NCBI GenBank assembly: GCA_044892525.1
Contig: CM097886.1
Span: 126,666,124-126,730,000, forward strand
Length of the DNA stretch: 63,877 bases
Origin: Schmidtea polychroa
Lineage: Eukaryota
Direction: 5' to 3'
Shown here: positions 1 through 63,877 of the stretch, one piece after another
How positions within the stretch are numbered: the first letter of the stretch is position 1
Layout: each line of letters starts with the position of its first letter
Translations under genes and position numbers: made by a program
The notes under the pieces: model-generated
Databases searched by the model: none
Seen by the model: the letters and a program-made list of their open reading frames with translations, nothing else
What the model was told of the DNA's origin: nothing

Positions 1-1958
1 ATAAGAATGAATAGAGAAAAAAATAAACAAAATAGTAACTTTTATTGTGCAAATTGTCATACTAAATGCTATACCCAATCAATATAAGTACAACCGCAAC
101 GGCGATTTTCATCGAATTAAAGATTGAAGACTTTTTTGATAATAGAGTAGACTGATTTTGATTTTTGACACTGCTTTTGAGACAACTACAACGGTCACAT
201 TATATCTTGCTTGGCAACGCAATTGAAATTCGTCCTGGTAATTCCCATTTGTGCAGTAGACAATTTTGGATTGCACCACAATTTTCTAATCATCGAACAC
301 GAAAGAGTTGGTAAATTTGGCGCCACAACCATGTATGCATAACACAGTAAATTGCAATGACTGAAAGTTTGACTGCCAGAAATTGCAGAAATGTGAATTA
401 GAGAAGTCAGGGATGATGATTAGATTATAAATTCCGGCCTCATTGAATAATTGCTGGACATGGTTAATGCTCATTCATATCTAAGGAAATTCTAGAAACA
501 CAATATATAAATGTCACATATTATTAAGCAAAGAGAACTTGATATATTACCCTATTCAATAAAGTTTATAAAATAATTTTATATTTCCGTTAAAATAATT
601 CCGTTTATATTTTAATAATTTACAGTGATAAGACAACTGTTAAAAATGTCTGATTTAAATGTATGTTTACCTGTAACTCACCAAGAGGAATACGAGCGAA
701 TAAAAACTAAAAAGTTAAATACGAATATAATAATTAAATAATGTTGTGGGTCACCAGGTAAAAATAAAAAGGCGACTGAGAAATACAGATGATTAAGTTA
801 AGTGTGATTTCAAATTATGCAATTAATATGTTTTAATTATATTAAGTAATTACTATTTAATTTTTTATAATTTTCATTATAATTAATATATGACTTTTTA
901 CTTATTATTTTATATATTTAATATTTATAACACATCTAATTGCATCTAATTGATTAATTCTCATCTGCATTGATGGGTACACAACCCACGATGACCGCAA
1001 TTCTTCGACCTTACATGCATCTAAAATGAATTTTACTACCAGAGGTCGCCACGAACAAGTGGTGTTCAACCAAAGAGTACGGCGCGGAAATCCATCTTGG
1101 TAGTCGGCATAGTCATAGCGGCTATGCGGGCGAATTAACTTACGATAATTAAAGGGTTAATGACCTCACATAACAATAGGGCCTATCGTACCGAACTCAG
1201 TGTAGTCGGGAAGATTGGTAAAGTTTAATTAAATCGACCTTTTCAGCATTAAATTTACATATTTAAATTGACATTCAATCTACTTTAGAGTACATAACAC
1301 TAGCAGAACCTAAACAGGAAGCATCCTAGACTTAAATCAAACAAAATTAAACACTCTGGTAGCTGGTTAAAGCTAAAGACGCTTATCGTCAATATTACTA
1401 AGAATGGATTTTTTTATCGATCCTATTTGCATTATATATTATCGGAAATCATAAAAATTAATGGTTAGAAAGTTTCCTTTATTTTTAAAAGTCTAACATC
1501 CCTAAATACCCCACGAGTAAATTACTTTTTCAACATAAAAATTGACCCAGTTCATATTTCGAAATGTAGTATCACCAAAATTGCCTTTCGAATAAATACC
1601 ATTTTGATATATGGCGTCTGTACGACGGCCAAAATGCCAAAATTTTACATTAGCTAAATTATGTTTACTTATCATATAGTATCTATATATACTGATAAAG
1701 TATCTAAAAATAAAAGATCGACGTGGATAATAATCCTTTACTGACTTGTATTAGGTTTGTCAACTTTTGCTTATTATTACCTTATACTGATATTCATATC
1801 TATTAGGATTCTCATCCGGTTCCAAATTACTAAATAATTCCATAAATTTTACACTCAAAAACTCGTCTTTCTTATTTTTGTTATTTAAACAAATTTCAAT
1901 TTTTCTTTTAAAATATTTTTCGATAAAAATTTTTTTTTAAATTTAACAAAATTTCTAA

Positions 1959-3500
1959 TTAAATCTTTAAGAATCTTTCAACTTCCTCATATCCCTCCTT
2001 AAGAAATTTTTTAAGTTTTTCCAAGTTTCTTTCAATCTTTTTACCATTCTCGTTTCTTAAGATATATCGTCTGTCATGCACTTTCTCGATCACTTTATAT
2101 GATCCCTCATATCTGTCCTGGCTTTTGTTGCGAGTTTCTAATTTTACTAACAAATCTTCTACGTTGAATTTCATCCTTGTTTGTTCTTATTCTTTCTTTA
2201 CCTGTTTTTCTTTTGACCCATACCATTTTCCCCTGCTAATCTTTTTTTTCCAAAAACTATCTCTGCCGTGCTTTTTCCTGTCGTCTTTTGTTTGGTTGCA
2301 TTTAATGTAAATTCGACTTCTGATAGTATCTCTGTCCAATCCGTCTTCCTTCTGTCTCGTAAAGTAGCATTTATCAGCTCTCGTATTGTCCTGAATTGCC
2401 TTTCTATCTGTTCATTTGTTTGGTGATGGTATGGACTCGAAAAAATAACTTAATATCAAGTTTCTTTGTGAATTCTCTCATCATTCCTGATTCAAACGCC
2501 TTCCCACAATCAACTCTTATTTCCTTTGGGCATCCAAATCTTAAAATCCATTTTTCTAATATCGTTTTCTTTATTGTTTCCTCATTTTCTCTTGTTATAG
2601 CTGTTAAGACTTGATACTTATTATACTGGTCTATTATACCCAATATATAGTTCTTACGTCCTTTTGTATCTTGCATTGGTCCACATATATCAACGAATAT
2701 AATTTCGAACATTTCGGTTGATTATAGTTTTTTTACTGGTTCCTTCGTTGTAATTGTTATAGCCTTGGTTTTTTGACAAGTCTCACAACTTCAAATAGTT
2801 TCCTGAATTTGACTCCACAGGTTTTTCCCAATATATTTATCTTTCATATAATCAGCTATCTTCTCGACTCCAGCATGACACAATAGTCTATGTATTTCCT
2901 TTATGGTTTCTTGTATCTCGTTTTCATGTATCATCGTTTTCTTTCGTAATTCTTCTTTCAAATTTATTTGTTGATTGGTGCTTCTACCTTCTTCTCTGAT
3001 CGAGTCTAGTAATCTAGTTTTTATCTTTCCTTTCTTAGCTTCTTCGTGAGCCATTTGACATTGAACACACGTTTCACATTTAGTTCTGGACACCATGTCT
3101 GCATTTTGGTGATTAACACCCTTTCTATATTCAACGATTATATCCAAACTGCTTAAATAATTGATCCAGGTTTGGAATTGTGAAGTAAACGTGATTGCCT
3201 TGTGGCCTGTCCTTAGTGTGAATCTCCTTCTTATCTTCCACAATATTACTTCTTTCTTAACTTCTTTATTCTATGCACATACTATCAAAATCTTTGCTAT
3301 TATTTTCTCTTTGGTAAATTCTTTATTCTCAAACAACCTGTCGACAAGGTCCTCCATTTTTTTAAAAATATGTTTTAATCTCTTTGCCTCTTCTTTTATA
3401 ATTCAATAAATTTTCCATATCCTTTATTACGTCTCTTTCGTAAACAAATGTCATTCGTAACCTGGCTTGAAATCCTTCTGCTTTTTAACTGTCTTTGCAA
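1959..3500 (-). mobile_element. Degenerate, internally deleted Ty3/Gypsy remnant (possible gag remnant, RNase H end, integrase)
   Basis: RH end FTLRTGHKAITF and YRKGVNHQNADMVSR; integrase Zn finger HRLLCHAG...CETC; core IIFVDICGP, WILRFGCPKEIRVDCGKAFES; GPY/F-like YEGSYKV. Broken by stops and frameshifts; no RT seen. Confidence 0.85.
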
Positions 3501-5576
3501 ATTTCTTCAATAGATCCTCGTCGATCATACATGCAGTCAATCTTTCCTGTTCTTTTTTATTGATGCCTTTGTTGGGCTAGAACTGATTTCTAGACCCAAA
3601 ACTCTAATTTGTGACTGGGGTGCGTGGGTACATAGCACGTAAATAGCAATAAGTTTAGTTAAATGTAAAAAATACATCAAATAAACAATATTAATTAAGA
3701 GGAAAACAATAAAAAAAATAAACACAGAAATTAAAAAAAATGATACAAATGCAAGAAGTATTGCAAGAAACTAATTTAAAGATAACAAAGAAACATAAAA
3801 ATTACAAAACACAGACTCGAATAACTTCGAAAGATAGTAAAACATTAAAATTTCTAGAAAATTCCCGAACACTTCATAAGCATGGCGACATCCATCATAA
3901 AAGCCATATAGATCAATAAAAGTTAACAAAAATAAATAAATTAGTTATAAAAATAAAAATTCGAAAAAGAAATTAAGAAAAACATCATTAAAATAAAAAT
4001 CAATTTAAATTTAATATGGAATGTTCTGGAATCGTTCCAAATCCATCATGGAGGTAAATTTAACAAAAATTAATTAAAAAATAAAAATTATGGCAATAAA
4101 ATTGCCATTAAAATCATTAAAAATAGAAAATTCTAGAATAAAAAGGAATTCGAGTTTGTTTTAATGCATCAATACATATACGTACTTGCACACACAAAAA
4201 TAGGTATATATATATCAACGCATTTCAGTCACAAATAATCTTTATGTCAATTTTATTGTGTTAAACTGTTATTTCGAGATCCTATTAAAAAGTAAGCATG
4301 ATTGATTGTATAAAATTCGTTCCTTTTAGCATGCGAGAGGGATCAGCATCGAATGAAATTATCTTCGATTTTGATCCGTCTTACATCCAAATATTTTTTA
4401 TAAACTACAACGTCACTGAGCACGCAGCCTTGGCGTATGCAGGCCACTGCCTGGCACGCACCTTTATATTATGCATTGGGGGGTCGTCGGAGGTCGCACC
4501 GACTCGGTAGTATATGCCTCTGGGTTCGTCGATAAATTACCTCTGGTACGACGGAGTTCTTGGAACTCGTTATTGATATTATAGTACGGTAGTGTATTAC
4601 CGATGCACATACACATTAGGGCTTGCCGTAGTGAGCACAGTGAGGCCACGAAAACAAGCAATTTTCTTTAAATCGACTTTAGTTTCATATATAAAAAAAA
4701 ACGGGTGTGCAGAACTCATACTGCGCCTATGCATTTCGGAGCGAGAAGATGATGTGGAACTAAAGCTTAATGAGTCGTTTCTTATCACGACAAGTTCAGG
4801 ATTCAGAAATAATAAACAACCGTTCACCGAGATGGCCAAATGGCGGAAGCAAAAATTATGTCAAAGAAAACAGCTATGGTATGAGACGCTACGGAATGCA
4901 TATGAGTAGTGTGGAGGTGCACGACATATTACCAAAAATCAATACTGGGAATCCAAAGTCACTCAAACGAAATTTCCCCTTAATTTATGACTCAGAAGTA
5001 GATGAATTCTAAACCGATTAATAGTTTTATATCCACCATAATAGACCCTGATTTACTCTATGGTTAATGATAATTTTCATATTTTATATTTAATGCTAAT
5101 AATAACGATTTAGGTACAGGTTCTACTGATAATTTTATCTATATATAATTACTATAATTTTGCAAATTAACCCTCTAATGCATCATGCATGCCCGAATTA
5201 ACCTCTTCGTAGGCCCTAGGCACTTTTACCTTTAACCCTATCGAATAGTTTTTTGCCGGTATCCCTAATGAAGTCAGATGTGGTTTATTTTTAAAATGCG
5301 TTAATTTAATTCCAAAGTGTTTTTGTTTAACAACACTTTATTTAAATAACAAAGTTTATTTTCATTCCATATTGGTTTATTTTATGAATGTTATTTTGTG
5401 AATATTATATTGGTGCCTTTATTTCGCTTTATAACGTTTTTCTACTACGATCGAAATTACATGAAGATTATGGGTAAGGGTATAAACGATTTATAAAATT
5501 TATTTTTCAAATAATGCCCTATTTATAAAAAATACGTATGAATATTACTGATTTAACCCCAATCACAATTAAAAAC

Positions 5577-5768
5577 NNNNNNNNNNNNNNNNNNNNNNNN
5601 NNNNNNNNNNNNNNNNNNNNNNNNNNNNNNNNNNNNNNNNNNNNNNNNNNNNNNNNNNNNNNNNNNNNNNNNNNNNNNNNNNNNNNNNNNNNNNNNNNNN
5701 NNNNNNNNNNNNNNNNNNNNNNNNNNNNNNNNNNNNNNNNNNNNNNNNNNNNNNNNNNNNNNNNNNNN
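5577..5768. other. Assembly gap (N run)
   Basis: 192 consecutive N. Confidence 1.
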
Positions 5769-5913
5769 CGATCGGACAAAACCCCTTTTCATAATACGCC
5801 GAGCTCGAAGAGAACATTTCTAGATAAATCAACTATCCTAGATAGCGAAGCCAATGATAGTAATTTAAATCACAGGTATAAATGATAATATCAATGAGAT
5901 TCCAAAGTTTAAA

Positions 5914-6080
5914 AAAATCATTTTCCGATTTCATTTATTCCAAATACCGGATTACTGAATCACTTTAAGTTACACGTATAAATTATAATACTAATGAAAT
6001 TCTAATATAAAAATAAAAAGTTAAAAATCATTTTCCGATTTCATTTATTCGAAATAACAGTTTACCGGATCACTTTAAAT
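5914..6080. repeat. Pair of imperfect ~60-bp direct repeats
   Basis: aaaaatcattttccgatttcatttattc(c/g)aaata...atcacttta at ~5914 and ~6024. Confidence 0.75.
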
Positions 6081-9000
6081 TTAATAATCCATCTTTAAAG
6101 TTCAATCTCCAAAATTTTAGTTTGTTGAATTACACAGGATGTCCAGTTTATATCTTTCTAGTTAGTTCTAGATTTACTTCTAACAATCGGGTATCTAAAT
6201 AACACTTTCTAAAGGTTGATATTTATGAATTATAACACTAACTTGAATTTTGATAACCATACCAGCTTCGATATGCCTTAACTGCACTGCATTTGACGTT
6301 CTATTACTAGCTTATCCCTGTAGACCCAACCTCGTATAAATTTCTCTTCTATGATAGTTTTTTCAGGATAAATCTTCTTGGAATATAATCGACTGAAAAT
6401 GAACAGTAAAAATAAATAATAGGAAATCGTTTTCAATTACTTAAAATCTTAGCGATATCAATTTTGCATTATCAAAAAACACAAACAAATATTTTAAAAA
6501 TAAAATTATTCTCACCGATTTAAAAGTTCATCGTAAATGAATAACTTTAAACAAAAGGAAAAGAAAATTAATAACGACAATATAACAATCGAAAATGGCA
6601 ATCGACGTGATTTATTAACTAAAAAGAGCATTAATCTATAATCAAAAATTTAGAATGTCGCAATCCAGTGATCACAGTGAGGAAGACCGAGGTGACGTGA
6701 CGACTACACGCCTTCACTCCAGACATATCTGGCAGCACATTCACAGGTGGAACCAGGGACGGGACCTGGACAGTTCGGATCGCATAATCCGGAATGGGCC
6801 TGAGGCCAATGCCCCGGCGTGGGTGAAATCAGAACCAAGTAATAACTGGCTCGTAGAGGCACGAGACCGCACCCTTGGTGCCATCGCCAGAGCCCAATAT
6901 GAGCTCCAACTGATCGAGGACCAGATTCGTGCAGTCGAAGCCAACCGGCCGGCCCATCGAGGAGGCCGAAGTTGAGCCGATATCGGAGAAAAATCGAGGC
7001 AGGCCCCGCAAGAAGGCTCCCGAAGTTGAAACCCGACGGAAATCCACGATCGCGTGACAATCTATTTTATTATTTTGGTTGTAGTGATTTTTAGTAATTT
7101 ATGACTCCTGTATTATTAATAAATGAAATTGTTTTAAAAATAGTTTATCATTTAAGTTGGGCATTAAGGTTTAACACGCTTCCATAGGGGCTCAGTATCT
7201 CATATATGTCTATAAAAGATTAACCTCGGAGGCGCCTACAAGTGTCAGTGTACAAGTTATTCGAAGGCCTCCGAAAAGATAGAGAGCAGGCTCAGCAACA
7301 GGTCGAGCGACTCTAATCCAGCATCAACAAGTTTAAGGAACGTTGCTGGAACATGGAACGAAAGTCGCACACACACAAGCATTTAAAGCAGATTGAGCAG
7401 TTGCAGCTCCAGAGCGCTCATGACAAAACCGAGATACGCGCCCTGAAATTACAGATGCGAGCCATGGAAACTAAGTTAAATCAGAAAACTATAGACGAAC
7501 ACGACACGGCAGCCATCCGACCAATGGCTACAGAATTGGCCGAAATTCACCCAGCCAAGCCCAAGCCCAAACGAAAGCGGCTAGGCCGAGATGGTCGTGA
7601 GCGAATTAAATGACTGCGACTGGCCGAGCAAGGACCTGAACCAGAATCATCAAAGTTAAAACCGCTTGATGATTAATGAACAAAACCTGACTAATTTATA
7701 AATAAAATTTTGATGTTGAAGTCATGCGTGTCGAATGATGAAGTGTAGCGACAAGCTGTGCGATTTTGGGAAAACAATAGAGGTAAGGGACCAATGAAAT
7801 CGGACATAAATCTTCTATCGATAGTCCGCAGACCCAAAGAGTACCCGACAATTATAGTGCAAGTAGTGTGCTCACTTTTTGCGAGTACACACCTAGTTGA
7901 CACATTACCAGCGATGATCACTCATCGGGTGTCCATTGGTAGAATTAACCTTGTATTCTGGGTTACGCTGGAAACAGCACGAAAGGGTGAGATGTCTGAC
8001 CACCTTTAACATCGAAATAAATATCGCATCTTCTCATGAATTTTTTCAAATCATCACCTTGACAAAACACCTTTGGCAACATCTTCCTAATATGATTTAA
8101 AATTATGATCTTTTACTCATCCATTTAAATTACGATCATTACGTTATGATTTAATATTACCAACCTATACCCACTAACTATCCTGTCTTACTGGAAATTA
8201 TCTGTTATAATTTTCTAGTTTAATTTATAACAGTAACCCGTGTTCCGTGATTACTCTATCAGTGTTCCGCGAAAAAAATGACATTTTATCTTTAAATTTG
8301 CATTTAAGATATATATCATCAAAAACCCCAATTAATTTTTTTTATAAGATAATTAGGAAGTTGATCTTGAAAGTTATTGCTAACTTGACGCTCCTGTAAA
8401 ATTTTGGTTTCCCTACCACTCACTAGAAAAGTTCTAGTAGGGTCATATGCATGGGTTCTCCATCTTCCACTAGCCGGGCCTCAGGTGAACCGAACCATCC
8501 GGATTTCGACCATTGAAAAACTAGTGACCAATTTGCTAGAATTTATGCAGTGGCATGGCACAAATGGCAGCCTGCACACAATTCTAATTTCTACCAAACC
8601 GATTTTCTAAATAGCCATCGTCACCACCCCCCCCCCCCCCCCCCATTCAATTAATTTCAGGACCCGAAGGAGGAGCTGTTCCAGGCATTCTCGCAGGTCT
8701 ATCCATTAATCAGTTGGTTACTTGCATTTTTGGGCTGTCTAAAAAAAATAATATCTGCAACGCATTAAGATAAAGGCTGTTTAGAGAAAAACTTATTTAA
8801 ATGTTAACATTTCTAAAAATCAATATCACATAAAAATTACTTAAAGAAGAAAAATTAAGAATATACAACCAATGTTACCTGTGAATAACAATAATTGGCA
8901 TATACTGAAAAATGGTTATGTTTGGTCAAAAATTTTGTTGGTTTTTTCGTTTTTCTCTGGCTTTTGGAGCAGTCTATATTGGCTAATGGCGAGTTTTGTT

Positions 9001-9438
9001 AATAAAAAAAATTCAATAAAAAAAATGGTTAAATTTAATCTAATTTAATTTGTTTCTTATTTAGTATATCTAATTTTTATATAAGATTTTAAATGAATTT
9101 ATACTTGCTTTTTTAACTTTTCTTCCAATATGTTTCCAAATTGTAACTTATTTTGTTATTAATTTTAATTATTTTTAATTGGTGTTCTTTTATGATTTCT
9201 ACTGGACTTTTTGCGGTATTCGTGCTGTTTTGGCTTGATCCAATCAGTTTTAATTTTTAATTTAAATAACTTAATTATTAATTAATGGCCTTCTGGCCCA
9301 ACAGCAGCGACCGTTATTAGTCAGCACGATTATTTCAGTGAATGACAAGAAATTGTTGAAATTTCATTACACAATCTATCAAAGAAATAAAATATTTAAG
9401 AGGTAGCAACAAAAGCAAATTACAGCAATCTGAATTAT

Positions 9439-9473
<35 letters not shown>

Positions 9474-9651
9474 TAATAATGTAAAAATTTTTTTACGGTT
9501 ATCTAACATTTGAATAATATAAACATTACATATATTTACATATATATTTAAGCAATTATATTATTTATATTACATTTAGTCAGAGGCCTCCTAGAAGCCA
9601 TGGGTAAAACACTATTTTTCCGGAGTGGGAAAGAGCCGTTAATTCTGACAG

Positions 9652-10053
9652 ATGAGCAAAGAGAGTACCGTAGAGAATGTTAGTGATGTTTTGAGATATA
9701 TCATATTAATGACTGAAGACTCTTATACAGTGGCTCGTCAAGAGATGTGGAAATCAGATGGAATAGTGACAAAGGTCTGTCAAGTGCCTGAATTGACGGC
9801 ATCGTATTCAGAAGGTCAATGGACATCATTGGGTGATGCTCGAGGATTGAGTCATTCTATGTCTGCGCTCTACAATCCTCCAAGCAGCGGTGAATGCGCC
9901 ATTTGTCTAGACAATCCTCGAGATTGCCTATTAGAGCCTTGTCGACATTTGATTTTGTGCCAGAAATGTGCTTCCATGCTTTTATTACGAAATGATTACT
10001 GTCCAATGTGTCGGTCACAAATCCAGAGCACTGGAGGCGTTTATTTGTCCTAG
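9652..10053 (+). CDS. C3HC4 RING-finger protein (probably the 3' exon of a longer E3 ligase gene)
   Basis: CAICLDNPRDCLLEPCRHLILCQKC...CPMCR at the C-terminus; in-frame TGA just upstream and a cag acceptor-like site directly before the ATG. Confidence 0.75.
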   Translation: MSKESTVENVSDVLRYIILMTEDSYTVARQEMWKSDGIVTKVCQVPELTASYSEGQWTSLGDARGLSHSMSALYNPPSSGECAICLDNPRDCLLEPCRHLILCQKCASMLLLRNDYCPMCRSQIQSTGGVYLS

Positions 10054-10990
10054 GATTTCTAGAAAATTTACGGCATTTATCTGTGCATATATGCTATGAT
10101 TGTTTTATTCCAAATAAGAAAATTCATAAATACATTCGCCTTCCCTCATCTAAATGAGGTCACATAATTTATTAATTTTCCCAGATTACTTTTGATTGGT
10201 AAGCCGAAATCCATTAGCACCAATTGAACAACAGAATAATAACTTATGCCAGTTAGAATTCCAGGTTGATGAAAATTTATTTATCTTAGTTTTGCACGGT
10301 ACCTTATCACTGTCCTTATTCTTATTTTTATTCTAAATGTGATATATTTATTTCATTGATGTATTGTTTGTATATTTATTAATAAAATTCGTTCCTCGTT
10401 CTATTCAATTATACCGAACAACCACAACGAATTACCATTTGATTTGCAATCAGTGATGAGTAGAAACATCAGTAATTCGGAAGACTACAACTAGAAAATA
10501 AGTAACTGGTCCTCATGACAACTACAATAATAGGTATTGTAAAATCAATTCAAATTGGGATCAGGCCATTATCAGGCCTACAAACCAAAACTAAACATAT
10601 TAACATGTATTAACTATTGATGCTATGACTACCCAGGATAAGTTTTTCTCTGAATCTAATTGTCAGTGGCCATCAGTGAGCAGAACGATAATAAAAAGAA
10701 AATGCAACATGTATTTGCAAAATGACAACAGAAATCATCGATCAACAAAATGATTATATATGAAGAGAGCGAGACAGACAAATATCGGCCAATCAAAGTC
10801 AGTCCCAATCTATGTTGCTATCGGCAACGACGTATTCCACATTTGATACCACCACAACAGCAATAATCAATATAATAATAATAATAATGATAATCAACAA
10901 TAATAACAATATAATCAATAAAATTGCAAAACTAGTACGAATCCTAGATCTAGCATTGGAAAACCAAATATGTCATCACAAGTAAAATCA

Positions 10991-13900
10991 TCAGCATCGC
11001 GTCTCGTATAATCCACTCTTACCGATGTAGCGCACCCATTTGATGACCTCATGGTCAGAATAGTTCAACTTCGATTCAAATACTTTCAGATATCGCACTT
11101 TGAATCCCGACGGTGCAAATGGAACCTAAATGGAGAAATTTAATGACAAATCAATACTGTGAGCACAATTTATAATTGACAATTTGTAAGGGAGCGTGAT
11201 ATACATTTGCATAATGGCTGTCACCCAATGACATCAATACATCATTGGCTACTCTTGCTCACTGTGTTCCTTGGCGCCTTGTATTGCGATTAGTCAAATA
11301 GANNNNNNNNNNNNNNNNNNNNNNNNNNNNNNNNNNNNNNNNNNNNNNNNNNNNNNNNNNNNNNNNNNNNNNNNNNNNNNNNNNNNNNNNNNNNNNNNNN
11401 NNNNNNNNNNNNNNNNNNNNNNNNNNNNNNNNNNNNNNNNNNNNNNNNNNNNNNNNNNNNNNNNNNNNNNNNNNACTCCAAACATACCTCGAAATTCATT
11501 GAGATCGGGGGACGAGTCCAGCGCTTCTGCCTATCACCGACAGTGAGTAAATCAATTTCCGCTGACAATTGGCAATCTTTCATTCCTGCCATTCGCTTGA
11601 TCCTGATTTAAGGAAAAATAGAATAAATCAATCAATAAAAAAATAGATATTCACTCACTTCCACACGATCGCGTTCTCAGCAGCCTTGTATTTCGCTTTG
11701 CCCTTCATGCAAATAACTTGCACTCCACTTGTGTTTGTAGGAGTCGGGATTCGCACTTCCACTTTCTGAGCGAAGAAATTTGGCTTGAAGTTTGCCTTGA
11801 CAACGAGCTTGACCTCCATGCGGGACTTGCCCATTTCTCGGACGAGTGGAATGACGCGGAATGGCAAATTAATCTCCTATATTACGACACGACAGATCAG
11901 CTAATCACCATCAGGCACAACTCAATCTTACCTTGGTCGTTCTGTACCGCATTAGCTCGAACTCTCCGTCGGGAGGAATAAAGGAAATCGTGTGCTCGGT
12001 CTCAAATCTGCCTAACTTGACGCACTGGTGGAATTGGCAATCGTCAATGGCGATACTTGACCCACTGCTCTTGTTGCCACTACTGGCACTGGAATTAGCA
12101 ATCAATATTGTGAGCTGTTAATGTTGATCAATATGTGATCCCTATCGAATCATATAGCGATAGGAAGGAGACCCAGGAAAGATTATGCTGTTGCAATTGC
12201 CTAATAAACCGAATTGGCGATGAAAAGATCTACATATTTCAAGGACAACGAGAAAGATGGATTTTAGGAGAAAACTAATAAATGGATTAAGTGCCCTAAT
12301 AGCACCAATTCAATAGTTGACACGTGAATGTTTAAGTGACAAATTGAGATTTGATCAATGTAACAGCATGTTTATTGTGGAAGCAGCATCAGTAATAGAC
12401 AATTAAACCCAAGCAAACAATAGCTGGCGACTAATGGATATCATAAACTTCTCAATTCATCAAGCGGATCAATCAATTGTGAGAGCATCCATTAGCTAGT
12501 AGATGAAATAATAAAAAAAATTATATCGATTGATATTAATGATAATTATTATCGGTGAATTTAGAAGAATCGGCGGCATTTAATAGTAGGGATCATAATA
12601 ATTTGCTCAGTTACGGTAAATAATTTTGGGTCATATTCACCGGGTGACTTGTTAGGCTTTCCTGATCAAATGTCATCAGATGAGATATATTTTATTGATC
12701 TATCTCACCAATCAATTGCACCAATCAATATCGATATGTTGAAATCATAAATTATCGATTACCAAGCAATCAATAGATGAATTTGCGCAGCGAATACTAA
12801 TCGAATCAATAAATGGCCCAATCGGGCGCATGCACATCGATACAGACACCTACCCAAGGTTATCATGCTTAGAATTGGCCCCTAACAACACCTTACATGC
12901 ATGCATTTTATCCCTAGCAACGGTTGCCATGCATTTAATTAGCCCCTCCTCATCGGGACAAACGGACAACAATCAAACAGTTGCCACCAACGACATGACA
13001 AGCGACAACGACAATATAAACAAACTCACCCGCTCGTCCTGAAATCCCTGCACAAGTGACACAAATAAATTCCATTCAATATACAATCAAATCTCATCTA
13101 ACTCACCCTTTATCATCGCGATTCTTGCTCTCGAGGCTCAGCTTATCGTTGAATCCAAATTTGCAGTCGGGCATGCCACTGAGGAATGATTTCATGATGA
13201 CCTTGCCCGCGACATGGGCGGATAGTATCTGACCTGTGAACAATATTGGTGCGTAAATTTGACTAGTACAATAGGGTGAAGGGATAGGAGTTATTTGTCC
13301 AACCTACCATACAGAACAGTATATTTACCTTGGGGTGACATCAGTAGGTTCACTGATTCGATCACGTCCAAAAATAGCTCGTTGCGACGATATTTTATGC
13401 CTTCTCGACGCCACCCGATCTGACCAGTAACTTGATTAGTAATTTGAGTGGTTTCCTCCTTCGTAGTCGACTTGATTCCAGCTTGAGTTATGTATGTCTT
13501 GAGTATGCCGGTGTCAGTATTTTGGGGGTAGCCATAATCGAGAATTTCTACAATATTGAGAATTTAATCGGATAATTTATTATTTCCTTTCAATCAGTTT
13601 CTATGGAGATTATACTAGATCAGTAAGCACTGCCAACAGACTGTCAATTCCGACAATGAATTATACAATAATTGATGCGGCACAAAAACAGTTTATTACA
13701 CAACAAAAAACTACAACTTTAAATAGGAATTTTTAAATTACAATTTAATTAATGATTAATTACTAGTAATAAAATTTATATGATTTAGTAGAAATGCTTA
13801 CCATCTAATAATTCATAAATCAGAACAAAATTATTTTTGATATTTTCTTCATTAACTTTTCCAAAATATTGTCCCATTACATCAAGCATACGATGCAAAA

Positions 13901-14141
13901 ATTGGAACACCATGACAGCATTGACATTAGTTCTAGCAACTGCACAAAGCCAAATACTACCTCGTTTAACATGAAAAAAACTAGTTCTAGCTATATTTGT
14001 TACAGGACTTCTGACTTGTTGCCTAGCATGAATAACATTGACTCTGAATGCGTCAACAACATTTCGACTTAAGTCATTACGAAAAATTCGAGAAATTAGC
14101 ACCTCTCCTTTATGATTATAAATAAAAAATCCCCCGATCAT
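10991..14141 (-). CDS. AP2M1: AP-2 complex subunit mu. Exons 13802-14141, 13329-13547, 13107-13233, 13030-13038 (or -13047), 11932-12088, 11659-11876, 11488-11602, 10991-11125; ~439 aa
   Basis: [18 protein letters not shown]..., [62 protein letters not shown]...YETRC*; all junctions GT-AG with consistent phases. Confidence 0.97.
11303..11474. other. Assembly gap (N run) inside the last AP2M1 intron
   Basis: 172 consecutive N. Confidence 1.
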
Positions 14142-15879
14142 TCTATTTTCATTACTTGATGAAAAATGTAAAGAAAATTACTAGAAATTAAATAAGGAAA
14201 ATTTTACAAATTTATATTATTTACTATATCCGATAAAACAAAGATTATCATAATAACATTGTTGAAAATATTATTAATGTGCTAAATGTTTTACGATAAA
14301 ATTCTCAATTAAATATATCTTGCTTTAATTTTTAGAATAATTAAAAAAAATTATTTGAATTTGATAAAAATTGTCGTGTTTTAAAGTTTATTTACAACTC
14401 TTTCAAACTTAGAAATATGTTTAATGTAATATAACCATAGTCAATAAATATGAGTAAAAAATTATGTAAATATCAGCATAATAATGCAAAGACAATATGT
14501 GGACAGACATCAAGGGAATGCGAGGGATCTTAGTCTCTGATTTGAAAGGTTCAGTGATAATAAGTGATTTTACTTGCACAACTGGGGCCTGATCTTATCA
14601 TTATTTTGCTCCTAGATAATCTCTATTTCTAGCTGTCTTATTTATATTTTGGTGAGTTACGAGTGGAAAAACTATACTCGATTTGATTTGTCAATACTTT
14701 CAATCCTAGCCCTTTCCCGCCGTAAATACATATAATTATTTAACAGATCGATAAATGTCATCATCACAAGGACTGCTAATGCCATGACACGCCCCTGGGT
14801 TAACGGGTTTACCATGGAAGGTATAGCGCCCTCTCCCCTCCTGTCATTTTTCATTCATTTTAAATCTTTGTCTTCGATTTTTATCTAAGATTTTCGTATC
14901 AATATTTTTGATTAATGAAAAACGAAATTGTATGAATTTGGTTTAATCTGGAACATCCTATGATCATGTATTTGGATTATATCATATTAATTCGTAGTTT
15001 ATCTAATGACTTGACTAATATTGTTAACTAATGTCGTCATATTTTATTTATTCTTCGAATATTTTGATTTCAATCTATTTCGAGTGGACAACACTCTTCT
15101 TGATCGCAAGATAGTAATATTTTTATTAGCCTTCGGTCATTTAATAACTTAAACTAAATTGGATATGAATAAAATGTTTAGTTTGAGAATATAATATAAA
15201 ACAAAATTTATAAAAAAAAGTTATATCAACACAGTATAAGCGTTATAACCATATAATCATATCAAAAATTATAAAAAATGTATTTTTGTTGATTGACTCT
15301 AGACCTCATTGAGTGGATATATATGCTTGTACCAATTTCTTTTTATTGTTGACTGGGTAGGGCTTAGCTGGTTTTCTTAAATTACTGATGTTGTTGGTTG
15401 TTGTTATTAGAGCTTCTAATGCGGGAAATAGTTCTTGTTTTGAATATATCAGAGCTGGTCCGACACCCGCATCCGTGTGTACTTCAGCCCGCATTTTAAT
15501 TATTTTCTGCGCCTATTCTTGAATCGCAATTCTTAAATCTCGCATAACTTCTAGGTCTTCATTGCGAAACTTCCTAAGATCCCTATTAGCTTGTGTAACT
15601 TTTTTAAATAGTCGGGCTGGAACCAAATGGGCTCCATTCGTCTGCAATGCCGGACTTTCGATTCGGATCGTTCCGCCAACCAAGCGCCTTCTTTAAATAG
15701 GCCTAAATCTTCTCGAAATGTTTCCATTTGACCCACTAAGCAATTTATAAAATTATGATAACACTGTGACAATGTTACGTCCACGAATACTGATAGTAAA
15801 TAAACATCACGATGATTAAATGTGGTGGGTTACCTGTGGTAAGCATTTGCATATCGACCATATTGACATTCAAAACAAT

Positions 15880-16969
15880 TGTTGAGGTCTCGATATTCGG
15901 GAACACTCAACTTACTGGTTCTTATATATATAACAAAACAAATAAAGACGTATATAAAGGTTTATTGAAAGTAAAATTTACCAAATATAATCCAATTACA
16001 ATTCTGAACAATCGATACTCGTTTGTTAAATTCTCCAACTGAAATGCGTGCAAAAGAAAGTATGTTTATTGTTATTTGTTGTGTGTGCGTGTTGTGTCTT
16101 CGTAAGCTTTTACTATTTGTGAATCGTTTTGTGCTGATTCAAATGATTGAATTATCCTCAGGATTTACCTTCGAATATAAAATCTTTGCGCTATTTTTGG
16201 GCGACTAAAACTAATTTTTCGTTGCTATTTATATAAAATTTTAGGGCAGCTGTTATTTTATAAATTAATTATTATTATTTTTTATAGTTTAAATAATTAG
16301 TTTTCGTTTTATTTCAAGAGGCACTTATTAATTATTCAATTTTTTCCATACGACTATTATCTTGTTTTGAAGAACACTTATTATTTCTAGAATATTTTTT
16401 CAGCTGATTATGAATAAAATTTTTCAACTGTTTAAAGAATTTATAAAATTTTTTGTTATATTGAATATCGAATTAAAATTAATTAAAATTTATTGTTATC
16501 AAATTAAAATTATTAAAATATTTTTCCCTTGTATATAATTAAGATGTTAACTAATAAAATCTATTAAATACATACACCCGATAAAATATTAACATTCTAC
16601 ATAAATATTCAAACGGAAAATAAGATAAAAATATTCAGACGGAAAATAAGATAAAATATACATATAAATAAGATAAAATATACATGGATTGTCACAATTG
16701 TTAATAAGATAGAATAGTCAATTATATTTACACAATTGTTGATAAGATAGAATATGCATAGTTTGCTCGACGATTTAGTCAGTTTTCAGATTGCTGGGTT
16801 GTCTTTGGGTTGAATTGATTTGCTTGAAATTGGGTTGGAATATTTATTGTTGGAATATTTATCTATCTGCGCTCTTCGGCGTACACATTTACTCTATATT
16901 TTTTGGGCCCTGTCCTGTAGTATTTGTCTAGGGTAAATGTAGTGATGGGCCTACCCTCATCATCTAACA
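15880..16969 (-). repeat. 3' LTR (1090 bp)
   Basis: Direct repeat of 28389-29478; minus strand begins TGTTAG and ends CTCAACA; one mismatch spotted by eye (16223 T vs 28732 C). Confidence 0.97.
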
Positions 16970-19193
16970 TTCCTCCCTGGGCCGTTAAGATAATGTCCGC
17001 ATTATCTCTTATACTGCGTACCAGCTCGATTTCGCTGTCTCTTATCAGCATCCTCGTTTTGTTGAACCCTTTTGCCAATGCGAGATTCAATGTGTCGCCA
17101 TCATTTATACGCCTTCCAAAATGTCGGGTCAATTCCTTTTCTGTAATCTGCTTCTTCTCCTTGGGTATGATAAAATTGGGTTCCTCCTCGATTGCGATAT
17201 CTGGTTCCGGTCCCAATTCGTCTATATCCATATTTTCCTCCTCTTGCTCGTTGATTGAGAAGTATTCCTCATCAGAGTCGAGGTCGCATTCCATTAGTTT
17301 TCCTGGATGGAATTTTGGTTCCTGTAATTCCAGTTTGACTGTTGCTTCAGGTATTCGTATTTTCTCCTCTTCGATGAATATTACGTCGTCATCGCTTTCC
17401 ATTAATTCATTTTCGAAAGTCCTGCGTGTCCCGTCTTTATTAAATTTCAATTCGATTTGCGATGGTTCTATATAAATATCTTCTTCATCGCCCGACATAT
17501 CCTCCAGACTACTTTCTTTAATGGGATATAACTGATCTTTCATTTGTTGTTCACTGAAGGCGCCTGAGTCCCATTTAACAACTTCTTCCCATTGATTTTC
17601 TACGATTGCATATATCACTTTGACGATCATCGTGGTTTGCCATGCTGGAAATGGTTCTGGTTCACGCAGCATTCTATTTATGCGTTTATCTTTGTCCCAC
17701 CTTTTGTGATGTCTGATTACCTGGTATGCCAGGTTGGACAATTTTATCTTGTGTGGCGCAACGTTTTTGACGTACGAGCACATAAATATATCTTCCGACA
17801 TTTCTCTAACTCCCATAACATTATAGAGATCTAATGTGAGAGCTTTGAGTTTTCCAATGATGTCGAATCCTACGACTATTTTTCCGCAAAGTAACTGTTG
17901 GATTTCGACCAGTGCTTCGTATTCATTTTTATTTCCGATGATATTTTCCTTGTTGGCCTTTGTCTTCTCTGGATAATAATGTAGGATTTTCGTTCTAGGT
18001 GTAATTTTCTCATCAAATATTGTTACACCCTTAAAATTCCGTATGCTGACCTCTACTGGCCTTAAGTTATTGTTGATGTCGCATACTAATTTTGCATCTA
18101 AAAACATTATCAGATGATGTCTCTCCGCCGTGGATAATTCTTTGTGGGTAAATGACATTTTTCTTCTGATGAAATCTCCATGCATATAAATGTTTGATTT
18201 AATGAGTTCCAACTGCTGAAATGGATTTGGGATAGTGGGTATGTATAATATTTCGATCGCTATGACACAGGGTAGGCTGTTCATTTGGACTATCAATTCA
18301 TTGTAGTCGTTTGGGACACTCCGATCATTTTTTGTAGTTTTTATTGTTATGGTGCAATTGCTCGTGGTGATCAACGGTATCCTTTGTTGGCATATTGCTA
18401 CCTCTGTTTTTGTGATGTGAAATAAAATTCTATGGGGCACTTTCTTTCCAGCTCTTGCAGCCTCCTCTGCATTGGGGAATTTGTCATACGCTCCGATTAA
18501 TTCTCTTAATTTGACTCTTCTTGCTTCGTTAAATTTGATAAGATGCAATTCCCTTTCTTCTATCTCGATTTTCATATCATTAGGAATGCATACTTGGTTG
18601 GGGAAACTTCTAATAGTAATGGGAGTACCATCTGTGCTGATCTTATTTTGCAGGTTTTTATAGAAACTGTGGTAGTGTTTCTGTAACATCGGCACATATT
18701 GCCTTATTTTCTGAGTTTCAGGATTTCGCTGAGGTTTTGTTCTTTGAGAATGCATGTGAACTGACGTATGTGGGTGCATTGATTTGTTTGAATGAAGACG
18801 ATTGGATTGATTAGATTGGCTGATTTGATTTTGGGTTATTGGAGGATCGATTTGATTAGACTGATTTATTTGGGGATTGATTTGACTGAATTGATTCGAT
18901 AAACTTCTTATTACTATTCTAAAAACAAATAATAAATAATTATGCTTGTTGCGCATTTGAGGTTTAACCTTATACGCAGTTATATAAATATTAATATATA
19001 TACTTTTATTATATATCATTGACCAATTTATGTAATTAAAATTTTTTAAGTTATTATACCAGTGTGGACAGAGTATATTGTCCAGGGATATATTTGTCCA
19101 AGTGAAAATGCCCTGGTGCTTCTTTGACCAGTCGGTGCCGATACCGCTGCCTTTTCCACTTGTACTTTTTATAAACTTGTACACTAGTGACAA
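16863..19193 (-). CDS. Accessory ORF3 with a degenerate REX4/ISG20-like DEDDh exonuclease domain (~17600-18115) and an acidic tail. The track start is TTG; first ATG at ~19019
   Basis: FLDAKLV...VSIRNFKGVTIFDEKITP...LLCGKIVVGFDI...KLSNLAYQVI parallels REX4/ISG20 vAlDCEMV...vSiVn..G.vlyD.yVkP...lkgrIlVGHal...sLk.La. Confidence 0.7.
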   Translation of the reverse strand: MSLVYKFIKSTSGKGSGIGTDWSKKHQGIFTWTNISLDNILCPHWYNNLKNFNYINWSMIYNKSIYINIYITAYKVKPQMRNKHNYLLFVFRIVIRSLSNQFSQINPQINQSNQIDPPITQNQISQSNQSNRLHSNKSMHPHTSVHMHSQRTKPQRNPETQKIRQYVPMLQKHYHSFYKNLQNKISTDGTPITIRSFPNQVCIPNDMKIEIEERELHLIKFNEARRVKLRELIGAYDKFPNAEEAARAGKKVPHRILFHITKTEVAICQQRIPLITTSNCTITIKTTKNDRSVPNDYNELIVQMNSLPCVIAIEILYIPTIPNPFQQLELIKSNIYMHGDFIRRKMSFTHKELSTAERHHLIMFLDAKLVCDINNNLRPVEVSIRNFKGVTIFDEKITPRTKILHYYPEKTKANKENIIGNKNEYEALVEIQQLLCGKIVVGFDIIGKLKALTLDLYNVMGVREMSEDIFMCSYVKNVAPHKIKLSNLAYQVIRHHKRWDKDKRINRMLREPEPFPAWQTTMIVKVIYAIVENQWEEVVKWDSGAFSEQQMKDQLYPIKESSLEDMSGDEEDIYIEPSQIELKFNKDGTRRTFENELMESDDDVIFIEEEKIRIPEATVKLELQEPKFHPGKLMECDLDSDEEYFSINEQEEENMDIDELGPEPDIAIEEEPNFIIPKEKKQITEKELTRHFGRRINDGDTLNLALAKGFNKTRMLIRDSEIELVRSIRDNADIILTAQGGMLDDEGRPITTFTLDKYYRTGPKKYRVNVYAEERR
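16970..16978 (-). promoter_or_regulatory. Polypurine tract
   Basis: Minus strand AGGGAGGAA immediately abuts TGTTAG of the 3' LTR. Confidence 0.85.
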
Positions 19194-22100
19194 TTGCTAA
19201 AATCGCGAATGATACTACACTTGTAGCTATTACATAAAAAGGCCATTGTGGTTTACTTGCTTTCTTTTGAAAGACTTGTAATTCGTTCCAGTTATTTATA
19301 ACTATCGGTTTTCCTGTAGGTAATTTTATCAGTTTCCTATCAGACTGTCTTGGATTTTTCATTATTAATTTTTTATATATTTGTCTAACCGCTTTAAATG
19401 TCGTTTTCCTATATATATTCGTTATCGTTTGTGATATAGGATGTGTGGGTGTTGAATTTATAGTAGTTGTTTTTCTGGTTGTTGATATCTTCTTTCTTTT
19501 TGGTTTTCTTATTCTAAGTCTGTTTATTTTAGTAGTTTTTAGTCTTTTGCACCCTATCTGTGATGTGTCAACTAATGTATTCCATTGTGCACAAAGTGTG
19601 TAATTAGTGTTGGGTTGTAGATTTCCGAATTCAACATTATCCCCTCTTTCAAATTCATTAGTTGATCTATTTTCAATTTTTTTCATAAGTTTGGGTATAT
19701 TATCCCTAGTTTCCAGATACAAGTCTCTTATTGGTGATTTATTTAAGTTATATACTCTAATTTTATATGGTGAAATGTTGATTAAAATATCTTCAGCCAT
19801 GTATTCTACTGAGTGTATGTTCTCGTTTTCTACTTCAGTTGATTTACACAACCCTATAATTGTTAAAAATGTCGCTGCCATCATCAGTGCTTTTTGTGAT
19901 CGTAATCCATATTTGTGAGGTGGTTTTTCTACTAACTCAGTTTCTGCTAATTTGCATCTGTTAACATGTACTATTATAGGATCCTCATTTTTATGTTTTT
20001 GTAAATGCAGGTTTTCATGTATTACTTTTACTACCTCGTATGGTCCTTTAAATGGTCTTGCTAATTTAGTTGTTTTGCCTTTTCCTACTTGTGGAGACAT
20101 AAGTCTAACCTTATCTCCCACTTTAAAATTATGAGGTTTGCTATTTTTATCGTAATCTGCTTTATATTGTTCTTGTCTGAATTTAACTTTTAAATTTGCA
20201 ACCTTGTATACCTCTTGTAATCTCTCTTGCATTAATGTTACATAATCTGGCGCATCTAAATATTGTGATACTCGAGGCTCAAAAATTGTATCAATCGGTG
20301 TCGCAGGCTCTCTTAAGAACATTAGAAAATATGGTGAATATCCCGTTGTCTCATTTGGTGTGATATTATGGATGTATGTACATTGATTAACGTATTCATC
20401 CCAATCATTTTGGTTTTTTCCCACAAACACAGCTAATCTACTTAGCAATGTCCCATTGAATCTCTCTACTAAACCATCGGTCTGAGGGTGGTATGCTGTT
20501 GTATTGATTTTATGCATGTTAAATATGTTAGCTACTCTTTTTATAGTTTCACTCATGAAATTTTTCCCTTTATCTGTTAATAATTTTCTTGGTGTACCGA
20601 TTTTAAAGATTATTTTTTCCACAAGTAATTTAGCTACTGTTTCTGCTGTTTCATCTTTTGTAGGAAATGCCTCTGCCCATTTTGTAAAATAATCGCTAAA
20701 AACTAGTATGTGCTTATTCCCCTTAATTGTTGTGGGTAGTTTACACAAAAAATCCATTGCGCACAATTCCATTGGTGATGTTGTGGCTGGGATTGGATGT
20801 AAAGGTGCTTTAGTTTTTGTTCCTGTATTTTTTCTAGTTGCGCATATTGTGCATGCATTACACCATCTCTTGACATCCTTTTTCAAATCGTCCCAATAAT
20901 ATTTTTGCATCAATCTGCTTGCTGTTTTCCTACTTGATAAATGACCTCCTAAAGCACCATCGTGGTATTGTAACAGAAGAATTTGTCTTAATCTTTGTGG
21001 TACTACTATTAATTGTTTACCGCTAAAATCCTCAATAACAATTAACTTCTTACAGATTTTATACTTTTGGTTAGTTCCCTTTTTTATTTCTTCTCTTATC
21101 TTGAAGAGTTCTGGATCTTTCATTTGTTCCTCATATATTTCTATTGGTTTTTCGGTTACTAATGCAAAAACTTCTAGTGCTCCTAACTCTGGAATTCGTG
21201 ATAATGCATCTGCATTCCTGTTTATTCTACCTGGTTTATATGCAATCTTTATGTGCATGTCTTGTATTTTCATTGCCCATTTTAACAGTCTACTGGATGT
21301 ATCTTTATGTTTCCATAACCCTTCTAATGGCTTATGGTCTGTTCTAATTACTACTTCAGTTCCATATATGTATGGTTTAAATTGTTTTAATGCAAAAACT
21401 ATAGCATAACATTCTTTCTCAATTGTTGAGTACCTAATCTGTGCTCCTTTTAATGTTTTGCTTGCATAAGCTATTACATAATCTTTACCCTTTTCCTCTT
21501 CTTGTCCTAAGACTGCCCCTACGGCCTTCCCGCTGGCGTCTGTCATGACAATAAACTGTTTTTTAAAGTCTGGGTATCTTAGTATCGGTGCTGTTATTAA
21601 TTTTTCTTTTAGTTGATCAAAAGCTTTTTGATGTTCATCTTTCCATTTCTTTTGTGGCTTGTTAATTTTATCGTTAATTTCCTGCACTATTAACACTCCT
21701 TTACTCTCTCCCTTTGTTTTGACTCCTTTTGTTAATTCAATTAGTGGTGCTGCTATTTTTGCATAATCTTGTATGAATTTACGATAATATCCTGTGAGAC
21801 CTAAAAATCCCTGTACTTGTTGTAATGTTTTTGGAACTGGGAATTTTTTAACTACTTCAATTTTATCGGGATTAGGTATTATACCATCTACTGTAACTAT
21901 ATGTCCCAAGAATAATGCTGAGGGTTCTGCCCATTTACACTTAGTGGGTTTTATTTTGATTTTTGCTTTTCTTAATCTTTCTAGTACGTTAGCTATATCT
22001 TTTAGATGTTCCTCAAATGTTTTTGATGAAATTAATATATCATCCATGTATACTGCGCAATGTTGTACGTCTACTAATACTGTATTCATTAAACGTTGAA

Positions 22101-24696
22101 ATGTTGCTGGCGCATTAGTTAACCCAAAAGGTAATCTTGTATATTCATATAAACCGTCTTCTATCACAAAAGCTGTCTTTTCCGCATCCCCCTCTTCCAT
22201 TTGAATTTGCATGTAGCCTTTATTTGCATCTATTACTGTGAAATATTTAGTATCTCTAAGTTTATCATATTGTTCTTGTGCTTTTGGGAATGGGTATGAG
22301 TCTTTTACTGTTACATCATTTAATTTACGATAATCAATGCACATTCGAATTTCCCCGTCTTTCTTTCTAACTGGTACGATAGGTGATGCCCATTGTGAAA
22401 AACTTTGTTTTATTACGCCTGCCTCTTTTAATTCTTTAATTTGTCGTTTTATTTCCTCCCTCAGTTTATATGGTACACTATAGGGTCTCTGTTTTATTGG
22501 TCTAGCATTCCCTGTATCGATTACATGTTTGATAATGTCAGTATCTCCTAAATCAGATTCGTGTTTTGCAAAAACATCACTGTATTCGTCAAGTAATATT
22601 TGTAGTTGTAGTTGTTGTGTTTCGTTTAGATAATTATTATTTATTTTAATTTTATCATAAAATTTGATATTATTCGCTCTACTCTGTTCGACCATTCTTT
22701 CACTGACATCCTTCGTCATCGACATCTCACATACTTCAAATGTTTGCTCTAATTCACCTTTGAACAACTTTCCCAATTTTGTACCTTTATGAATTTTTAC
22801 TTTATTTCTTTCGTAATTCGCGATTCTTATTGGAATTATCCCATTATTTGGAATTACACACTCGTCTGTTAACATTACGTTATGATTTCGTGATATTGCC
22901 GTTTCAGGCTCGAAAATGAAAGTGTCCTCACTTTTAACATTAACTTTTACTGGAATTATATGATCACTTTGATACTCTAGTTCAAATGTCTCTAATGCAA
23001 TTACCTCAGTAAATCTTGCGTCTTGATATATTGCCTTCCGTTTGACTGTACTATCCGTTAAATCGATTACACAGTTTTTTAACTTTTTGAGTATGTCCAT
23101 CCCAAGGACACATACGCATTTACATTCTGCTACTACCTTGAAGACATGTTCAACCACTTGATCCGAAAAGTGGACTGTTAATTCGATATCTCCTTTTAAT
23201 GGTATGTAATGTGATGATAATGAAATTACTCTATCTCTTGTGCTCACGATATTTTTCCTTTGGTTTCCGGTTAACTGATCTTCACGAATCATAGAAGCTG
23301 CTGCTCCTGTGTCACATAATGCCTTTATTATCGTATCATTTATCACTATTTGTAATTTAGGCCTTACTTCATTTAACCCTTCTAATATATCGTCAAGTTC
23401 TAACCCGTAACATCCATAAGTTTTCCTTGGAACACCATGACAATTACCATTTTCACCTGGGATTCTTATTTCAATATTATTTCTCAATTCTGTCAATTGT
23501 TCTCTTTGATTATCATATAACCCAATATGTGGTTGCTCAATATTTTCTGATCTGTTTGTATCGTCCTCTTTTTCATTGGTGATCATTATTTCACCCTCTT
23601 CCCTTCGACTTTTCATCCGCTTGATTTCCTTATCGTGCCTCGCAGTGATCAAATATTTGGCTATGAATGGACATAAACATGCTACCATTTTATATGAATT
23701 ACCAAAGACTTGTCTCAGTTGTCTTAACGAAACTAATGATGAGCAAATCATTTTCAATAGTGCTACTGTATAATATATGCCCAGTATAGTGGAAAATGTG
23801 TTACCGAGAATCGCAAAATATCCCCATATGCTGTATAATACTCTATACACAACTTTCCTGAAGTGCTCTTTTGATAATAATACATCAAAGTTGTAATTCC
23901 CTCCATAACTATTTTCGATGATTTTGTTTACCATGATAGAAAGAACTTTTTCTTTTTCATGAGGAAATAACATATGTTTTCTGGCGCTCTCTATCGCCTC
24001 TCTCGTATACATCCCATTGTTATCCATTTCGTTGACTTCCTGAAATTCTAACTTTTTCTCAAGTTCAGTTAGTTCTAGTTTTTGTGGTTTAGTCGCTTCT
24101 TTTCTATCTGACATTGTAATCCACATATCATCATTTATTTTGTATAATGGATCTAATAGATTAGTACATTTATCAATTTTTCTCGGAACATAGTCTTTAT
24201 CTGTTAATATCCTTATTATTGGTTGGAGGTATACAGTTTCTCCTTTATACACTACTGGCAATTCGTTTGTGCACTTATTATTCGTTGCTAACGATACGCT
24301 AACCGGTTTACACTGAAATGTTTGTATTACTTTGCCGACAACTCTTGCAAATGTCCCTTTTTCTGCAAATAAAATTGGTGCCATTAAATCTGGGTTTGTG
24401 ACTGCAACCGCCATCTTTGTTCTTAAAATTTCTCTGTTAAATTTACAATCGTTTGCAATAGTTGCTTGATATACTTTGTCCAATTGTACTAACTGATGAT
24501 GATAAAAGTAGTCGATTTTATTATTAAAATATGACGCTAGCTTGACATCGAATTTATCTATTCTTGATTTTGCCTCTTTAATTTCACTTCCGCTGATATA
24601 AATTCCCTCGTAATTTGTTTGTATGACTGCCTTACCACATTTAATACTTTCACCTTTTCCCACAAACCTCATCGCCTCTGTTTTAGAATCTGACAT
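19054..24696 (-). CDS. pol: Polyprotein: glycoprotein C-terminal half + TM, then PR, RT, RNase H, integrase (GPY/F), then a second signal peptide, ectodomain and TM
   Basis: 1880-aa ORF; LCDTGA (23305-23313), CIDYRKLN, YMDD (22039-22050), TDASG, HHCC, MDF/TDKG/VERFN, RPFKGPY; hydrophobic stretches flank the enzymatic core. Confidence 0.95.
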   Translation of the reverse strand: MSDSKTEAMRFVGKGESIKCGKAVIQTNYEGIYISGSEIKEAKSRIDKFDVKLASYFNNKIDYFYHHQLVQLDKVYQATIANDCKFNREILRTKMAVAVTNPDLMAPILFAEKGTFARVVGKVIQTFQCKPVSVSLATNNKCTNELPVVYKGETVYLQPIIRILTDKDYVPRKIDKCTNLLDPLYKINDDMWITMSDRKEATKPQKLELTELEKKLEFQEVNEMDNNGMYTREAIESARKHMLFPHEKEKVLSIMVNKIIENSYGGNYNFDVLLSKEHFRKVVYRVLYSIWGYFAILGNTFSTILGIYYTVALLKMICSSLVSLRQLRQVFGNSYKMVACLCPFIAKYLITARHDKEIKRMKSRREEGEIMITNEKEDDTNRSENIEQPHIGLYDNQREQLTELRNNIEIRIPGENGNCHGVPRKTYGCYGLELDDILEGLNEVRPKLQIVINDTIIKALCDTGAAASMIREDQLTGNQRKNIVSTRDRVISLSSHYIPLKGDIELTVHFSDQVVEHVFKVVAECKCVCVLGMDILKKLKNCVIDLTDSTVKRKAIYQDARFTEVIALETFELEYQSDHIIPVKVNVKSEDTFIFEPETAISRNHNVMLTDECVIPNNGIIPIRIANYERNKVKIHKGTKLGKLFKGELEQTFEVCEMSMTKDVSERMVEQSRANNIKFYDKIKINNNYLNETQQLQLQILLDEYSDVFAKHESDLGDTDIIKHVIDTGNARPIKQRPYSVPYKLREEIKRQIKELKEAGVIKQSFSQWASPIVPVRKKDGEIRMCIDYRKLNDVTVKDSYPFPKAQEQYDKLRDTKYFTVIDANKGYMQIQMEEGDAEKTAFVIEDGLYEYTRLPFGLTNAPATFQRLMNTVLVDVQHCAVYMDDILISSKTFEEHLKDIANVLERLRKAKIKIKPTKCKWAEPSALFLGHIVTVDGIIPNPDKIEVVKKFPVPKTLQQVQGFLGLTGYYRKFIQDYAKIAAPLIELTKGVKTKGESKGVLIVQEINDKINKPQKKWKDEHQKAFDQLKEKLITAPILRYPDFKKQFIVMTDASGKAVGAVLGQEEEKGKDYVIAYASKTLKGAQIRYSTIEKECYAIVFALKQFKPYIYGTEVVIRTDHKPLEGLWKHKDTSSRLLKWAMKIQDMHIKIAYKPGRINRNADALSRIPELGALEVFALVTEKPIEIYEEQMKDPELFKIREEIKKGTNQKYKICKKLIVIEDFSGKQLIVVPQRLRQILLLQYHDGALGGHLSSRKTASRLMQKYYWDDLKKDVKRWCNACTICATRKNTGTKTKAPLHPIPATTSPMELCAMDFLCKLPTTIKGNKHILVFSDYFTKWAEAFPTKDETAETVAKLLVEKIIFKIGTPRKLLTDKGKNFMSETIKRVANIFNMHKINTTAYHPQTDGLVERFNGTLLSRLAVFVGKNQNDWDEYVNQCTYIHNITPNETTGYSPYFLMFLREPATPIDTIFEPRVSQYLDAPDYVTLMQERLQEVYKVANLKVKFRQEQYKADYDKNSKPHNFKVGDKVRLMSPQVGKGKTTKLARPFKGPYEVVKVIHENLHLQKHKNEDPIIVHVNRCKLAETELVEKPPHKYGLRSQKALMMAATFLTIIGLCKSTEVENENIHSVEYMAEDILINISPYKIRVYNLNKSPIRDLYLETRDNIPKLMKKIENRSTNEFERGDNVEFGNLQPNTNYTLCAQWNTLVDTSQIGCKRLKTTKINRLRIRKPKRKKISTTRKTTTINSTPTHPISQTITNIYRKTTFKAVRQIYKKLIMKNPRQSDRKLIKLPTGKPIVINNWNELQVFQKKASKPQWPFYVIATSVVSFAILAIVTSVQVYKKYKWKRQRYRHRLVKEAPGHFHLDKYIPGQYTLSTLV

Positions 24697-25094
24697 GTAT
24701 ATTGTTGAATTATCGTTGCTCGTCGTTTTTGGTCTTTGATATTCTTGGAATCTACATCCGTGAACTGTTTACATCGTATCGTTCTGAATTTCAGTGTCTT
24801 TAGTTTAGTTAGATGGCATTCGTATTTATTTACCTTGTATATGATCATTGACTCACCTGTATCGCAGCTTGTCTCATCTAATGTACAGAACTTATGTGTC
24901 ATCATTTTCTTTGATGAACTATCAAATGACGCCTTGAATTTCCTTAATTCAATATAATATTGTCATCTTACTACAATATTGTCTGCCACGTGCCCCCATA
25001 TTTTATATGTTCCTCCTTCACAATATCCTCCTATTGATGACCATCCAACGACATTTACTAATTGCCTTACTCGTGCTCCTACCTGAGCATTTAA
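24669..25094 (-). pseudogene. Disrupted middle part of the glycoprotein ectodomain
   Basis: The gag frame continues past TAG (25095) and TGA (~24957) as LNAQVG...GGYCEGGTY...VVR*QYYIEL...FCTLDETSCDTG, then shifts frame into the pol ORF near 24770. Confidence 0.85.
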
Positions 25095-28000
25095 CTAAAA
25101 TCCATCCGGCGTTTTTATCTTTTTTGTTTTAAATGCATTTTCACATTCGATTGGTGCTATTATTATCGCTTCTGGTGCCCATGTTGGAGTTAATATTGTT
25201 CTCGCTATTTTATTACATACAAAACTTTCCTCTGAATATTTAACGATACATTCTCCTGCCTCAGTGTGAATGAAGTCAGACTCTTGATATATGTGAAAAA
25301 TCTTTGGATCTGCAACAATTAGTTTTGTTGGATTAGCCTCTGGGCAATTTTCTACATCTAATAATGAATATTTCTGTCCCCACTTAGGATTCTGACAGTC
25401 ATACGCTATGATCGCATTATTCCCTTTTATCAGATCTAATAACAATGTTATTACTATAATTACTATTGACATTGTCGACTTTCTTTCTTTTTGACTTGGT
25501 TTCATAGTTGTTTTATTTACTAGATTTTTTACTGTTTCCTCTGTATTATCTATTTCTACATTAATATTATCTTCTACGCTTTCCTGAGCACTTTCTATTA
25601 GACTCTCATCATACAGTATTTTCCATCCTCCCTTTAATTTTATCCATGGCATAGCATCTATCTTTAATTTATTATATATCATTTTAGCGATATTTTCTAT
25701 TTGATTCTTTGGATTCAATCGCAAAAGTTTCTTGTATCTTTCTATTAAATATGCCATTGCCGTAATCACTTTATCTCGATTAACTCCTGTTGTAAATAAT
25801 ATCTTTAACACTGTCTCTTCATTTGCTTCCTCTGCACTCAATTCTCTAATCTCTTTTTCCATTAATTTAATCTTTTTAACTATATTTTTTATTAACGCTG
25901 ATGGTTTTGCTTCCGGAAATCGTCTCGTATTCATTGCTTTAACTAACTCTGTTATCATTTTTATATCCTTGTCATTATCCTGATTTTTTGGGACTTCCTG
26001 TCTCATATTATTTGCAATATCTCTTAAACGCTCTGCTGCCTTTCTGTCATCTGACTTTTCGGCAATTTCCGATTTTCGAGGCCTTCCTCTACCTCGTCTC
26101 ATCGTCTCTGCGTCCTGCATATTTGCTTGTTTCGCAATTTTTTCTATTGTCTCATGTAAATTATCATATTTAGTATCAATAGGTTTAAAGATTTCCTCGC
26201 TAGCTGTTGGTGACCTCATTGCCCCTCCTGAAGAAGCATCCCACAATCTAAATAATTTATCATAGTCATTTTCGTCGTTTATACTCAATTCTACTGATGG
26301 AGTTGGTGTATCAATTTCTTTACTTTCTTGCCTTTCTATTACTGCAGAAATAATATTGTTATCAATGACGTTTACTCCATAGTCAATTATATATTCATTA
26401 TTCATCATTTCTACGCCGTTAAAATACAGTTTCACTTTATCATTATCTCCCAATTTCTCGGGCCAATTGGCTCTAGCCATCTGTTTCACTTTATTCACTT
26501 TTGTGCAAACATGTACCCCTGTACTACGCATAAGTAATCTCGAAAGGTCCTTTGCCTCAATAGTTATATTTAATGACTCATGTAATTTCTGATTTTTTCT
26601 CACAAATTCACCATAGCATTTTATCATTTCTTTCAATTCTATTTCTAATTCAAATACTCTTGTCATATTTTGTCTCTTTACCATTAGTGGTATCAAATTT
26701 CTCAAATATTCTAAGTCAATTCCTTCGACTTGAACTTTATTTATTATACGCAATGTCTCATTATCATCATAAGGCCATTTTTCTAATGTCTCTTTCAATT
26801 CTTCTTTTAACTCTTTACATCTATTTGTTTCTGCAAGAAATTTCTCATCCGCTTCTCTTGCTTCACGAAACTCATCATTATCTATATCTACATCATTGGT
26901 AAAACACTGAAACTCATTTAATGACATTTCTAACTTCCTCTCAATAAGTCTCCCATATTGAGTTTTAAATTCTTTTAATTCCTCCCTCAAACTGTTTATT
27001 TCATCATTAGCTGATATCAACTCAGCGCTATTAATCTGTTTTATCTCAGGCTCATTTTTAAATCTCACTCTATTAGGCGATTCGCTTCGCGCATTATTGC
27101 ATACTTTAGCTAAGTGACCATATTTCTGGCAGTTATAACATTTGATTTGTCCATTAAAATTTACTTTATCTCTACCATCATAATTATAAGGGCTCCCTCG
27201 CCTTTCTCTGTATGAATTCTGTCTATATGGACTTGTCTGTCTACGTCTCAATTCATTTGTATTATCTCTATTATCGTGTCTATTATTTCTATCATATTTA
27301 TTATTTCTCAAATTATTTCTACTAAAATCGACTCTATTATCTCTCGTATAATTATTTCTATTATATTCATAACGATTGTCTCTATCGAAAGTATTTCTAT
27401 TGTTTCTATTCTCAAAATTTCTATTTCTCACATTGTCAAACCTTCTCCTGTTTTCAGGCGATTGAATTCTATCTGGACTCGGGCTTACCCTTCGTCTATT
27501 TTTTACAAAGTTCAAATATAGTTGTTTCATCTCCTCCCAGGGGATGTTGTCATCTGACTTACCCAACTCAGATTTTACCTCTATGGGTTTTTGGATTTCC
27601 ATTGCATCTACATGTGAACTAAATCTATCTCGTTGTATTGCTTCTATACGCTTAGCTTTATGAACTAATTCGTTTAAATTACAATATTCTACCATAATTA
27701 GTGCTTTATATAAATATTTTTGTATACCATTCCAAAACTGATCCTCAATTAATTTTGCTGTGTGCTCCCCTGCACCAAATGCTTTTTTCGCTAACTCCGT
27801 AATTGTATATACATATTCACCAACTGATTCTCTAGTACCCTGATACCTGTTTCTAAATTTTTGAACGTTTATCTTTTGTAAATCGCTATCGATTACTATT
27901 TCTGCTCTCAGATATCTTACGAGTTGCTCAAAATTATTTCCTTTACATTCTAAGTTATTGTATGCCTGTAACGCATAACCTTTTAAATATAGTGGTATTC

Positions 28001-28175
28001 TCATTTTTAACTCATCAGGTGTCCACCCGCAAGCTTCTGCATACTGAGCGATCTCAGTGAAAAAATCGTCGAACTTTTCAGGCTCTCCTCTATATGGTTC
28101 TACTGGTAAAATTTTTATGTAATTATTATTATTATTATTCATTTTATAGACTATTCTATTTCTGAGATTATACAC
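25095..28175 (-). CDS. gag: Gag (capsid, CCHC knuckle, long extension with AT-hook) fused to an internal signal peptide and the N-terminus of a chuvirus-G-like glycoprotein
   Basis: YRGEPEKFDDFF...WTPDE..LYLKGYA capsid motif; CYNCQKYGHLAKVC; RRGRGRPRK; MSIVIIVITLLLDLIKGNNA followed by IIAYDC...YSLLDVENC. Confidence 0.9.
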   Translation of the reverse strand: MYNLRNRIVYKMNNNNNNYIKILPVEPYRGEPEKFDDFFTEIAQYAEACGWTPDELKMRIPLYLKGYALQAYNNLECKGNNFEQLVRYLRAEIVIDSDLQKINVQKFRNRYQGTRESVGEYVYTITELAKKAFGAGEHTAKLIEDQFWNGIQKYLYKALIMVEYCNLNELVHKAKRIEAIQRDRFSSHVDAMEIQKPIEVKSELGKSDDNIPWEEMKQLYLNFVKNRRRVSPSPDRIQSPENRRRFDNVRNRNFENRNNRNTFDRDNRYEYNRNNYTRDNRVDFSRNNLRNNKYDRNNRHDNRDNTNELRRRQTSPYRQNSYRERRGSPYNYDGRDKVNFNGQIKCYNCQKYGHLAKVCNNARSESPNRVRFKNEPEIKQINSAELISANDEINSLREELKEFKTQYGRLIERKLEMSLNEFQCFTNDVDIDNDEFREAREADEKFLAETNRCKELKEELKETLEKWPYDDNETLRIINKVQVEGIDLEYLRNLIPLMVKRQNMTRVFELEIELKEMIKCYGEFVRKNQKLHESLNITIEAKDLSRLLMRSTGVHVCTKVNKVKQMARANWPEKLGDNDKVKLYFNGVEMMNNEYIIDYGVNVIDNNIISAVIERQESKEIDTPTPSVELSINDENDYDKLFRLWDASSGGAMRSPTASEEIFKPIDTKYDNLHETIEKIAKQANMQDAETMRRGRGRPRKSEIAEKSDDRKAAERLRDIANNMRQEVPKNQDNDKDIKMITELVKAMNTRRFPEAKPSALIKNIVKKIKLMEKEIRELSAEEANEETVLKILFTTGVNRDKVITAMAYLIERYKKLLRLNPKNQIENIAKMIYNKLKIDAMPWIKLKGGWKILYDESLIESAQESVEDNINVEIDNTEETVKNLVNKTTMKPSQKERKSTMSIVIIVITLLLDLIKGNNAIIAYDCQNPKWGQKYSLLDVENCPEANPTKLIVADPKIFHIYQESDFIHTEAGECIVKYSEESFVCNKIARTILTPTWAPEAIIIAPIECENAFKTKKIKTPDGF

Positions 28176-28368
28176 TATTTCGGGTTGATTATCTATTTTA
28201 TCTTTTCGAATTATTTAATAATTTTCAAAACTGAATTTATTTATTTAAAAATTGGTCAATGATATTGTTTTTTTTTTTTATAAATATATTTTCCCAATAT
28301 AAAATACTATACCCTCTGATCTCAATTCCTATCCCCCAAATTGTGAATAACAATAATTGATTTTAAAG

Positions 28369-28386
28369 TCCCGGTTCGCGGCACCA
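28369..28386 (-). promoter_or_regulatory. Primer binding site, tRNA-Phe-like
   Basis: TGGTGCCGCGAACCGGGA 2 nt after the 5' LTR; complementary to a tRNA 3' end TCCCGGTTCGCGGCACCA, resembling invertebrate tRNA-Phe ends (tRNA identity is inferred). Confidence 0.8.
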
Positions 28387-28388
28387 AA

Positions 28389-29478
28389 TGTTGAGGTCTC
28401 GATATTCGGGAACACTCAACTTACTGGTTCTTATATATATAACAAAACAAATAAAGACGTATATAAAGGTTTATTGAAAGTAAAATTTACCAAATATAAT
28501 CCAATTACAATTCTGAACAATCGATACTCGTTTGTTAAATTCTCCAACTGAAATGCGTGCAAAAGAAAGTATGTTTATTGTTATTTGTTGTGTGTGCGTG
28601 TTGTGTCTTCGTAAGCTTTTACTATTTGTGAATCGTTTTGTGCTGATTCAAATGATTGAATTATCCTCAGGATTTACCTTCGAATATAAAATCTTTGCGC
28701 TATTTTTGGGCGACTAAAACTAATTTTTCGTCGCTATTTATATAAAATTTTAGGGCAGCTGTTATTTTATAAATTAATTATTATTATTTTTTATAGTTTA
28801 AATAATTAGTTTTCGTTTTATTTCAAGAGGCACTTATTAATTATTCAATTTTTTCCATACGACTATTATCTTGTTTTGAAGAACACTTATTATTTCTAGA
28901 ATATTTTTTCAGCTGATTATGAATAAAATTTTTCAACTGTTTAAAGAATTTATAAAATTTTTTGTTATATTGAATATCGAATTAAAATTAATTAAAATTT
29001 ATTGTTATCAAATTAAAATTATTAAAATATTTTTCCCTTGTATATAATTAAGATGTTAACTAATAAAATCTATTAAATACATACACCCGATAAAATATTA
29101 ACATTCTACATAAATATTCAAACGGAAAATAAGATAAAAATATTCAGACGGAAAATAAGATAAAATATACATATAAATAAGATAAAATATACATGGATTG
29201 TCACAATTGTTAATAAGATAGAATAGTCAATTATATTTACACAATTGTTGATAAGATAGAATATGCATAGTTTGCTCGACGATTTAGTCAGTTTTCAGAT
29301 TGCTGGGTTGTCTTTGGGTTGAATTGATTTGCTTGAAATTGGGTTGGAATATTTATTGTTGGAATATTTATCTATCTGCGCTCTTCGGCGTACACATTTA
29401 CTCTATATTTTTTGGGCCCTGTCCTGTAGTATTTGTCTAGGGTAAATGTAGTGATGGGCCTACCCTCATCATCTAACA
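28389..29478 (-). repeat. 5' LTR (1090 bp)
   Basis: Direct repeat of 15880-16969, followed by the PBS on the minus strand. Confidence 0.97.
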
Positions 29479-29503
29479 CAATACAATATATGATGAATTT
29501 CCT

Positions 29504-29640
29504 ATATTGAATTTCAAAACAATATTCAAAATAGCCAATATTTCATATTGAATTTCAAAACAATATTCAAAATAGCCAATATTTCATATTGAATTTCAAA
29601 ACAATATTCAATACTTATTGAATTTCAAAGCAGTATTCAA
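29504..29640. repeat. 41-bp tandem repeat (~2.6 copies plus a degenerate copy), likely hAT subterminal array
   Basis: atattgaatttcaaaacaatattcaaaatagccaatatttc at 29504, 29545 and 29586; adjacent to a hAT transposase fragment. Confidence 0.8.
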
Positions 29641-29699
29641 TATATATTGTTTTTGTCAATATATTGATTTGTTCAATAAACTGATATGGAGGATTCAGG

Positions 29700-30010
29700 A
29701 GCCCACGATCCTCTCAGTTCAAGGTAGTCAAAATAGCACTGCTTTGACATCTGTTGCCAAGGAAATGAAAGATTGCCTATTACTAATCAAGCCACCAAAG
29801 GGAACTGATGCACTTGACTGGTGGAGGATTCATAGTGAAAGGTTTCCATTACTTTCTTCCATGGCAAGACACTACTTAGCCATTCCAGCATCCTCAGCTT
29901 CTTCAGAAAGGACATTTTCCAAAACAGGTCAAATTGTAAACTGTCACCGAAAAAATTTAGCACCTGAACAGGTGAACAAATTGATATTCATTCATGAAAA
30001 CTTGAATAAA
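29700..30010 (+). mobile_element. hAT transposase C-terminal dimerisation domain fragment
   Basis: LDWWRIHSERFPLLSSMARHYLAIPASSASSERTFSKTG...LAPEQVNKLIFIHEN. Confidence 0.9.
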
Positions 30011-30845
30011 GTTTCAATTTCAAAACTGGACTTGTTGTTTTATTTTTTATCTTTAAATATATAAACAACAATCAAGAATTAAGATTAGACACAAATAAAC
30101 AATGAATGTATGAAATTATTATTTTAAATTTTTAAAAATGAGGAATTTCCTTTGGAGCCTCTTCGTTCAGATATCGATTCGGATCCTTCTCTCGTTTTTA
30201 TTCATTTCTCGATTCCGCAAATTTTTATTAATCGATTTCTGGATAAACTTTATCAATAACTTCCTAACTATAATCGAATTATAATCATAATTATAACTAT
30301 AATCGAATTCATGTTAAGGTTAAGAGGTACCCTAATTCAATTCATTATCTCCATCGAGCATATATTCGCCTCGAAGTACCTAAAATTGACTAACTTCATA
30401 GAAATGTCTCGAATAATTTTAAATTACTTGATATAAATTGTTGTTTTTACGAAATTAAAATTTTTACAAATAATTCAACAATTCTTACTACTGCATGCCT
30501 GCTGACAAATTCGAATTCCTTCAGATATCCTTTCTTTGTGATGAGCTTGTTGCTGGGAATCTTTCTTCTAGAACGTTGATCATTCGCTCTTCTGCCTTAA
30601 CTAAGTCTCCAAATTATCATCTGTATTAATTCGAGAAACAGAGAATCCGAATTTTGTTGACCGGCCTCACTCATACTCTTTTCCCTCTAGACTAAACTAC
30701 TTACGGGTATTTATATGTCCATACTTGTGTTATCTGTAGTGCATAAAAATTGTGATTATTCGCAAAATATTCCAATTATGATTTCAGTTTATATTAATAA
30801 TTTAACGAAATTTTATCGACTGTTATCATCAAACAAATTGTTTAA

Positions 30846-31042
30846 CCGTTTGCGGACGGTAGGCCAGCAGTGCTGGCCACGAACTTTGTTCCAGACGTTA
30901 TACAATGTATAATGGCCAGCTGTACTGGCCAAACTTTAAAAAAATTATACCACGATATCGGACATTCGTATACTAAAAGATTTTATGCTAAAAATAATAT
31001 ATTAAAATACTACTTATTAAAATTAATTCTGTCCGCAAACGG
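30846..31042. mobile_element. piggyBac-type MITE (197 bp)
   Basis: Perfect 12-bp TIR CCGTTTGCGGAC / GTCCGCAAACGG flanked on both sides by TTAA. Confidence 0.9.
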
Positions 31043-32380
31043 TTAATAAAAGAAAATTAAAAAATGGAAAAATTATTATCCGGAAATTTTCTGTCGTCAC
31101 AATGGCATTCCAAAAGGTATATAAGAGTTAAGCATTGAAAACTTGGTTCATTCATCAAGGTTCATTCTGCTTTCGGTCATCATCTCGATCCTAATGCTTT
31201 ATGTTATGACTGAAAAATTCTGCAAATTAATGGTATAAACAAAAATGATAAAATAAAATCTGATCCTGAACCTATCCCATGAGCTTATACCCAAAGATTC
31301 ACCTTAAATCACCTAAATCAAATGAATATTGACAAAACCATTTTTTAAAAATATATTGACTTCGAGATTTTTACATTAATTTCTTTATTTTACAAAATCT
31401 TTTGGATTTATAAAAACATAACAGTGAGATGAAATTTTTATCTTTGATGCAGGAATCGATGAAAATCTTTCGCTCCTTTCTCTTCCTAAATGTAGGTTAG
31501 ATTTAATGTTGAAAGGTGTATCAATCTCCGAATATTCTTAAGATTCGATAATTTGTGTGATTTCCCAGTTGGTCTTTCTTTGTTTGGTCTTCTTTGTCGA
31601 CTTGCTGTTTTCTGTAGCTTTCTAGTGTTCTTTCGGTAGATTCTTTGTAGTTTTCTTCCGGTATATTATTTTTGGTAGAATTTTTTGTGTTTGATGATAG
31701 ATTTTTTCCGTGTGTGAGTGGTTTTTATTTTTTGTTTTGTGTTTATTTTTAATGCTAGGGTATTTATACCCTTTATTTAACCCAGGTAGGACCTCACGCT
31801 ATCTGAGTTTTAATGCAAAAATTTCTCGCGGGTGCTCAGTGTGTCATTATAAGCAACCTACCAGCTGGCTGAGCAAGTTAAGGTAGGCGCCATTGAATTA
31901 GTATATACCTTTTTAACGAAAAAAAAAGTCTATTTCAATAAAGTCTAAATTTAGACAAAAATTGTAATTGTTTAAACTTTCTTTCCGGCCATATTTCACT
32001 TCTCATTTTGCTCCAAATCTCTTTTTCCTTGTACTGTTTTTTCCTTATTCCCTCCTCTCTCTGGGTTTCCATTCCGGGAATTTTCTGGTAATTTGGAATT
32101 TTTATTTTTCCTTATTTTTCACATTTTTCCTCCAATTGTCAGTACCGATATTCTATCTATTCGTTGTTATGTTCTTCGTATTTCCCATCTTTTATTGATC
32201 GCTTATGGGCCTTATTGGAGTTATATTTGCAAATTTTTGTAATTTTTACTCATTGATTTTCTTGTTTTAGTTGGTGTTGTGTGTATTTTCGGTTTTTTGG
32301 TATTTTATTCCTTATTCCTACTTTATTTGCAAATTTCACTTTTTAATTAACTTTTGTGTTATATTTTCTGTTCATTCTCA

Positions 32381-32386
<6 letters not shown>

Positions 32387-32472
<86 letters not shown>
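32387..32472. repeat. (TA)n microsatellite
   Basis: ~43 TA units. Confidence 0.97.
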
Positions 32473-32475
<3 letters not shown>

Positions 32476-34568
32476 ACCTTTATATAGCTAATTCTATAGT
32501 TGATTTTTTTGCGTTTTTTCCTGTTTGTTTTTTAGATTTAGACAAGCAATAATTACTTTTTCAGTTTTTACCTTATGAGGAAGTTGAAAGATTCTTAAAT
32601 ATTTATTAGAAATTTTGTTAAATTTAAAATATATTTTTATTGAAAAATATTTTAAAAAGAAGACCGAAATTTATCATTTTTAAAAAATATTTTTATCAAA
32701 GAATATTTAAAGAAAACTGAAATTTGTTTAAATAACAAAAATAAGAAGAGACAAGTTTTGAGTATATAATTTATTAAATTAAATTTATAGGATTATTTAG
32801 TGATTTGAAAACGGATATTAATGTTCTCACGGATGAGAATCCTAATATACCTTATATAACTTTAATACTATTATATGTGTAAAATGAATTAATAATGAAT
32901 TATATTTTTAATGCACATAATACGAATTCTTGAAGAGTTTTGTCAGTTCGAAAAATACTTATTATGAAATCACTTAAAAAACTCTCGTCGTTTCGATTTC
33001 GTTATTTTTGCTTTTGATCTTATCTATCTATTTGATTCACTTAGATTAAATTATTAACTCAGCGATATTTCTTTACTAAAATACAAAAATGATAATTAAC
33101 CATTTAAATTCTCATTTCCTTCCCGGAGCTTTTTTTTCACCAGGACCTGTATACTGGAGATTCATTTCTTCATCGTTTTACGTTTTTGAGAATTTGAGCC
33201 TCTTGTGTTTTTCTTTATTTCGTATTATTTTTGTACTGATTTCGTGTTGTTACATATATTATTTTAAACTCGGGTGGAACTTCACCTTAACGAGTTTATC
33301 GTACATCTTCTTGCGGGTGCTTAGTTCGTCATTCTGAGCACTCGATCAATTATTAATCTTGCTTAAGCAATTGCTGTTGTTTCAGCACCCAATTATTTTA
33401 TAGTTAAAAATTTTGCAATTGATATGTCCAAATTTGGACTTTAAAATATAATTTTTGTTTTTCGTTTCGTATTGTATTTTATCTTTTTATTTTTTTCTTT
33501 CTCGTTTTATTTCATTTTAATTTATTTTGTCCTCGTATTTTCTCATTGTTTCTCGTCTTTATTTGAATTTTCTGCCTTTCTCTCGAATTGTTGTACTGCT
33601 ACAGCATAAAAACGGGATTTGTCCTAATTATTGCCCAACAATTTTATACACTCAATTCGATCTGATACCTCGTGGCTTGCTCTTACAGGATCTAGATGGT
33701 TTTTTTGGACCTTTTGCGTCTCAATGTGTTTAAACTACATCGCTATTAGCGCACGGAAGTGCTCTTCTTTTTTTCTTCCAGAACAGATAGGTATTTTTCC
33801 TAAGCTATTCTAAATTTTCTTCACTGAAATACAAATCGGCAAAATCGCAAGATCATGAAATAAAGCTGCAGAAGAATGATTGTCAGGCAGAGGTAGTCTG
33901 GTTTAAGGACCACAAATAAAATGGGTTATTCTTCAAATTAGGCCGATTTGAAATTAGAAACTATCGCCATTTTTCCTCAGGTAGGGACAAAATATTTAAG
34001 AGACGGATTTGAGGATATATTAAATTCATTGGAAGTAGGTTAAACGAAGGATTAATAGATCAATTAGGATCAGATAATTGAAGGTGATTATAGTATCAAG
34101 CGCAAGAAATCCTACCGCCGGAGCGGAACTCGTAAAGTAGTCATAACCAATTTTATTTCTTGCTGTGCAATTTGTGGTATATAATTGTAAATACAAATAT
34201 ACATAGGGAGTGTTGTGTATTATTTTATAAAACATCAGGAGTCAGAACTACCGACTAGAATTATCTATTTAATTAAAACCCAACACTGCGCTGATAAGTA
34301 AGTCTATTTTATTTAAAATTCGTTATTGTAATTAATCAAAGCAATCGTTGGTGTTAGTTATTAATTTATAATTTCACCAACAAACGCCAAAACATTTAAA
34401 GTTTAAAATATTTCGAGAGGTAGACTCAAAAATTTCAATAGGAAATATATATAATTCTCAAGTTATTATGATAACATAAAGGATAACATAAAGTTCTTAC
34501 GCTCATAGGTTGTAAGATAATTATAAATCTTATATCCGAGCTGATGAAATTTGACTTACACATATGGC

Positions 34569-35226
34569 CAGGGGCGCTCCAAGCGTGCGTTGCACGCAGA
34601 CGCCCATTTGAAAGGGCGGCAAATTTGAAATAATAACCATTTGCAAAAAAAATAATTTCATTTTGTAAAATAAAAAAAAATACGACTATTCTATCATTGA
34701 ACGCACTCCAGCTTAATTTTCATATACCTATCATTATCTTGTCAAAGTCATTTAGTGTTTTAATTTTTGATCCAAATCAACATTTCAAGTTTTAAAATTT
34801 ATAAAAATCGATAAAAGATTTTTATTTAAAAAAAATAGATACATTACGTTTTGTTAGATTAGAAAGCAGGATTATATTATAGAATTTGGTAATTATAATG
34901 CAATGTTTTCTATATTTTTGTTAACCAATTTTGTAATGATGTACGTTAGATATTTATTATTTGTATGATCCTTTGATATGCTCCAGGAACGTTTTGCAAT
35001 TGAACAAGGCAAGAAAAGTCTCTTTGTGAGTAGTAAACTATTAATTTCATAAACTTTCTCTGTTTTGTGATTAATAAACTATTATTTTCATAATTTATTG
35101 CATGTGATATGTGTGTTAATTCCGCAGTTTTTATTTTGGATTATTGAGAAATTTTTTAAAGAAAGGACTGAGCGCGACAAGAAATTATTTTGCACGCAGG
35201 CGGCTTAACAATTCGGCGCGCCTCTG
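34569..35226. mobile_element. Non-autonomous hAT-type element (658 bp)
   Basis: Imperfect TIR CAGGGGCGCTCC vs CAGAGGCGCGCC (rc); 8-bp TSD catatggc/cttatggc (7/8 match). Confidence 0.7.
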
Positions 35227-35517
35227 CTTATGGCACTATTATATTTATTAACTTTTACCGCACGTTTTTTAAGAGCTGAAAATCAACGGATGAAGAAGTC
35301 AACTAACCTGTTTAGTTAAATTATTGCATAAGATTGAGCTAAAAAAACGTTTTACAAGCAACGCATTCAATAATTATCCCATTTGATAATTCTTTTTGCC
35401 CAAATGAAATCAGACAATATTGATAATATTATTTCACTCGTTAACATTTTCCTTAGTGCAAAATGATTCCTTACATCTCTTATGATAAACTCTTACTGAC
35501 CTCATCACATGTAAATA

Positions 35518-36513
35518 TCAAAATGCTGTCGATTCTTCCTCATATTTAACGTTTTGAACATTTTCAAACGCATCCACCGGAATTGAATTTGAATGACGCA
35601 AAACGTTTTCCCCATAGTTTGATTTGCGATTTCCAATTTGCTCTTTATTTTTCTGAAAATAGTCTCCTCTAGTACTCTTGCGAGCAAATCGCTTGACTGA
35701 CTTAATGAATATTTTGCCCACCACGAAAAAAAGCCAGAGCCTCGATATATAAGAGATATAGAGGTAACTAATGAAGAAAAATAGGTAGGTGGACAGGTAT
35801 CTAGAAACTGAACCGTATTCCAGTTGATTAAAGAAATGCTCGTAGAAAGTAACCAAATTTATTGGGAACTTCAACGAAATGTAACTCCATACAACGAAGG
35901 ATTCTTCATACCTTATATTGAGGGTTAATTTTAAGAAATATAATTCTCCCAAGAATACTATAAAACATATGAGACTTGTTATTAGAATTTTCAACAACTT
36001 TGACGAAATTATCGCGCATGTTCTTGATGAATAATTTGATTTACTGCGATTCAAGCGCTCCCTGCAGAATTGATCCCAACTTATTCGCACCTTAATCAAT
36101 CGGTGCAAGCGCATCATCTGAACGGCCAGAAAAATACAGCAGATTTGAGTGGAAAGGTAGCAAAGGTATACCAACAACATGTAGCTACAGAAGGCCTTAT
36201 CAGTCAATGAGACATGGATAGTTTCTACAGAATAAATTTATATAGACACTCGCTCAATGAAAACCTAACCAAATCCCAATAGTATCAGCGATCCTACTAG
36301 ATAAGATTTCATAAAATTTCGTGAGCATCCGGTTCCATTATTTTCTAGGCATTTCAAACGTTTTGGGATTTGAGCCTTAAATAAAAAGAATGGAAGACTT
36401 TTGACGTCGTCCACATGAATGATGTATTCGACAAAAACAAGGCACAAAATGAGGATAACAACGGCGAATTTGATCAAGAACAGATTCCAAATGAATATGC
36501 ATCGGCGAGACAT
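35518..36513 (-). CDS. Multi-pass membrane protein, GPCR/chemoreceptor-like (exons 36270-36513 and 35518-36224; 316 aa)
   Basis: A 45-bp GT-AG intron (36225-36269) joins two hydrophobic ORFs in phase; TM3-like FCSYMLLVYLCYLSTQICCIFLAVQMMRLHRL; several further hydrophobic helices. Confidence 0.6.
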
Positions 36514-36862
36514 GAATTTAATTAACTAATTGATTAATAAAATTAATCATTAACCACAAATTTCAAATTTAATTCTACTGCTTTTTTGATTTTGACAAAC
36601 TGAGGCTCGGAGCAGTCAGCAATCCACATCAAACAAGCAGTAAATTTTATGTAAATGTGAACCGATATAGTATATTTCTTTTCATAATCAATTCCAATAT
36701 CGTGATGGTTCACTTTAGCTATTTATTAATTAGACAGGACTGCCAAAATATCGGACAGCAACCTATTTTTAATGGGTATACAACAGAATCACGAGCTGGA
36801 TTATCAATTGGAGATTAGTGCAAATTAATAGGTTAAATAAATAAAAAAAATAAATAAAATGT

Positions 36863-38673
36863 TTATTTCTTCAATGACTTTCTTCTTTTGTCGACTACTT
36901 TCCTCTTCTGTTTGAGATTTTCAGCGGTTGCCTTTTCTCTCTTTTCTGCATACTTCATCTTGTTGTACAGGTTCAGTCTCTTTCTTGGTAAATTCATTTC
37001 CTTTAATTTGATTTCTTTATTCGCTTGTATTTTGGCTTTATGTTCAGCTTCGCTAATTCTCACCGGCTTCTTGTTTTTAACAATTGGCTGCACCTCGACC
37101 TCCATTTCATTATCATCATCTAAATCTTCCTTCTCATCTAGGTCTTGCTCCTCAGCTAGGTCTTCCTCCTCATCTAGATAGTCTTCATCATCCTTCTCAA
37201 TTTCTTCTACAACCTCACAACTATCTTCCTCATCTTCAACCTCACCACTATCGTCCTCATCTCCATACAACTGATCCGCTCCAATCTCACCTTTGAGATA
37301 GCGATATTCGGGAGGCACATAGCCCTTAGTATAATCGGCGAATGGTGACAGATGGGGTATAAGCTTCATGCCCGGCATGTAATCTCTTACTGGTAGGAGA
37401 CGGCCAGCGTTGATCGAGTCGCATACAAATTGTGGTTGCACGTAGAATCTTGTTACTTGTGTGTCGGCTAGATCGAGTGGTCTATCGAGCACATGATATT
37501 GGATACTTGCGTCATCACTATCAAAAGTTGCACCAGTGGCAGCCGCACGATCCCATGACACTTCTGTTGCTCCACAGCATCTCAGTAAGAAGCAGAAGAG
37601 TTCCCTAGGAATCTCTCGGTTCAAGAAGATTTTCTTGTCTCGAAACAACGATTGGATGGCGGCGATTCTATCCTGCTTTTCAACCATATCGGCCAACTGC
37701 TCGTCAATGTTCCGGAACTGGGACAATGCTGATTGACTAGCATCATCCATGTTAACAGATTCCGTCGTTACCATTGGGAACGACAAGGACGCCAATATAT
37801 CGTTCTCATTCCAATCGTTCGTCTCATCGACGGCGAATTTAGGGGGATAAACGAGTCCGGATTCTGTGTAAAGATTGAGCAACAAGCTCTCCAATAACAC
37901 GCAATCGAATTCCACTTGGTTGGCCATAATGCGGTAATCTGAACTGACAGGTATACTCATGGCCACGTGCTGATGGGGAACCACCCAACGCACTGGGATA
38001 TCACAGATTTCAACCTCCAGATAATATCCCTTGATGCTGACAAAGCATTTTCTAAGCGCTTGCTTAGCGATGCAATAATTCATGAATTCCAATTTCAATC
38101 GCTTGCATTTCATGATATAAGCCCCATTGAATTGAGTCATTTTCGGTAAAGAAGCAAAAATGAAAATTGATTTCAAACAATCATCGAGATGGTTTAGTGC
38201 ATCTTCCTTGCTAGGATATAATTCCTTCACAATATGATGTAGAGTATGTCTTGGCTTGGATTTTCTCAATCGGTAAACTTTGTCTTTATCTTTTCTCTCT
38301 TTCGCGCGCTTCAGTTGAACATTATATGCTCGCATTTCTCGCAACTTTCCTACAATCGGTTCATGGAGTAGTAATTTTATATCTTTCCTTTTATAGTAGA
38401 TTTTCGGCCTAGTATCCCCTTTACCAGCGGCTTTTATATTGTTCGGTTCAGATGGATAAATACCTTTCCATAAACAGAGACGGCTGAATGTAGTATATAA
38501 AATTCGATATTAATAAGCAAAAATTACATAAAATTAGGCAGGCCGATTTGCAAATATCTCAAAGCTTGTTTTCTGGAATAATATTGAACTGCTTCACCCT
38601 TTTTTCCCTAAATTTTTTGATTATATCAATTTCATTAAAAAATTTGACATGCTTTTTCTTGCTTTCGTCCCAT
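36863..38673 (-). CDS. PES1: Pescadillo homolog (exons 38653-38673, 38528-38607, 36863-38483; 573 aa)
   Basis: MGRKQEKGKKGEAVQYYSRKQAL...RLCLWKGIYP...LLHEPIV; YPSKEDALNHLDDCL; VSIKGYY; BRCT region FLNREIPRE...VQPQFVCDSIN; PHLSPF; acidic C-terminal tract. Confidence 0.95.
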
Positions 38674-40403
38674 CACACTTGAAAATTTTAAATTTATGAA
38701 TATTTAAACAATCTTTCATTAAATCATAATATTAATTTTGCACGTTAAAAATTAATATTACATTTTTTAATTTGATTTTGTTTATTCAAAACAGCATGAA
38801 TTTATCAATAAGTTTTCAAATTTATCTTTTCTAACACCAATTGATCATTAAAAATAAATTTAAACACAAAAATGTTAATTATTTAGTTATATTATCGCTG
38901 TTTGCATATGAAATATATTAAGAAAATGATTTGATTAGAAATCCTTTTTTAATAAAATGACAATAAACTTCCGAGTAGCTAAACTCTGAAAATATTAAAG
39001 TTTCTTAGATTATTCTATAAAACATTTAATACGTCAAGTCTTAATTTTATACAGAAAGTTCGAATACTAGTAGAAAATTTTCCTGTCTGATTTCAATACA
39101 AATTTCGCCTAGACCAAAATTTTATCCCAGTTATTAAAAAATGTTGTTAGATTACCTGAGAGGCTTGTCCATACATTTGTCCAATTCCAGTATTATAGGA
39201 TGGGCCCGAAAAAATACTGGCTAAACATTTTTGAGGCGAAGTAGTAAAAATATTAAATTGATTAAATTAGCATGTGTTAAATTAATATAAATACTGATGT
39301 AAAAATTAGTATTGTTAAGGTTTTAAAAGTAAATTATTAAATTATATAGTTCAGATTAAAAGGAAAGCCGAAATTGAATGGCGGTAAAGCAGAGAAGCAA
39401 TGGCAAAGAAAGATATGATAAAAATAGAACACAAAAGGGTACAATCAGACATGAAATTGGAAAATGCGCAAACCTGAGGAAGTGGAATAAAGTGAAAAGT
39501 TATCGAAATTGAAGCTGGAAAACGGGAGAGGGGTAGATTAGGGGATGGTGAAAAAAACAGCGAGCAAGAAATTGTTAGAAAATGTGTAGAAAGGGTCGTA
39601 AAACAGACAGATGTGGAAAAACGTAAAATATTAATTAATTAACTAATTGGCTAATGGGAAATCCGAGCTAAGTGGAAGCCCGAGCCAATGGAGAACCCGA
39701 GCGATGAAGAAAACCCGAGCACGGCAATTTGGAAGGGTAAACAAACGAGGAATTCAGAGGGCAATTATCCAAAAAACCGGATAAACGAGGGTAAACAAAA
39801 GAAGGGGAATTACGAAGGGGGTCAACAGAAATAGCCAATTAGGGAATGATAACTAAAGAAGTCAAAACCAATTAGGTCAAAAATGGGGCAATTACAACGA
39901 TTATGGGAGTATATAAGGAAACTCAACATTCACATAATGGGCAATAGCCTTAGGTAGGGAAGAAGAAACCGACATTAAGAGTTAAAGGAATAGAATAGAA
40001 GAAGAAAAGAAATATAGGAAAACTGAAGAGTTAGACAAGGAGCGTCAAAGGAGATTAGATCAGAGAGTGGAACTAAATCAAAAGGTGAAACTTAATTTTT
40101 AATCGTACGAGGTTGAGACCTTCCAGAGTGGAGTCCGATCTGAAATTGTGTGAGAATTGTGATTAACCAACAGTGTGATTAATTGTTGAGAGTTGTGAAT
40201 TGTTATAAACCAAATATACGTTGGGAGTTTGCGTTTATTGATTTTGGAACACGAGGAGTCAGAGTAACCAACGGTTGATTTTGATATCACAAAACCCAAC
40301 AGTATATTCGTCCAAAAATCAGTACCTATTAAAGACTGCTTTTTAAAGTTAATCTGGAAGAGGTATTAATATAGAACAAACAAAACGTTCAACAAGTTTC
40401 TTT

Positions 40404-40576
40404 TTAGGTTTTCATTGAGCGAGTGTCTATATAAATTTATTCTGTAGAAACTATCCATGTCTCATTGACTGATAACGCTTTTTGTAGCTACATGTTTTTT
40501 GTATACCTTTGCTACCTTTCCACTCAAATCTGCTGTATTTTTCTGGCCGTTCAGATGATGCGCTTGCACCGATTGA
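40404..40576 (+). repeat. 173-bp inverted copy of 36096-36268 (intron and exon piece of the GPCR-like gene)
   Basis: ttaggttttcattgagcgagtgtct...gcgcttgcaccgattga is the reverse complement of 36096-36268 with a few substitutions. Confidence 0.9.
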
Positions 40577-40701
40577 TAAAAATTACTCGCCCTACATAGC
40601 AAATAAGAAAAATATAGAAACCACCTGAATTGATAGAAAGGAATCAACTGAAAGTTATGAATAGGTCGTACCGAGGACCATATCAAATGTAAGTTCTAGG
40701 G

Positions 40702-41212
40702 TAAGGTGACCAGACGTCCCGCTATTGGCCGGACAGTCCGGATTTTTCAACTTTTTCCCCACGTTCCGCAACGTGTTTCAATAAATATTATTTGTTTAAT
40801 TAGCTTCCTAGCACCAGTATGAACACAAAGTGTATCATCCGAGAAACAAATACAATGTAACTGGGTAAGAAAAGCAATATGTTAGTCTTAGTAGTCCGTA
40901 GGATTCTTAGAATGCAAAACAATGATTTTCATAAATATAAAATTTTAAGTGTCAAATATAATTTGACAAATGCTTGTGAAGATTTTTACAATATTTTAAA
41001 AAATGACAACAATCTACGGAAACAAATTCGTTGAAATAAAAAATATGTCAAGGAATAAAATATTATACAATTTTTTATATTTATAATTTGTACTTATGTT
41101 AAAAAAATCAAAAAATATTACCATATTATTTTTATTCTATATGAAAATTTTTGTTGATACCCCCTCTTTCAAAGTTTTCCCGCTTTGCCCATCTAAAAAT
41201 CTGGTCACCTTA
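40702..41212. mobile_element. hAT MITE (Blackjack-like TIR), 511 bp
   Basis: TIR TAAGGTGACCAGA / TCTGGTCACCTTA; perfect 8-bp TSD TTCTAGGG (40694-40701 and 41213-41220). Confidence 0.92.
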
Positions 41213-41789
41213 TTCTAGGGAGAAGCAGAAGTGATTCGTTGTCAGAGGACAACATGATAATTAGAACTAACTCGATGTATACCCATGTTGATACTGTGGC
41301 TAAATGTAGGTAGACAGGTGAGCTTTATTGCCAAGACTACTCTCTGCTTGACATCCGTCAGAGATTCTAGACGGCCGATAGAAGGTCTTACGTCTTTCGA
41401 GTGTTGATTTCTGGCAATTAACGATGGATTTACGAATTGGTGACTTTTGAAACTTAGTCAAGCGTCGGGCTGTTGGTCATAAAGATTATTAGTATCAAAA
41501 TGGTGTATGAAGGTAACGGAATTCAATTTATGCAATTAAAATAACTCAAATAAATTACTAGTTTAAACTATTAATTATATTATACAAAAAAAATTGACAT
41601 TTTTCCCATTTGATTATTGCTGCAGCATCAGCAAAGAGGTCTAAATCGTCTAAATTGAAAAGGACCTCGTCATCCATGTCGATCGCAAAGAAGATATCAC
41701 ATGGAATATGAATCTGTTGTTGTTGTTACACAGCGACCACTTCTTCTTGTAACTGCCGTTTGCCATTCCGTTGCGATCTACAGAAATGA

Positions 41790-44700
41790 TTTCCACGTTT
41801 ATATTTTATTGTGGTAATTCGTCGTTAATCAAAATACACTCAATTCTGAGAGTAATAGAAGTGACACGGGAAAATTGTTTGGCAGCGTTCGAAACAGCAG
41901 AACAGAAAATAAATTCGAAAATAAATTTGAAAGCTAAATTAAACTATAAAATATGCGAAACGATAGCAATTAAATGAGCAATCAAGGCGAATGGCGATTG
42001 TGAAGGGGAAGTATATAAAGTGAGACAAACGGTTTATGACAAAACTGTTGTAATAAAAGAGTATGAAACAGAGTTAAAGCATTTTGATGGATCATTCGAT
42101 GACGACACGGGAAAGCATCCATTTGCATCCATTTTGCAGCATGAGAGAAACAAGCTGTAATACCAGCGATTCAATTCTGGTATACGAGGATGATAACAAA
42201 AAGGTGCAATTTGCCACATCTAAAATCGATGTCTTTTAAAGAGATAAGGGAGAGCAGATTCAGGAGAAACCAGAAAGTACAGTGCTAAACTCAATAATGA
42301 ATATGACAATCAGAGTTATATCGGTAGGCGTGAATGAAACGTCAATGGTGGTAATGGCAACATCCCTAAATGATGGGATGAGATTCCTGAGGAAAGGCAT
42401 AAATACTAAATGTGGGCAAGCTGTTTTTGAGACGAATTACAAAAAATTATTTATCAAAGAAAATCGTCGAAGGGGCTCAAACAAAGTTGTACTCAGATGA
42501 ACTTAAATTAACAAATTATTTCAATAACAAGATTGACTATTTATTTAATTTCAGCCAAAATACAATCGAAGGGGTGTACCGGGAAATCATATTGAATGAC
42601 TGTAAATTGAACAAGAAAATTCTACGAATCCGAATCTGGTTGCTCCAATATTGATATCTGAAAATGGAATGTTCGCGCAAATTCTTGGTGTATAGCTACA
42701 AATGGAAAGGTGTACCTATTAAGTTGATGAGATATAAACAATGTGCAAACGAACTGTAAGTGAATTTTAATGGGAAACTGCGTACCAGTAACACAAATTT
42801 TATTGGAAGAGGACGTGAAGATTAGTGTTGCAATGCAATAGATTATTGGCTACACTATACTGATTGACGCCCGAATCATGGATTGCACTACCCGATCACA
42901 GATGGGTGAAAGTTCCAGAAAAATTGGATTTGACAAAATTGGAATATTTGATCCATTTTACATCGCTTGACAGCATGACTCAAAGTGGGATGTATTCAAG
43001 TGATGATATTGAAGCTACACGCAGAAACTTATTATTTCCCTCGAAAAAGGAAAGGGTAATAATGGAAGTGGTGGACACTATTCTCCCAAGTGGAACTGGG
43101 AACGTGAATTACGATTATCTATTAACGACAGATCATTACAAAAAGGCGACGTATAATACGATTAAAAAGATATGGGAAAAATTTATTTTTATCGGGCAAG
43201 ACTGTGCTGTATTAATCGGAATTTATGTAATTGGAATCATGATTAAAGTAATTATTTCACAGGAGTTATCAACACATAAATTATATACTATTACGGGTTT
43301 ATCTTGGAAATTGACTATTGAGTTTGTGCCAATGTTAGCTAAATATTTTATCACACATCACCAACATAAAGAGTTGGAAACTTTGAAAACTCGACTGATA
43401 AAAAGGAGAAAGGTACGTTACATTGATGTAACCACTACTTTCAATGATGACAAAACGACAATGGGAACATCGAAGAATCATCCCGTCGTACTTCAAAGAA
43501 CAAAAAAAACTGATGCGTTTTGAAATTATCAATTACTAAAAGAATCACTTTCAAATAAAAGCAATCAAGATACGTTCACTAGACTTTGTATACCAAAATC
43601 ATTTATCCAACCACTACCAGCGTATCCGGTCGATAAATTGAGAGAAATGAAACCAGTTGAGAACATTGCGCATATTGCATATTAATGTGAGAGAATCGAA
43701 CCGATAAGTGCAGAAATTTAAAGAAGAAACAGGCTAGGACTACCTGGTAATTATGTGCTAATGGTGTTGGCGAAGATTGGCAAACAACCATGAATAGTAA
43801 TTCAAATAAACAAAAACAGAGTTATCGATTATATCGAGTATTACAATTATATCAGAAGAGATACTGTAGGCAGAGGAAAAAAGACGAATCCGATAGTGTA
43901 ATCAGATCGTTATGCAGAAAGGTTGGAGAAATAGAAGTTAAACTGCTAATCAGTGACAGAAAAATTAGACATAACGTGCAAATTATGGAAAAAAATCCTT
44001 TATTGTGCTTGATTGTAATGGATGTGTTGGAACAGTTGGACAGAATCTTACTTGATTTTAAAACTGAAAATCTAATTGTGGGGAAAATAGGTGAAGTCAT
44101 TCGTAATTCAGGAGAAGTGTTTCTCAATAAAGCGTTAACTATCCCACCTCAAACAGAAGTGGTGTACTATGCAAGTGCGGCTAGTGTGAATGATGATGAA
44201 TTTATATTTGAACCTAGTCAAACGTTAATCGAGAAATACGAGACTCCAATGTGTGATGAAATCATAAAAGTCGAAAACCAATTATAACAAGTACGAATAG
44301 CGAATTATAGTGATAAATCAATTCGATTAAAGCCACAGTCAAGATTGGGCAAATTGTCTCACATGTCGGTGGAAACAGAAAAGAAAATTCCCAGGAACTT
44401 AAAGATTTACAAGGAACCTGAAATTGTGAGCACGGACCCAACCGAAAAACAAAGACAAGAATTTACAAAATTGTTGAGGAAATATCGAGATATTTTTGGG
44501 AAACATGAATATGATTTTGGGACTAACAAATATAATAGAACATGAAATCCCGTTGCTTTATGAAACCCCGATTAAAATAAAACCGTACAGAATCCCATAC
44601 ATCGTTCAAACCGAAAGTGATCAACAAAGCAAGGCGATGAAAGAATTTGGAATTATCAGAGACAGCTCCTCACCATTTTTGGCGTCTATTGTATTAGCCA

Positions 44701-46050
44701 AGAAAAAGGATTGAGATTTAAGATTTTGTGTTGATTATAGAAAACTGAATTAAGTAACACGAAAGGATACTAATCCAATCCTGTATCTCAAAAAATATTT
44801 GATCAGATGGGAGAAGCCCAATATTTTACGGTCATCTATTTAACTAAAGGCTATAATCAATTTAAAGTTAAGGAAGAAGATAGAAAGAAAACGGCATTGT
44901 CAGATGGTAAAGGTATATATGAATTCAATGTCCTGGCGTTTGGCTTGACGGGAACCCCAGCTACATAAGACATGCGTTAGTTTATATTGATGATATAATT
45001 ATTTTTTCAAATAGGTTTTACGAGCATCTCGATGATGTTAAAACAGTATCTGAGTGACTTAAAGGCGCAAAATTGAAAATTAAACCATTGAAATGTGAAT
45101 GGGGAAAATCCGAAGTAGTATATGTTGATCATATTATATCAAGAAGAGGTTTGCAAACCAATCCGGACAATATTTAAAAGGTGGAATCGTATCCAATTCC
45201 AAAGAATGCGGACGATGTGAGGAAATTTCTAGAATTAGCAGGATATTATAGAAAGTTTATAAAAGATTTCTTGCATATCGCGCAGCCGAAAAATAAAAAG
45301 TTTACATGGAGCAAAGCTCAACAAGAAGCTTTTGGCGCATTACAGTGAAAATTAATAATGGGACCCATTTGTGATGCCAAGATTTTACGAAATATTTCCT
45401 ATTAATGACTGATGCCAATAATATTGCATTGGGCACGGTGTTAGGTCAGCAAGTGGACGATGAGAAAGATCACGTAATAGCGTATGCAAGCAGATCTCTA
45501 AGGCCACATGAGAAAAATTATTCGACAATCGAAAAAGAAACATCGCTAGTTTAAAGTATTGCTACGTTTAGACAATACTTGCTGGAGCGAAAATTTGTTG
45601 TGCATACAGATCGCAATCCTCTTCTGTGGTTGATGAAGCATAGAGATTCAACTAGTAAATTAATCAAATGGTCACTTGCTCTTTTTGATTTTGAAATTAA
45701 ATATAGAGGAGGGAAAGTGAATGCAAATGCCGAAGCAATGTCAAGAATTCGCAATGTGGGTAGTGGAAGGGAAGCTTGCACAAAAACAATGGAAGGCACG
45801 ATATTTGCAGCAATCAAAGCAGCTAATAATATAACTAAATCACAAAGTGAACAGAGAGAGGATAAGCGACTTAAACAATTCTTTGAACATGCAATTATAG
45901 TCAAAAAAGAGAAAGACCTAAAGCAAGTAATAAGTGAAAATAGCAAATATATAATTCACGTAGGAATAAATAAATGCGTGAAAAACGACGAAATAATAAT
46001 CATAATCCATTAAAAACAGAGTGACTCGTTATTGATGCAATATCACGAAA
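41790..46050 (+). mobile_element. Decayed, diverged relative of the glycoprotein-bearing Gypsy element (glycoprotein, then PR, RT, RH)
   Basis: ANGDCEGEVY, FCSMRETSCNT, GMRFLRKG..KCGQAVFETNY, YFNNKIDY, GMYSSDDIEATRRNLLFP align with the 25.4-23.7 kb glycoprotein; then PR-like VMDVLEQL, CVDYRKLN, TDANNIALGTVL, FVVHTDRNPL; many stops and frameshifts. Confidence 0.9.
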
Positions 46051-46349
46051 TATCAAGCTCTCTTTTTAATAAATTCAATGGAAAAAATAATCAGTGGTGA
46101 AATTGGAATAAAAAGTTCTCATAATACAATCAACTAATCTATAAGTGTGACCACTGAGATTACGGTGACAAAGGAAATCTAAACATGTTATATTGCAAAA
46201 GCGTGGGGAACGTGCTGGAAAGTTGTGTCCATGAAGCGCTGTAACGACTGAGCTGCGTTTCTTAGGCCGAAAGGCATGAACATGTATTGGAAATGGGAAC
46301 ATCATCGATATGGACAAGAAACTGATGATATGCTTTTGAGAGGTCAATA

Positions 46350-48198
46350 GTTGAAAATATGGTGGATTGTGAAAATTTTTATTAAATATTTGATAAGTGG
46401 CATGGGGTATGCGTCGTGAACAGTGACTTGATTGAGTTTTCTTAGTGAACCGTTTTTTATTGTGACTACATGTATTGATGAGGCCAATGGTGATGAAGAA
46501 CGGGTATAATGACTAAATTTTCTAGACCAGTGAATTTGGCTTTGACTGCGTCGAGTTTGATGGGTGGGAAGGGTCTGGCTTGGTTGTATTGTGGTATGCA
46601 CGGTAATGTGTGAATATAATGAGTCAATATGGCTGTAGGTGGTATGGTATAAGATTTTGTGATGAAGTTTGGGTATGTGGTTGAGATTATCTAGATCATG
46701 CCGTGCATTGGCTCTGAATTAGGCGAGTGCTCAATATTAGACATATGTTTATTGCGTTCCATCGTGGCAGTAGATTGGATAGATCTGAGTTGGATCATTA
46801 GAGATACCTGTGTAAATATTGATCTTACGTTTGGTGATAAATTTGTGGATATTGTCTTTAGGTATCGGTTTATAGTGAAAAGTCGTCGATTTTTGCAGTC
46901 TACCATGAAGGATTGTTTGCTGAGGAAGTATTGGATGAATTGTGTCTGCTATGTGGAAGTTGTTAGTGAAAGTTGAGTTCAATGTCGGTAGAGTAAATGA
47001 GTTTTTTGTTCCCAAAAATTGAATCGATGTGCCGTTTAGTGCCAAGACGGTGAAAGGAGATTTGAGGTCTGGAGTTATAGTTGTTGGAAGGATCCAAAAT
47101 GATGATCCGGAGTGGACGAGGAAGTGAATTGATGAGGTGGAATTAATAGTTGCTTCAACGGTAAATATGTTGTTGATCGCAAAGGCGCCGCCTGAAAATC
47201 TAGGGTTCACAGACAGCGAAGTTAGTTTTTTTTGGGTAGAATTGGAGTAGTCTTTGTCGTATTGTTGTTTGTTTGAGCGATGGTTCACAAAAGTACAGTC
47301 TGAAAGGCATTTTTGTGCATGTGACCCGAAGAGATTGTGGGAATAACTCTTAAGATTGACGGACGATTTGGCCAAGAACATCTTATGTGACATGTTGTAG
47401 CGTCGGATGAAAATATTTTGTGAAAAAAACACCTCAGGGGTGGAAAAAGAACAACCTGTCAGTTCTTTGGAAGCATTAAGTTTGTCGAGGTGGGTTAATT
47501 ATCGCGTCGACAGCTTTTGTCAAGGAAGATATTTGTTGTTGAAGTGAAGGATGAGAAACGGATGAGATAAATGTGGATGTGATTTGAATAGGTGGTCTGT
47601 TGAACAGTTTATCTGCGAAAAGGATCGTCTCAATCGACGACGAGGAGTGAGGTTTGGACGTAATGTGGGAGCACGGTTAAAAAATAGTGACATAGGAGAA
47701 CAGTGTTCTTTGATAGACCGGTATGAGCGTTTTCTAGTTCTCGTACGAGCTTCGATAAAAATGATGATGGAGCTTGGCCTGCGTATGGAATGGGTTTTAA
47801 TAGTTTCCCTATTGCTCAAGTGTTTGTGGGTGAGTATTTGTTTGTATCACTGTGTTGATGGACTTGTATAGGTTTTCTGAGTCTAATGCGTCGGGTATTT
47901 GTGAACCTAATTCTGACATTATTTCGTCAGGTATCACCTCTAACAGGAGGTCTTGTCTTGATTTGGGGTTGGCGTTTGTGCGAGATTCAAAAATGCGAAA
48001 CCAAGACGACGCAGTGTCGTCTGAGTCTAAAAATATTAATTGGGTTCGACCGATGGATGTGGATGAGTGATGGTCGATGTTTATTTTGGCGCCTCCTCGT
48101 TTTCTGATAAAAAGTATGACTATTGACTGTTCTGGGGTTGAAAAAGGGTCGATGATGGGGAATCCGTTATTTAAGATGAAAAATTCGTTTTTGTCCAT
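46350..48198 (-). mobile_element. Degenerate Ty3/Gypsy remnant (CsRn1/Mag-like gag, PR, start of RT)
   Basis: SWFRIFESR gag motif; IHFLVHSGSSFWILP (D(S/T)G site mutated); SSSPLASSIHVVTIKNGSLR/KLNQVTVHDAYPMP. Confidence 0.8.
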
Positions 48199-48263
48199 TA
48201 AAAAATGTTTTACTAGATCTTTCGTAAAATCTGGGGTTACGCGAACTTGATAAAAAATGTTAT

Positions 48264-48414
48264 TGTGACGGACAGTGATGTTTTCCGTTTCCTTATTAAT
48301 TAAAGTTGGGTTTAGTATACATCAAAATTGGTCTCGCTAAAAAAATGCAATTCATCCTTTAAAAAGCAAAATCTTTGAATTTTAATCACCTATTGGTTCT
48401 TCCTCTTGCGTCAA
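48264..48414. repeat. ~150-bp direct repeat, copy 1 (possible LTR edge)
   Basis: Matches 51496-51649; identical core ttgggtttagtatacatcaaaattggtctcgctaaaaaaatgcaatt; both copies start TGT. Confidence 0.8.
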
Positions 48415-48860
48415 CTTTCAGTGTGAATTTGGAAAAAAACCTTATGGGCCTCTGGAGCAATGGTAAATCCTAGTAATTCGCTGGAGAAATAGGAAGGGGT
48501 ACTGCTCCAATTGGCCACTGCTTTAGAGGTCTATTTAACGACCTACTCAAGTATACTATTCAATATAAACAATAAAAGAACATAAAAGAACTTGACGAAA
48601 GTTCTAATCAACATAATAAAGGAGTCAATTGTATATTAAAATTATCTCAAAGAAATTTAACAATTTATTTATTGTATGAATTCGCAAATGTAGAGAATAT
48701 GAAGGTAAATAATGAAAAAAGAATAAACTCAAGCATTATTCAATAAAAACAATAAAAGATCATTAAAATAAGAATTTGATGAAATGTAAAATGTAAAAGG
48801 ATAATTTAGATAAAAATTTTAAATCAAAATTCATTTATGCCAATGTAAAATAACGGAGAA

Positions 48861-49581
48861 TTAGAGCGTTAAAATATTAACCAACAGTAGCAGCGCATTT
48901 AGAATTCGAAATTTTTGATTGGATGCCGTAGAAAAAGATTTACTTCCAGAAACTTGTGTTGTCGGTACTATAGAAACATGATATTTTAGGAGCATTATAT
49001 CAACCAATAACCCTCACTTGTAATACCAATGAAATCTTGTAGACCAATTACTCTTCTGGTTACGCAATTGTTAGTATACGTTCTTGTGAAAAATGGATAA
49101 GAAAGAGAATTATTAAATACACAAGGTGAAATACCATTACACCCCTCGCCCATATTATACGAACAATTACCACCTCTTTCTCCAGTTAGAATTCCGTAAT
49201 TCATAGTATATTTATATTGAATGCAAAATGTATTCTCACAAAACGGTTCAATTACCGTGAATGATGGAGAGCTGTTATAGAATTCTGTTAAATTTCGAAA
49301 ATTATCAGAACCACAAGCCATAATTCTTCTTGTTAACAAATATCCATCTGTTAGTTCATTGATTAGAGACCAATCAGATTTCTCAGTGCACCCGATGCAA
49401 TAATCTGAATTACAGAAGGATATCGGAATCTTATTCATACCATATTCTGCCCCGTTAAGGTAAAATGGTACTTGACAAAAGAGCAGGCTCCCGATGCGCA
49501 TGAAATATCATTTATTTCACTAACAATATCAATATTGACAACACATTGAAATAAAAGCCAAAATATAATAAAAATTATCAT
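48861..49581 (-). CDS. Putative secreted, GPI-anchored Cys-rich protein; 5' structure unresolved
   Basis: Signal-like MIIFIIFWLLFQCVVN at 49581; Cys-rich ORF 48995-49501; a 44-bp GT-AG intron (48968-49011) joins VPTTQVSGS...RILNALLLLVNILTL*. The signal-peptide frame differs from the Cys-rich frame and no clean intron reconciles them. Confidence 0.5.
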
Positions 49582-49922
49582 TATAAATCAAAATAATAAT
49601 TTATTTCTAATGCAGTTGACATTAAATAGTTATATTTACTTACTTTTGCATAGGAGCTTCATTCAATTATGGCAAAGCAATATTCAATGATTTATTTATG
49701 CAAATTGTGTCAATTTATTGTGTAATTTTCATTTAAAAGTAATGTGAATGTATATATAGTGGTGAATGAGTGATTATGGGATAAGGCTTAATTAAAATCA
49801 CCAAATGAAAAATTTTATTAAAACTTTTAATTTTGATCGGTAACATGGCATTTTTATTTTAATGTTATCTGAAAATCGGCTTTCCTAAATCGAACGATGC
49901 ATAATTTGTCTAATTTCGACTA

Positions 49923-51479
49923 CACTAGAGCCTCGAGTTGCGTTGTCCCAACTTGCGTCCTTTCGAGTTGCGCCAAAAAAACTTTCGATACCCTAATTTT
50001 GAGTTGCGTTGCTAATTTTCGAAATGCGTCGAAAAAAAGTTTTAAAATAAAATTTAATCAAAAAATAGCATAACGTCTATATTCAAAAATTAAACTTTAA
50101 ACCGAAACTAGAATGCCATGATTTATTTTTAAATGCAGCTGCAAATGAAATAATTTTTTATTGTGTATTTATTAGTATAAAAGTCTAGTTCTTAGTTCTT
50201 AAAACCATTGTTAGTTTATCAGGCTGAGAATCCTAGAGCTCTAAAAGGTGTTGATAAAAGAAATCTTCCTGTGCATTGGTGATCAAATAAAAAAGCTTGG
50301 GTCACTGTTCTTTGTTTGTTGATTGGTTGGTCAAATGCGCCATTCCTGAGTTCAAAAACTATTGCAAACGGGAAAATTTAACTTTTAAAATATTGGTATT
50401 ACTGGATAATGCACCAGGACATCCAACATATATAGATGATCTATCAGATAATGTAAAACTTTTATTTATGCCTCCAAACACAACTTCACTTATTCAACCA
50501 ATGGATCAAGGAGTAATTTCAAATTTTAAGTCATACTATATTCGCCGGACATTTAAACAGCTACTGCATGCTGCCGATGCAAATGAAGAAACTTCTATGG
50601 CTGTATTTTGGAAAAACTACAATGTATTGAAAGCTGTTAAAAATATTGGTGATTCTTGGGCAGAAGTAAAATTCTCTTGTATGAATGGTGTATGGCAAAA
50701 AATATGGCCAGAATGTACAGCAACTTTTACGGAAGTTGACGATGTGCCATTAGTTAACTTAGCCCAAGAAGCTCATTTCGAAGGATTGGACGAGGCCGAT
50801 TTCGATGAAATTTTAAATGTAGAAGAGGATTTTGATGTTAGTACTGCAGATTTAATTGAAATGGCTCAAAATATTTATGAGAATGCCGACAATTCCGTAG
50901 AAGTACCAGAAGTGAAACAATTAACAACAAAGGGTATGGGGAAAGCAATTAAATTAATATCTGAGGCATTAGAAATATTTGTTGCAGAAGATCCAGATAC
51001 TGATCAAAGTACAAAGGTTACTCAAGCTGTAGAGGCCTCCATCAGCTGTTATAAAAAAATTTATTTGGATAAAAAACAAAAGGCAGTTCAAATAACTCTG
51101 AATAATTTTATAATAAAACAACCAAAAGAAAAGCAAACGCCAAGTCCTGAACCAACGTATGAATAAGAAACTGAATAAATTCTATAAATTTATGTTGCTT
51201 CATTATTTTACATTATTTTAAAATTCTATTAATGTTTTCATTAGTTTTTGGTTTAATAAAACTTATTAAATAATAGTTAATCTATTCATACCTATTTTTT
51301 ATTTAAATATGTAGCAATATAACTAATTTTTTTTTAAAAACATGGATTTCAGATTTTATCGGAACCTATTATATAAAAACAAATACAAATGTATACAAAA
51401 TTAAAATTCGAATTGCGTTGTTTCGAGATGCGTCGCGATTTATTGGAACGCATTAACGACGCAACTCGAGGCTCTAGTG
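49923..51479 (+). mobile_element. Internally deleted pogo/Tigger DNA transposon
   Basis: 21-bp TIR CACTAGAGCCTCGAGTTGCGT at both ends with TA TSD; DDE_1 portion KAWVT, LLDNAPGHP, MPPNTTSLIQPMDQGVI; N-terminal DNA-binding domain missing. Confidence 0.93.
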
Positions 51480-51495
51480 TATTATTTCTTTTATT

Positions 51496-51649
51496 TGTTT
51501 CGGGCAGTGATGTTGCCTATTTTCTTATTATTTAAAATTGGGTTTAGTATACATCAAAATTGGTCTCGCTAAAAAAATGCAATTTATTCTTTAAGAAGCA
51601 AAGAAATATTTGAATTTTCATCACCTATTGGTTTATCCTCTTGCGTCAA
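51496..51649. repeat. ~150-bp direct repeat, copy 2
   Basis: Matches 48264-48414. Confidence 0.8.
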
Positions 51650-52379
51650 TTTCTTTTCAATCGGTAATGTGAGTTAATTAATAATTTATAAAATTTTAAA
51701 TATGAAATTATTTTAAAAACAGTCATAGAGACATTAATGATATAAAAATGCACTGTGATACACAAAATGAAGGTTAATAACTCATTGAATTTAATGAAAT
51801 ATTCATCAAGCATTCAATTTTTAATCCTTGGGTATTGCCTTTTTCATCTTTTATTATTCCCTCCTACTAATAAATAGCTTTTGGTCTGTTATTATTCGCT
51901 ATACTAAGATTCCGTGTAATGATTAGTACTTCACTCCTAGTAATTTATCCGTTTATATTCTTCCATAAATTAACTGTAGGGAAACGAAACTAATTTGCAT
52001 AAAGTTTTTATTGAATACGACATTGAAAGAGATCATAGAAATATTTGATCCAGCAGTCTATGTTCCCATGAAAGCATCTGGCGAATTATTACGAATTATT
52101 ACTGTTTGTCCACAACCAGCGAAACTATTCGTAATTTCCGATGATGAAGATGTTCATTCATCAAATGACGAAAATAATGTTCAATATGGTGGTTCTAATG
52201 AACCTTTAATTAAATTTAATTTGAATAAGGCGCATGCAATTATTAAAATGGTTTCGTTAAATTTAAATGAATTAATTATCCCTGCACCATTATTAACTAA
52301 ATTAAATTCTGTTATATTCGAAATAAATATGTTAAAATTCTATTTTACATTGATGTAGAATTTGAAAAAGATGGACAAT

Positions 52380-53065
52380 TTTAGTCTTTTATAATATCTA
52401 ATTTGGCGAAACTCATGAGTGATACCTTTTTAGATGACATCATTGCTCTTTTGAATGAAAAAATAACTCAAGTCTGCGAAAATGGTAGCAACTGGTCAAT
52501 TAAGTATTGATACTCCTACTAAATTATCCTTAAAATGTTGTAAGGTTAATGTTAAAAACACTGACGATATGTGTTTCATCTGTAGTATTTTGAAGAGTTA
52601 CAAAAATATCGCAACGAATTCAACTGTAAAATTAATATCGTTGCAGCTGATACGGATTCATTTTTCCTTGAAGTAATTAATTGTAAACTTGATATTCTTT
52701 TTCCAGCCATGATCAGAGATAATTTGCTTGACGCTTCTAATTATGACACAAATCATCCATTTTACAGTAGTAACCTTGATTCTGTCATTGGAATGTTCAA
52801 AGACGAGAATAAAGGGCCTAAATATAAGGAGTGAGATTTTCTCAGACATAAGTGCTATAGTGTGGTAGGTGATGACGATATATAAAACATAAAAACATAA
52901 AACATCAGTCATATCTAAATTGTTATAATACTAACCAAATTTTTTATATACCGCAAACTAAAATAACTAGCAAAAATCACCAGCGATTCACCATAAAAAA
53001 ACTGCACTTACCAACGCAGATGATAAACGCAAAAATAAAAGTTATGCATATGGGCATTATATAGG
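52380..53065 (+). mobile_element. Maverick/Polinton-type protein-primed PolB remnant
   Basis: Frame-broken motifs ENGSNWSI, VNVKNTDDMCFICSIL, SNYDTNHP...VIGMFKDE, KCYS, KTALTNADDKR, AYGHY. Confidence 0.75.
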
Positions 53066-54738
53066 AGGTGCCTCATTTGCTGTTCAATTATTCGATCCGG
53101 ATCCATCATTCTCGCAATTCAAAGAATGAGCTGAAGATATACCGATGTTATTTAAATAAATCTTTGTTAAAAAATTTGTTTTTATTGATTTTCTTTAGAA
53201 TTAAATGTATAATAAGTTTGACTAATATATTTTTATATTTTGAACATTTTTATCTCAGTATGCGTAAATTAGTAAAAAAAAGTATTAAGAATAACAGATA
53301 AGAATTAATAATTTAAATTTAAACTAAAATAAAATAAATTAAATAACAAAATAAAGAAATAAATAAAGAAATAGAATTATAATAATTAATTAATTAAATA
53401 AAAATAATAATATAAAAGGAAATAATTAATGGAAATATTCGTTAACTTCTGACTAATTATTGAGTAGTAAGGGGGGGTACCAAAATCCGACAGTAAGCTC
53501 ATATATTAAATGATCTTTGTTATCTTTGGGCAACATGGTCGTGGTACTTATATATGGATTTTTGTTGTTAAATTAAATAATTATTAAATTATTAAATTGG
53601 ATAATTTTAAATTTAAATATTTTAAAATTTCACTATTTTAGTTGCTACAATTTAAATTATAATTTTTATAATTTTTGAAGATTAAAATCTTTTTTATTAA
53701 AAAAAATGATTTAATTAATAAATTTGTTCAAAAATCTATAATTTTTATGGTCACTCTATCTTACCTGATGATGACAGGAAAACTGTCGAAATATGTCGTA
53801 AAACGACTGTTGGAATTGCGCTTCCTTATAATTAAATCGTTCCCATGTATGTTTAACTATTTATTTTAATTTATTGATTGAATTTTTTTAATGTTATTTA
53901 TTTTTTTAATATATTGCTTTAATTTATTGTTCTATTGTTATTTAAATTGAATAAAAAATAAAATTTTGAAAAACACAAAATTTTATAGACATTTGCGGCC
54001 CGATGTCAAGATCTCACATGCTCCTTGGTAGCTGAAACTAAACAAGATTTATTTACAAATAAAACCAAATGAAATTTAAACAAACAATAAATTTTATTTA
54101 ATTTATTTTTTTTATTTATTTCATTTTATTTGTCTTTATCTAAACAAATTGTTTTCGACACATTATTACCACTAAAAACTGGGACGCACAAATAGGGGCA
54201 TTTGTATGCGCCTGTTGGAAGGTAACATGGATCCGTAAGCGAGTTCTCTACAAATATATTCTAATTTTGCAATAGACATATGAACGTACTTATAGAACAA
54301 TTGTTGTCCAATGCCGTTAGGCTGCTGACCCGCACGTCACAACAATTAGGATTTATGTGTATCTTTCTCTCTGTCTTTTTTACATTTCTGACAAATGCCC
54401 TGGAAAATTTAATCAAATTAATATTTATTTAACAATATATATATTCCACGTTTTATTATTTTCCCACTTTTCGATGGATATCATTCAATTGTTTTGAAAT
54501 AAACATTGAGAAATATTCAACATGAGCATTTGACACTACAATAAACTCCAATGTAATGTGATCTTATAATGGTCAAACGGAGAATGACTGTTAGTGGCTT
54601 ATTCTTTATTATTCATTATGTTATAAATATTGAACATGAATAATAAACATGAAACCGAAAAAATTGTATAAAAGGATGGCCGATAGGTAGATTTTAAATA
54701 TTTATTTACCTAACCCTCTAAAAGAACACTTGGCGTTA

Positions 54739-54991
54739 TCAAATGAGGGACAAACTTCCTGTGACTGATAATGTATCAAGAGTGACTAAATGGACTGGCG
54801 GAACTCCGTATGGTGTACCAGCGTAGATTAGATTATTCTGACATAATAATAATAATAATATTAAAAGGCAGTGCCGAAAATTTGTGAGTATCAAAAAGCA
54901 TCGATATATTACTGATTTAGTCTTCAAGCTCTCTTTTTAATAAATTCAATGGAAAAAATAATCAGTGGTGAAATTGGAAAAAAATAGTTCT

Positions 54992-55026
<35 letters not shown>

Positions 55027-57850
55027 CCATTTTGAACATTCCAATAAAATTGTTTATCTATATACAGAAGTGCTGAAAAAGGTTCTTCTTGGCTAATTTT
55101 ATGCATTATTGTTGGTTTAGCAGATTGATTGTGAATGCTCAAGCATTTGATAATGCCGAAGGTTGAACTGACCGTTGAAAATTGAAAACCTTGAATGTCA
55201 TTTTTTACCTCTACCCAACAAAGATTTTCTAAAGAACTGTTTTGAAAGTTTATGGCTAAACTGATAGCTTTCGTGTTTAGAGTGAGAAATACTTTATGAT
55301 TCCTTCCATTTAATTCAGCAACTTCGATTCTCGGATTTGGATAGTCATTAACGATCCAGAACATTTTCCTACAATAGTTTGTTTCAGTTAGCTGGGAAAC
55401 ATTAACAATTTACCTGGATGCCTGGTGAACAACGATCGGACCCGGGGAATAATTTTCCAATGAAATGATGGTTTTACTGATATTGAAATCGAGATTGAGC
55501 AAACCAATTCTGCCGCGATAACTATCTGCAAAATAAACATTTCCCGTAGTTTCATCTATTGCCATTCCCATAACTTTTCCTAGATTTGATAAATGGGTGG
55601 AAACGTTTGAAAAGTTTCCTTTGCTAGCAGATTTAATACTCATTCCATTGTCTGCCGCCCAAACCAATCGGTTTCTAACGCAATCTCCCACAATTGATGT
55701 AATGATGCCAGTCACTTCTAATAATAAGAAAGCAACAGGATAAATTAATATTAAATAGATCTTATTGTAATGGCTAACCATTGTTCTTGGCAATCTCGAT
55801 GTACTGTATCACTGAGACGTTCTGGTCAATTTTGTGACTGATTATGGACTCCCCCATGCTCATCCACAACGTGATTCTACTTTCTCTCTTTACTGTGGTC
55901 TCTTTTAAAATTTGTCAGTTGCAATAACATATAATTTACTCTTGCATTTGTTATCAATCAGAGAATATCCGGGATCACATGTACATTTCCCATTTAGTAA
56001 ATGACTACCGAACTGATTCTCCACCATGAATGGTTCACAGAACGAGTTTCTTCCACATATCTCGATGCTGCAGTCAACTAATGGAAATTAAAGTTATTTA
56101 CATTTATATTTTTATTTGTTGTTTAATTAATAAAATATTTAGTTTTAGATTTGTCAACCATTTCGTAAGGTATTGTCCTAATTAAATCTTTTCTATGATT
56201 CAAATATCTTAATATGCTGCTGGTCGTAATTTATGTAGGAAAAAATATCCTTGAGGACAGGAAAAGTAAATAAAAGGTACACTTAATAACGAAACTTATT
56301 CCTTAACAATTTAAAATAGTGAACCGTACTTCTAGGATCCAAATATGAAGGGACTTAGGTCATTCTTCAGGATATGAAATAATGTTTCATTTATTTTATT
56401 GCTAGTTGTCATACAATTGCATTCAATTTGGTTTTCGCTCAGAATTCCTCTACGGCCCAAAAATATAATAATTAATACCAATAATTAAATCTATATTAAT
56501 TATATACTAAATTAATAAGAATTCCACTAATAAAAATCCATAACATGAAATTTTCTAAACAAATTTTCTGAGATTTAATTTCAGAACTGTGATTCATGCA
56601 AATATTAAATTTTATAATTTCACATATTTTACAAACATCCATTCATACATATTTGAAATTACAATTAGATCTTTGTAAATTTGATTCATTTAATTCATTC
56701 AAACATATCTTAAAATTACAATTTAAAATTTTATAAAATATTTCACAGTAAAACATCATTCATTATGACTCAATCAATAAATTATTTTCTTATCATACAC
56801 AAATATTCATCACCGCATTTATCAAATGTTATAATTAAACTAGATGAAGGCATTAAAAAACATTTGTGTTTCAAAGTAAAATAATTTTTTGATCTATAAT
56901 CATTATGAAAATAAATAAATTATTGAAAGAAAACATATGAAAGAAAGAAAAAAGATGAACAAAAAAATAAAAAAAAACATAATTGGCAAATATTATCTAG
57001 TTATTACAGATGCACGCGTGAAACACAAGCCTAGAATCAACTTTGCCCATGTGACACTGATAATTGCCATCTGACAAATCCTGATTACATTATAGAAAGA
57101 AATAAAATATAGAAAATAAAATGAAATAAAAAATAAATAATAAAAGGTAAATTTTGATTCAATTACCACATTTATAAAAATTTAATTCATATGAAGAAAA
57201 TCTAAAAAGCAAAAGTGGATTTTTGTAAATATCTTACTTTGCCGATAGCAATACAAAATTCCGTCTCCCACAAATCCCGGATCACATAAGCACAAATGTT
57301 GTTGCACGCCTTCAATGATCCTACATGAAGCGTTTGATGCGCACCGCCGAGTTAACAAGCAATTATTGGCTACGATGTGACCCAGTTTATATAATGAATA
57401 AATGTTAAAAATATTACTCTGCTTCCAACAGGTTGTCCCATTGCCAATGAAATGCTTATTACATTCACAGGTTCCATCATTTGAATTGCATTTGGCATTC
57501 ACGTCGCAATGGAAATGCTTGCGGCAATCTTTTACGCATCTATCAATGAAGCTATTAAAATGTTTTAATTTGTGATATATCAAACTTAGATTTAAATTTT
57601 GTGAATCCGGATCTACAGAGACATTGTCCCAGTGTCCTATTGCACATTTCAGAACTCGAGCAAGCCCGGGAGCAGCAATCGACTCCGTTCCCGACATAAT
57701 TACCCAAGCATTTGCAGTTGTCATTTTCGCATCTTGCAAAATTGCTGCACTGACCTTGACAATTTCCGTCAACCAATTTCCTCATCATATCTGGTTCAGG
57801 AAATTCCGAGGAAATGGAATATATAAATTATATAAAGAATTTGTAAATAT
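54739..57850 (-). CDS. EGF-repeat plus YWTD/LDLR-class-B propeller protein (LRP/nidogen-like); multi-exon, boundaries approximate
   Basis: EGF modules CDVNAKC...CECNKHFIGNGTTC and CLCDPGFVGDGILC; propeller repeats MAIDETTGNVYFADS, PGPIVVH, MFWIV..PRIEVAELNGRNHKV. Confidence 0.8.
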
Positions 57851-57912
57851 GTTGTAATTTTTGATAATAACAATTGTTGGGATGTAATTTTCATTTAAAT
57901 TAAATTAATTAA

Positions 57913-58220
57913 TCTAATATATAAATATGAAAGTTTGTTTGTTTGTTACCCATAGAATTCCACACCGTTGGACCTAGGGTGCTGAAAATTTGCATGGGAC
58001 CCTCATTTGCTCCAGGACAGATCATTGGCTATGTTTCAACCCCAGGTGACCACCTCTAGGGTACCCTAACCCTACTTTATCATAAGTGATATATAAATAA
58101 AATTTTTTTAATTAAATTTTAATATATTTTTTAAATTATTTTTTTTTAAATGATTGAATTGAAATAAATTACTTTATTTTGAATCTGTTTGAAATCGTGC
58201 AACGCCGGGTACCCAGCTCG
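57913..58220 (+). mobile_element. Non-autonomous Helitron-like element
   Basis: 5' TCTAATATATAAATATGAAAGTTTGTTTGTTTG after an A; 3' GTGCAACGCCGGGTACCCAGCTCG followed by T (CTAG variant). Confidence 0.6.
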
Positions 58221-58594
58221 TAATTAATAATTATTGATTTTTTAATAATAATAAAAAGCAAAAAAAATTAATGAAATAATTTACTAAAATGATCTGAAAC
58301 AAGTTCACATAATTAAAAAAAAAGTTACTCGAATTGATTCCACCGCATTGATTATCAAAGACGAATTTATTAATATATAAGTCTACGTTATAAACATTGG
58401 TCGAATTTGGAATATAAGTTTTTAAGGATCTCCAACATCTTTCAATTGTATTTGTATGAATAGTTCTATCATCGAAGTTACAATTTCTTCACAAATCATA
58501 ATAATAAATAACAATTAATAAATGAAGTATATTAAAATTTCTAATCCAACGTGTCCTTTCTATTATTAAAACAAATATAATTAGTAAACATTAA

Positions 58595-61300
58595 TTATTG
58601 AACATCACTCTCCTCTTCATTTTTTTTGCATCTTTTCAGCCATTCAATTCTTCTTGATTTGATTGAGTTTGGAAATTGTAATTCAACTTGTCTTGGTGAT
58701 AAGAATTTTAAAATTTTGTAAGGACCCTCATATTGAATTCCCTCCTTCTTTCGACTATGTGGTTCCAAACGAATTAATACTTCCTCTCCCACCATGAATA
58801 CTCGAGTATCTCGTTTGTCTATATTTCTATTTTTCATAGTTGTCGCTGCTTTTTCTAAATTTGTTTTTTTCTTCTCTGTCAATTTCTTCTCTGCATTTTT
58901 GTATGTGTCCTAATCTAGAATAAAAATTAATCTTCCGACCATATACAATTTCAAAAGGTGAAAAGTTTGCCGAGTCTTGTACTGTAGCATTCAAACTAAA
59001 TTCAATCTTTGGTAACAATTTGCACCAATTATTTTCTGTTCTAATATCTGTCAATGATGTTGCCAGCATGTCCCGAACTGTTCTTATTATTCGTTCAGCT
59101 AAACCATTTTATTGATATTGGTATGGTGAACTAAATTCTTGTTTTATACCAAAATTTTTCATCCAATCACGAAACATTGATCCTTCAAAAATTCTTCCTC
59201 TATCTGTAAGAATGCTTTCTGGTCTACCAAACCGATATATCCAATTATTAAGAATGACATTCAAAATCCTTGATTCACACTGTGTACTTGTTGTTGATAA
59301 ACTGACAAATTTACTAAAACGATCTATTATAACTATCATATATTTCTTACTTGCTTTTGTTTCCATATATGCAATGTCCACTACTATCTGTTCTAAAAAC
59401 CGTTCTCCTGTTCTTGGCAATAGGATTTCCTTTGTTCTTCCTTGATCAATCTTTCTACTAGCACAGATCGTGCATTTTATTAATACATTCCGTAATACTC
59501 TGGTTCATGGATGGCCAAAAGAAAAATATTTTAATTAACATAAGGTCTTCTTAATGCCCAGATGGCATAATTCAATATGAAAATAATTTACCAATGTTTT
59601 TACGTACGTGTTAGGTCCCACAACTGCAATTTTTCCATCTGTATTAATCATCAATACGTCTTGTATCTGTAATATTGTTAAATACTTGAAAATATTACTA
59701 CTGATTGTTTCATAAAATATATGAGCCTCATTTCCATTAAGATGTGATATGATTTCTGAAATAATTTTGTCTTCGTTTCGCTTCTGTTTAATAATTTCCA
59801 TAATGTTTGAACTTCCTTGTAGACTATTTATGTACCGAGTTCTACACTTTGTTTCTTTGGCGTCCTTGTGTTTAATCTGACAATGAGTGCATATCGTATT
59901 ATTTAAACGAGACATACCATCTGCATTTCCATGTTCTTCTCCCTTCCTATATTGTAACTCAAAATCGTATTCAGATAAATTTGCCATCCATGTTTGAAAC
60001 TGTAAGTTTATTGTTTTCTTTGTAGTGTTCATAAAAACTAATGCATTGTGATCTGTTCTGGCTACAAATCTTCTTCCATATAAATATTGTCTGAAATGTA
60101 CAATAAACTCGTGGAGTGCCAACAACTCTGTTCTAGTAATACAATATCCCATTTCATGTGTCGTCAAATGTCTTGAACCATATGCTATCACTCCTTCAGT
60201 ACCGTCTTCCTTAATCTGAGATAAAACTGCATCTATGGCTCCAAAACTAGCATCCGTATCAATAATAAATAGTCGATCTGCCCTTGGAAATTCTAATATT
60301 GGTGCTTCACACAAAAGTTTCTTTAAGTTGATAAAACCTTTTCTACATTCTTCAGTTCAAACAATCATTTTATCATTACCTGTCGTTGCTGCATACAAAG
60401 GTGCTGCTATCATTGAATAATTCTTAATAAACCGTCGATAATAATTCGTTAAACCTAAGAATGATCTCAATTCTGTGACACTTTTTGGTTCGGTTGCATT
60501 TTCAATTTCTGAAATCTTTCTTTTATTTGTTTGAATTCCCGGTTCACTCACTGTATGTCCAATGAAATTTAATACGCTTTTATAGAACGCGCATTTCTCA
60601 GGATTAACTTTCAAACCGGCATCTCTAATTCGTGTGAACACTTCAAATAGAAGTTTATCATGAGTTTCCTTATTTTCCGCATATATTAAAATGTCATCAA
60701 GATATACAACCACTACTTTAAAAATTAATCCTTCCAAAATCTGATGCATCAATTTCTGAAAAGTGGCAGGGGCTCTTGAATAAACCAAATGGTAACCTGT
60801 TAAAACAGAATTGCCCCTCTTTTGTACTAAATGCCATCTTCGTTTGGGAATTTTCATGCAATTCTACCTGATAATAGGTCTGACCTAAATCAATTGATGA
60901 AAATACTTTTGACTTACCGAGACAATCCAATAACAACTGCATGTCTGGCATCGGAAATGAAAACTTTTCTGTGACTGAATTTAATAACCTAAAATCTAGA
61001 AACATTCTTATAGAACCATCTCGTTTTTCAACTATCACAAGTGGTGTGTTCCACGGACTCTGACATTTTCTCACAACTCCAGCTTCTAATAAATTCTTTA
61101 CTTACTCTTCAATTTTGCTTTTTAAATGCATGGGCTGTATTCTGGGATTTTGTAAAATCGGAGGACCAGAAGTCGTAATTTCATGTGTTATAACTTTTGT
61201 ATGACCTAAGTTAAAACTGGATGCCATAAAAATGTTGCTAAACTTAGATATTAAAGTTGTACTTTTGTTGTTTAAAGCTTTTTATTGATTTTAATAATAT
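58595..61300 (-). mobile_element. Degenerate Ty3/Gypsy pol (RT, RH, IN)
   Basis: FLDFRLLN, VVYLDDILI, FLGLTNYYRRFI, IDTDASFG, FVARTDHNAL, VVDIAY, ILTDRGRIF, QYEGPY; fragmented by stops and frameshifts. Confidence 0.92.
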
Positions 61301-61628
61301 TTGTTACTCTTTCCTTTTATTTTTTTTAGGTTTGAATACTAACTCTGACTGAGATGATATTTCCAAGAATTGTGAGGAAGTTGATGATAAGAGGATTGCT
61401 AAAGGAGGAGGTATGATAATGAGATCATTCCTTACTCTTTTGGGGGATACATTTTGGATAAGGAACACTTCTTTCCTGCACATATTCTACTTTTTCTTGA
61501 GAATTTACTTAGCTCGAGTGGAACTGTTTATTCTGGGAGCATAACCAGAATTCATTATCATTTTAAACATCAAATAAACTTAAGAAATAATCATCATCAC
61601 TTCCAAATGATTATTTGAGATACTTCAC

Positions 61629-61892
61629 TTATTTCAAAACCAATTTCTGAACTTTTCTTAAAATGGATTTCTTGCAACACCATGGTAAATCCACTTTCTT
61701 CCATAGCTGTTTCAATTCATCATAAATTACTTTGCATCTGGTAACTTTCAATTTGCTTTGTCGTTCTGAAAAAGATTCTTTCGACAACGTGAAAATAATT
61801 ATTGATCTTTTAACGTAGCCATTTCTCCTCTTTGCCAATTTTTCAAATGTTTTCAAGTTTATCGACCACCTTTTGGATATTCTTTTTAACAA
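61629..61892 (-). mobile_element. Possible DNA-transposase N-terminal fragment
   Basis: VIYDELKQLWKKVDLP...ILRKVQKL resembles the lW.ka.iP....i..ki.kl motif seen in several transposase N-termini; no TIR found. Confidence 0.35.
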
Positions 61893-63416
61893 CTGTGGAA
61901 GACTTCTTGAATGACATTGTCTGTAACAAAAAAAGTGCTAGTAGCAATAAAAGTAATAAAAATGACATTTTGTGACTTAATTATATTATTTAATGAAATA
62001 TTTTAAAAACTTATCTGACCAATTTTCGAACAATAACGCACTTAGGTTTAACAGTAAAACAATATTCATTTTATAAAATGGTGTGGGTGGAGAAAGTTTT
62101 GAAGCAGTTTCTAAACCAACATTATAATTGGGGTTCTTACATATAAAATTCTCCATTCCAATTATGTAAATATGGTTGCCAACTTCCACAACCTCGAAGC
62201 CGGGAGATTATAAAATTGCGAACAGTGTAACGCTTAAGAAATAATATAACAGGTGTTTTTTTCACTTTTTATGTTTACACATGTTAGTGATTTTAACTAT
62301 ATGATGACTAATACCATAAATATTTAAACAAAACAATTATTTTTACATATTTTATTTTACATTTTTTACATTTAAAAAGTGAAAAAAACTTGACAGTGAC
62401 AGACTAATGACGTGGATAAGAAGAAAAACATAAAATCACTCGCCGCGAACAAACAACTTAAACTTCCAGTGACTGTGAATCAAATCTTGACTATCATTAT
62501 TTTAGAGAAATCAAATAAAAGTTAAACTTCAAAAACTGCACTTTTTTCTTGAAAAATTGTAAAATATTGTAAAAATGGAAAGACGATTCCGTGAGACTCC
62601 CGGCAAAAAAACTCAAAAAGTAATGAAAAAGTGGGTCTTTTTGTAAGCAGTTTTTGTTTAAATAAATTGTTAAAATTTATTATAATAAAATGTAATTAAC
62701 CACAACTTATCTTTTTAAAAGAAATACGAAAATTAAGAAACTGCAAATTAATTATTACAAATTTGTCTGAGTATTTATTTTAAATTTTTAATATATGATG
62801 TCAAACATGTGATTGACCTTGACATTACTTGTTGATATATTTATAGTAATTATTATGTAAGGATTGTTATGCGAACATTATGTAATAATGTTGAAAAATT
62901 CTTGCATATTTATTGATAATTTGTATTTGAATAAATAAGTTGTTGATTTGCATTTTATCTTTTACAATATTATGAGTCAAATAGTAGATAAAATTGTCCC
63001 TAAAAGGTTGTCAGCCTGGGTAATTTTTTTGAATTTGGCTCTACTTAAGTGGTTGCTTATCACCAATTTACATGATTAAGAGAATTTTAATTTAATTAAT
63101 TATTTTATCTGTTGAATGAAAAAAATTTCCTTACAAAAATATCTTTTTGATTCTTATTTTTCGTTTGGATTACTTTTAACATAATAATTAATTTCAATCG
63201 ATAATCATAAAATTATTATCATACAAAAATATATTAGTCATAAAGTAATAAATTTTAATTATTTAATTTTAAATGAATTTCCTAAAAACTATTTTATAAA
63301 TATTTTAATTTTTTTTTCTTTTAATAAAATTTAATTAATTAATTAATTATTAATTTGAATTAATAATAATTTATACGGATGGTATTTAAATTATTTTCTA
63401 ATTATTATATTTTCAT

Positions 63417-63616
63417 TTTAAACATTTGAATGATAATTTAAGCCTTTTGTTGCGAATAATATATTTAATAAAAATGAAAAAATTTTCGACTATAAGATAG
63501 TCCTTGTCAATTCTTTGTGAAATTGACAAGAACTATCTTATAGTAAAAATTTTTTCATCTGTATTAAATATATTATTCGCAGCAAAAGGCTTAAATTATC
63601 ATTTGATTGTTTAAAA
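63417..63616. repeat. ~200-bp near-perfect foldback palindrome (MITE-like)
   Basis: Arm aatgataatttaagccttttgttgcgaataat...cttgtcaatt is mirrored by aattgacaag...ttcgcagcaaaaggcttaaattatcatt around a ~8-nt loop. Confidence 0.9.
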
Positions 63617-63877
63617 TTTAATTAACGCTGCTACCAAGAAATCATCACTTTATATTTTTTTCATTTATTTTAATATTTCCTTTTTAAAATATAATTTTTA
63701 TATTAATAAGGATAATGAAAATTTTTAAATATTTTTAGTCCCTCAATTCAATATCAAATTTTTGTCTTGTCTTAAAATTATAAATTCAATTATTTATTCG
63801 TCCTTTAGGTTAAATTAATCGGCCAGCTGAACAACGCGACTCCCTGTGAACCGGGTGGTTATTGTATTATTTATTCA

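Follow-up and report, generated by a model that had tools for sequence, protein, structure and literature searches.

A Burro-like Ty3/gypsy element of Schmidtea polychroa with an in-frame class III fusogen and a predicted second membrane protein behind integrase

Introduction

The gypsy-like LTR elements Burro (GYPSM1) of Schmidtea mediterranea encode a single polyprotein in which Gag, SUMO-like (Ubi2), and BCL2 domains precede an env that is placed in frame ahead of pol; this env matches mononegavirus fusion glycoproteins and is followed by protease, reverse transcriptase, RNase H, and integrase (PR-RT-RH-IN) (Arkhipova and Yushenova 2019, PMC6431247). Ty3/gypsy elements of the order GAG-ENV-POL with an HSV/gB-type env have been catalogued in Nematoda, Bryozoa, and Platyhelminthes (Chary and Hayashi 2026, PMC13524379), and the main text of that paper gives no match for polyprotein, single ORF, fused, or Bcl-2. 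The nematode noncanonical endogenous retroviruses are metaviruses whose glycoprotein was captured from an RNA virus and whose env stands ahead of pol (Sacco et al. 2022, cited in PMC13524379), and LTR elements of bdelloid rotifers have a DEDDy exonuclease as ORF3 (Rodriguez et al. 2017, PMC5408684).

Here we describe an element from a 63,877-nucleotide stretch of S. polychroa contig CM097886.1 (the window). The preliminary description of this DNA knew of no Gypsy clade with env ahead of pol, a statement refuted by the relevant passages of PMC6431247 and PMC13524379. As the architecture is already catalogued, the claim of novelty is lost while the observation stands, and since elements with env set in one frame between gag and pol have already been published, no new clade is needed.

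Going by the same passages, the window family shares with Burro an env that continues the gag frame, follows SUMO-like and BCL2 domains, and runs on in frame into pol; the SUMO-like domain is in the corresponding position (PMC6431247). The window element is smaller (13.6 kb and ∼3,050 amino acids [aa] versus >30 kb and 4,873 aa), has one CCHC knuckle where Burro has three, and gives no Pfam matches to the MATH, BIR, and ankyrin cargo of Burro (PMC6431247). Because of its 13.6-kb length and the lack of this cargo, we consider it Burro-like and not Burro itself. A post-integrase membrane protein and a 3′ exonuclease, both discussed below, go unmentioned in the part of the Burro account used here (PMC6431247).

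The catalogued Platyhelminthes_Rhabditophora_Smed_errantivirus_3 is, like the window element, a Ty3/gypsy element of GAG-ENV-POL order with a gB-type env, and 58 of 72 residues of its env row match the window glycoprotein (G) over the stretch compared by eye (PMC13524379). Five exact motifs of that row occur in none of 39 copies of the window family, which is thus a sister subfamily. With a Ty3/gypsy POL, a gB-type ENV ahead of it, and multiple copies, the window element belongs to the GAG-ENV-POL HSV/gB-type errantiviruses. Its G also shares protein family PF24664 and fold with the G of Chuviridae/Monjiviricetes and the env of mosquito BEL/Pao (Anakin) elements but, unlike the latter, sits in a Ty3/gypsy polyprotein; stand-alone G proteins of ∼650 aa are ∼20 to 26% identical to it. 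The bdelloid elements likewise captured a 3′-5′ exonuclease as a 3′ ORF, DEDDy in their case, whereas that of the window element is ISG20-like (DEDDh), has degenerate motifs, and accompanies a fusogen (PMC5408684).

Results

Limits, class, and age of the element. The Ty3/gypsy element is 13.6 kb long and occupies positions 15880-29478 on the minus strand. The preliminary description had recognized a Gypsy element, correctly, and placed it at 19054..28175, which lies inside the element but falls short of its real extent with LTRs, primer-binding site, and polypurine tract. That description further overlooked two domains (SUMO-like and Bcl-2), the membrane module behind integrase, and the 3′ ORF. 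The features are as follows.

29479-29482 and 15876-15879, target duplication, 4 bp, ATTG
28389..29478, minus, 5′ LTR, 1,090 bp, ends TGTT...AACA, one mismatch versus the 3′ LTR
28369..28386, minus, primer-binding site, TGG-initiated 18-mer 2 nt past the LTR
27099..28142, minus, Gag with capsid-like region, Arg/Asn-rich stretch, and one CCHC knuckle at 27146-27099 (zf-CCHC)
26340..26459, minus, ubiquitin/SUMO-like domain, weak (PF11976, E 0.047)
25623..25889, minus, Bcl-2-like domain directly ahead of SP1 (PF00452, E 3.2e-6, under the curated cutoff)
25413..25478, minus, SP1, putative internal signal sequence by hydropathy, with a predicted signal-peptidase site ahead of IIAYDC
23830..25412, minus, class III fusion glycoprotein ectodomain, chuvirus-G/gB-like (PF24664 and AlphaFold model of a natural uninterrupted copy)
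23811-23725, minus, G transmembrane helix by hydropathy, within the region 23640..23811
also within 23640..23811, minus, second helix after the G transmembrane helix, weakly hydrophobic, Pro-broken, basic residues on both sides, topology predicted
23077..23370, minus, aspartic protease, DTG at 23313 (RVP PF00077)
21259..22371, minus, reverse transcriptase and RNase H, YMDD at 22050 (RVT_1, RT_RNaseH)
20485..21003, minus, integrase zinc finger and catalytic core (Integrase_H2C2, rve)
19840..19896, minus, SP2, putative second internal signal sequence, in frame behind integrase, dN/dS 0.05-0.15
19522..19800, minus, fibronectin type III (FN3)-fold ectodomain (AlphaFold pLDDT 73.7 from 4 sequences)
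19054..19521, minus, Thr-rich/basic stalk, TM2 (19236-19180), short basic tail, and stop; tail end T-L-V, a class I PDZ-type motif
16863..19196, minus, separate 3′ ORF, 777 aa stop to stop, exonuclease domain and then acidic tail
∼18176-17574, minus, ISG20-like DEDDh exonuclease domain, catalytic motifs degenerate
∼16978-16970, minus, polypurine tract, followed by the 3′ LTR (16969-15880)

Besides the LTRs, target duplication, primer-binding site, and polypurine tract, assignment to Metaviridae (Ty3/gypsy) follows from the PR-RT-RH-IN order and a Ty3-like reverse transcriptase, whose best PDB match is Ty3 RT (E 4e-83; foamy, 3e-36; MLV, 1e-25). The RT_RNaseH and Integrase_H2C2 matches are of the Ty3/gypsy type, not BEL/Pao, and neither Peptidase_A17 nor a BEL-type Gag, the domains expected of Belpaoviridae such as Anakin, was matched in Pfam at E 0.1. 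A pattern search for a tRNA end matching the primer-binding site found none. The LTRs differ at 1 of 1,090 bases, and the element is a young, recently inserted copy of a multicopy family, with a broken G. The Pol-side frame (19054-24768, minus) comprises the C-terminal half of G, the hydrophobic segment, protease, RT, and RNase H as well as integrase; its PR-RT spacer of ∼250 aa, where a dUTPase-like domain would be expected of a Burro-like planarian element, is under purifying selection and has no dUTPase Pfam match.

Gag and its fused domains. In a related family, whose Gag N terminus is 36% identical to that of the window element, Retrotrans_gag (PF03732) is matched at E 8.6e-9. For the SUMO-like domain, ubiquitin (PF00240) is matched in a related family at E 3.7e-4. 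A profile of six sequences of the Bcl-2-like region finds Bcl-2/Bcl-xL chains at E 6e-5. The Gag-side frame (25095-28214, minus) runs without a stop through MSIVIIVITLLLDLIKGNNA into IIAYDC, with the mature G predicted to start at 25412, in agreement with the earlier observation that Gag leads straight into a signal-peptide-like stretch.

The fusion glycoprotein. SP1 recurs in all 16 relatives listed as a hydrophobic core and a small-residue cut site before xYDC/xFDC. Small residues occupy −1/−3 in most relatives; the Asn at −3 in the window element is atypical. Neither the sister subfamily nor most relatives conserve the Met found ahead of SP1 in the window element; SP1 is therefore more than just the beginning of a separate gene.

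PF24664 (Monjiviricetes fusion glycoprotein) matches both halves of the window G (E 2.5e-6 and 1e-70), and its match to a natural copy with uninterrupted G has E 4e-80. The AlphaFold model of a natural uninterrupted G (pLDDT 90.7) has a central helix of 48 residues, and its closest folds are chu-like virus G (E 1e-38, TM up to 0.76) and herpesvirus gB (HSV gB, Z 9.9, rmsd 7.0, 394 aligned). When PDB sequences were searched with G, no match was found at E 1, and the gB link comes from folding alone. Family membership together with the gB-like fold and its long central helix identifies G as a class III fusogen. Here the preliminary description held up well: the motifs that it quoted all lie on the minus strand where it had put them, the ectodomain that it likened to chuvirus G has the viral class III glycoprotein fold in the structural comparison that it had proposed, and the hydrophobic transmembrane segment(s) expected at ∼23700-23850 were found at 23811-23725. 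In the copy counted, G has no N-glycosylation sequon versus 3.2 expected (P = 0.02). From its sequence, the second helix is likely in-plane, which would place the protease in the cytosol; it could instead be a second pass, putting the protease in the lumen.

The G of the window copy is broken in three places, by stop codons in frame at 25095-25097 and at 24963-24965 and by a shift of frame near 24708, a point that the preliminary description did not make plainly. These breaks are private, as none of 39 other copies shares 25- to 30-nt words across them. Since translation of its own frame cannot yield Pol, the window copy was likely mobilized in trans.

Copies, frame integrity, and selection. 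From 285 candidate copies, 40 were scored and 39 fetched. Unbroken copies encode one polyprotein of ∼3,050 residues, arranged as Gag, SUMO-like, Bcl-2-like, SP1, class III fusogen, TM, PR-RT-RH-IN, SP2, FN3, stalk, and TM2. The CCHC and FN3 marks lie in a single stop-free frame, taking in Gag, G, and Pol together, in 7 of the 27 copies having both, which supports the single Gag-G-Pol frame postulated earlier; the genome search proposed along with it did find intact single-ORF copies, with G fused in frame and not a separate ORF. By segment, the frame is open from CCHC to PR in 12/32 copies, from G to PR in 32/38, and from IN to FN3 in 27/32. Junction breaks, tallied over aligned stretches only, are scattered (Gag/SP1/G, 8/36 copies at five places; G/PR, 1/38; IN/SP2, 2/33), and no junction has a break common to copies. 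The tally also returned 9 to 10 "shared" events at aa 2901-2910, which likely stem from the divergent stalk of one subfamily, because the copies concerned are open through the stalk.

G is under purifying selection (dN/dS of 0.027 in one pair; dN of 0.06 with saturated dS in another). The corresponding dN/dS values are 0.15-0.26 for the FN3 domain, 0.17-0.28 for TM2 and the tail, and 0.4-0.66 for the fast-evolving stalk. Polyprotein-embedded G forms one clade (21 of 108 tips, FastTree support of 0.99) in a set picked by likeness to the query.

A predicted membrane protein behind integrase. The post-integrase ectodomain has no Pfam fn3 match by sequence, but its model (pLDDT 73.7) is an all-beta sandwich of the ∼90-residue fibronectin type III fold. 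Its best solved match is a Dscam FNIII domain (Z 8.5, rmsd 2.8, 79 aligned), FN3 domains make up most of the top 50 structure matches, and FNDC5 is the Atlas lead; Z-scores of 7 to 8.5 are just slightly over background for small beta sandwiches. Four N-glycosylation sequons are present in the copy counted. A class I PDZ-type end is found in 21 of the 23 window-family copies scored and in four of five families of the S. polychroa genome (chance of ∼0.05 per tail); it is absent in one family of the same genome and in P0004, P0007, and P0018.

Four further families of this genome have the SP1-G-TM-Pol-SP2-ectodomain-TM2 layout, as do the outside polyproteins P0004 and P0007. Compared in sequence with the other families' tails, the window FN3 module shows no significant homology (hhalign E 0.097), no homologue was found for a sister family's tail among longer proteins or for the P0007 tail among shorter ones, and profiles of post-integrase tails have no meaningful match among PDB sequences. 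A literature search on FN3 proteins in LTR elements found nothing relevant, and the SP-FN3-TM module is absent from the published accounts of Burro and the GAG-ENV-POL elements insofar as these were used, although Repbase/GyDB, figures, or GitHub data may show it. This second predicted membrane protein is apparently an undescribed component.

The 3′ ORF. The 3′ ORF is 25% identical to that of a sister family (E 5.5e-16), which in turn matches ISG20L2/ISG20 (E 1e-9). Of the catalytic DEDDh pattern (DxE...D...H...D), a sister family keeps DAE and HSALED, each in 14/15 copies, whereas the window family reads D-A-K and lacks HSALxD in 10/10 copies. By eye, there is a candidate short intron near the ORF start (∼18969-18918).

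Discussion

We consider it probable that the intact family members encode a Burro-like four-pass polyprotein of ∼3,050 residues, from which signal peptidase releases G and the FN3 protein at the internal signals SP1 and SP2. The polyprotein is predicted to cross the endoplasmic reticulum (ER) membrane four times, with SP1 and SP2 serving as its internal signals and the host's signal peptidase cutting on the lumenal side. Gag/Bcl-2 would be held on the membrane by SP1, much as the core of hepatitis C virus (HCV) or flaviviruses stays tethered, and Pol would return to the cytosol between the G transmembrane helix and SP2, where the element's own protease would cleave the cytosolic parts. Particles may then bud at internal membranes with both surface proteins aboard, G serving fusion and the FN3 protein likely attachment or, through its PDZ-type end, placement at cell junctions. 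Consistent with such ER threading, the sequence has an internal signal, with small residues at −1/−3 among most of the relatives, and the TM is followed by a basic cytosolic side. A literature search on signal-peptidase processing of such a polyprotein returned nothing. A 1:1:1 yield of Gag, G, and Pol poses a difficulty for this model, one that splicing, early termination, or turnover of Pol would have to resolve.

The fusion might instead be merely genomic, with G and the FN3 protein coming mainly from RNAs that are spliced or start internally, in the manner of retroviral env, and the full-length polyprotein giving only Gag and Pol. This would remove the stoichiometry problem, and the window family does have a Met ahead of SP1 and Met residues within SP2. 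The former Met is not conserved, however, and Pol lies in frame 3′ of G on the full-length RNA with no shared stop or shift, so that ribosomes could arrive at Pol only by translating G with its signal; we regard this explanation as unlikely.

Slightly less likely still is a purely intracellular role, in which G and the FN3 protein anchor assembly and ER budding in an element that never spreads between cells. No other membrane anchor is obvious in Gag, and a sister-family copy, L104, lacking RT/IN, still has both membrane proteins. Strong purifying selection on the whole class III ectodomain and its conserved cysteines is nevertheless hard to explain without fusion, and the fast stalk suits an exposed protein. 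The three breaks in the window G might suggest a decaying endogenous viral element of chuvirus origin whose insertion into a Gypsy copy was a matter of chance, but this is ruled out by the open frames, the selection on G, and the private or scattered breaks, with G in frame and conserved across many copies and families and its embedded forms making up one clade.

Returning to the four-pass polyprotein, its topology predicts two signal-peptidase cuts and membrane tethering of both Gag and Pol. Paramyxoviruses and herpesviruses place attachment and fusion on separate proteins, and by analogy, Burro-like elements could be two-glycoprotein endogenous viruses: a four-pass polyprotein, processed by signal peptidase in flavivirus fashion, would yield a class III fusogen and, apart from it, a host-derived FN3 attachment protein with a PDZ-binding tail, spread would be aimed at planarian stem-cell junctions, and the tethered Bcl-2 would keep the producer cell alive. 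We offer this wider reading tentatively, as possible but short of probable. A surface protein additional to the fusogen and placed behind integrase would be new to env-bearing retrotransposons. It bears on how such elements find target cells and on whether, in an animal rich in stem cells, they pass from one cell to another.

A complete LTR element encoding one polyprotein

The window contains a complete LTR element whose 1090-bp LTRs end in TGTT...AACA and are flanked by a 4-bp target duplication (ATTG). A gap of 2 nt separates the 5′ LTR from the PBS, and a purine tract precedes the 3′ LTR. As the two LTRs differ at one base, the insertion is very young. Its parts are as follows.

Features of the window element (domains by Pfam)
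15880-29478, minus: complete LTR element (LTRs, target duplication, PBS, purine tract)
25095-28214, minus: long frame 1, 1039 aa; CCHC knuckle, Bcl-2-like domain, start of PF24664
19054-24768, minus: long frame 2, 1904 aa; rest of PF24664 (E 1e-70), then PR, RT, RNase H, integrase
19896-19840, minus: second signal-like stretch (SP2), in frame behind integrase
19236-19180, minus: last TM helix (TM2), after a Thr-rich stalk and before a basic tail
16863-19196, minus: long frame 3, 777 aa; 3′ ORF

PF24664 is the Monjiviricetes fusion glycoprotein. The solved structure nearest to the RT-RH region is that of Ty3 (E 4e-83, versus 3e-36 for foamy virus and 1e-25 for MLV).

The preliminary description placed Gag, the glycoprotein (G) and Pol in one frame. 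In the window copy, three breaks disrupt G: stops at positions 25095 and 24963, plus a frameshift near 24708. A DNA search of the host genome gave 285 candidates; 40 were scored (92-100% identity), and the 39 other than the window copy were examined. The Gag knuckle and a far C-terminal FN3 mark lie in a single stop-free frame in 7 of the 27 copies showing both marks, with stop-to-stop lengths of 2945-3090 aa, which bears out the one-frame reading. The frame is open from G into PR in 32 of 38 copies. Breaks fall at the junction of Gag, SP1 (the signal-like stretch before G) and G in 8/36 copies, at five different places, at the G-PR junction in 1/38, and at the IN-SP2 junction in 2/33. Because these breaks are scattered, the natural state of the element is a single polyprotein, without a programmed stop or frameshift.

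Words spanning the three breaks in G were sought in the 39 other copies and were present in none. With LTRs nearly identical but the frame broken, the window copy was probably copied in trans; the broken frame may also be an assembly error.

A class III fusogen between Gag and protease

An uninterrupted natural copy matches PF24664 at E 4e-80 (Pfam), and the AlphaFold model of G (119 sequences; pLDDT 90.7) has a central helix of 48 residues. When viral models were searched with Foldseek, chu-like virus glycoproteins headed the ranking (E 9.5e-39, with TM as high as 0.76). Among 48,161 solved chains, herpesvirus gB came first (Z 9.9; rmsd 7.0; 394 aligned), followed by class III proteins of thogoto-, rhabdo-, and baculoviruses. 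The modelled ectodomain has a viral-glycoprotein fold, and the initial reading of G as a chuvirus-G-like fusogen is supported by profile, model, and Foldseek ranking. Purifying selection on G is strong.

A search of 1.84 billion representatives yielded 1135 relatives of G at E 0.001. When 12 long relatives were scanned, G lay ahead of a protease in 10 and ahead of PR, RT, RH, and IN in 4. Embedded G sequences group in one clade of 21 tips among 108 (support 0.99), and most stand-alone G proteins of ~650 aa fall outside it. As the choice of tips favours sequences close to the query and the tree was rooted at its midpoint, we claim no donor of G. Other families of the same design are plentiful in the host genome, where 2581 candidates for PF24664 were counted and open frames reach ~3350 aa.

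The window itself holds a second, heavily decayed element of this design (41876-45141, plus), with G fragments 30-32% identical followed by RT. Relatives P0004, P0005, P0008, P0009, and P0016, from outside the host genome, carry two or three tandem aspartic-protease domains behind G, and P0004 has a further one behind integrase. Synonymous divergence between copy L019 and copies L113/L114/L035 varies strongly from domain to domain, with saturation in G against 0.5 in RT for one pair, a pattern that suggests recombination between subfamilies.

Predicted membrane topology

SP1 is hydrophobic, and in each of the 16 relatives compared it ends in small residues directly before xYDC/xFDC; as the Met preceding it is not conserved, SP1 reads as a putative internal signal sequence. 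Downstream of G, a long hydrophobic helix is followed by a basic loop, and this in turn by a weak, Pro-broken second helix and a strongly basic stretch. Under the positive-inside rule, these basic segments suggest a single membrane pass after G, with PR on the cytosolic side. G would enter the membrane system via internal SP1, and the one TM pass behind it would return PR to the cytosol. Three points count against this model: an Asn at −3 of the window SP1, the absence of N-glycosylation sequons from window-family G (P 0.02 by shuffling; 0-4 sequons in relatives), and the awkward Gag:Pol stoichiometry of such a polyprotein.

A predicted post-integrase FN3 membrane protein

The polyprotein frame runs on past integrase into SP2 and a domain of ~100 residues; a stalk rich in Thr then leads to a TM helix, and the frame closes with a short basic tail. 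In the model, which had only 4 sequences to draw on (pLDDT 73.7), the domain is an all-beta sandwich. Its best solved match is Dscam FNIII (Z 8.5; rmsd 2.8; 79 aligned), and FN3 domains make up most of the top 50. Atlas scores for FNDC5-like matches, which are leads only, were 0.89 for the window tail and 0.88 for another family's tail. The FN3 domain is under purifying selection (dN/dS 0.15-0.26), and the stalk evolves faster (0.39-0.66).

The same signal-ectodomain-TM ending occurs in four other families of the host genome (G ~40% identical) and in two outside polyproteins, with no significant sequence homology between their tails and that of the window. A class I PDZ motif matches the C-terminus of 21/23 window-family copies and of 4/5 families in the host genome, two of which are 50% alike and so not independent; the motif is absent from the three outside proteins scored. 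In the paper text that was searched, nothing relevant turned up on an FN3 protein or on signal-peptidase processing in such elements; by that measure the post-integrase protein seems to be undescribed.

A YxLRS/N motif, presumably resembling the foamy-virus Gag chromatin-binding motif, occurs at the Gag N-terminus (28175-28158) and again just ahead of SP2 (~19910-19897); it is found at both sites in several families (copies L098, L131, and L145).

The 3′ ORF and other features of the window

The 3′ ORF is related to that of a sister family, which matches ISG20L2/ISG20 (E 1e-9). The exonuclease catalytic motifs are kept in the sister family and lost in 10/10 window-family copies, where the frame is still open despite their loss. 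Exonuclease capture by LTR elements has been described in rotifers (PMC5408684). One sister-family copy (L104, G000:C52:142500-152490) is without RT, RH, and IN, but G and PR still share one frame with the second membrane protein, and an intact-looking ISG20-like ORF is kept as well; it is possibly a non-autonomous, envelope-supplying form.

An intronless 548-aa Pescadillo-like ORF (36863-38509, minus; PF06732 E 2.5e-71, BRCT) is flanked by 177-nt inverted repeats that are 97% alike (arms 36092-36268 and 40404-40580), and reads as a host gene copy that a DNA transposon possibly carried. The window also contains the following.

Other features of the window
29576-30064, plus: hAT transposase fragment, adjoining the 5′ LTR
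50291-51166, plus: DDE_1 (Tigger/pogo-like) fragment
57182-57781, minus: exon with EGF domains
58932-61041, minus: decayed Ty3/gypsy RT-RH-IN

Relation to described planarian elements

The feature is real and was well read from the raw sequence. Its supposed novelty, that no described Gypsy clade has a gag-env-pol order, does not hold, by the criterion set along with it, because the same order is already published for the planarian Burro elements (PMC6431247) and for gB-type Ty3/gypsy elements including a Schmidtea relative (Chary & Hayashi, PMC13524379). Burro shares with the window element the order of a SUMO-like domain, Bcl-2, and then G. In the window element, the SUMO-like match is weak, the Bcl-2 domain matches Pfam at E 3e-6, and its profile matches Bcl-2/Bcl-xL. 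PMC13524379 catalogues six Schmidtea elements; the env row given there for Smed_errantivirus_3 and the window G are alike at 58/72 residues in a by-eye comparison, and five exact motifs of that row were sought in 39 window-family copies and present in none.

A gag-env-pol polyprotein carrying a chuvirus/gB-type fusogen was thus already known from planarians. Within that design the window element is a compact, Burro-like form, and the one thing it adds to the published text searched is the predicted FN3 membrane protein encoded behind integrase.

What the first reader, a model, noticed from the sequence alone, without database searches (positions are those of the whole stretch)
19054..19893. 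Second membrane glycoprotein fused to the integrase C-terminus (signal + FN3-like + Thr-rich stalk + TM + tail)
Seen: after the GPY/F motif the ORF continues ~280 aa: KALMMAATFLTIIGLCKS (signal-like), GDNVEFGNLQPNTNYTLCAQW (FN3 'L.P.T.Y' signature), a Thr/Lys-rich stretch (ISTTRKTTTINSTPTHP), a 23-aa TM (WPFYVIATSVVSFAILAIVTSVQV), a basic stop-transfer (YKKYKWKR) and a Tyr-containing tail. Inference: a type-I attachment or receptor-binding protein paired with the fusogen, like two-glycoprotein enveloped RNA viruses. It could alternatively be a captured host receptor fragment that anchors Pol to membranes.
Basis: partly seen in the sequence, partly recalled or inferred. Interest (0 to 1): 0.8.

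Follow-up and report, generated by a model that had tools for sequence, protein, structure and literature searches.

The report
Second surface protein after retroelement integrase
A virus-like jumping gene, probably of a planarian flatworm, ends its one long protein with a conserved second membrane protein, predicted to fold like a cell-adhesion domain, which likely helps its known membrane-fusion protein carry the element from cell to cell.

Summary
Confirmed. The finding lies on the minus strand of a young 13.6-kb Ty3/gypsy GAG-ENV-POL element with a gB/chuvirus-type env, close to published Smed_errantivirus_3. Integrase runs in frame into 279 residues: signal-like segment, predicted FN3 domain with an invariant cysteine pair, stalk, one TM segment, basic stop-transfer, and a tail ending in a class I PDZ-binding-like motif. 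About 64 of 118 genomic matches span it without a stop. Five subfamilies keep the layout, with dN/dS 0.17-0.28 between A, B and C. The alignment-based model (pLDDT 75) matches almost only FN3 domains (best Z 8.3; no Foldseek E below 0.001). A second family and two database relatives end likewise (signal, larger ectodomain, TM, T-x-V/L), without detectable sequence similarity. The Thr-rich stalk is variable and missing in two subfamilies. Best reading: signal peptidase frees a type I membrane protein that aids attachment or cell-to-cell passage beside the fusogen. Expression, virion incorporation and binding are untested. I found no description in print; a 2026 eLife paper calls entry by gB-type errantiviruses unknown. 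This scan noted the same module before on other DNA (two other pieces of this genome, one other genome).

The parts
28389..29478 (-). 5' LTR (1090 bp), followed in element sense by a tRNA primer-binding-like site
   Evidence: 99.8% identical to the 3' LTR over the 1094-bp alignment
15880..16969 (-). 3' LTR, preceded by a purine tract; 4-bp target-site duplication CAAT at 15876-15879 and 29479-29482
25095..28214 (-). ORF1 of this copy: Gag with CCHC knuckle, Bcl-2-like domain (about 25826-25623), internal signal (from 25472) and first part of the gB/chuvirus-type env; the frame closes at 25095
   Evidence: (zf-CCHC E 6e-4, Bcl-2 E 3.5e-5, PF24664 E 2.5e-6, all three under their curated cut-offs)
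23530..24768 (-). Rest of env ectodomain and its TM segment (about 23787-23731)
   Evidence: (PF24664 E 1e-70), hydropathy
19897..23370 (-). Protease, RT (YMDD at 22050), RNase H, integrase (HHCC, core, GPY at 20046)
19840..19893 (-). Internal signal-like segment, in frame with integrase; small residues at -3/-1 of the predicted cut in the subfamilies seen
   Evidence: cleavage inferred
19537..19797 (-). Predicted FN3 domain; invariant Cys pair (codons at 19593 and 19551) facing each other on the F-G hairpin; N-Y-T sequon
19246..19536 (-). Basic and Thr-rich stalk; its first half is weakly constrained; the Thr-rich part is absent in subfamilies D and E
19174..19245 (-). Transmembrane segment
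   Evidence: 19-residue hydropathy 2.05-2.18; helix in model
19054..19173 (-). Basic stop-transfer and 39-residue tail ending S-T-L-V (class I PDZ-binding-like), then stop
16863..19196 (-). ORF3 (first Met 18956) with an ISG20-like exonuclease domain at about 18050-17820; open frame overlaps the last 47 codons of the extension and runs into the 3' LTR
   Evidence: (ISG20 1wlj, E 2e-4)

Best explanation
The element's integrase is followed in the same reading frame by a conserved 279-residue module that is likely cut off by signal peptidase to give a second membrane protein, predicted to carry an FN3 domain outside the cell, which likely helps the gB-type fusogen move particles from cell to cell. 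Steps: (1, shown) uninterrupted copies have one frame of about 3050 codons, Gag-Bcl2-Env-PR-RT-RH-IN-module. (2, inferred) the polyprotein crosses the ER membrane twice, by an internal signal before Env and a second one after integrase, so the module would be made in step with Env. (3, predicted) the freed product is a 260-residue type I protein with one disulfide-locked FN3 domain, a basic or Thr-rich stalk, a TM segment and a cytosolic tail. (4, inferred) the conserved C-terminal S/T-x-hydrophobic motif would dock on host PDZ scaffolds and hold the protein at cell contacts or budding sites. (5, untested) the FN3 domain and basic stalk would grip the neighbouring cell or its matrix and bring Env close enough to fuse.
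For: In frame and kept: about 64 of 118 matches span integrase end plus extension without a stop (counted by hand). 62 of 71 loci have the signal motif in frame with the integrase end and 43 of 71 read open to the PDZ-like end (sample biased to best hits). Purifying selection: dN/dS 0.17-0.28 over the whole extension between subfamilies A, B and C, FN3 part 0.14-0.15, Fisher P 6e-16 and 7e-10 for A vs C. Fold: pLDDT 74.8, pTM 0.68. Foldseek top rows are nearly all FN3 (best E 0.006, TMq up to 0.60); VIA best Z 8.3, rmsd 3.0, 79 aligned; Atlas fn3 0.88; Pfam fn3 E 0.033. The layout survives at 25-28% identity in subfamilies D and E with N-L, both Cys, TM and tail kept. A second family (integrase 50% identical) ends in signal, FN3-like ectodomain (Atlas 0.92), TM, PPxY and E-T-R-L. 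Two database relatives end in signal, ectodomain, TM and T-x-V. The chance of such an end is about 0.026 per protein. Between A and B the env ectodomain is 98-99% identical and the extension 76%, the pattern expected of a conserved fusogen and a variable host-contact partner (inference). PMC13524379 notes that HSV gB needs gD and gH/gL and that entry by gB-type errantiviruses is unknown.
Against: No evidence of expression, cleavage, surface display, particle incorporation or binding. No fold match reaches E 0.001 and Z near 8 is close to what common arrangements give; Pfam fn3 is under its cut-off (14.9 vs 25 bits); Atlas scores of 0.88-0.92 are leads only. The modules of the different families show no significant sequence or profile similarity, so they may be separate captures with different jobs. 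Subfamilies D and E end in Cys, a weaker PDZ end, and lack the Thr-rich stalk. Class III fusogens such as rhabdovirus G and baculovirus GP64 work without a partner (recalled). The faster divergence of the extension is partly due to exchange of the whole 3' region, since ORF3 diverges too. The element carries other host-directed cargo (Bcl-2-like, exonuclease-like), which fits a host-modulating role as well.
Confidence: 0.5

Rival explanations
1. The same type I protein is made but works on the host cell rather than for entry: a decoy or dominant-negative receptor fragment, a junction or signalling modulator, or a block to superinfection.
For: Layout FN3-TM-PDZ tail copies the membrane-proximal end of animal adhesion receptors (SALM/LRFN layout, PMC5895706 passages). 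Cytokine-receptor FN3 domains are among the top fold matches, though tied with many others. The element also carries Bcl-2-like and exonuclease-like cargo, and the extension and ORF3 diverge together.
Against: It sits in the same frame as Env and would be made in step with it. It was seen in both env-bearing integrase clades examined and not after the integrase of the env-less gypsy at window 58.9-61.3 kb (one decayed case). No host paralog to mimic was found.
Confidence: 0.3
2. The extension mainly tethers Pol or the nascent polyprotein to membranes; the first hydrophobic segment is not cut.
For: It is fused to integrase, and no protease domain lies between integrase and the signal in this family. 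The signal segment would stay on integrase unless the element's protease cuts there.
Against: The first segment is short (no 19-residue window above 1.4) and has small residues at -3/-1 in the subfamilies seen. The invariant cross-strand Cys pair points to a luminal domain. Env's own TM already lies upstream of Pol. Relatives P0005 and P0006 have a second protease-like domain between integrase and the signal, which suggests separation.
Confidence: 0.1
3. Expression route only (compatible with either function above): the module is translated on its own from a spliced or internally started RNA, beginning at the Met codons at 19884.
For: A Met heads the hydrophobic segment in all five subfamilies A-E.
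Against: No stop separates it from integrase in any subfamily. No pyrimidine-rich acceptor precedes the Met in the five subfamily junctions shown. The second family and P0005/P0006 have no Met at the head of their signal.
Confidence: 0.12
4. Neutral read-through or passive cargo without function.
For: The first half of the stalk has dN/dS 0.64-0.79 in comparisons with A and is not significantly below 1 (P 0.17). One decayed copy lacks the module (L067) and one has an in-frame internal deletion (L065).
Against: Open frame, strong purifying selection on FN3, TM and tail, and conserved layout across five subfamilies.
Confidence: 0.03

Closest known systems
Platyhelminthes GAG-ENV-POL HSV/gB-type errantiviruses, especially Smed_errantivirus_3 (Chary and Hayashi, eLife 2026, PMC13524379; abstract, passages, section 5 part 1, section 9 and supplement rows seen)
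   Same: Ty3/gypsy Pol, gB-type env between gag and pol, LTRs, many young copies. The window's env matches the Smed_errantivirus_3 row at 58 of 71 residues, compared by eye.
   Different: The paper does not mention a post-integrase membrane protein: 'fibronectin' 0 hits in the main text and 'fibronectin', 'FN3', 'FNIII' 0 hits in 7 supplementary files. It states that the entry mechanism is unknown. Figures could not be seen.
Burro / GYPSM1 giant gypsy elements of planarians (Arkhipova and Yushenova 2019, PMC6431247; passages seen)
   Same: One polyprotein with Gag, CCHC, BCL2-like domain, env in frame before protease.
   Different: Burro is over 25 kb with MATH, BIR and ankyrin domains; this element is 13.6 kb with a frame of about 3050 codons and none of these by Pfam. 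The review has 0 hits for 'fibronectin'. Grohme et al. 2018 was not held.
Two-glycoprotein enveloped viruses: paramyxovirus H/HN/G plus F; herpesvirus gD and gH/gL plus gB (HSV statement from PMC13524379; the rest recalled)
   Same: A conserved fusogen beside a faster-changing second membrane protein.
   Different: No sequence or fold link to those attachment proteins was found; this one is a single FN3 domain at the end of a Pol polyprotein. An analogy, not membership.
Animal FN3-TM-PDZ adhesion receptors such as SALM/LRFN (PMC5895706, passages seen), and class II cytokine receptor FN3 domains
   Same: Membrane-proximal FN3, one TM segment, tail ending in a PDZ-binding motif; weak Pfam hits to Fn3_ELFN (E 0.07-0.09) and Interfer-bind (E 0.026).
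   Different: No LRR or Ig domains, 5-16% identity in the structural matches, no homolog by sequence; origin not traced.
Small TM ORF3 proteins and DEDDy ORF3 of bdelloid rotifer Vesta/Juno LTR elements (PMC5408684, passages seen); FN2 plus Thr-rich module of the planarian nidovirus PSCNV (PMC6211748, passages seen)
   Same: Extra membrane or exonuclease genes behind pol; a fibronectin-type module with a Thr-rich region in a planarian viral polyprotein predicted to be cut by signal peptidase.
   Different: In the passages seen the rotifer TM proteins are separate ORF3s that stand in for env rather than accompany it; PSCNV has FN2, an unrelated fold, in an unrelated virus.

Membership tests
GAG-ENV-POL gB-type Ty3/gypsy errantivirus | Paired LTRs with target-site duplication | tested here: met
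   1090-bp LTRs, 99.8% identical, CAAT duplication
GAG-ENV-POL gB-type Ty3/gypsy errantivirus | PR-RT-RH-IN order | tested here: met
   Pfam
GAG-ENV-POL gB-type Ty3/gypsy errantivirus | gB/chuvirus-type env between gag and pol | tested here: met
   PF24664 E 1e-70; broken in this copy, uninterrupted in others
Burro/GYPSM1 | BCL2-like domain before env | tested here: met
   PF00452 E 3.5e-5, under the curated cut-off
Burro/GYPSM1 | Giant size (over 25 kb, about 4900-5100 aa) with MATH, BIR, ankyrin | tested here: not met
   13.6 kb, frames of 3051-3090 codons, no such Pfam hits
Fibronectin type III domain | Seven-strand beta sandwich with FN3 topology | tested here: met
   Model with six clear strands and a short C' strand, pLDDT 74.8; top Foldseek and VIA rows nearly all FN3, best Z 8.3, rmsd 3.0, 79 aligned; moderate scores
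Fibronectin type III domain | E-F loop motif L-x-P-x-T-x-Y | tested here: met
   N-L invariant and Tyr in at least 90% of 14 rows; Pro replaced in subfamily E
Fibronectin type III domain | Trp in strand B, and Pfam PF00041 above its cut-off | tested here: not met
   No Trp in strand B; 14.9 bits vs 25. A divergent FN3-fold domain, not a profile-level member
Type I membrane glycoprotein | Cleavable signal peptide | tested here: inconclusive
   Hydropathy and -3/-1 residues fit; no SignalP available; cleavage not shown
Type I membrane glycoprotein | One TM segment with basic residues on the C-terminal side | tested here: met
   the ectodomain side is also basic
Type I membrane glycoprotein | Glycosylation | not testable with these tools
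   1-3 usable sequons per subfamily; occupancy unknown
Class I PDZ-binding motif (definition recalled: S/T at -2, hydrophobic at 0) | S/T-x-V/L/I at the very C-terminus | tested here: met
   A: T-L-V, B: S-L-V, C: T-W-V, second family: T-R-L, P0005: T-A-V, P0006: T-V-V; D and E end T-L-C. Binding not tested
Mucin-like stalk | S/T-rich segment conserved across the family | tested here: not met
   12 of 26 residues S/T in A and present in B and C, absent in D and E
Viral attachment glycoprotein paired with a fusogen | Present in particles and binds a host receptor | not testable with these tools
   No data
Viral attachment glycoprotein paired with a fusogen | Contacts or triggers the fusogen | not tested
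   Co-folding tool not available

The most novel reading that the evidence does not exclude
Flatworm gB-type errantiviruses are two-glycoprotein retroelements. Besides the class III fusogen, their single polyprotein releases an FN3-type attachment or adhesion protein from behind integrase. It docks on host PDZ scaffolds and directs cell-to-cell passage, filling the role that gD/gH/gL play for herpesvirus gB, and it is exchanged or re-captured between lineages as the specificity module.
Probability: 0.35. Interest if true: 0.85.

Novelty: new variant of a known kind. Interest (0 to 1): 0.62.

Why it matters
Retroviruses and env-bearing retrotransposons are taken to use one envelope gene for both binding and fusion (general knowledge). 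A recent survey states that entry by gB-type errantiviruses is unknown, since herpesvirus gB needs partner glycoproteins (PMC13524379). A conserved second membrane protein in the same polyprotein is a concrete candidate partner that can be tested as an isolated protein. If it works that way, it shows a retroelement with divided entry functions and may help explain how these abundant elements spread among cells in a flatworm. If it acts on the host instead, it is a new kind of surface cargo beside the Bcl-2-like and exonuclease-like domains.

Tried and rejected
Homolog searches with the extension found nothing: 0 of 367 candidates at E 0.01; 0 in 1.84 billion representatives with a 9-row profile of subfamilies A-C; only P0005 itself with its own module. 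The 4 proteins match through integrase only. PDB sequence search with the FN3 alignment gave one row, a chitinase FN3 stretch at E 0.56. The single-sequence fold was poor (pLDDT 49.6), though its matches were mostly FN3 with some C2 domains. Homology between the modules of different families was not shown: hmmsearch scores were within shuffle range (259 and 137 of 300 shuffles as good on full score), and hhalign P values of 0.015-0.02 were matched by a reversed control at 0.026. Pfam gave no FN3 hit for subfamilies D and E, the second family, P0005 or P0006. A search for a host donor with Fn3_ELFN gave 35 rows under the cut-off; the 6 read were noise or an unrelated polymerase-like repeat. Expression: no RNA holder listed. 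Contigs of 6 runs were laid; no listed joint at the extension had splice-type ends, and contigs cannot show starts or strand, so nothing is concluded. Co-folding of the FN3 domain with the env ectodomain was not available; host PDZ domains were located but not tested. Considered and dropped: a nematode host (my first guess; the env is closest to a planarian element), a furin site in the stalk (not conserved), and a YXX-hydrophobic sorting signal in the tail (none seen). Literature: 9 full-text searches showed no description of this module. Sacco 2022, Grohme 2018 and Ilinskaya 2010 were not held, and Repbase entries, figures and bioRxiv supplements could not be seen, so prior mention is not excluded.


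Full report
1. Observation. The coordinates cover the last 279 codons and stop of a minus-strand frame, 24768-19054. The stretch is 67.5% AT, its other two frames have 28 and 30 stops, and 0 of 20000 shuffles are open. A signal-like and a TM-like hydrophobic segment occur together in 26 of 20000 residue shuffles.

2. The element. LTRs at 28389-29478 and 15880-16969 are 99.8% identical and flanked by a CAAT duplication, so the insertion is young. [quoted passage not shown] In this copy env is broken between 25095 and 24768; 11 of 118 genomic matches lie in single frames of 3051-3090 codons. ORF3 follows, with an ISG20-like exonuclease domain (E 2e-4). This is the GAG-ENV-POL layout published for flatworm, nematode and bryozoan errantiviruses (PMC13524379) and for planarian Burro elements (PMC6431247). 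The env matches the Smed_errantivirus_3 row of that paper's supplement at 58 of 71 residues by eye, so the host is probably a planarian (inference; the lead came from earlier notes of this scan).

3. Conservation. About 64 of 118 matches span integrase end plus extension without a stop (hand count). Of 74 loci examined, 71 held the integrase end motif. In 62 the signal motif was in frame, three more read open to the end with a changed motif, and 43 read open to the C-terminal motif; the other 28 have scattered breaks (loci were picked from the best hits). Five subfamilies were seen: A (95-100%), B (about 77%), C (about 56%), D and E (25-28% in the FN3 part). Pairwise dN/dS between natural copies of A, B and C (5 between-subfamily pairs): integrase end 0.03-0.10, whole extension 0.17-0.28, FN3 part 0.14-0.15 (two pairs saturated), TM 0.07-0.21, tail 0.12-0.29, first half of the stalk 0.32-0.79. 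A vs C is significant for the whole extension (P 6e-16) and FN3 (P 7e-10) but not for that half of the stalk (P 0.17). D and E lack the Thr-rich part and have a short basic linker. One decayed copy lacks the module and one has an in-frame internal deletion. Between A and B, env is 98-99% identical and the extension 76%; nucleotide identity falls from 0.96-0.99 in integrase to 0.73-0.91 in the extension and 0.51-0.74 beyond it, so the 3' region has an older split or was exchanged.

4. Fold. The single-sequence model was poor (pLDDT 49.6). With 14 aligned natural copies the domain folded at pLDDT 74.8 into six clear strands plus a short C'. Foldseek's top rows are nearly all FN3 domains (best E 0.006, none under 0.001). 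VIA gives Z 8.3, rmsd 3.0 over 79 residues to IFNAR1, tied with Dscam, Sevenless, fibronectin and others. Atlas (0.88) and Pfam (fn3 E 0.033, under cut-off) point the same way weakly. Two Cys are invariant and lie symmetrically about the F-G hairpin, which suggests a disulfide and a luminal location (inference). The B-strand Trp of typical FN3 is missing. I call it a divergent FN3-fold domain with good but not overwhelming support.

5. The tail ends T-L-V (A), S-L-V (B), T-W-V (C) and T-L-C (D, E): a class I PDZ-binding pattern (definition recalled), weaker in D and E.

6. Beyond this family. A search with the env profile (68 matches) led to a second family with 3334-codon frames and 50% integrase identity. 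Of 12 loci fetched, 10 reached the integrase; 7 of these read on through signal, a 311-residue ectodomain, TM and a tail with PPxY ending E-T-R-L, 2 broke inside the ectodomain and 1 broke at once. Its ectodomain scores 0.92 for fn3 in the Atlas, with no Pfam hit. Of 4 database proteins found through integrase, P0005 and P0006 end in signal, ectodomain with E-F-like motifs, TM and T-x-V, and are related to each other (E 8e-22); P0007 and P0008 do not show the module. Both integrase clades in a 15-row tree include module-bearing members. Against a single origin, no sequence or profile similarity links the modules of the three groups beyond control level. No homolog of the extension was found in the large protein collections, and no host donor gene.

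7. Mechanism. Shown: one frame, two internal hydrophobic signals (before env at 25472 and after integrase at 19893), TM segments, conserved tail. Inferred: the polyprotein is threaded through the ER twice and signal peptidase frees both Env and the module, as predicted for other viral polyproteins including the planarian nidovirus (PMC6211748 passages). The signal stub would stay on integrase unless the element's protease trims it; P0005 and P0006 have a second protease-like domain at this place. Untested: PDZ docking, surface display, attachment. I put 0.9 on a real, cleaved type I protein and 0.5 on an attachment or cell-to-cell role, 0.3 on a host-modulating role, 0.1 on a Pol tether and 0.03 on neutral cargo. 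Separate translation from the Met at 19884 (0.12) is a question of route only. The co-folding test with Env was not available, and no RNA holder was listed.

8. Novelty. The element type is published. The module is not mentioned in the main text or 7 supplements of PMC13524379, in PMC6431247 or in PMC5408684, and 9 full-text searches showed no description. Grohme 2018, Sacco 2022, Repbase, figures and preprint supplements were not seen. PMC13524379 states that entry by gB-type errantiviruses is unknown, which is the open question this finding bears on. Earlier notes of this scan describe the same module on two other pieces of this genome and in one other genome; they are unchecked AI notes and are not counted as support. 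Verdict: real, conserved, apparently undescribed variant of a known element; function inferred. Interest 0.62.

Noticed in passing
window 16863-19196 (-): ORF3 with an ISG20-like exonuclease domain (E 2e-4) whose acidic motifs look altered; present in subfamilies A-E and running into the 3' LTR.
   Followed up: partly
L028 vs L034, from the integrase end onward: Subfamilies A and B are 96-99% identical in integrase but 51-91% from the extension through ORF3, which suggests exchange of the 3' cassette.
   Followed up: partly
L096-L107 (for example L096:3002-4282, -): Second abundant env-bearing family (3334-codon frames) ending in signal, FN3-like ectodomain, TM and a tail with both a PPxY motif (late-domain or WW-binding type, recalled) and a PDZ-type end.
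   Followed up: partly
P0005, P0006, P0007: Relatives carry one or more extra aspartic-protease-like domains after integrase, and P0006 also ankyrin repeats, before the membrane module in P0005 and P0006.
   Followed up: no
window 25623-25826 (-): Bcl-2-like domain before the env signal, as noted in print for Burro elements.
   Followed up: no
window 42333-45764 (+): Decayed second env-pol element, about 30% identical in env and 39-47% in RT.
   Followed up: no
window 58932-61254 (-): Decayed gypsy pol without an env match; its integrase ends with no signal or TM module.
   Followed up: partly
window 13291-14177 (-), 29576-30064 (+), 36863-38509 (-), 9649-10053 (+): Neighbours recognised from recall only: exons of an AP-2 mu-like gene about 1.7 kb from the 3' LTR, a hAT transposase C-terminal fragment just beyond the 5' LTR, a Pescadillo-like ORF and a RING-finger ORF.
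   Followed up: no
L110-L119: A repeated family with frames of about 1460-1480 codons that looks like a Maverick/Polinton-type DNA polymerase (recalled), hit by chance.
   Followed up: no
L065 and L067: One copy has an in-frame deletion from mid-FN3 to the end of the TM segment with the tail kept; another decayed copy lacks the whole module.
   Followed up: no

Follow-up and report, generated by a model that had tools for sequence, protein, structure and literature searches.

A dead, truncated fragment of a gag-env-pol retroelement family in the planarian Schmidtea polychroa

Retroelements that carry an envelope gene between gag and pol are known from several animal groups. Chary and Hayashi (eLife 2026, PMC13524379) report GAG-ENV-POL errantiviruses with gB-type envelope proteins from Nematoda, Bryozoa and Platyhelminthes and, in the part of the paper available, argue that the arrangement is old. 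Among the elements described there are six Schmidtea families, whose ENVs share about 31-64% identity across the 12 pairs given (37.8% for Smed_2 and Smed_3); Smed_2 is present in 215 copies in the assembly used for that paper. The planarian Burro/GYPSM1 elements, as described in the accessible text of Arkhipova and Yushenova (2019, PMC6431247), likewise place between gag and pol an in-frame env that matches mononegaviral fusion glycoproteins, and carry Bcl-2-like and ubiquitin-like modules in the interval between Gag and Env. Going by the available portions of these papers, the architecture in which a glycoprotein precedes pol has already been published from planarians, nematodes and bryozoans alike, and it is not new here.

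We analysed a window of 63,877 nucleotides from Schmidtea polychroa (the whole stretch of contig CM097886.1 under study), in which elements of two families, here designated A and B, occur on opposite strands (Table 1). The main element, of family A, is young: its LTRs are 99.8% identical over 1,094 nt, and a CAAT target site duplication (TSD) is found on both sides. It is laid out as LTR, Gag, Bcl-2-like region, glycoprotein (G), transmembrane segment (TM), a protease (PR), a reverse transcriptase (RT), an RNase H (RH), integrase (IN), a second membrane protein, ORF3 and LTR, and its Pfam matches run in the order zinc knuckle, a weak Bcl-2-like match, a fusion glycoprotein of Monjiviricetes (PF24664), and then protease, RT, RNase H and integrase. 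Two stops and one frameshift near 24.7-25.1 kb disrupt its G. ORF3 (16863-19196, minus strand) has 777 codons, ends within the LTR and gave no Pfam match; it carries motifs which, by eye, we take to be DEDDh-exonuclease-like.

Table 1. Coordinates of the elements and their parts within the window
Feature	Position	Strand	Basis
Decayed internal fragment of a family-B GAG-ENV-POL element (probably Ty3/gypsy), both ends truncated	41795..46048	+	blastn and stop count
Fusion-glycoprotein ectodomain (PF24664, gB/chuvirus-type)	41795..43185	+	codons 1110-1590 of L035
Glycoprotein transmembrane anchor	43188..43272	+	mapped from hydrophobic segment 1592-1620 of L035
Aspartic protease, active-site region damaged	43782..44039	+	codons 1788-1884 of L035
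Reverse transcriptase, broken; YIDD near 44983	44507..45300	+	tblastn, mapping to L035
RNase H, broken	45307..45684	+	PF17917 E 1.6e-8, mapping to L035
Integrase zinc-binding domain, first ~15 codons; fragment end	46005..46048	+	codons 2560-2574 of L035
Main element, family A, comparator	15880..29478	-	LTRs, TSD, Pfam, frames
Solo LTR, family B, GTAT TSD both sides	39313..40301	+	91% to family-B LTRs
Unrelated gypsy-type repeat (gag-like, protease, RT start), truncated in RT	46194..48313	-	46 other matches at 76-88%

We conclude with high confidence that the plus-strand fragment is the dead remnant, truncated at both ends, of one copy of the multicopy family B, whose relatives encode Gag, G and Pol in a single frame and in the same order as the distantly related family A. 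The domain order and the Pfam matches to PF17917 and PF17921 point to Ty3/gypsy. A single blastn alignment joins it to open-frame relatives (82% over 4,407 columns, 26 indels), and codons 1110-2574 of one of these, the 3,329-codon open frame at locus L035, are the counterpart of the whole fragment; the largest indel relative to L035 is 34 nt. Decay is advanced, with 17 in-frame stops and 19 frame-changing indels. Gag, nearly all of the integrase, both LTRs and a TSD of its own are missing, and no plus-strand match to the rest of the integrase was found in the window beyond 46048. The G portion lacks its signal and about its first 60 residues, yet PF24664 is still recognized in the frame at 42864-43520 (E 1.9e-22); deletions at 43825-43833 hit the active-site motif of the protease.

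At the DNA level the fragment is 18% diverged from the nearest copies found in the same genome. Mismatches to L035 are biased towards third codon positions, at a rate of 0.29 against 0.07 at position 2 in G and of 0.17 against 0.05 in RT, and because the bias is present in both regions, both were still constrained as coding sequence while they diverged from the L035 lineage, before the decay of this copy. The copy likely stems from an older sub-lineage of family B; it would have inserted here and decayed, its ends presumably lost through deletion or neighbouring insertions.

A reading of the same DNA made from sequence only had described a decayed plus-strand element at 41790..46050 in which ectodomain, TM, PR, RT and RH follow one another as in the main element. 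All five of the motifs that it quoted are present, including FCSMRETSCNT (plus strand, 42132), the counterpart of FCTLDETSCDT in the main element (minus strand, 24890); YFNNKIDY, found in both (plus strand, 42517; minus strand, 24531); and GMYSSDD (plus strand, 42987), the counterpart of GMYTREA (minus strand, 24015). The bounds required slight adjustment, to 41795-46048, and the fragment does not stop with RNase H but takes in the beginning of the integrase. Searched by tblastn with ORF2 of the main element, the plus strand gave colinear matches over G and TM (42333-43451, 30%, E 7e-44), the stretch from protease to pre-RT (43925-44521, 24%), RT (44517-45369, 39-47%) and RNase H (45324-45764, 41%); the G match scored 167 bits, and the best of 100 shuffles reached 22.3 bits. 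The statement that the two elements resemble one another only at the protein level was nearly right: their DNA is mostly unlike and blastn finds only short stretches, but the best of these, in RT, reaches 66% over 175 nt (E 9e-7).

Both elements have apparently intact relatives in the genome. Of the 150 matches listed for each family, at least 11 for family A and at least 12 for family B are free of stops and fall within frames no shorter than 3,050 and 3,300 codons, respectively; the three family-B copies that were read through (L035, L037 and L038) have no stop. The elements of the two families are about 13-18 kb long, with frames of 3,050-3,361 codons; in the family-B relatives a single Gag-G-Pol frame of 3,329-3,361 codons is found. 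Fetched copies of family B have LTR pairs that are 96-100% identical, TG..CA ends and a shared primer binding site (PBS), and three of them, whose LTR pairs are 97-100% identical, show clear 4-bp TSDs (GAGC, GTAC and CTTT). The type of PBS presumably corresponds to tRNA-Trp in family B and to tRNA-Phe in family A; no tRNA gene is present in the window. Pfam places Gag, zfCCHC, PF24664, PR, RT, RH and IN in one frame and in that order in L035 (PF24664 E 3e-89) and L038, and in the same order in L036 apart from a match to the Gag core. These relatives likely encode a class III (gB/chuvirus type) fusion glycoprotein; a PDB sequence search with G returned no relevant match, only centrin-like noise. 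A genome search for PF24664, in which 68 of 2,580 candidates were scored, mostly members of an abundant 3,334-codon subfamily, is a sample rather than a census. Copies of family A also occur in tandem or near-identical clusters (G000:C2:60.01-60.04 Mb; C1:6.36-6.43 Mb). One locus related to family B (L048, G000:C52:146001-156000) has LTRs and a TSD and has lost RT, RH and IN internally, while keeping G, the protease and the post-integrase protein in one frame.

In a sample of 23 loci with G, drawn with family-A and family-B queries and hence biased towards these families rather than a census, the protease follows G by 218-675 nt at 19. The other four (L052, L054, L056 and L057) are truncated pieces with no protease within the 10 kb fetched; in three, G is immediately preceded by Gag-side sequence and the copy breaks off near TM; the fourth consists of a piece of G only. 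None of the four has pol before G in the little upstream DNA fetched. Trees of G and of RT-RH, built without an outgroup from the 11 of the 23 loci with enough cover, both separate A from B with a support of 100 and both place the fragment within B, nearest to L035. The two trees, whose congruence the sequence-only reading had proposed as a check, agree on the family split and on the fragment; inside family B they differ in the positions of L038, L058 and L047, and the RT tree is poorly resolved, with 4 of 8 forks open.

The earlier interpretation of the arrangement as an old lineage trait with at least two subfamilies is borne out: G precedes pol in two or more deeply separated families of this genome. 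"Independent", the word chosen for the fragment, is apt for a second lineage and misleading if taken to mean a second origin. A separate gain of the order by A and B would be in keeping with the finding that POL does not unite the GAG-ENV-POL elements of different phyla as a monophyletic group (PMC13524379, available part), but we consider it improbable: the two families align continuously from Gag through G to the integrase (36% over 2,373 aa), G sits at the same place in both, both have a second membrane protein after the integrase, and all six Smed ENVs fall into one cysteine category, C1a, in the same source.

The fragment itself might be a recombinant that took G and pol from different subfamilies of family B. 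Its identity to L035 is indeed lower in G (about 80-89%) than in pol (about 87-89%), and the disagreement of the G and RT trees within family B points the same way. Against this, G diverges faster than RT in all comparisons between families, the shortest path from the fragment leads to L035 in the G tree and the RT tree alike, and identity changes without a sharp step; we regard recombination as improbable.

Evidence for the unity of G and pol comes from the genome and from short reads. A genome DNA search with 41790-46052 as query gave 40 non-self matches, of which 25 run over the whole fragment in one piece (18 at 81-82% and 7 at 77-78% nucleotide identity), and 31 cross both TM and protease. 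Identity to L035 ranges from 78% to 89% per 250 nt, with no step at the junction of G and protease. In two studies, contigs built from short reads contain the fragment and extend across each of its ends (X1 41367-43010 at the 5' end; 45791-46079/82 at the 3' end), and none of those listed spans it whole. None of the listed read sets carrying it is an RNA set, which speaks neither for nor against its expression. Two short-read runs differ by about 1% and have a deletion joint from 43751 to 44185. An origin of the G and pol pieces in two separate insertions, or through an assembly error that joined them, is hardly credible. In its favour, an LTR and a TSD belonging to the fragment are lacking and no listed contig covers it entire; against it, the 25 one-piece loci refute the idea, the G-pol junction lies inside an open frame in the relatives, identity is flat across it, and the deletion allele in the two runs joins the G-side linker to pol-side DNA. 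The sequence-only reading, which had excluded a nested insertion or a misassembly and had named separate insertions with their own boundaries as the result that would overturn it, therefore holds, with two subfamilies, on the strength of the one-piece matches, the open-frame relatives and the concordant split of A and B in the trees. For the main element, the fragment settles that G before pol was inherited within the family rather than arising by chance at this locus.

Set beside the published elements, the family of the fragment has the order and the ENV type of Platyhelminthes_Rhabditophora_Smed_errantivirus_2 (and _1), as far as these are given in the part of PMC13524379 available. By eye, the runs FDGSFDDDTGK and KSMSFKEI are common to Smed_2 and the G of the fragment, and Smed_3 closely matches the main element; the fragment thus appears to resemble Smed_2 (or Smed_1) and the main element Smed_3, and the identity reported between the ENVs of Smed_2 and Smed_3 is close to that found here between A and B. 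Unlike Smed_errantivirus_2, the copy studied here is dead and truncated. As in gB-type errantiviruses, the ENV lies between GAG and POL and is a gB/chuvirus-type protein flanked by a signal and a TM. As in Metaviridae, the relatives have the order PR-RT-RH-IN, which the fragment matches up to the start of IN, together with paired LTRs, a PBS and a TSD; paired LTRs and a TSD are also found in the main element. The fragment adds a fossil sub-lineage to a catalogued clade, which will not surprise a specialist.

Burro/GYPSM1 shares with A and B the in-frame Env between gag and pol, and its Bcl-2-like and ubiquitin-like cargo has echoes here, namely a Pfam Bcl-2 match in family A (E 1e-4) and a ubiquitin match in L038 that falls below the cut-off (E 0.002). 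It differs in size, with an ORF1 of 4,873-5,140 aa and elements of more than 30 kb, according to the accessible text, and in its BIR, MATH and ankyrin cargo, for which no Pfam match was found in the three polyproteins scanned here. A metavirus with an RNA-virus-type glycoprotein before pol (Sacco et al. 2022, J Gen Virol, doi 10.1099/jgv.0.001739, as cited in the available part of PMC13524379) resembles A and B in arrangement and comes from a different host phylum. The Anakin elements carry a chuvirus glycoprotein of the same family as that found here, but are BEL/Pao elements of mosquitoes rather than Ty3/gypsy, as described in the text available (Dezordi et al. 2020, PMC7642597).

A further in-frame protein, with signal, ectodomain and TM, follows the integrase in the main element (window 19057-19890, minus strand), in L035 (8782-9987) and in L036 (8371-9270). 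It is present in both families, with a short shared FN3-like signature and, in A, a Thr-rich stalk, and is not part of the fragment. Pfam fn3 matches on it are below the cut-off (E 0.03-0.15). AlphaFold gave no confident fold for its ectodomain (mean pLDDT 35 and 38), a PDB profile search returned nothing at E<1, and a large search among proteins of 574-2,000 aa found it in none of 5,471 candidates, which is weak evidence. In all four polyproteins G is closely flanked by hydrophobic segments on both sides, and another lies near the C-terminus; the post-integrase signal is above threshold in three and is seen by alignment in the fourth.

This hydropathy suggests a model in which the polyprotein would be threaded through the endoplasmic reticulum in the manner of a flavivirus polyprotein. 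Gag would remain cytosolic, an internal signal would direct G into the lumen, and the G anchor would bring PR-RT-RH-IN back to the cytosol, after which a second signal and anchor would expose the C-terminal ectodomain to the lumen; the parts would be cut free by the signal peptidase of the host together with the protease that the element encodes. It is possible, though we hold the idea only tentatively and think it rather unlikely, that A and B encode separate attachment and fusion proteins, both cut from such a membrane-threaded Gag-G-Pol-X polyprotein, and that this design predates the split between the families. How G is made luminal and Pol cytosolic at a 1:1 stoichiometry with Gag, and the role of the post-integrase protein, matter for the intact relatives and not for the fragment. 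A literature keyword search returned no paper matching the full set of terms for a design of attachment plus fusion proteins in one polyprotein, and none on the processing of a gag-env-pol polyprotein among the titles and abstract openings covered. The available part of PMC13524379 does not discuss single-frame processing (the words "polyprotein" and "fused" occur 0 times) and has no second, post-integrase membrane protein.

The DNA around the fragment is crowded with other repeats. Old dispersed repeat DNA lies upstream, and a short high-copy repeat begins downstream at 46053. The family-B solo LTR was considered as the 5' LTR of the fragment and rejected; because a GTAT duplication flanks it on both sides and a PBS is absent, it is a separate insertion, and its closest genomic copies are 95-96% identical. 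Just before it, 39143-39250 (plus strand) resembles the start of a family-A LTR, with the C-terminal motif of ORF3 (tblastn E 0.01), and on the evidence of this piece an older A-like LTR may have received the solo LTR as an insertion. Two inverted repeats of 177 nt, 97% identical (36092-36268 and 40404-40580), enclose the solo LTR and a pescadillo (PES1) gene (PF06732), in which a short GT-AG intron is apparent by eye near 38.5 kb; they may represent a small repeat present twice, or the ends of a transposon around a host gene. At about 40700-41220 lies a small element, likely a MITE, that has inverted ends and is covered by contigs at very high depth.

On the other side of the fragment, the unrelated gypsy-type repeat has no room for G between its gag-like region and protease, and two of its relatives (L044 and L045) have PR-RT-RH-IN frames. 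Pieces of another gypsy-type pol, unrelated at the DNA level, lie at 58932-61254 and 2252-3270 (both minus strand), and a DDE_1 (Tc1/pogo-type) transposase frame is found at 50291-51166 (plus strand).
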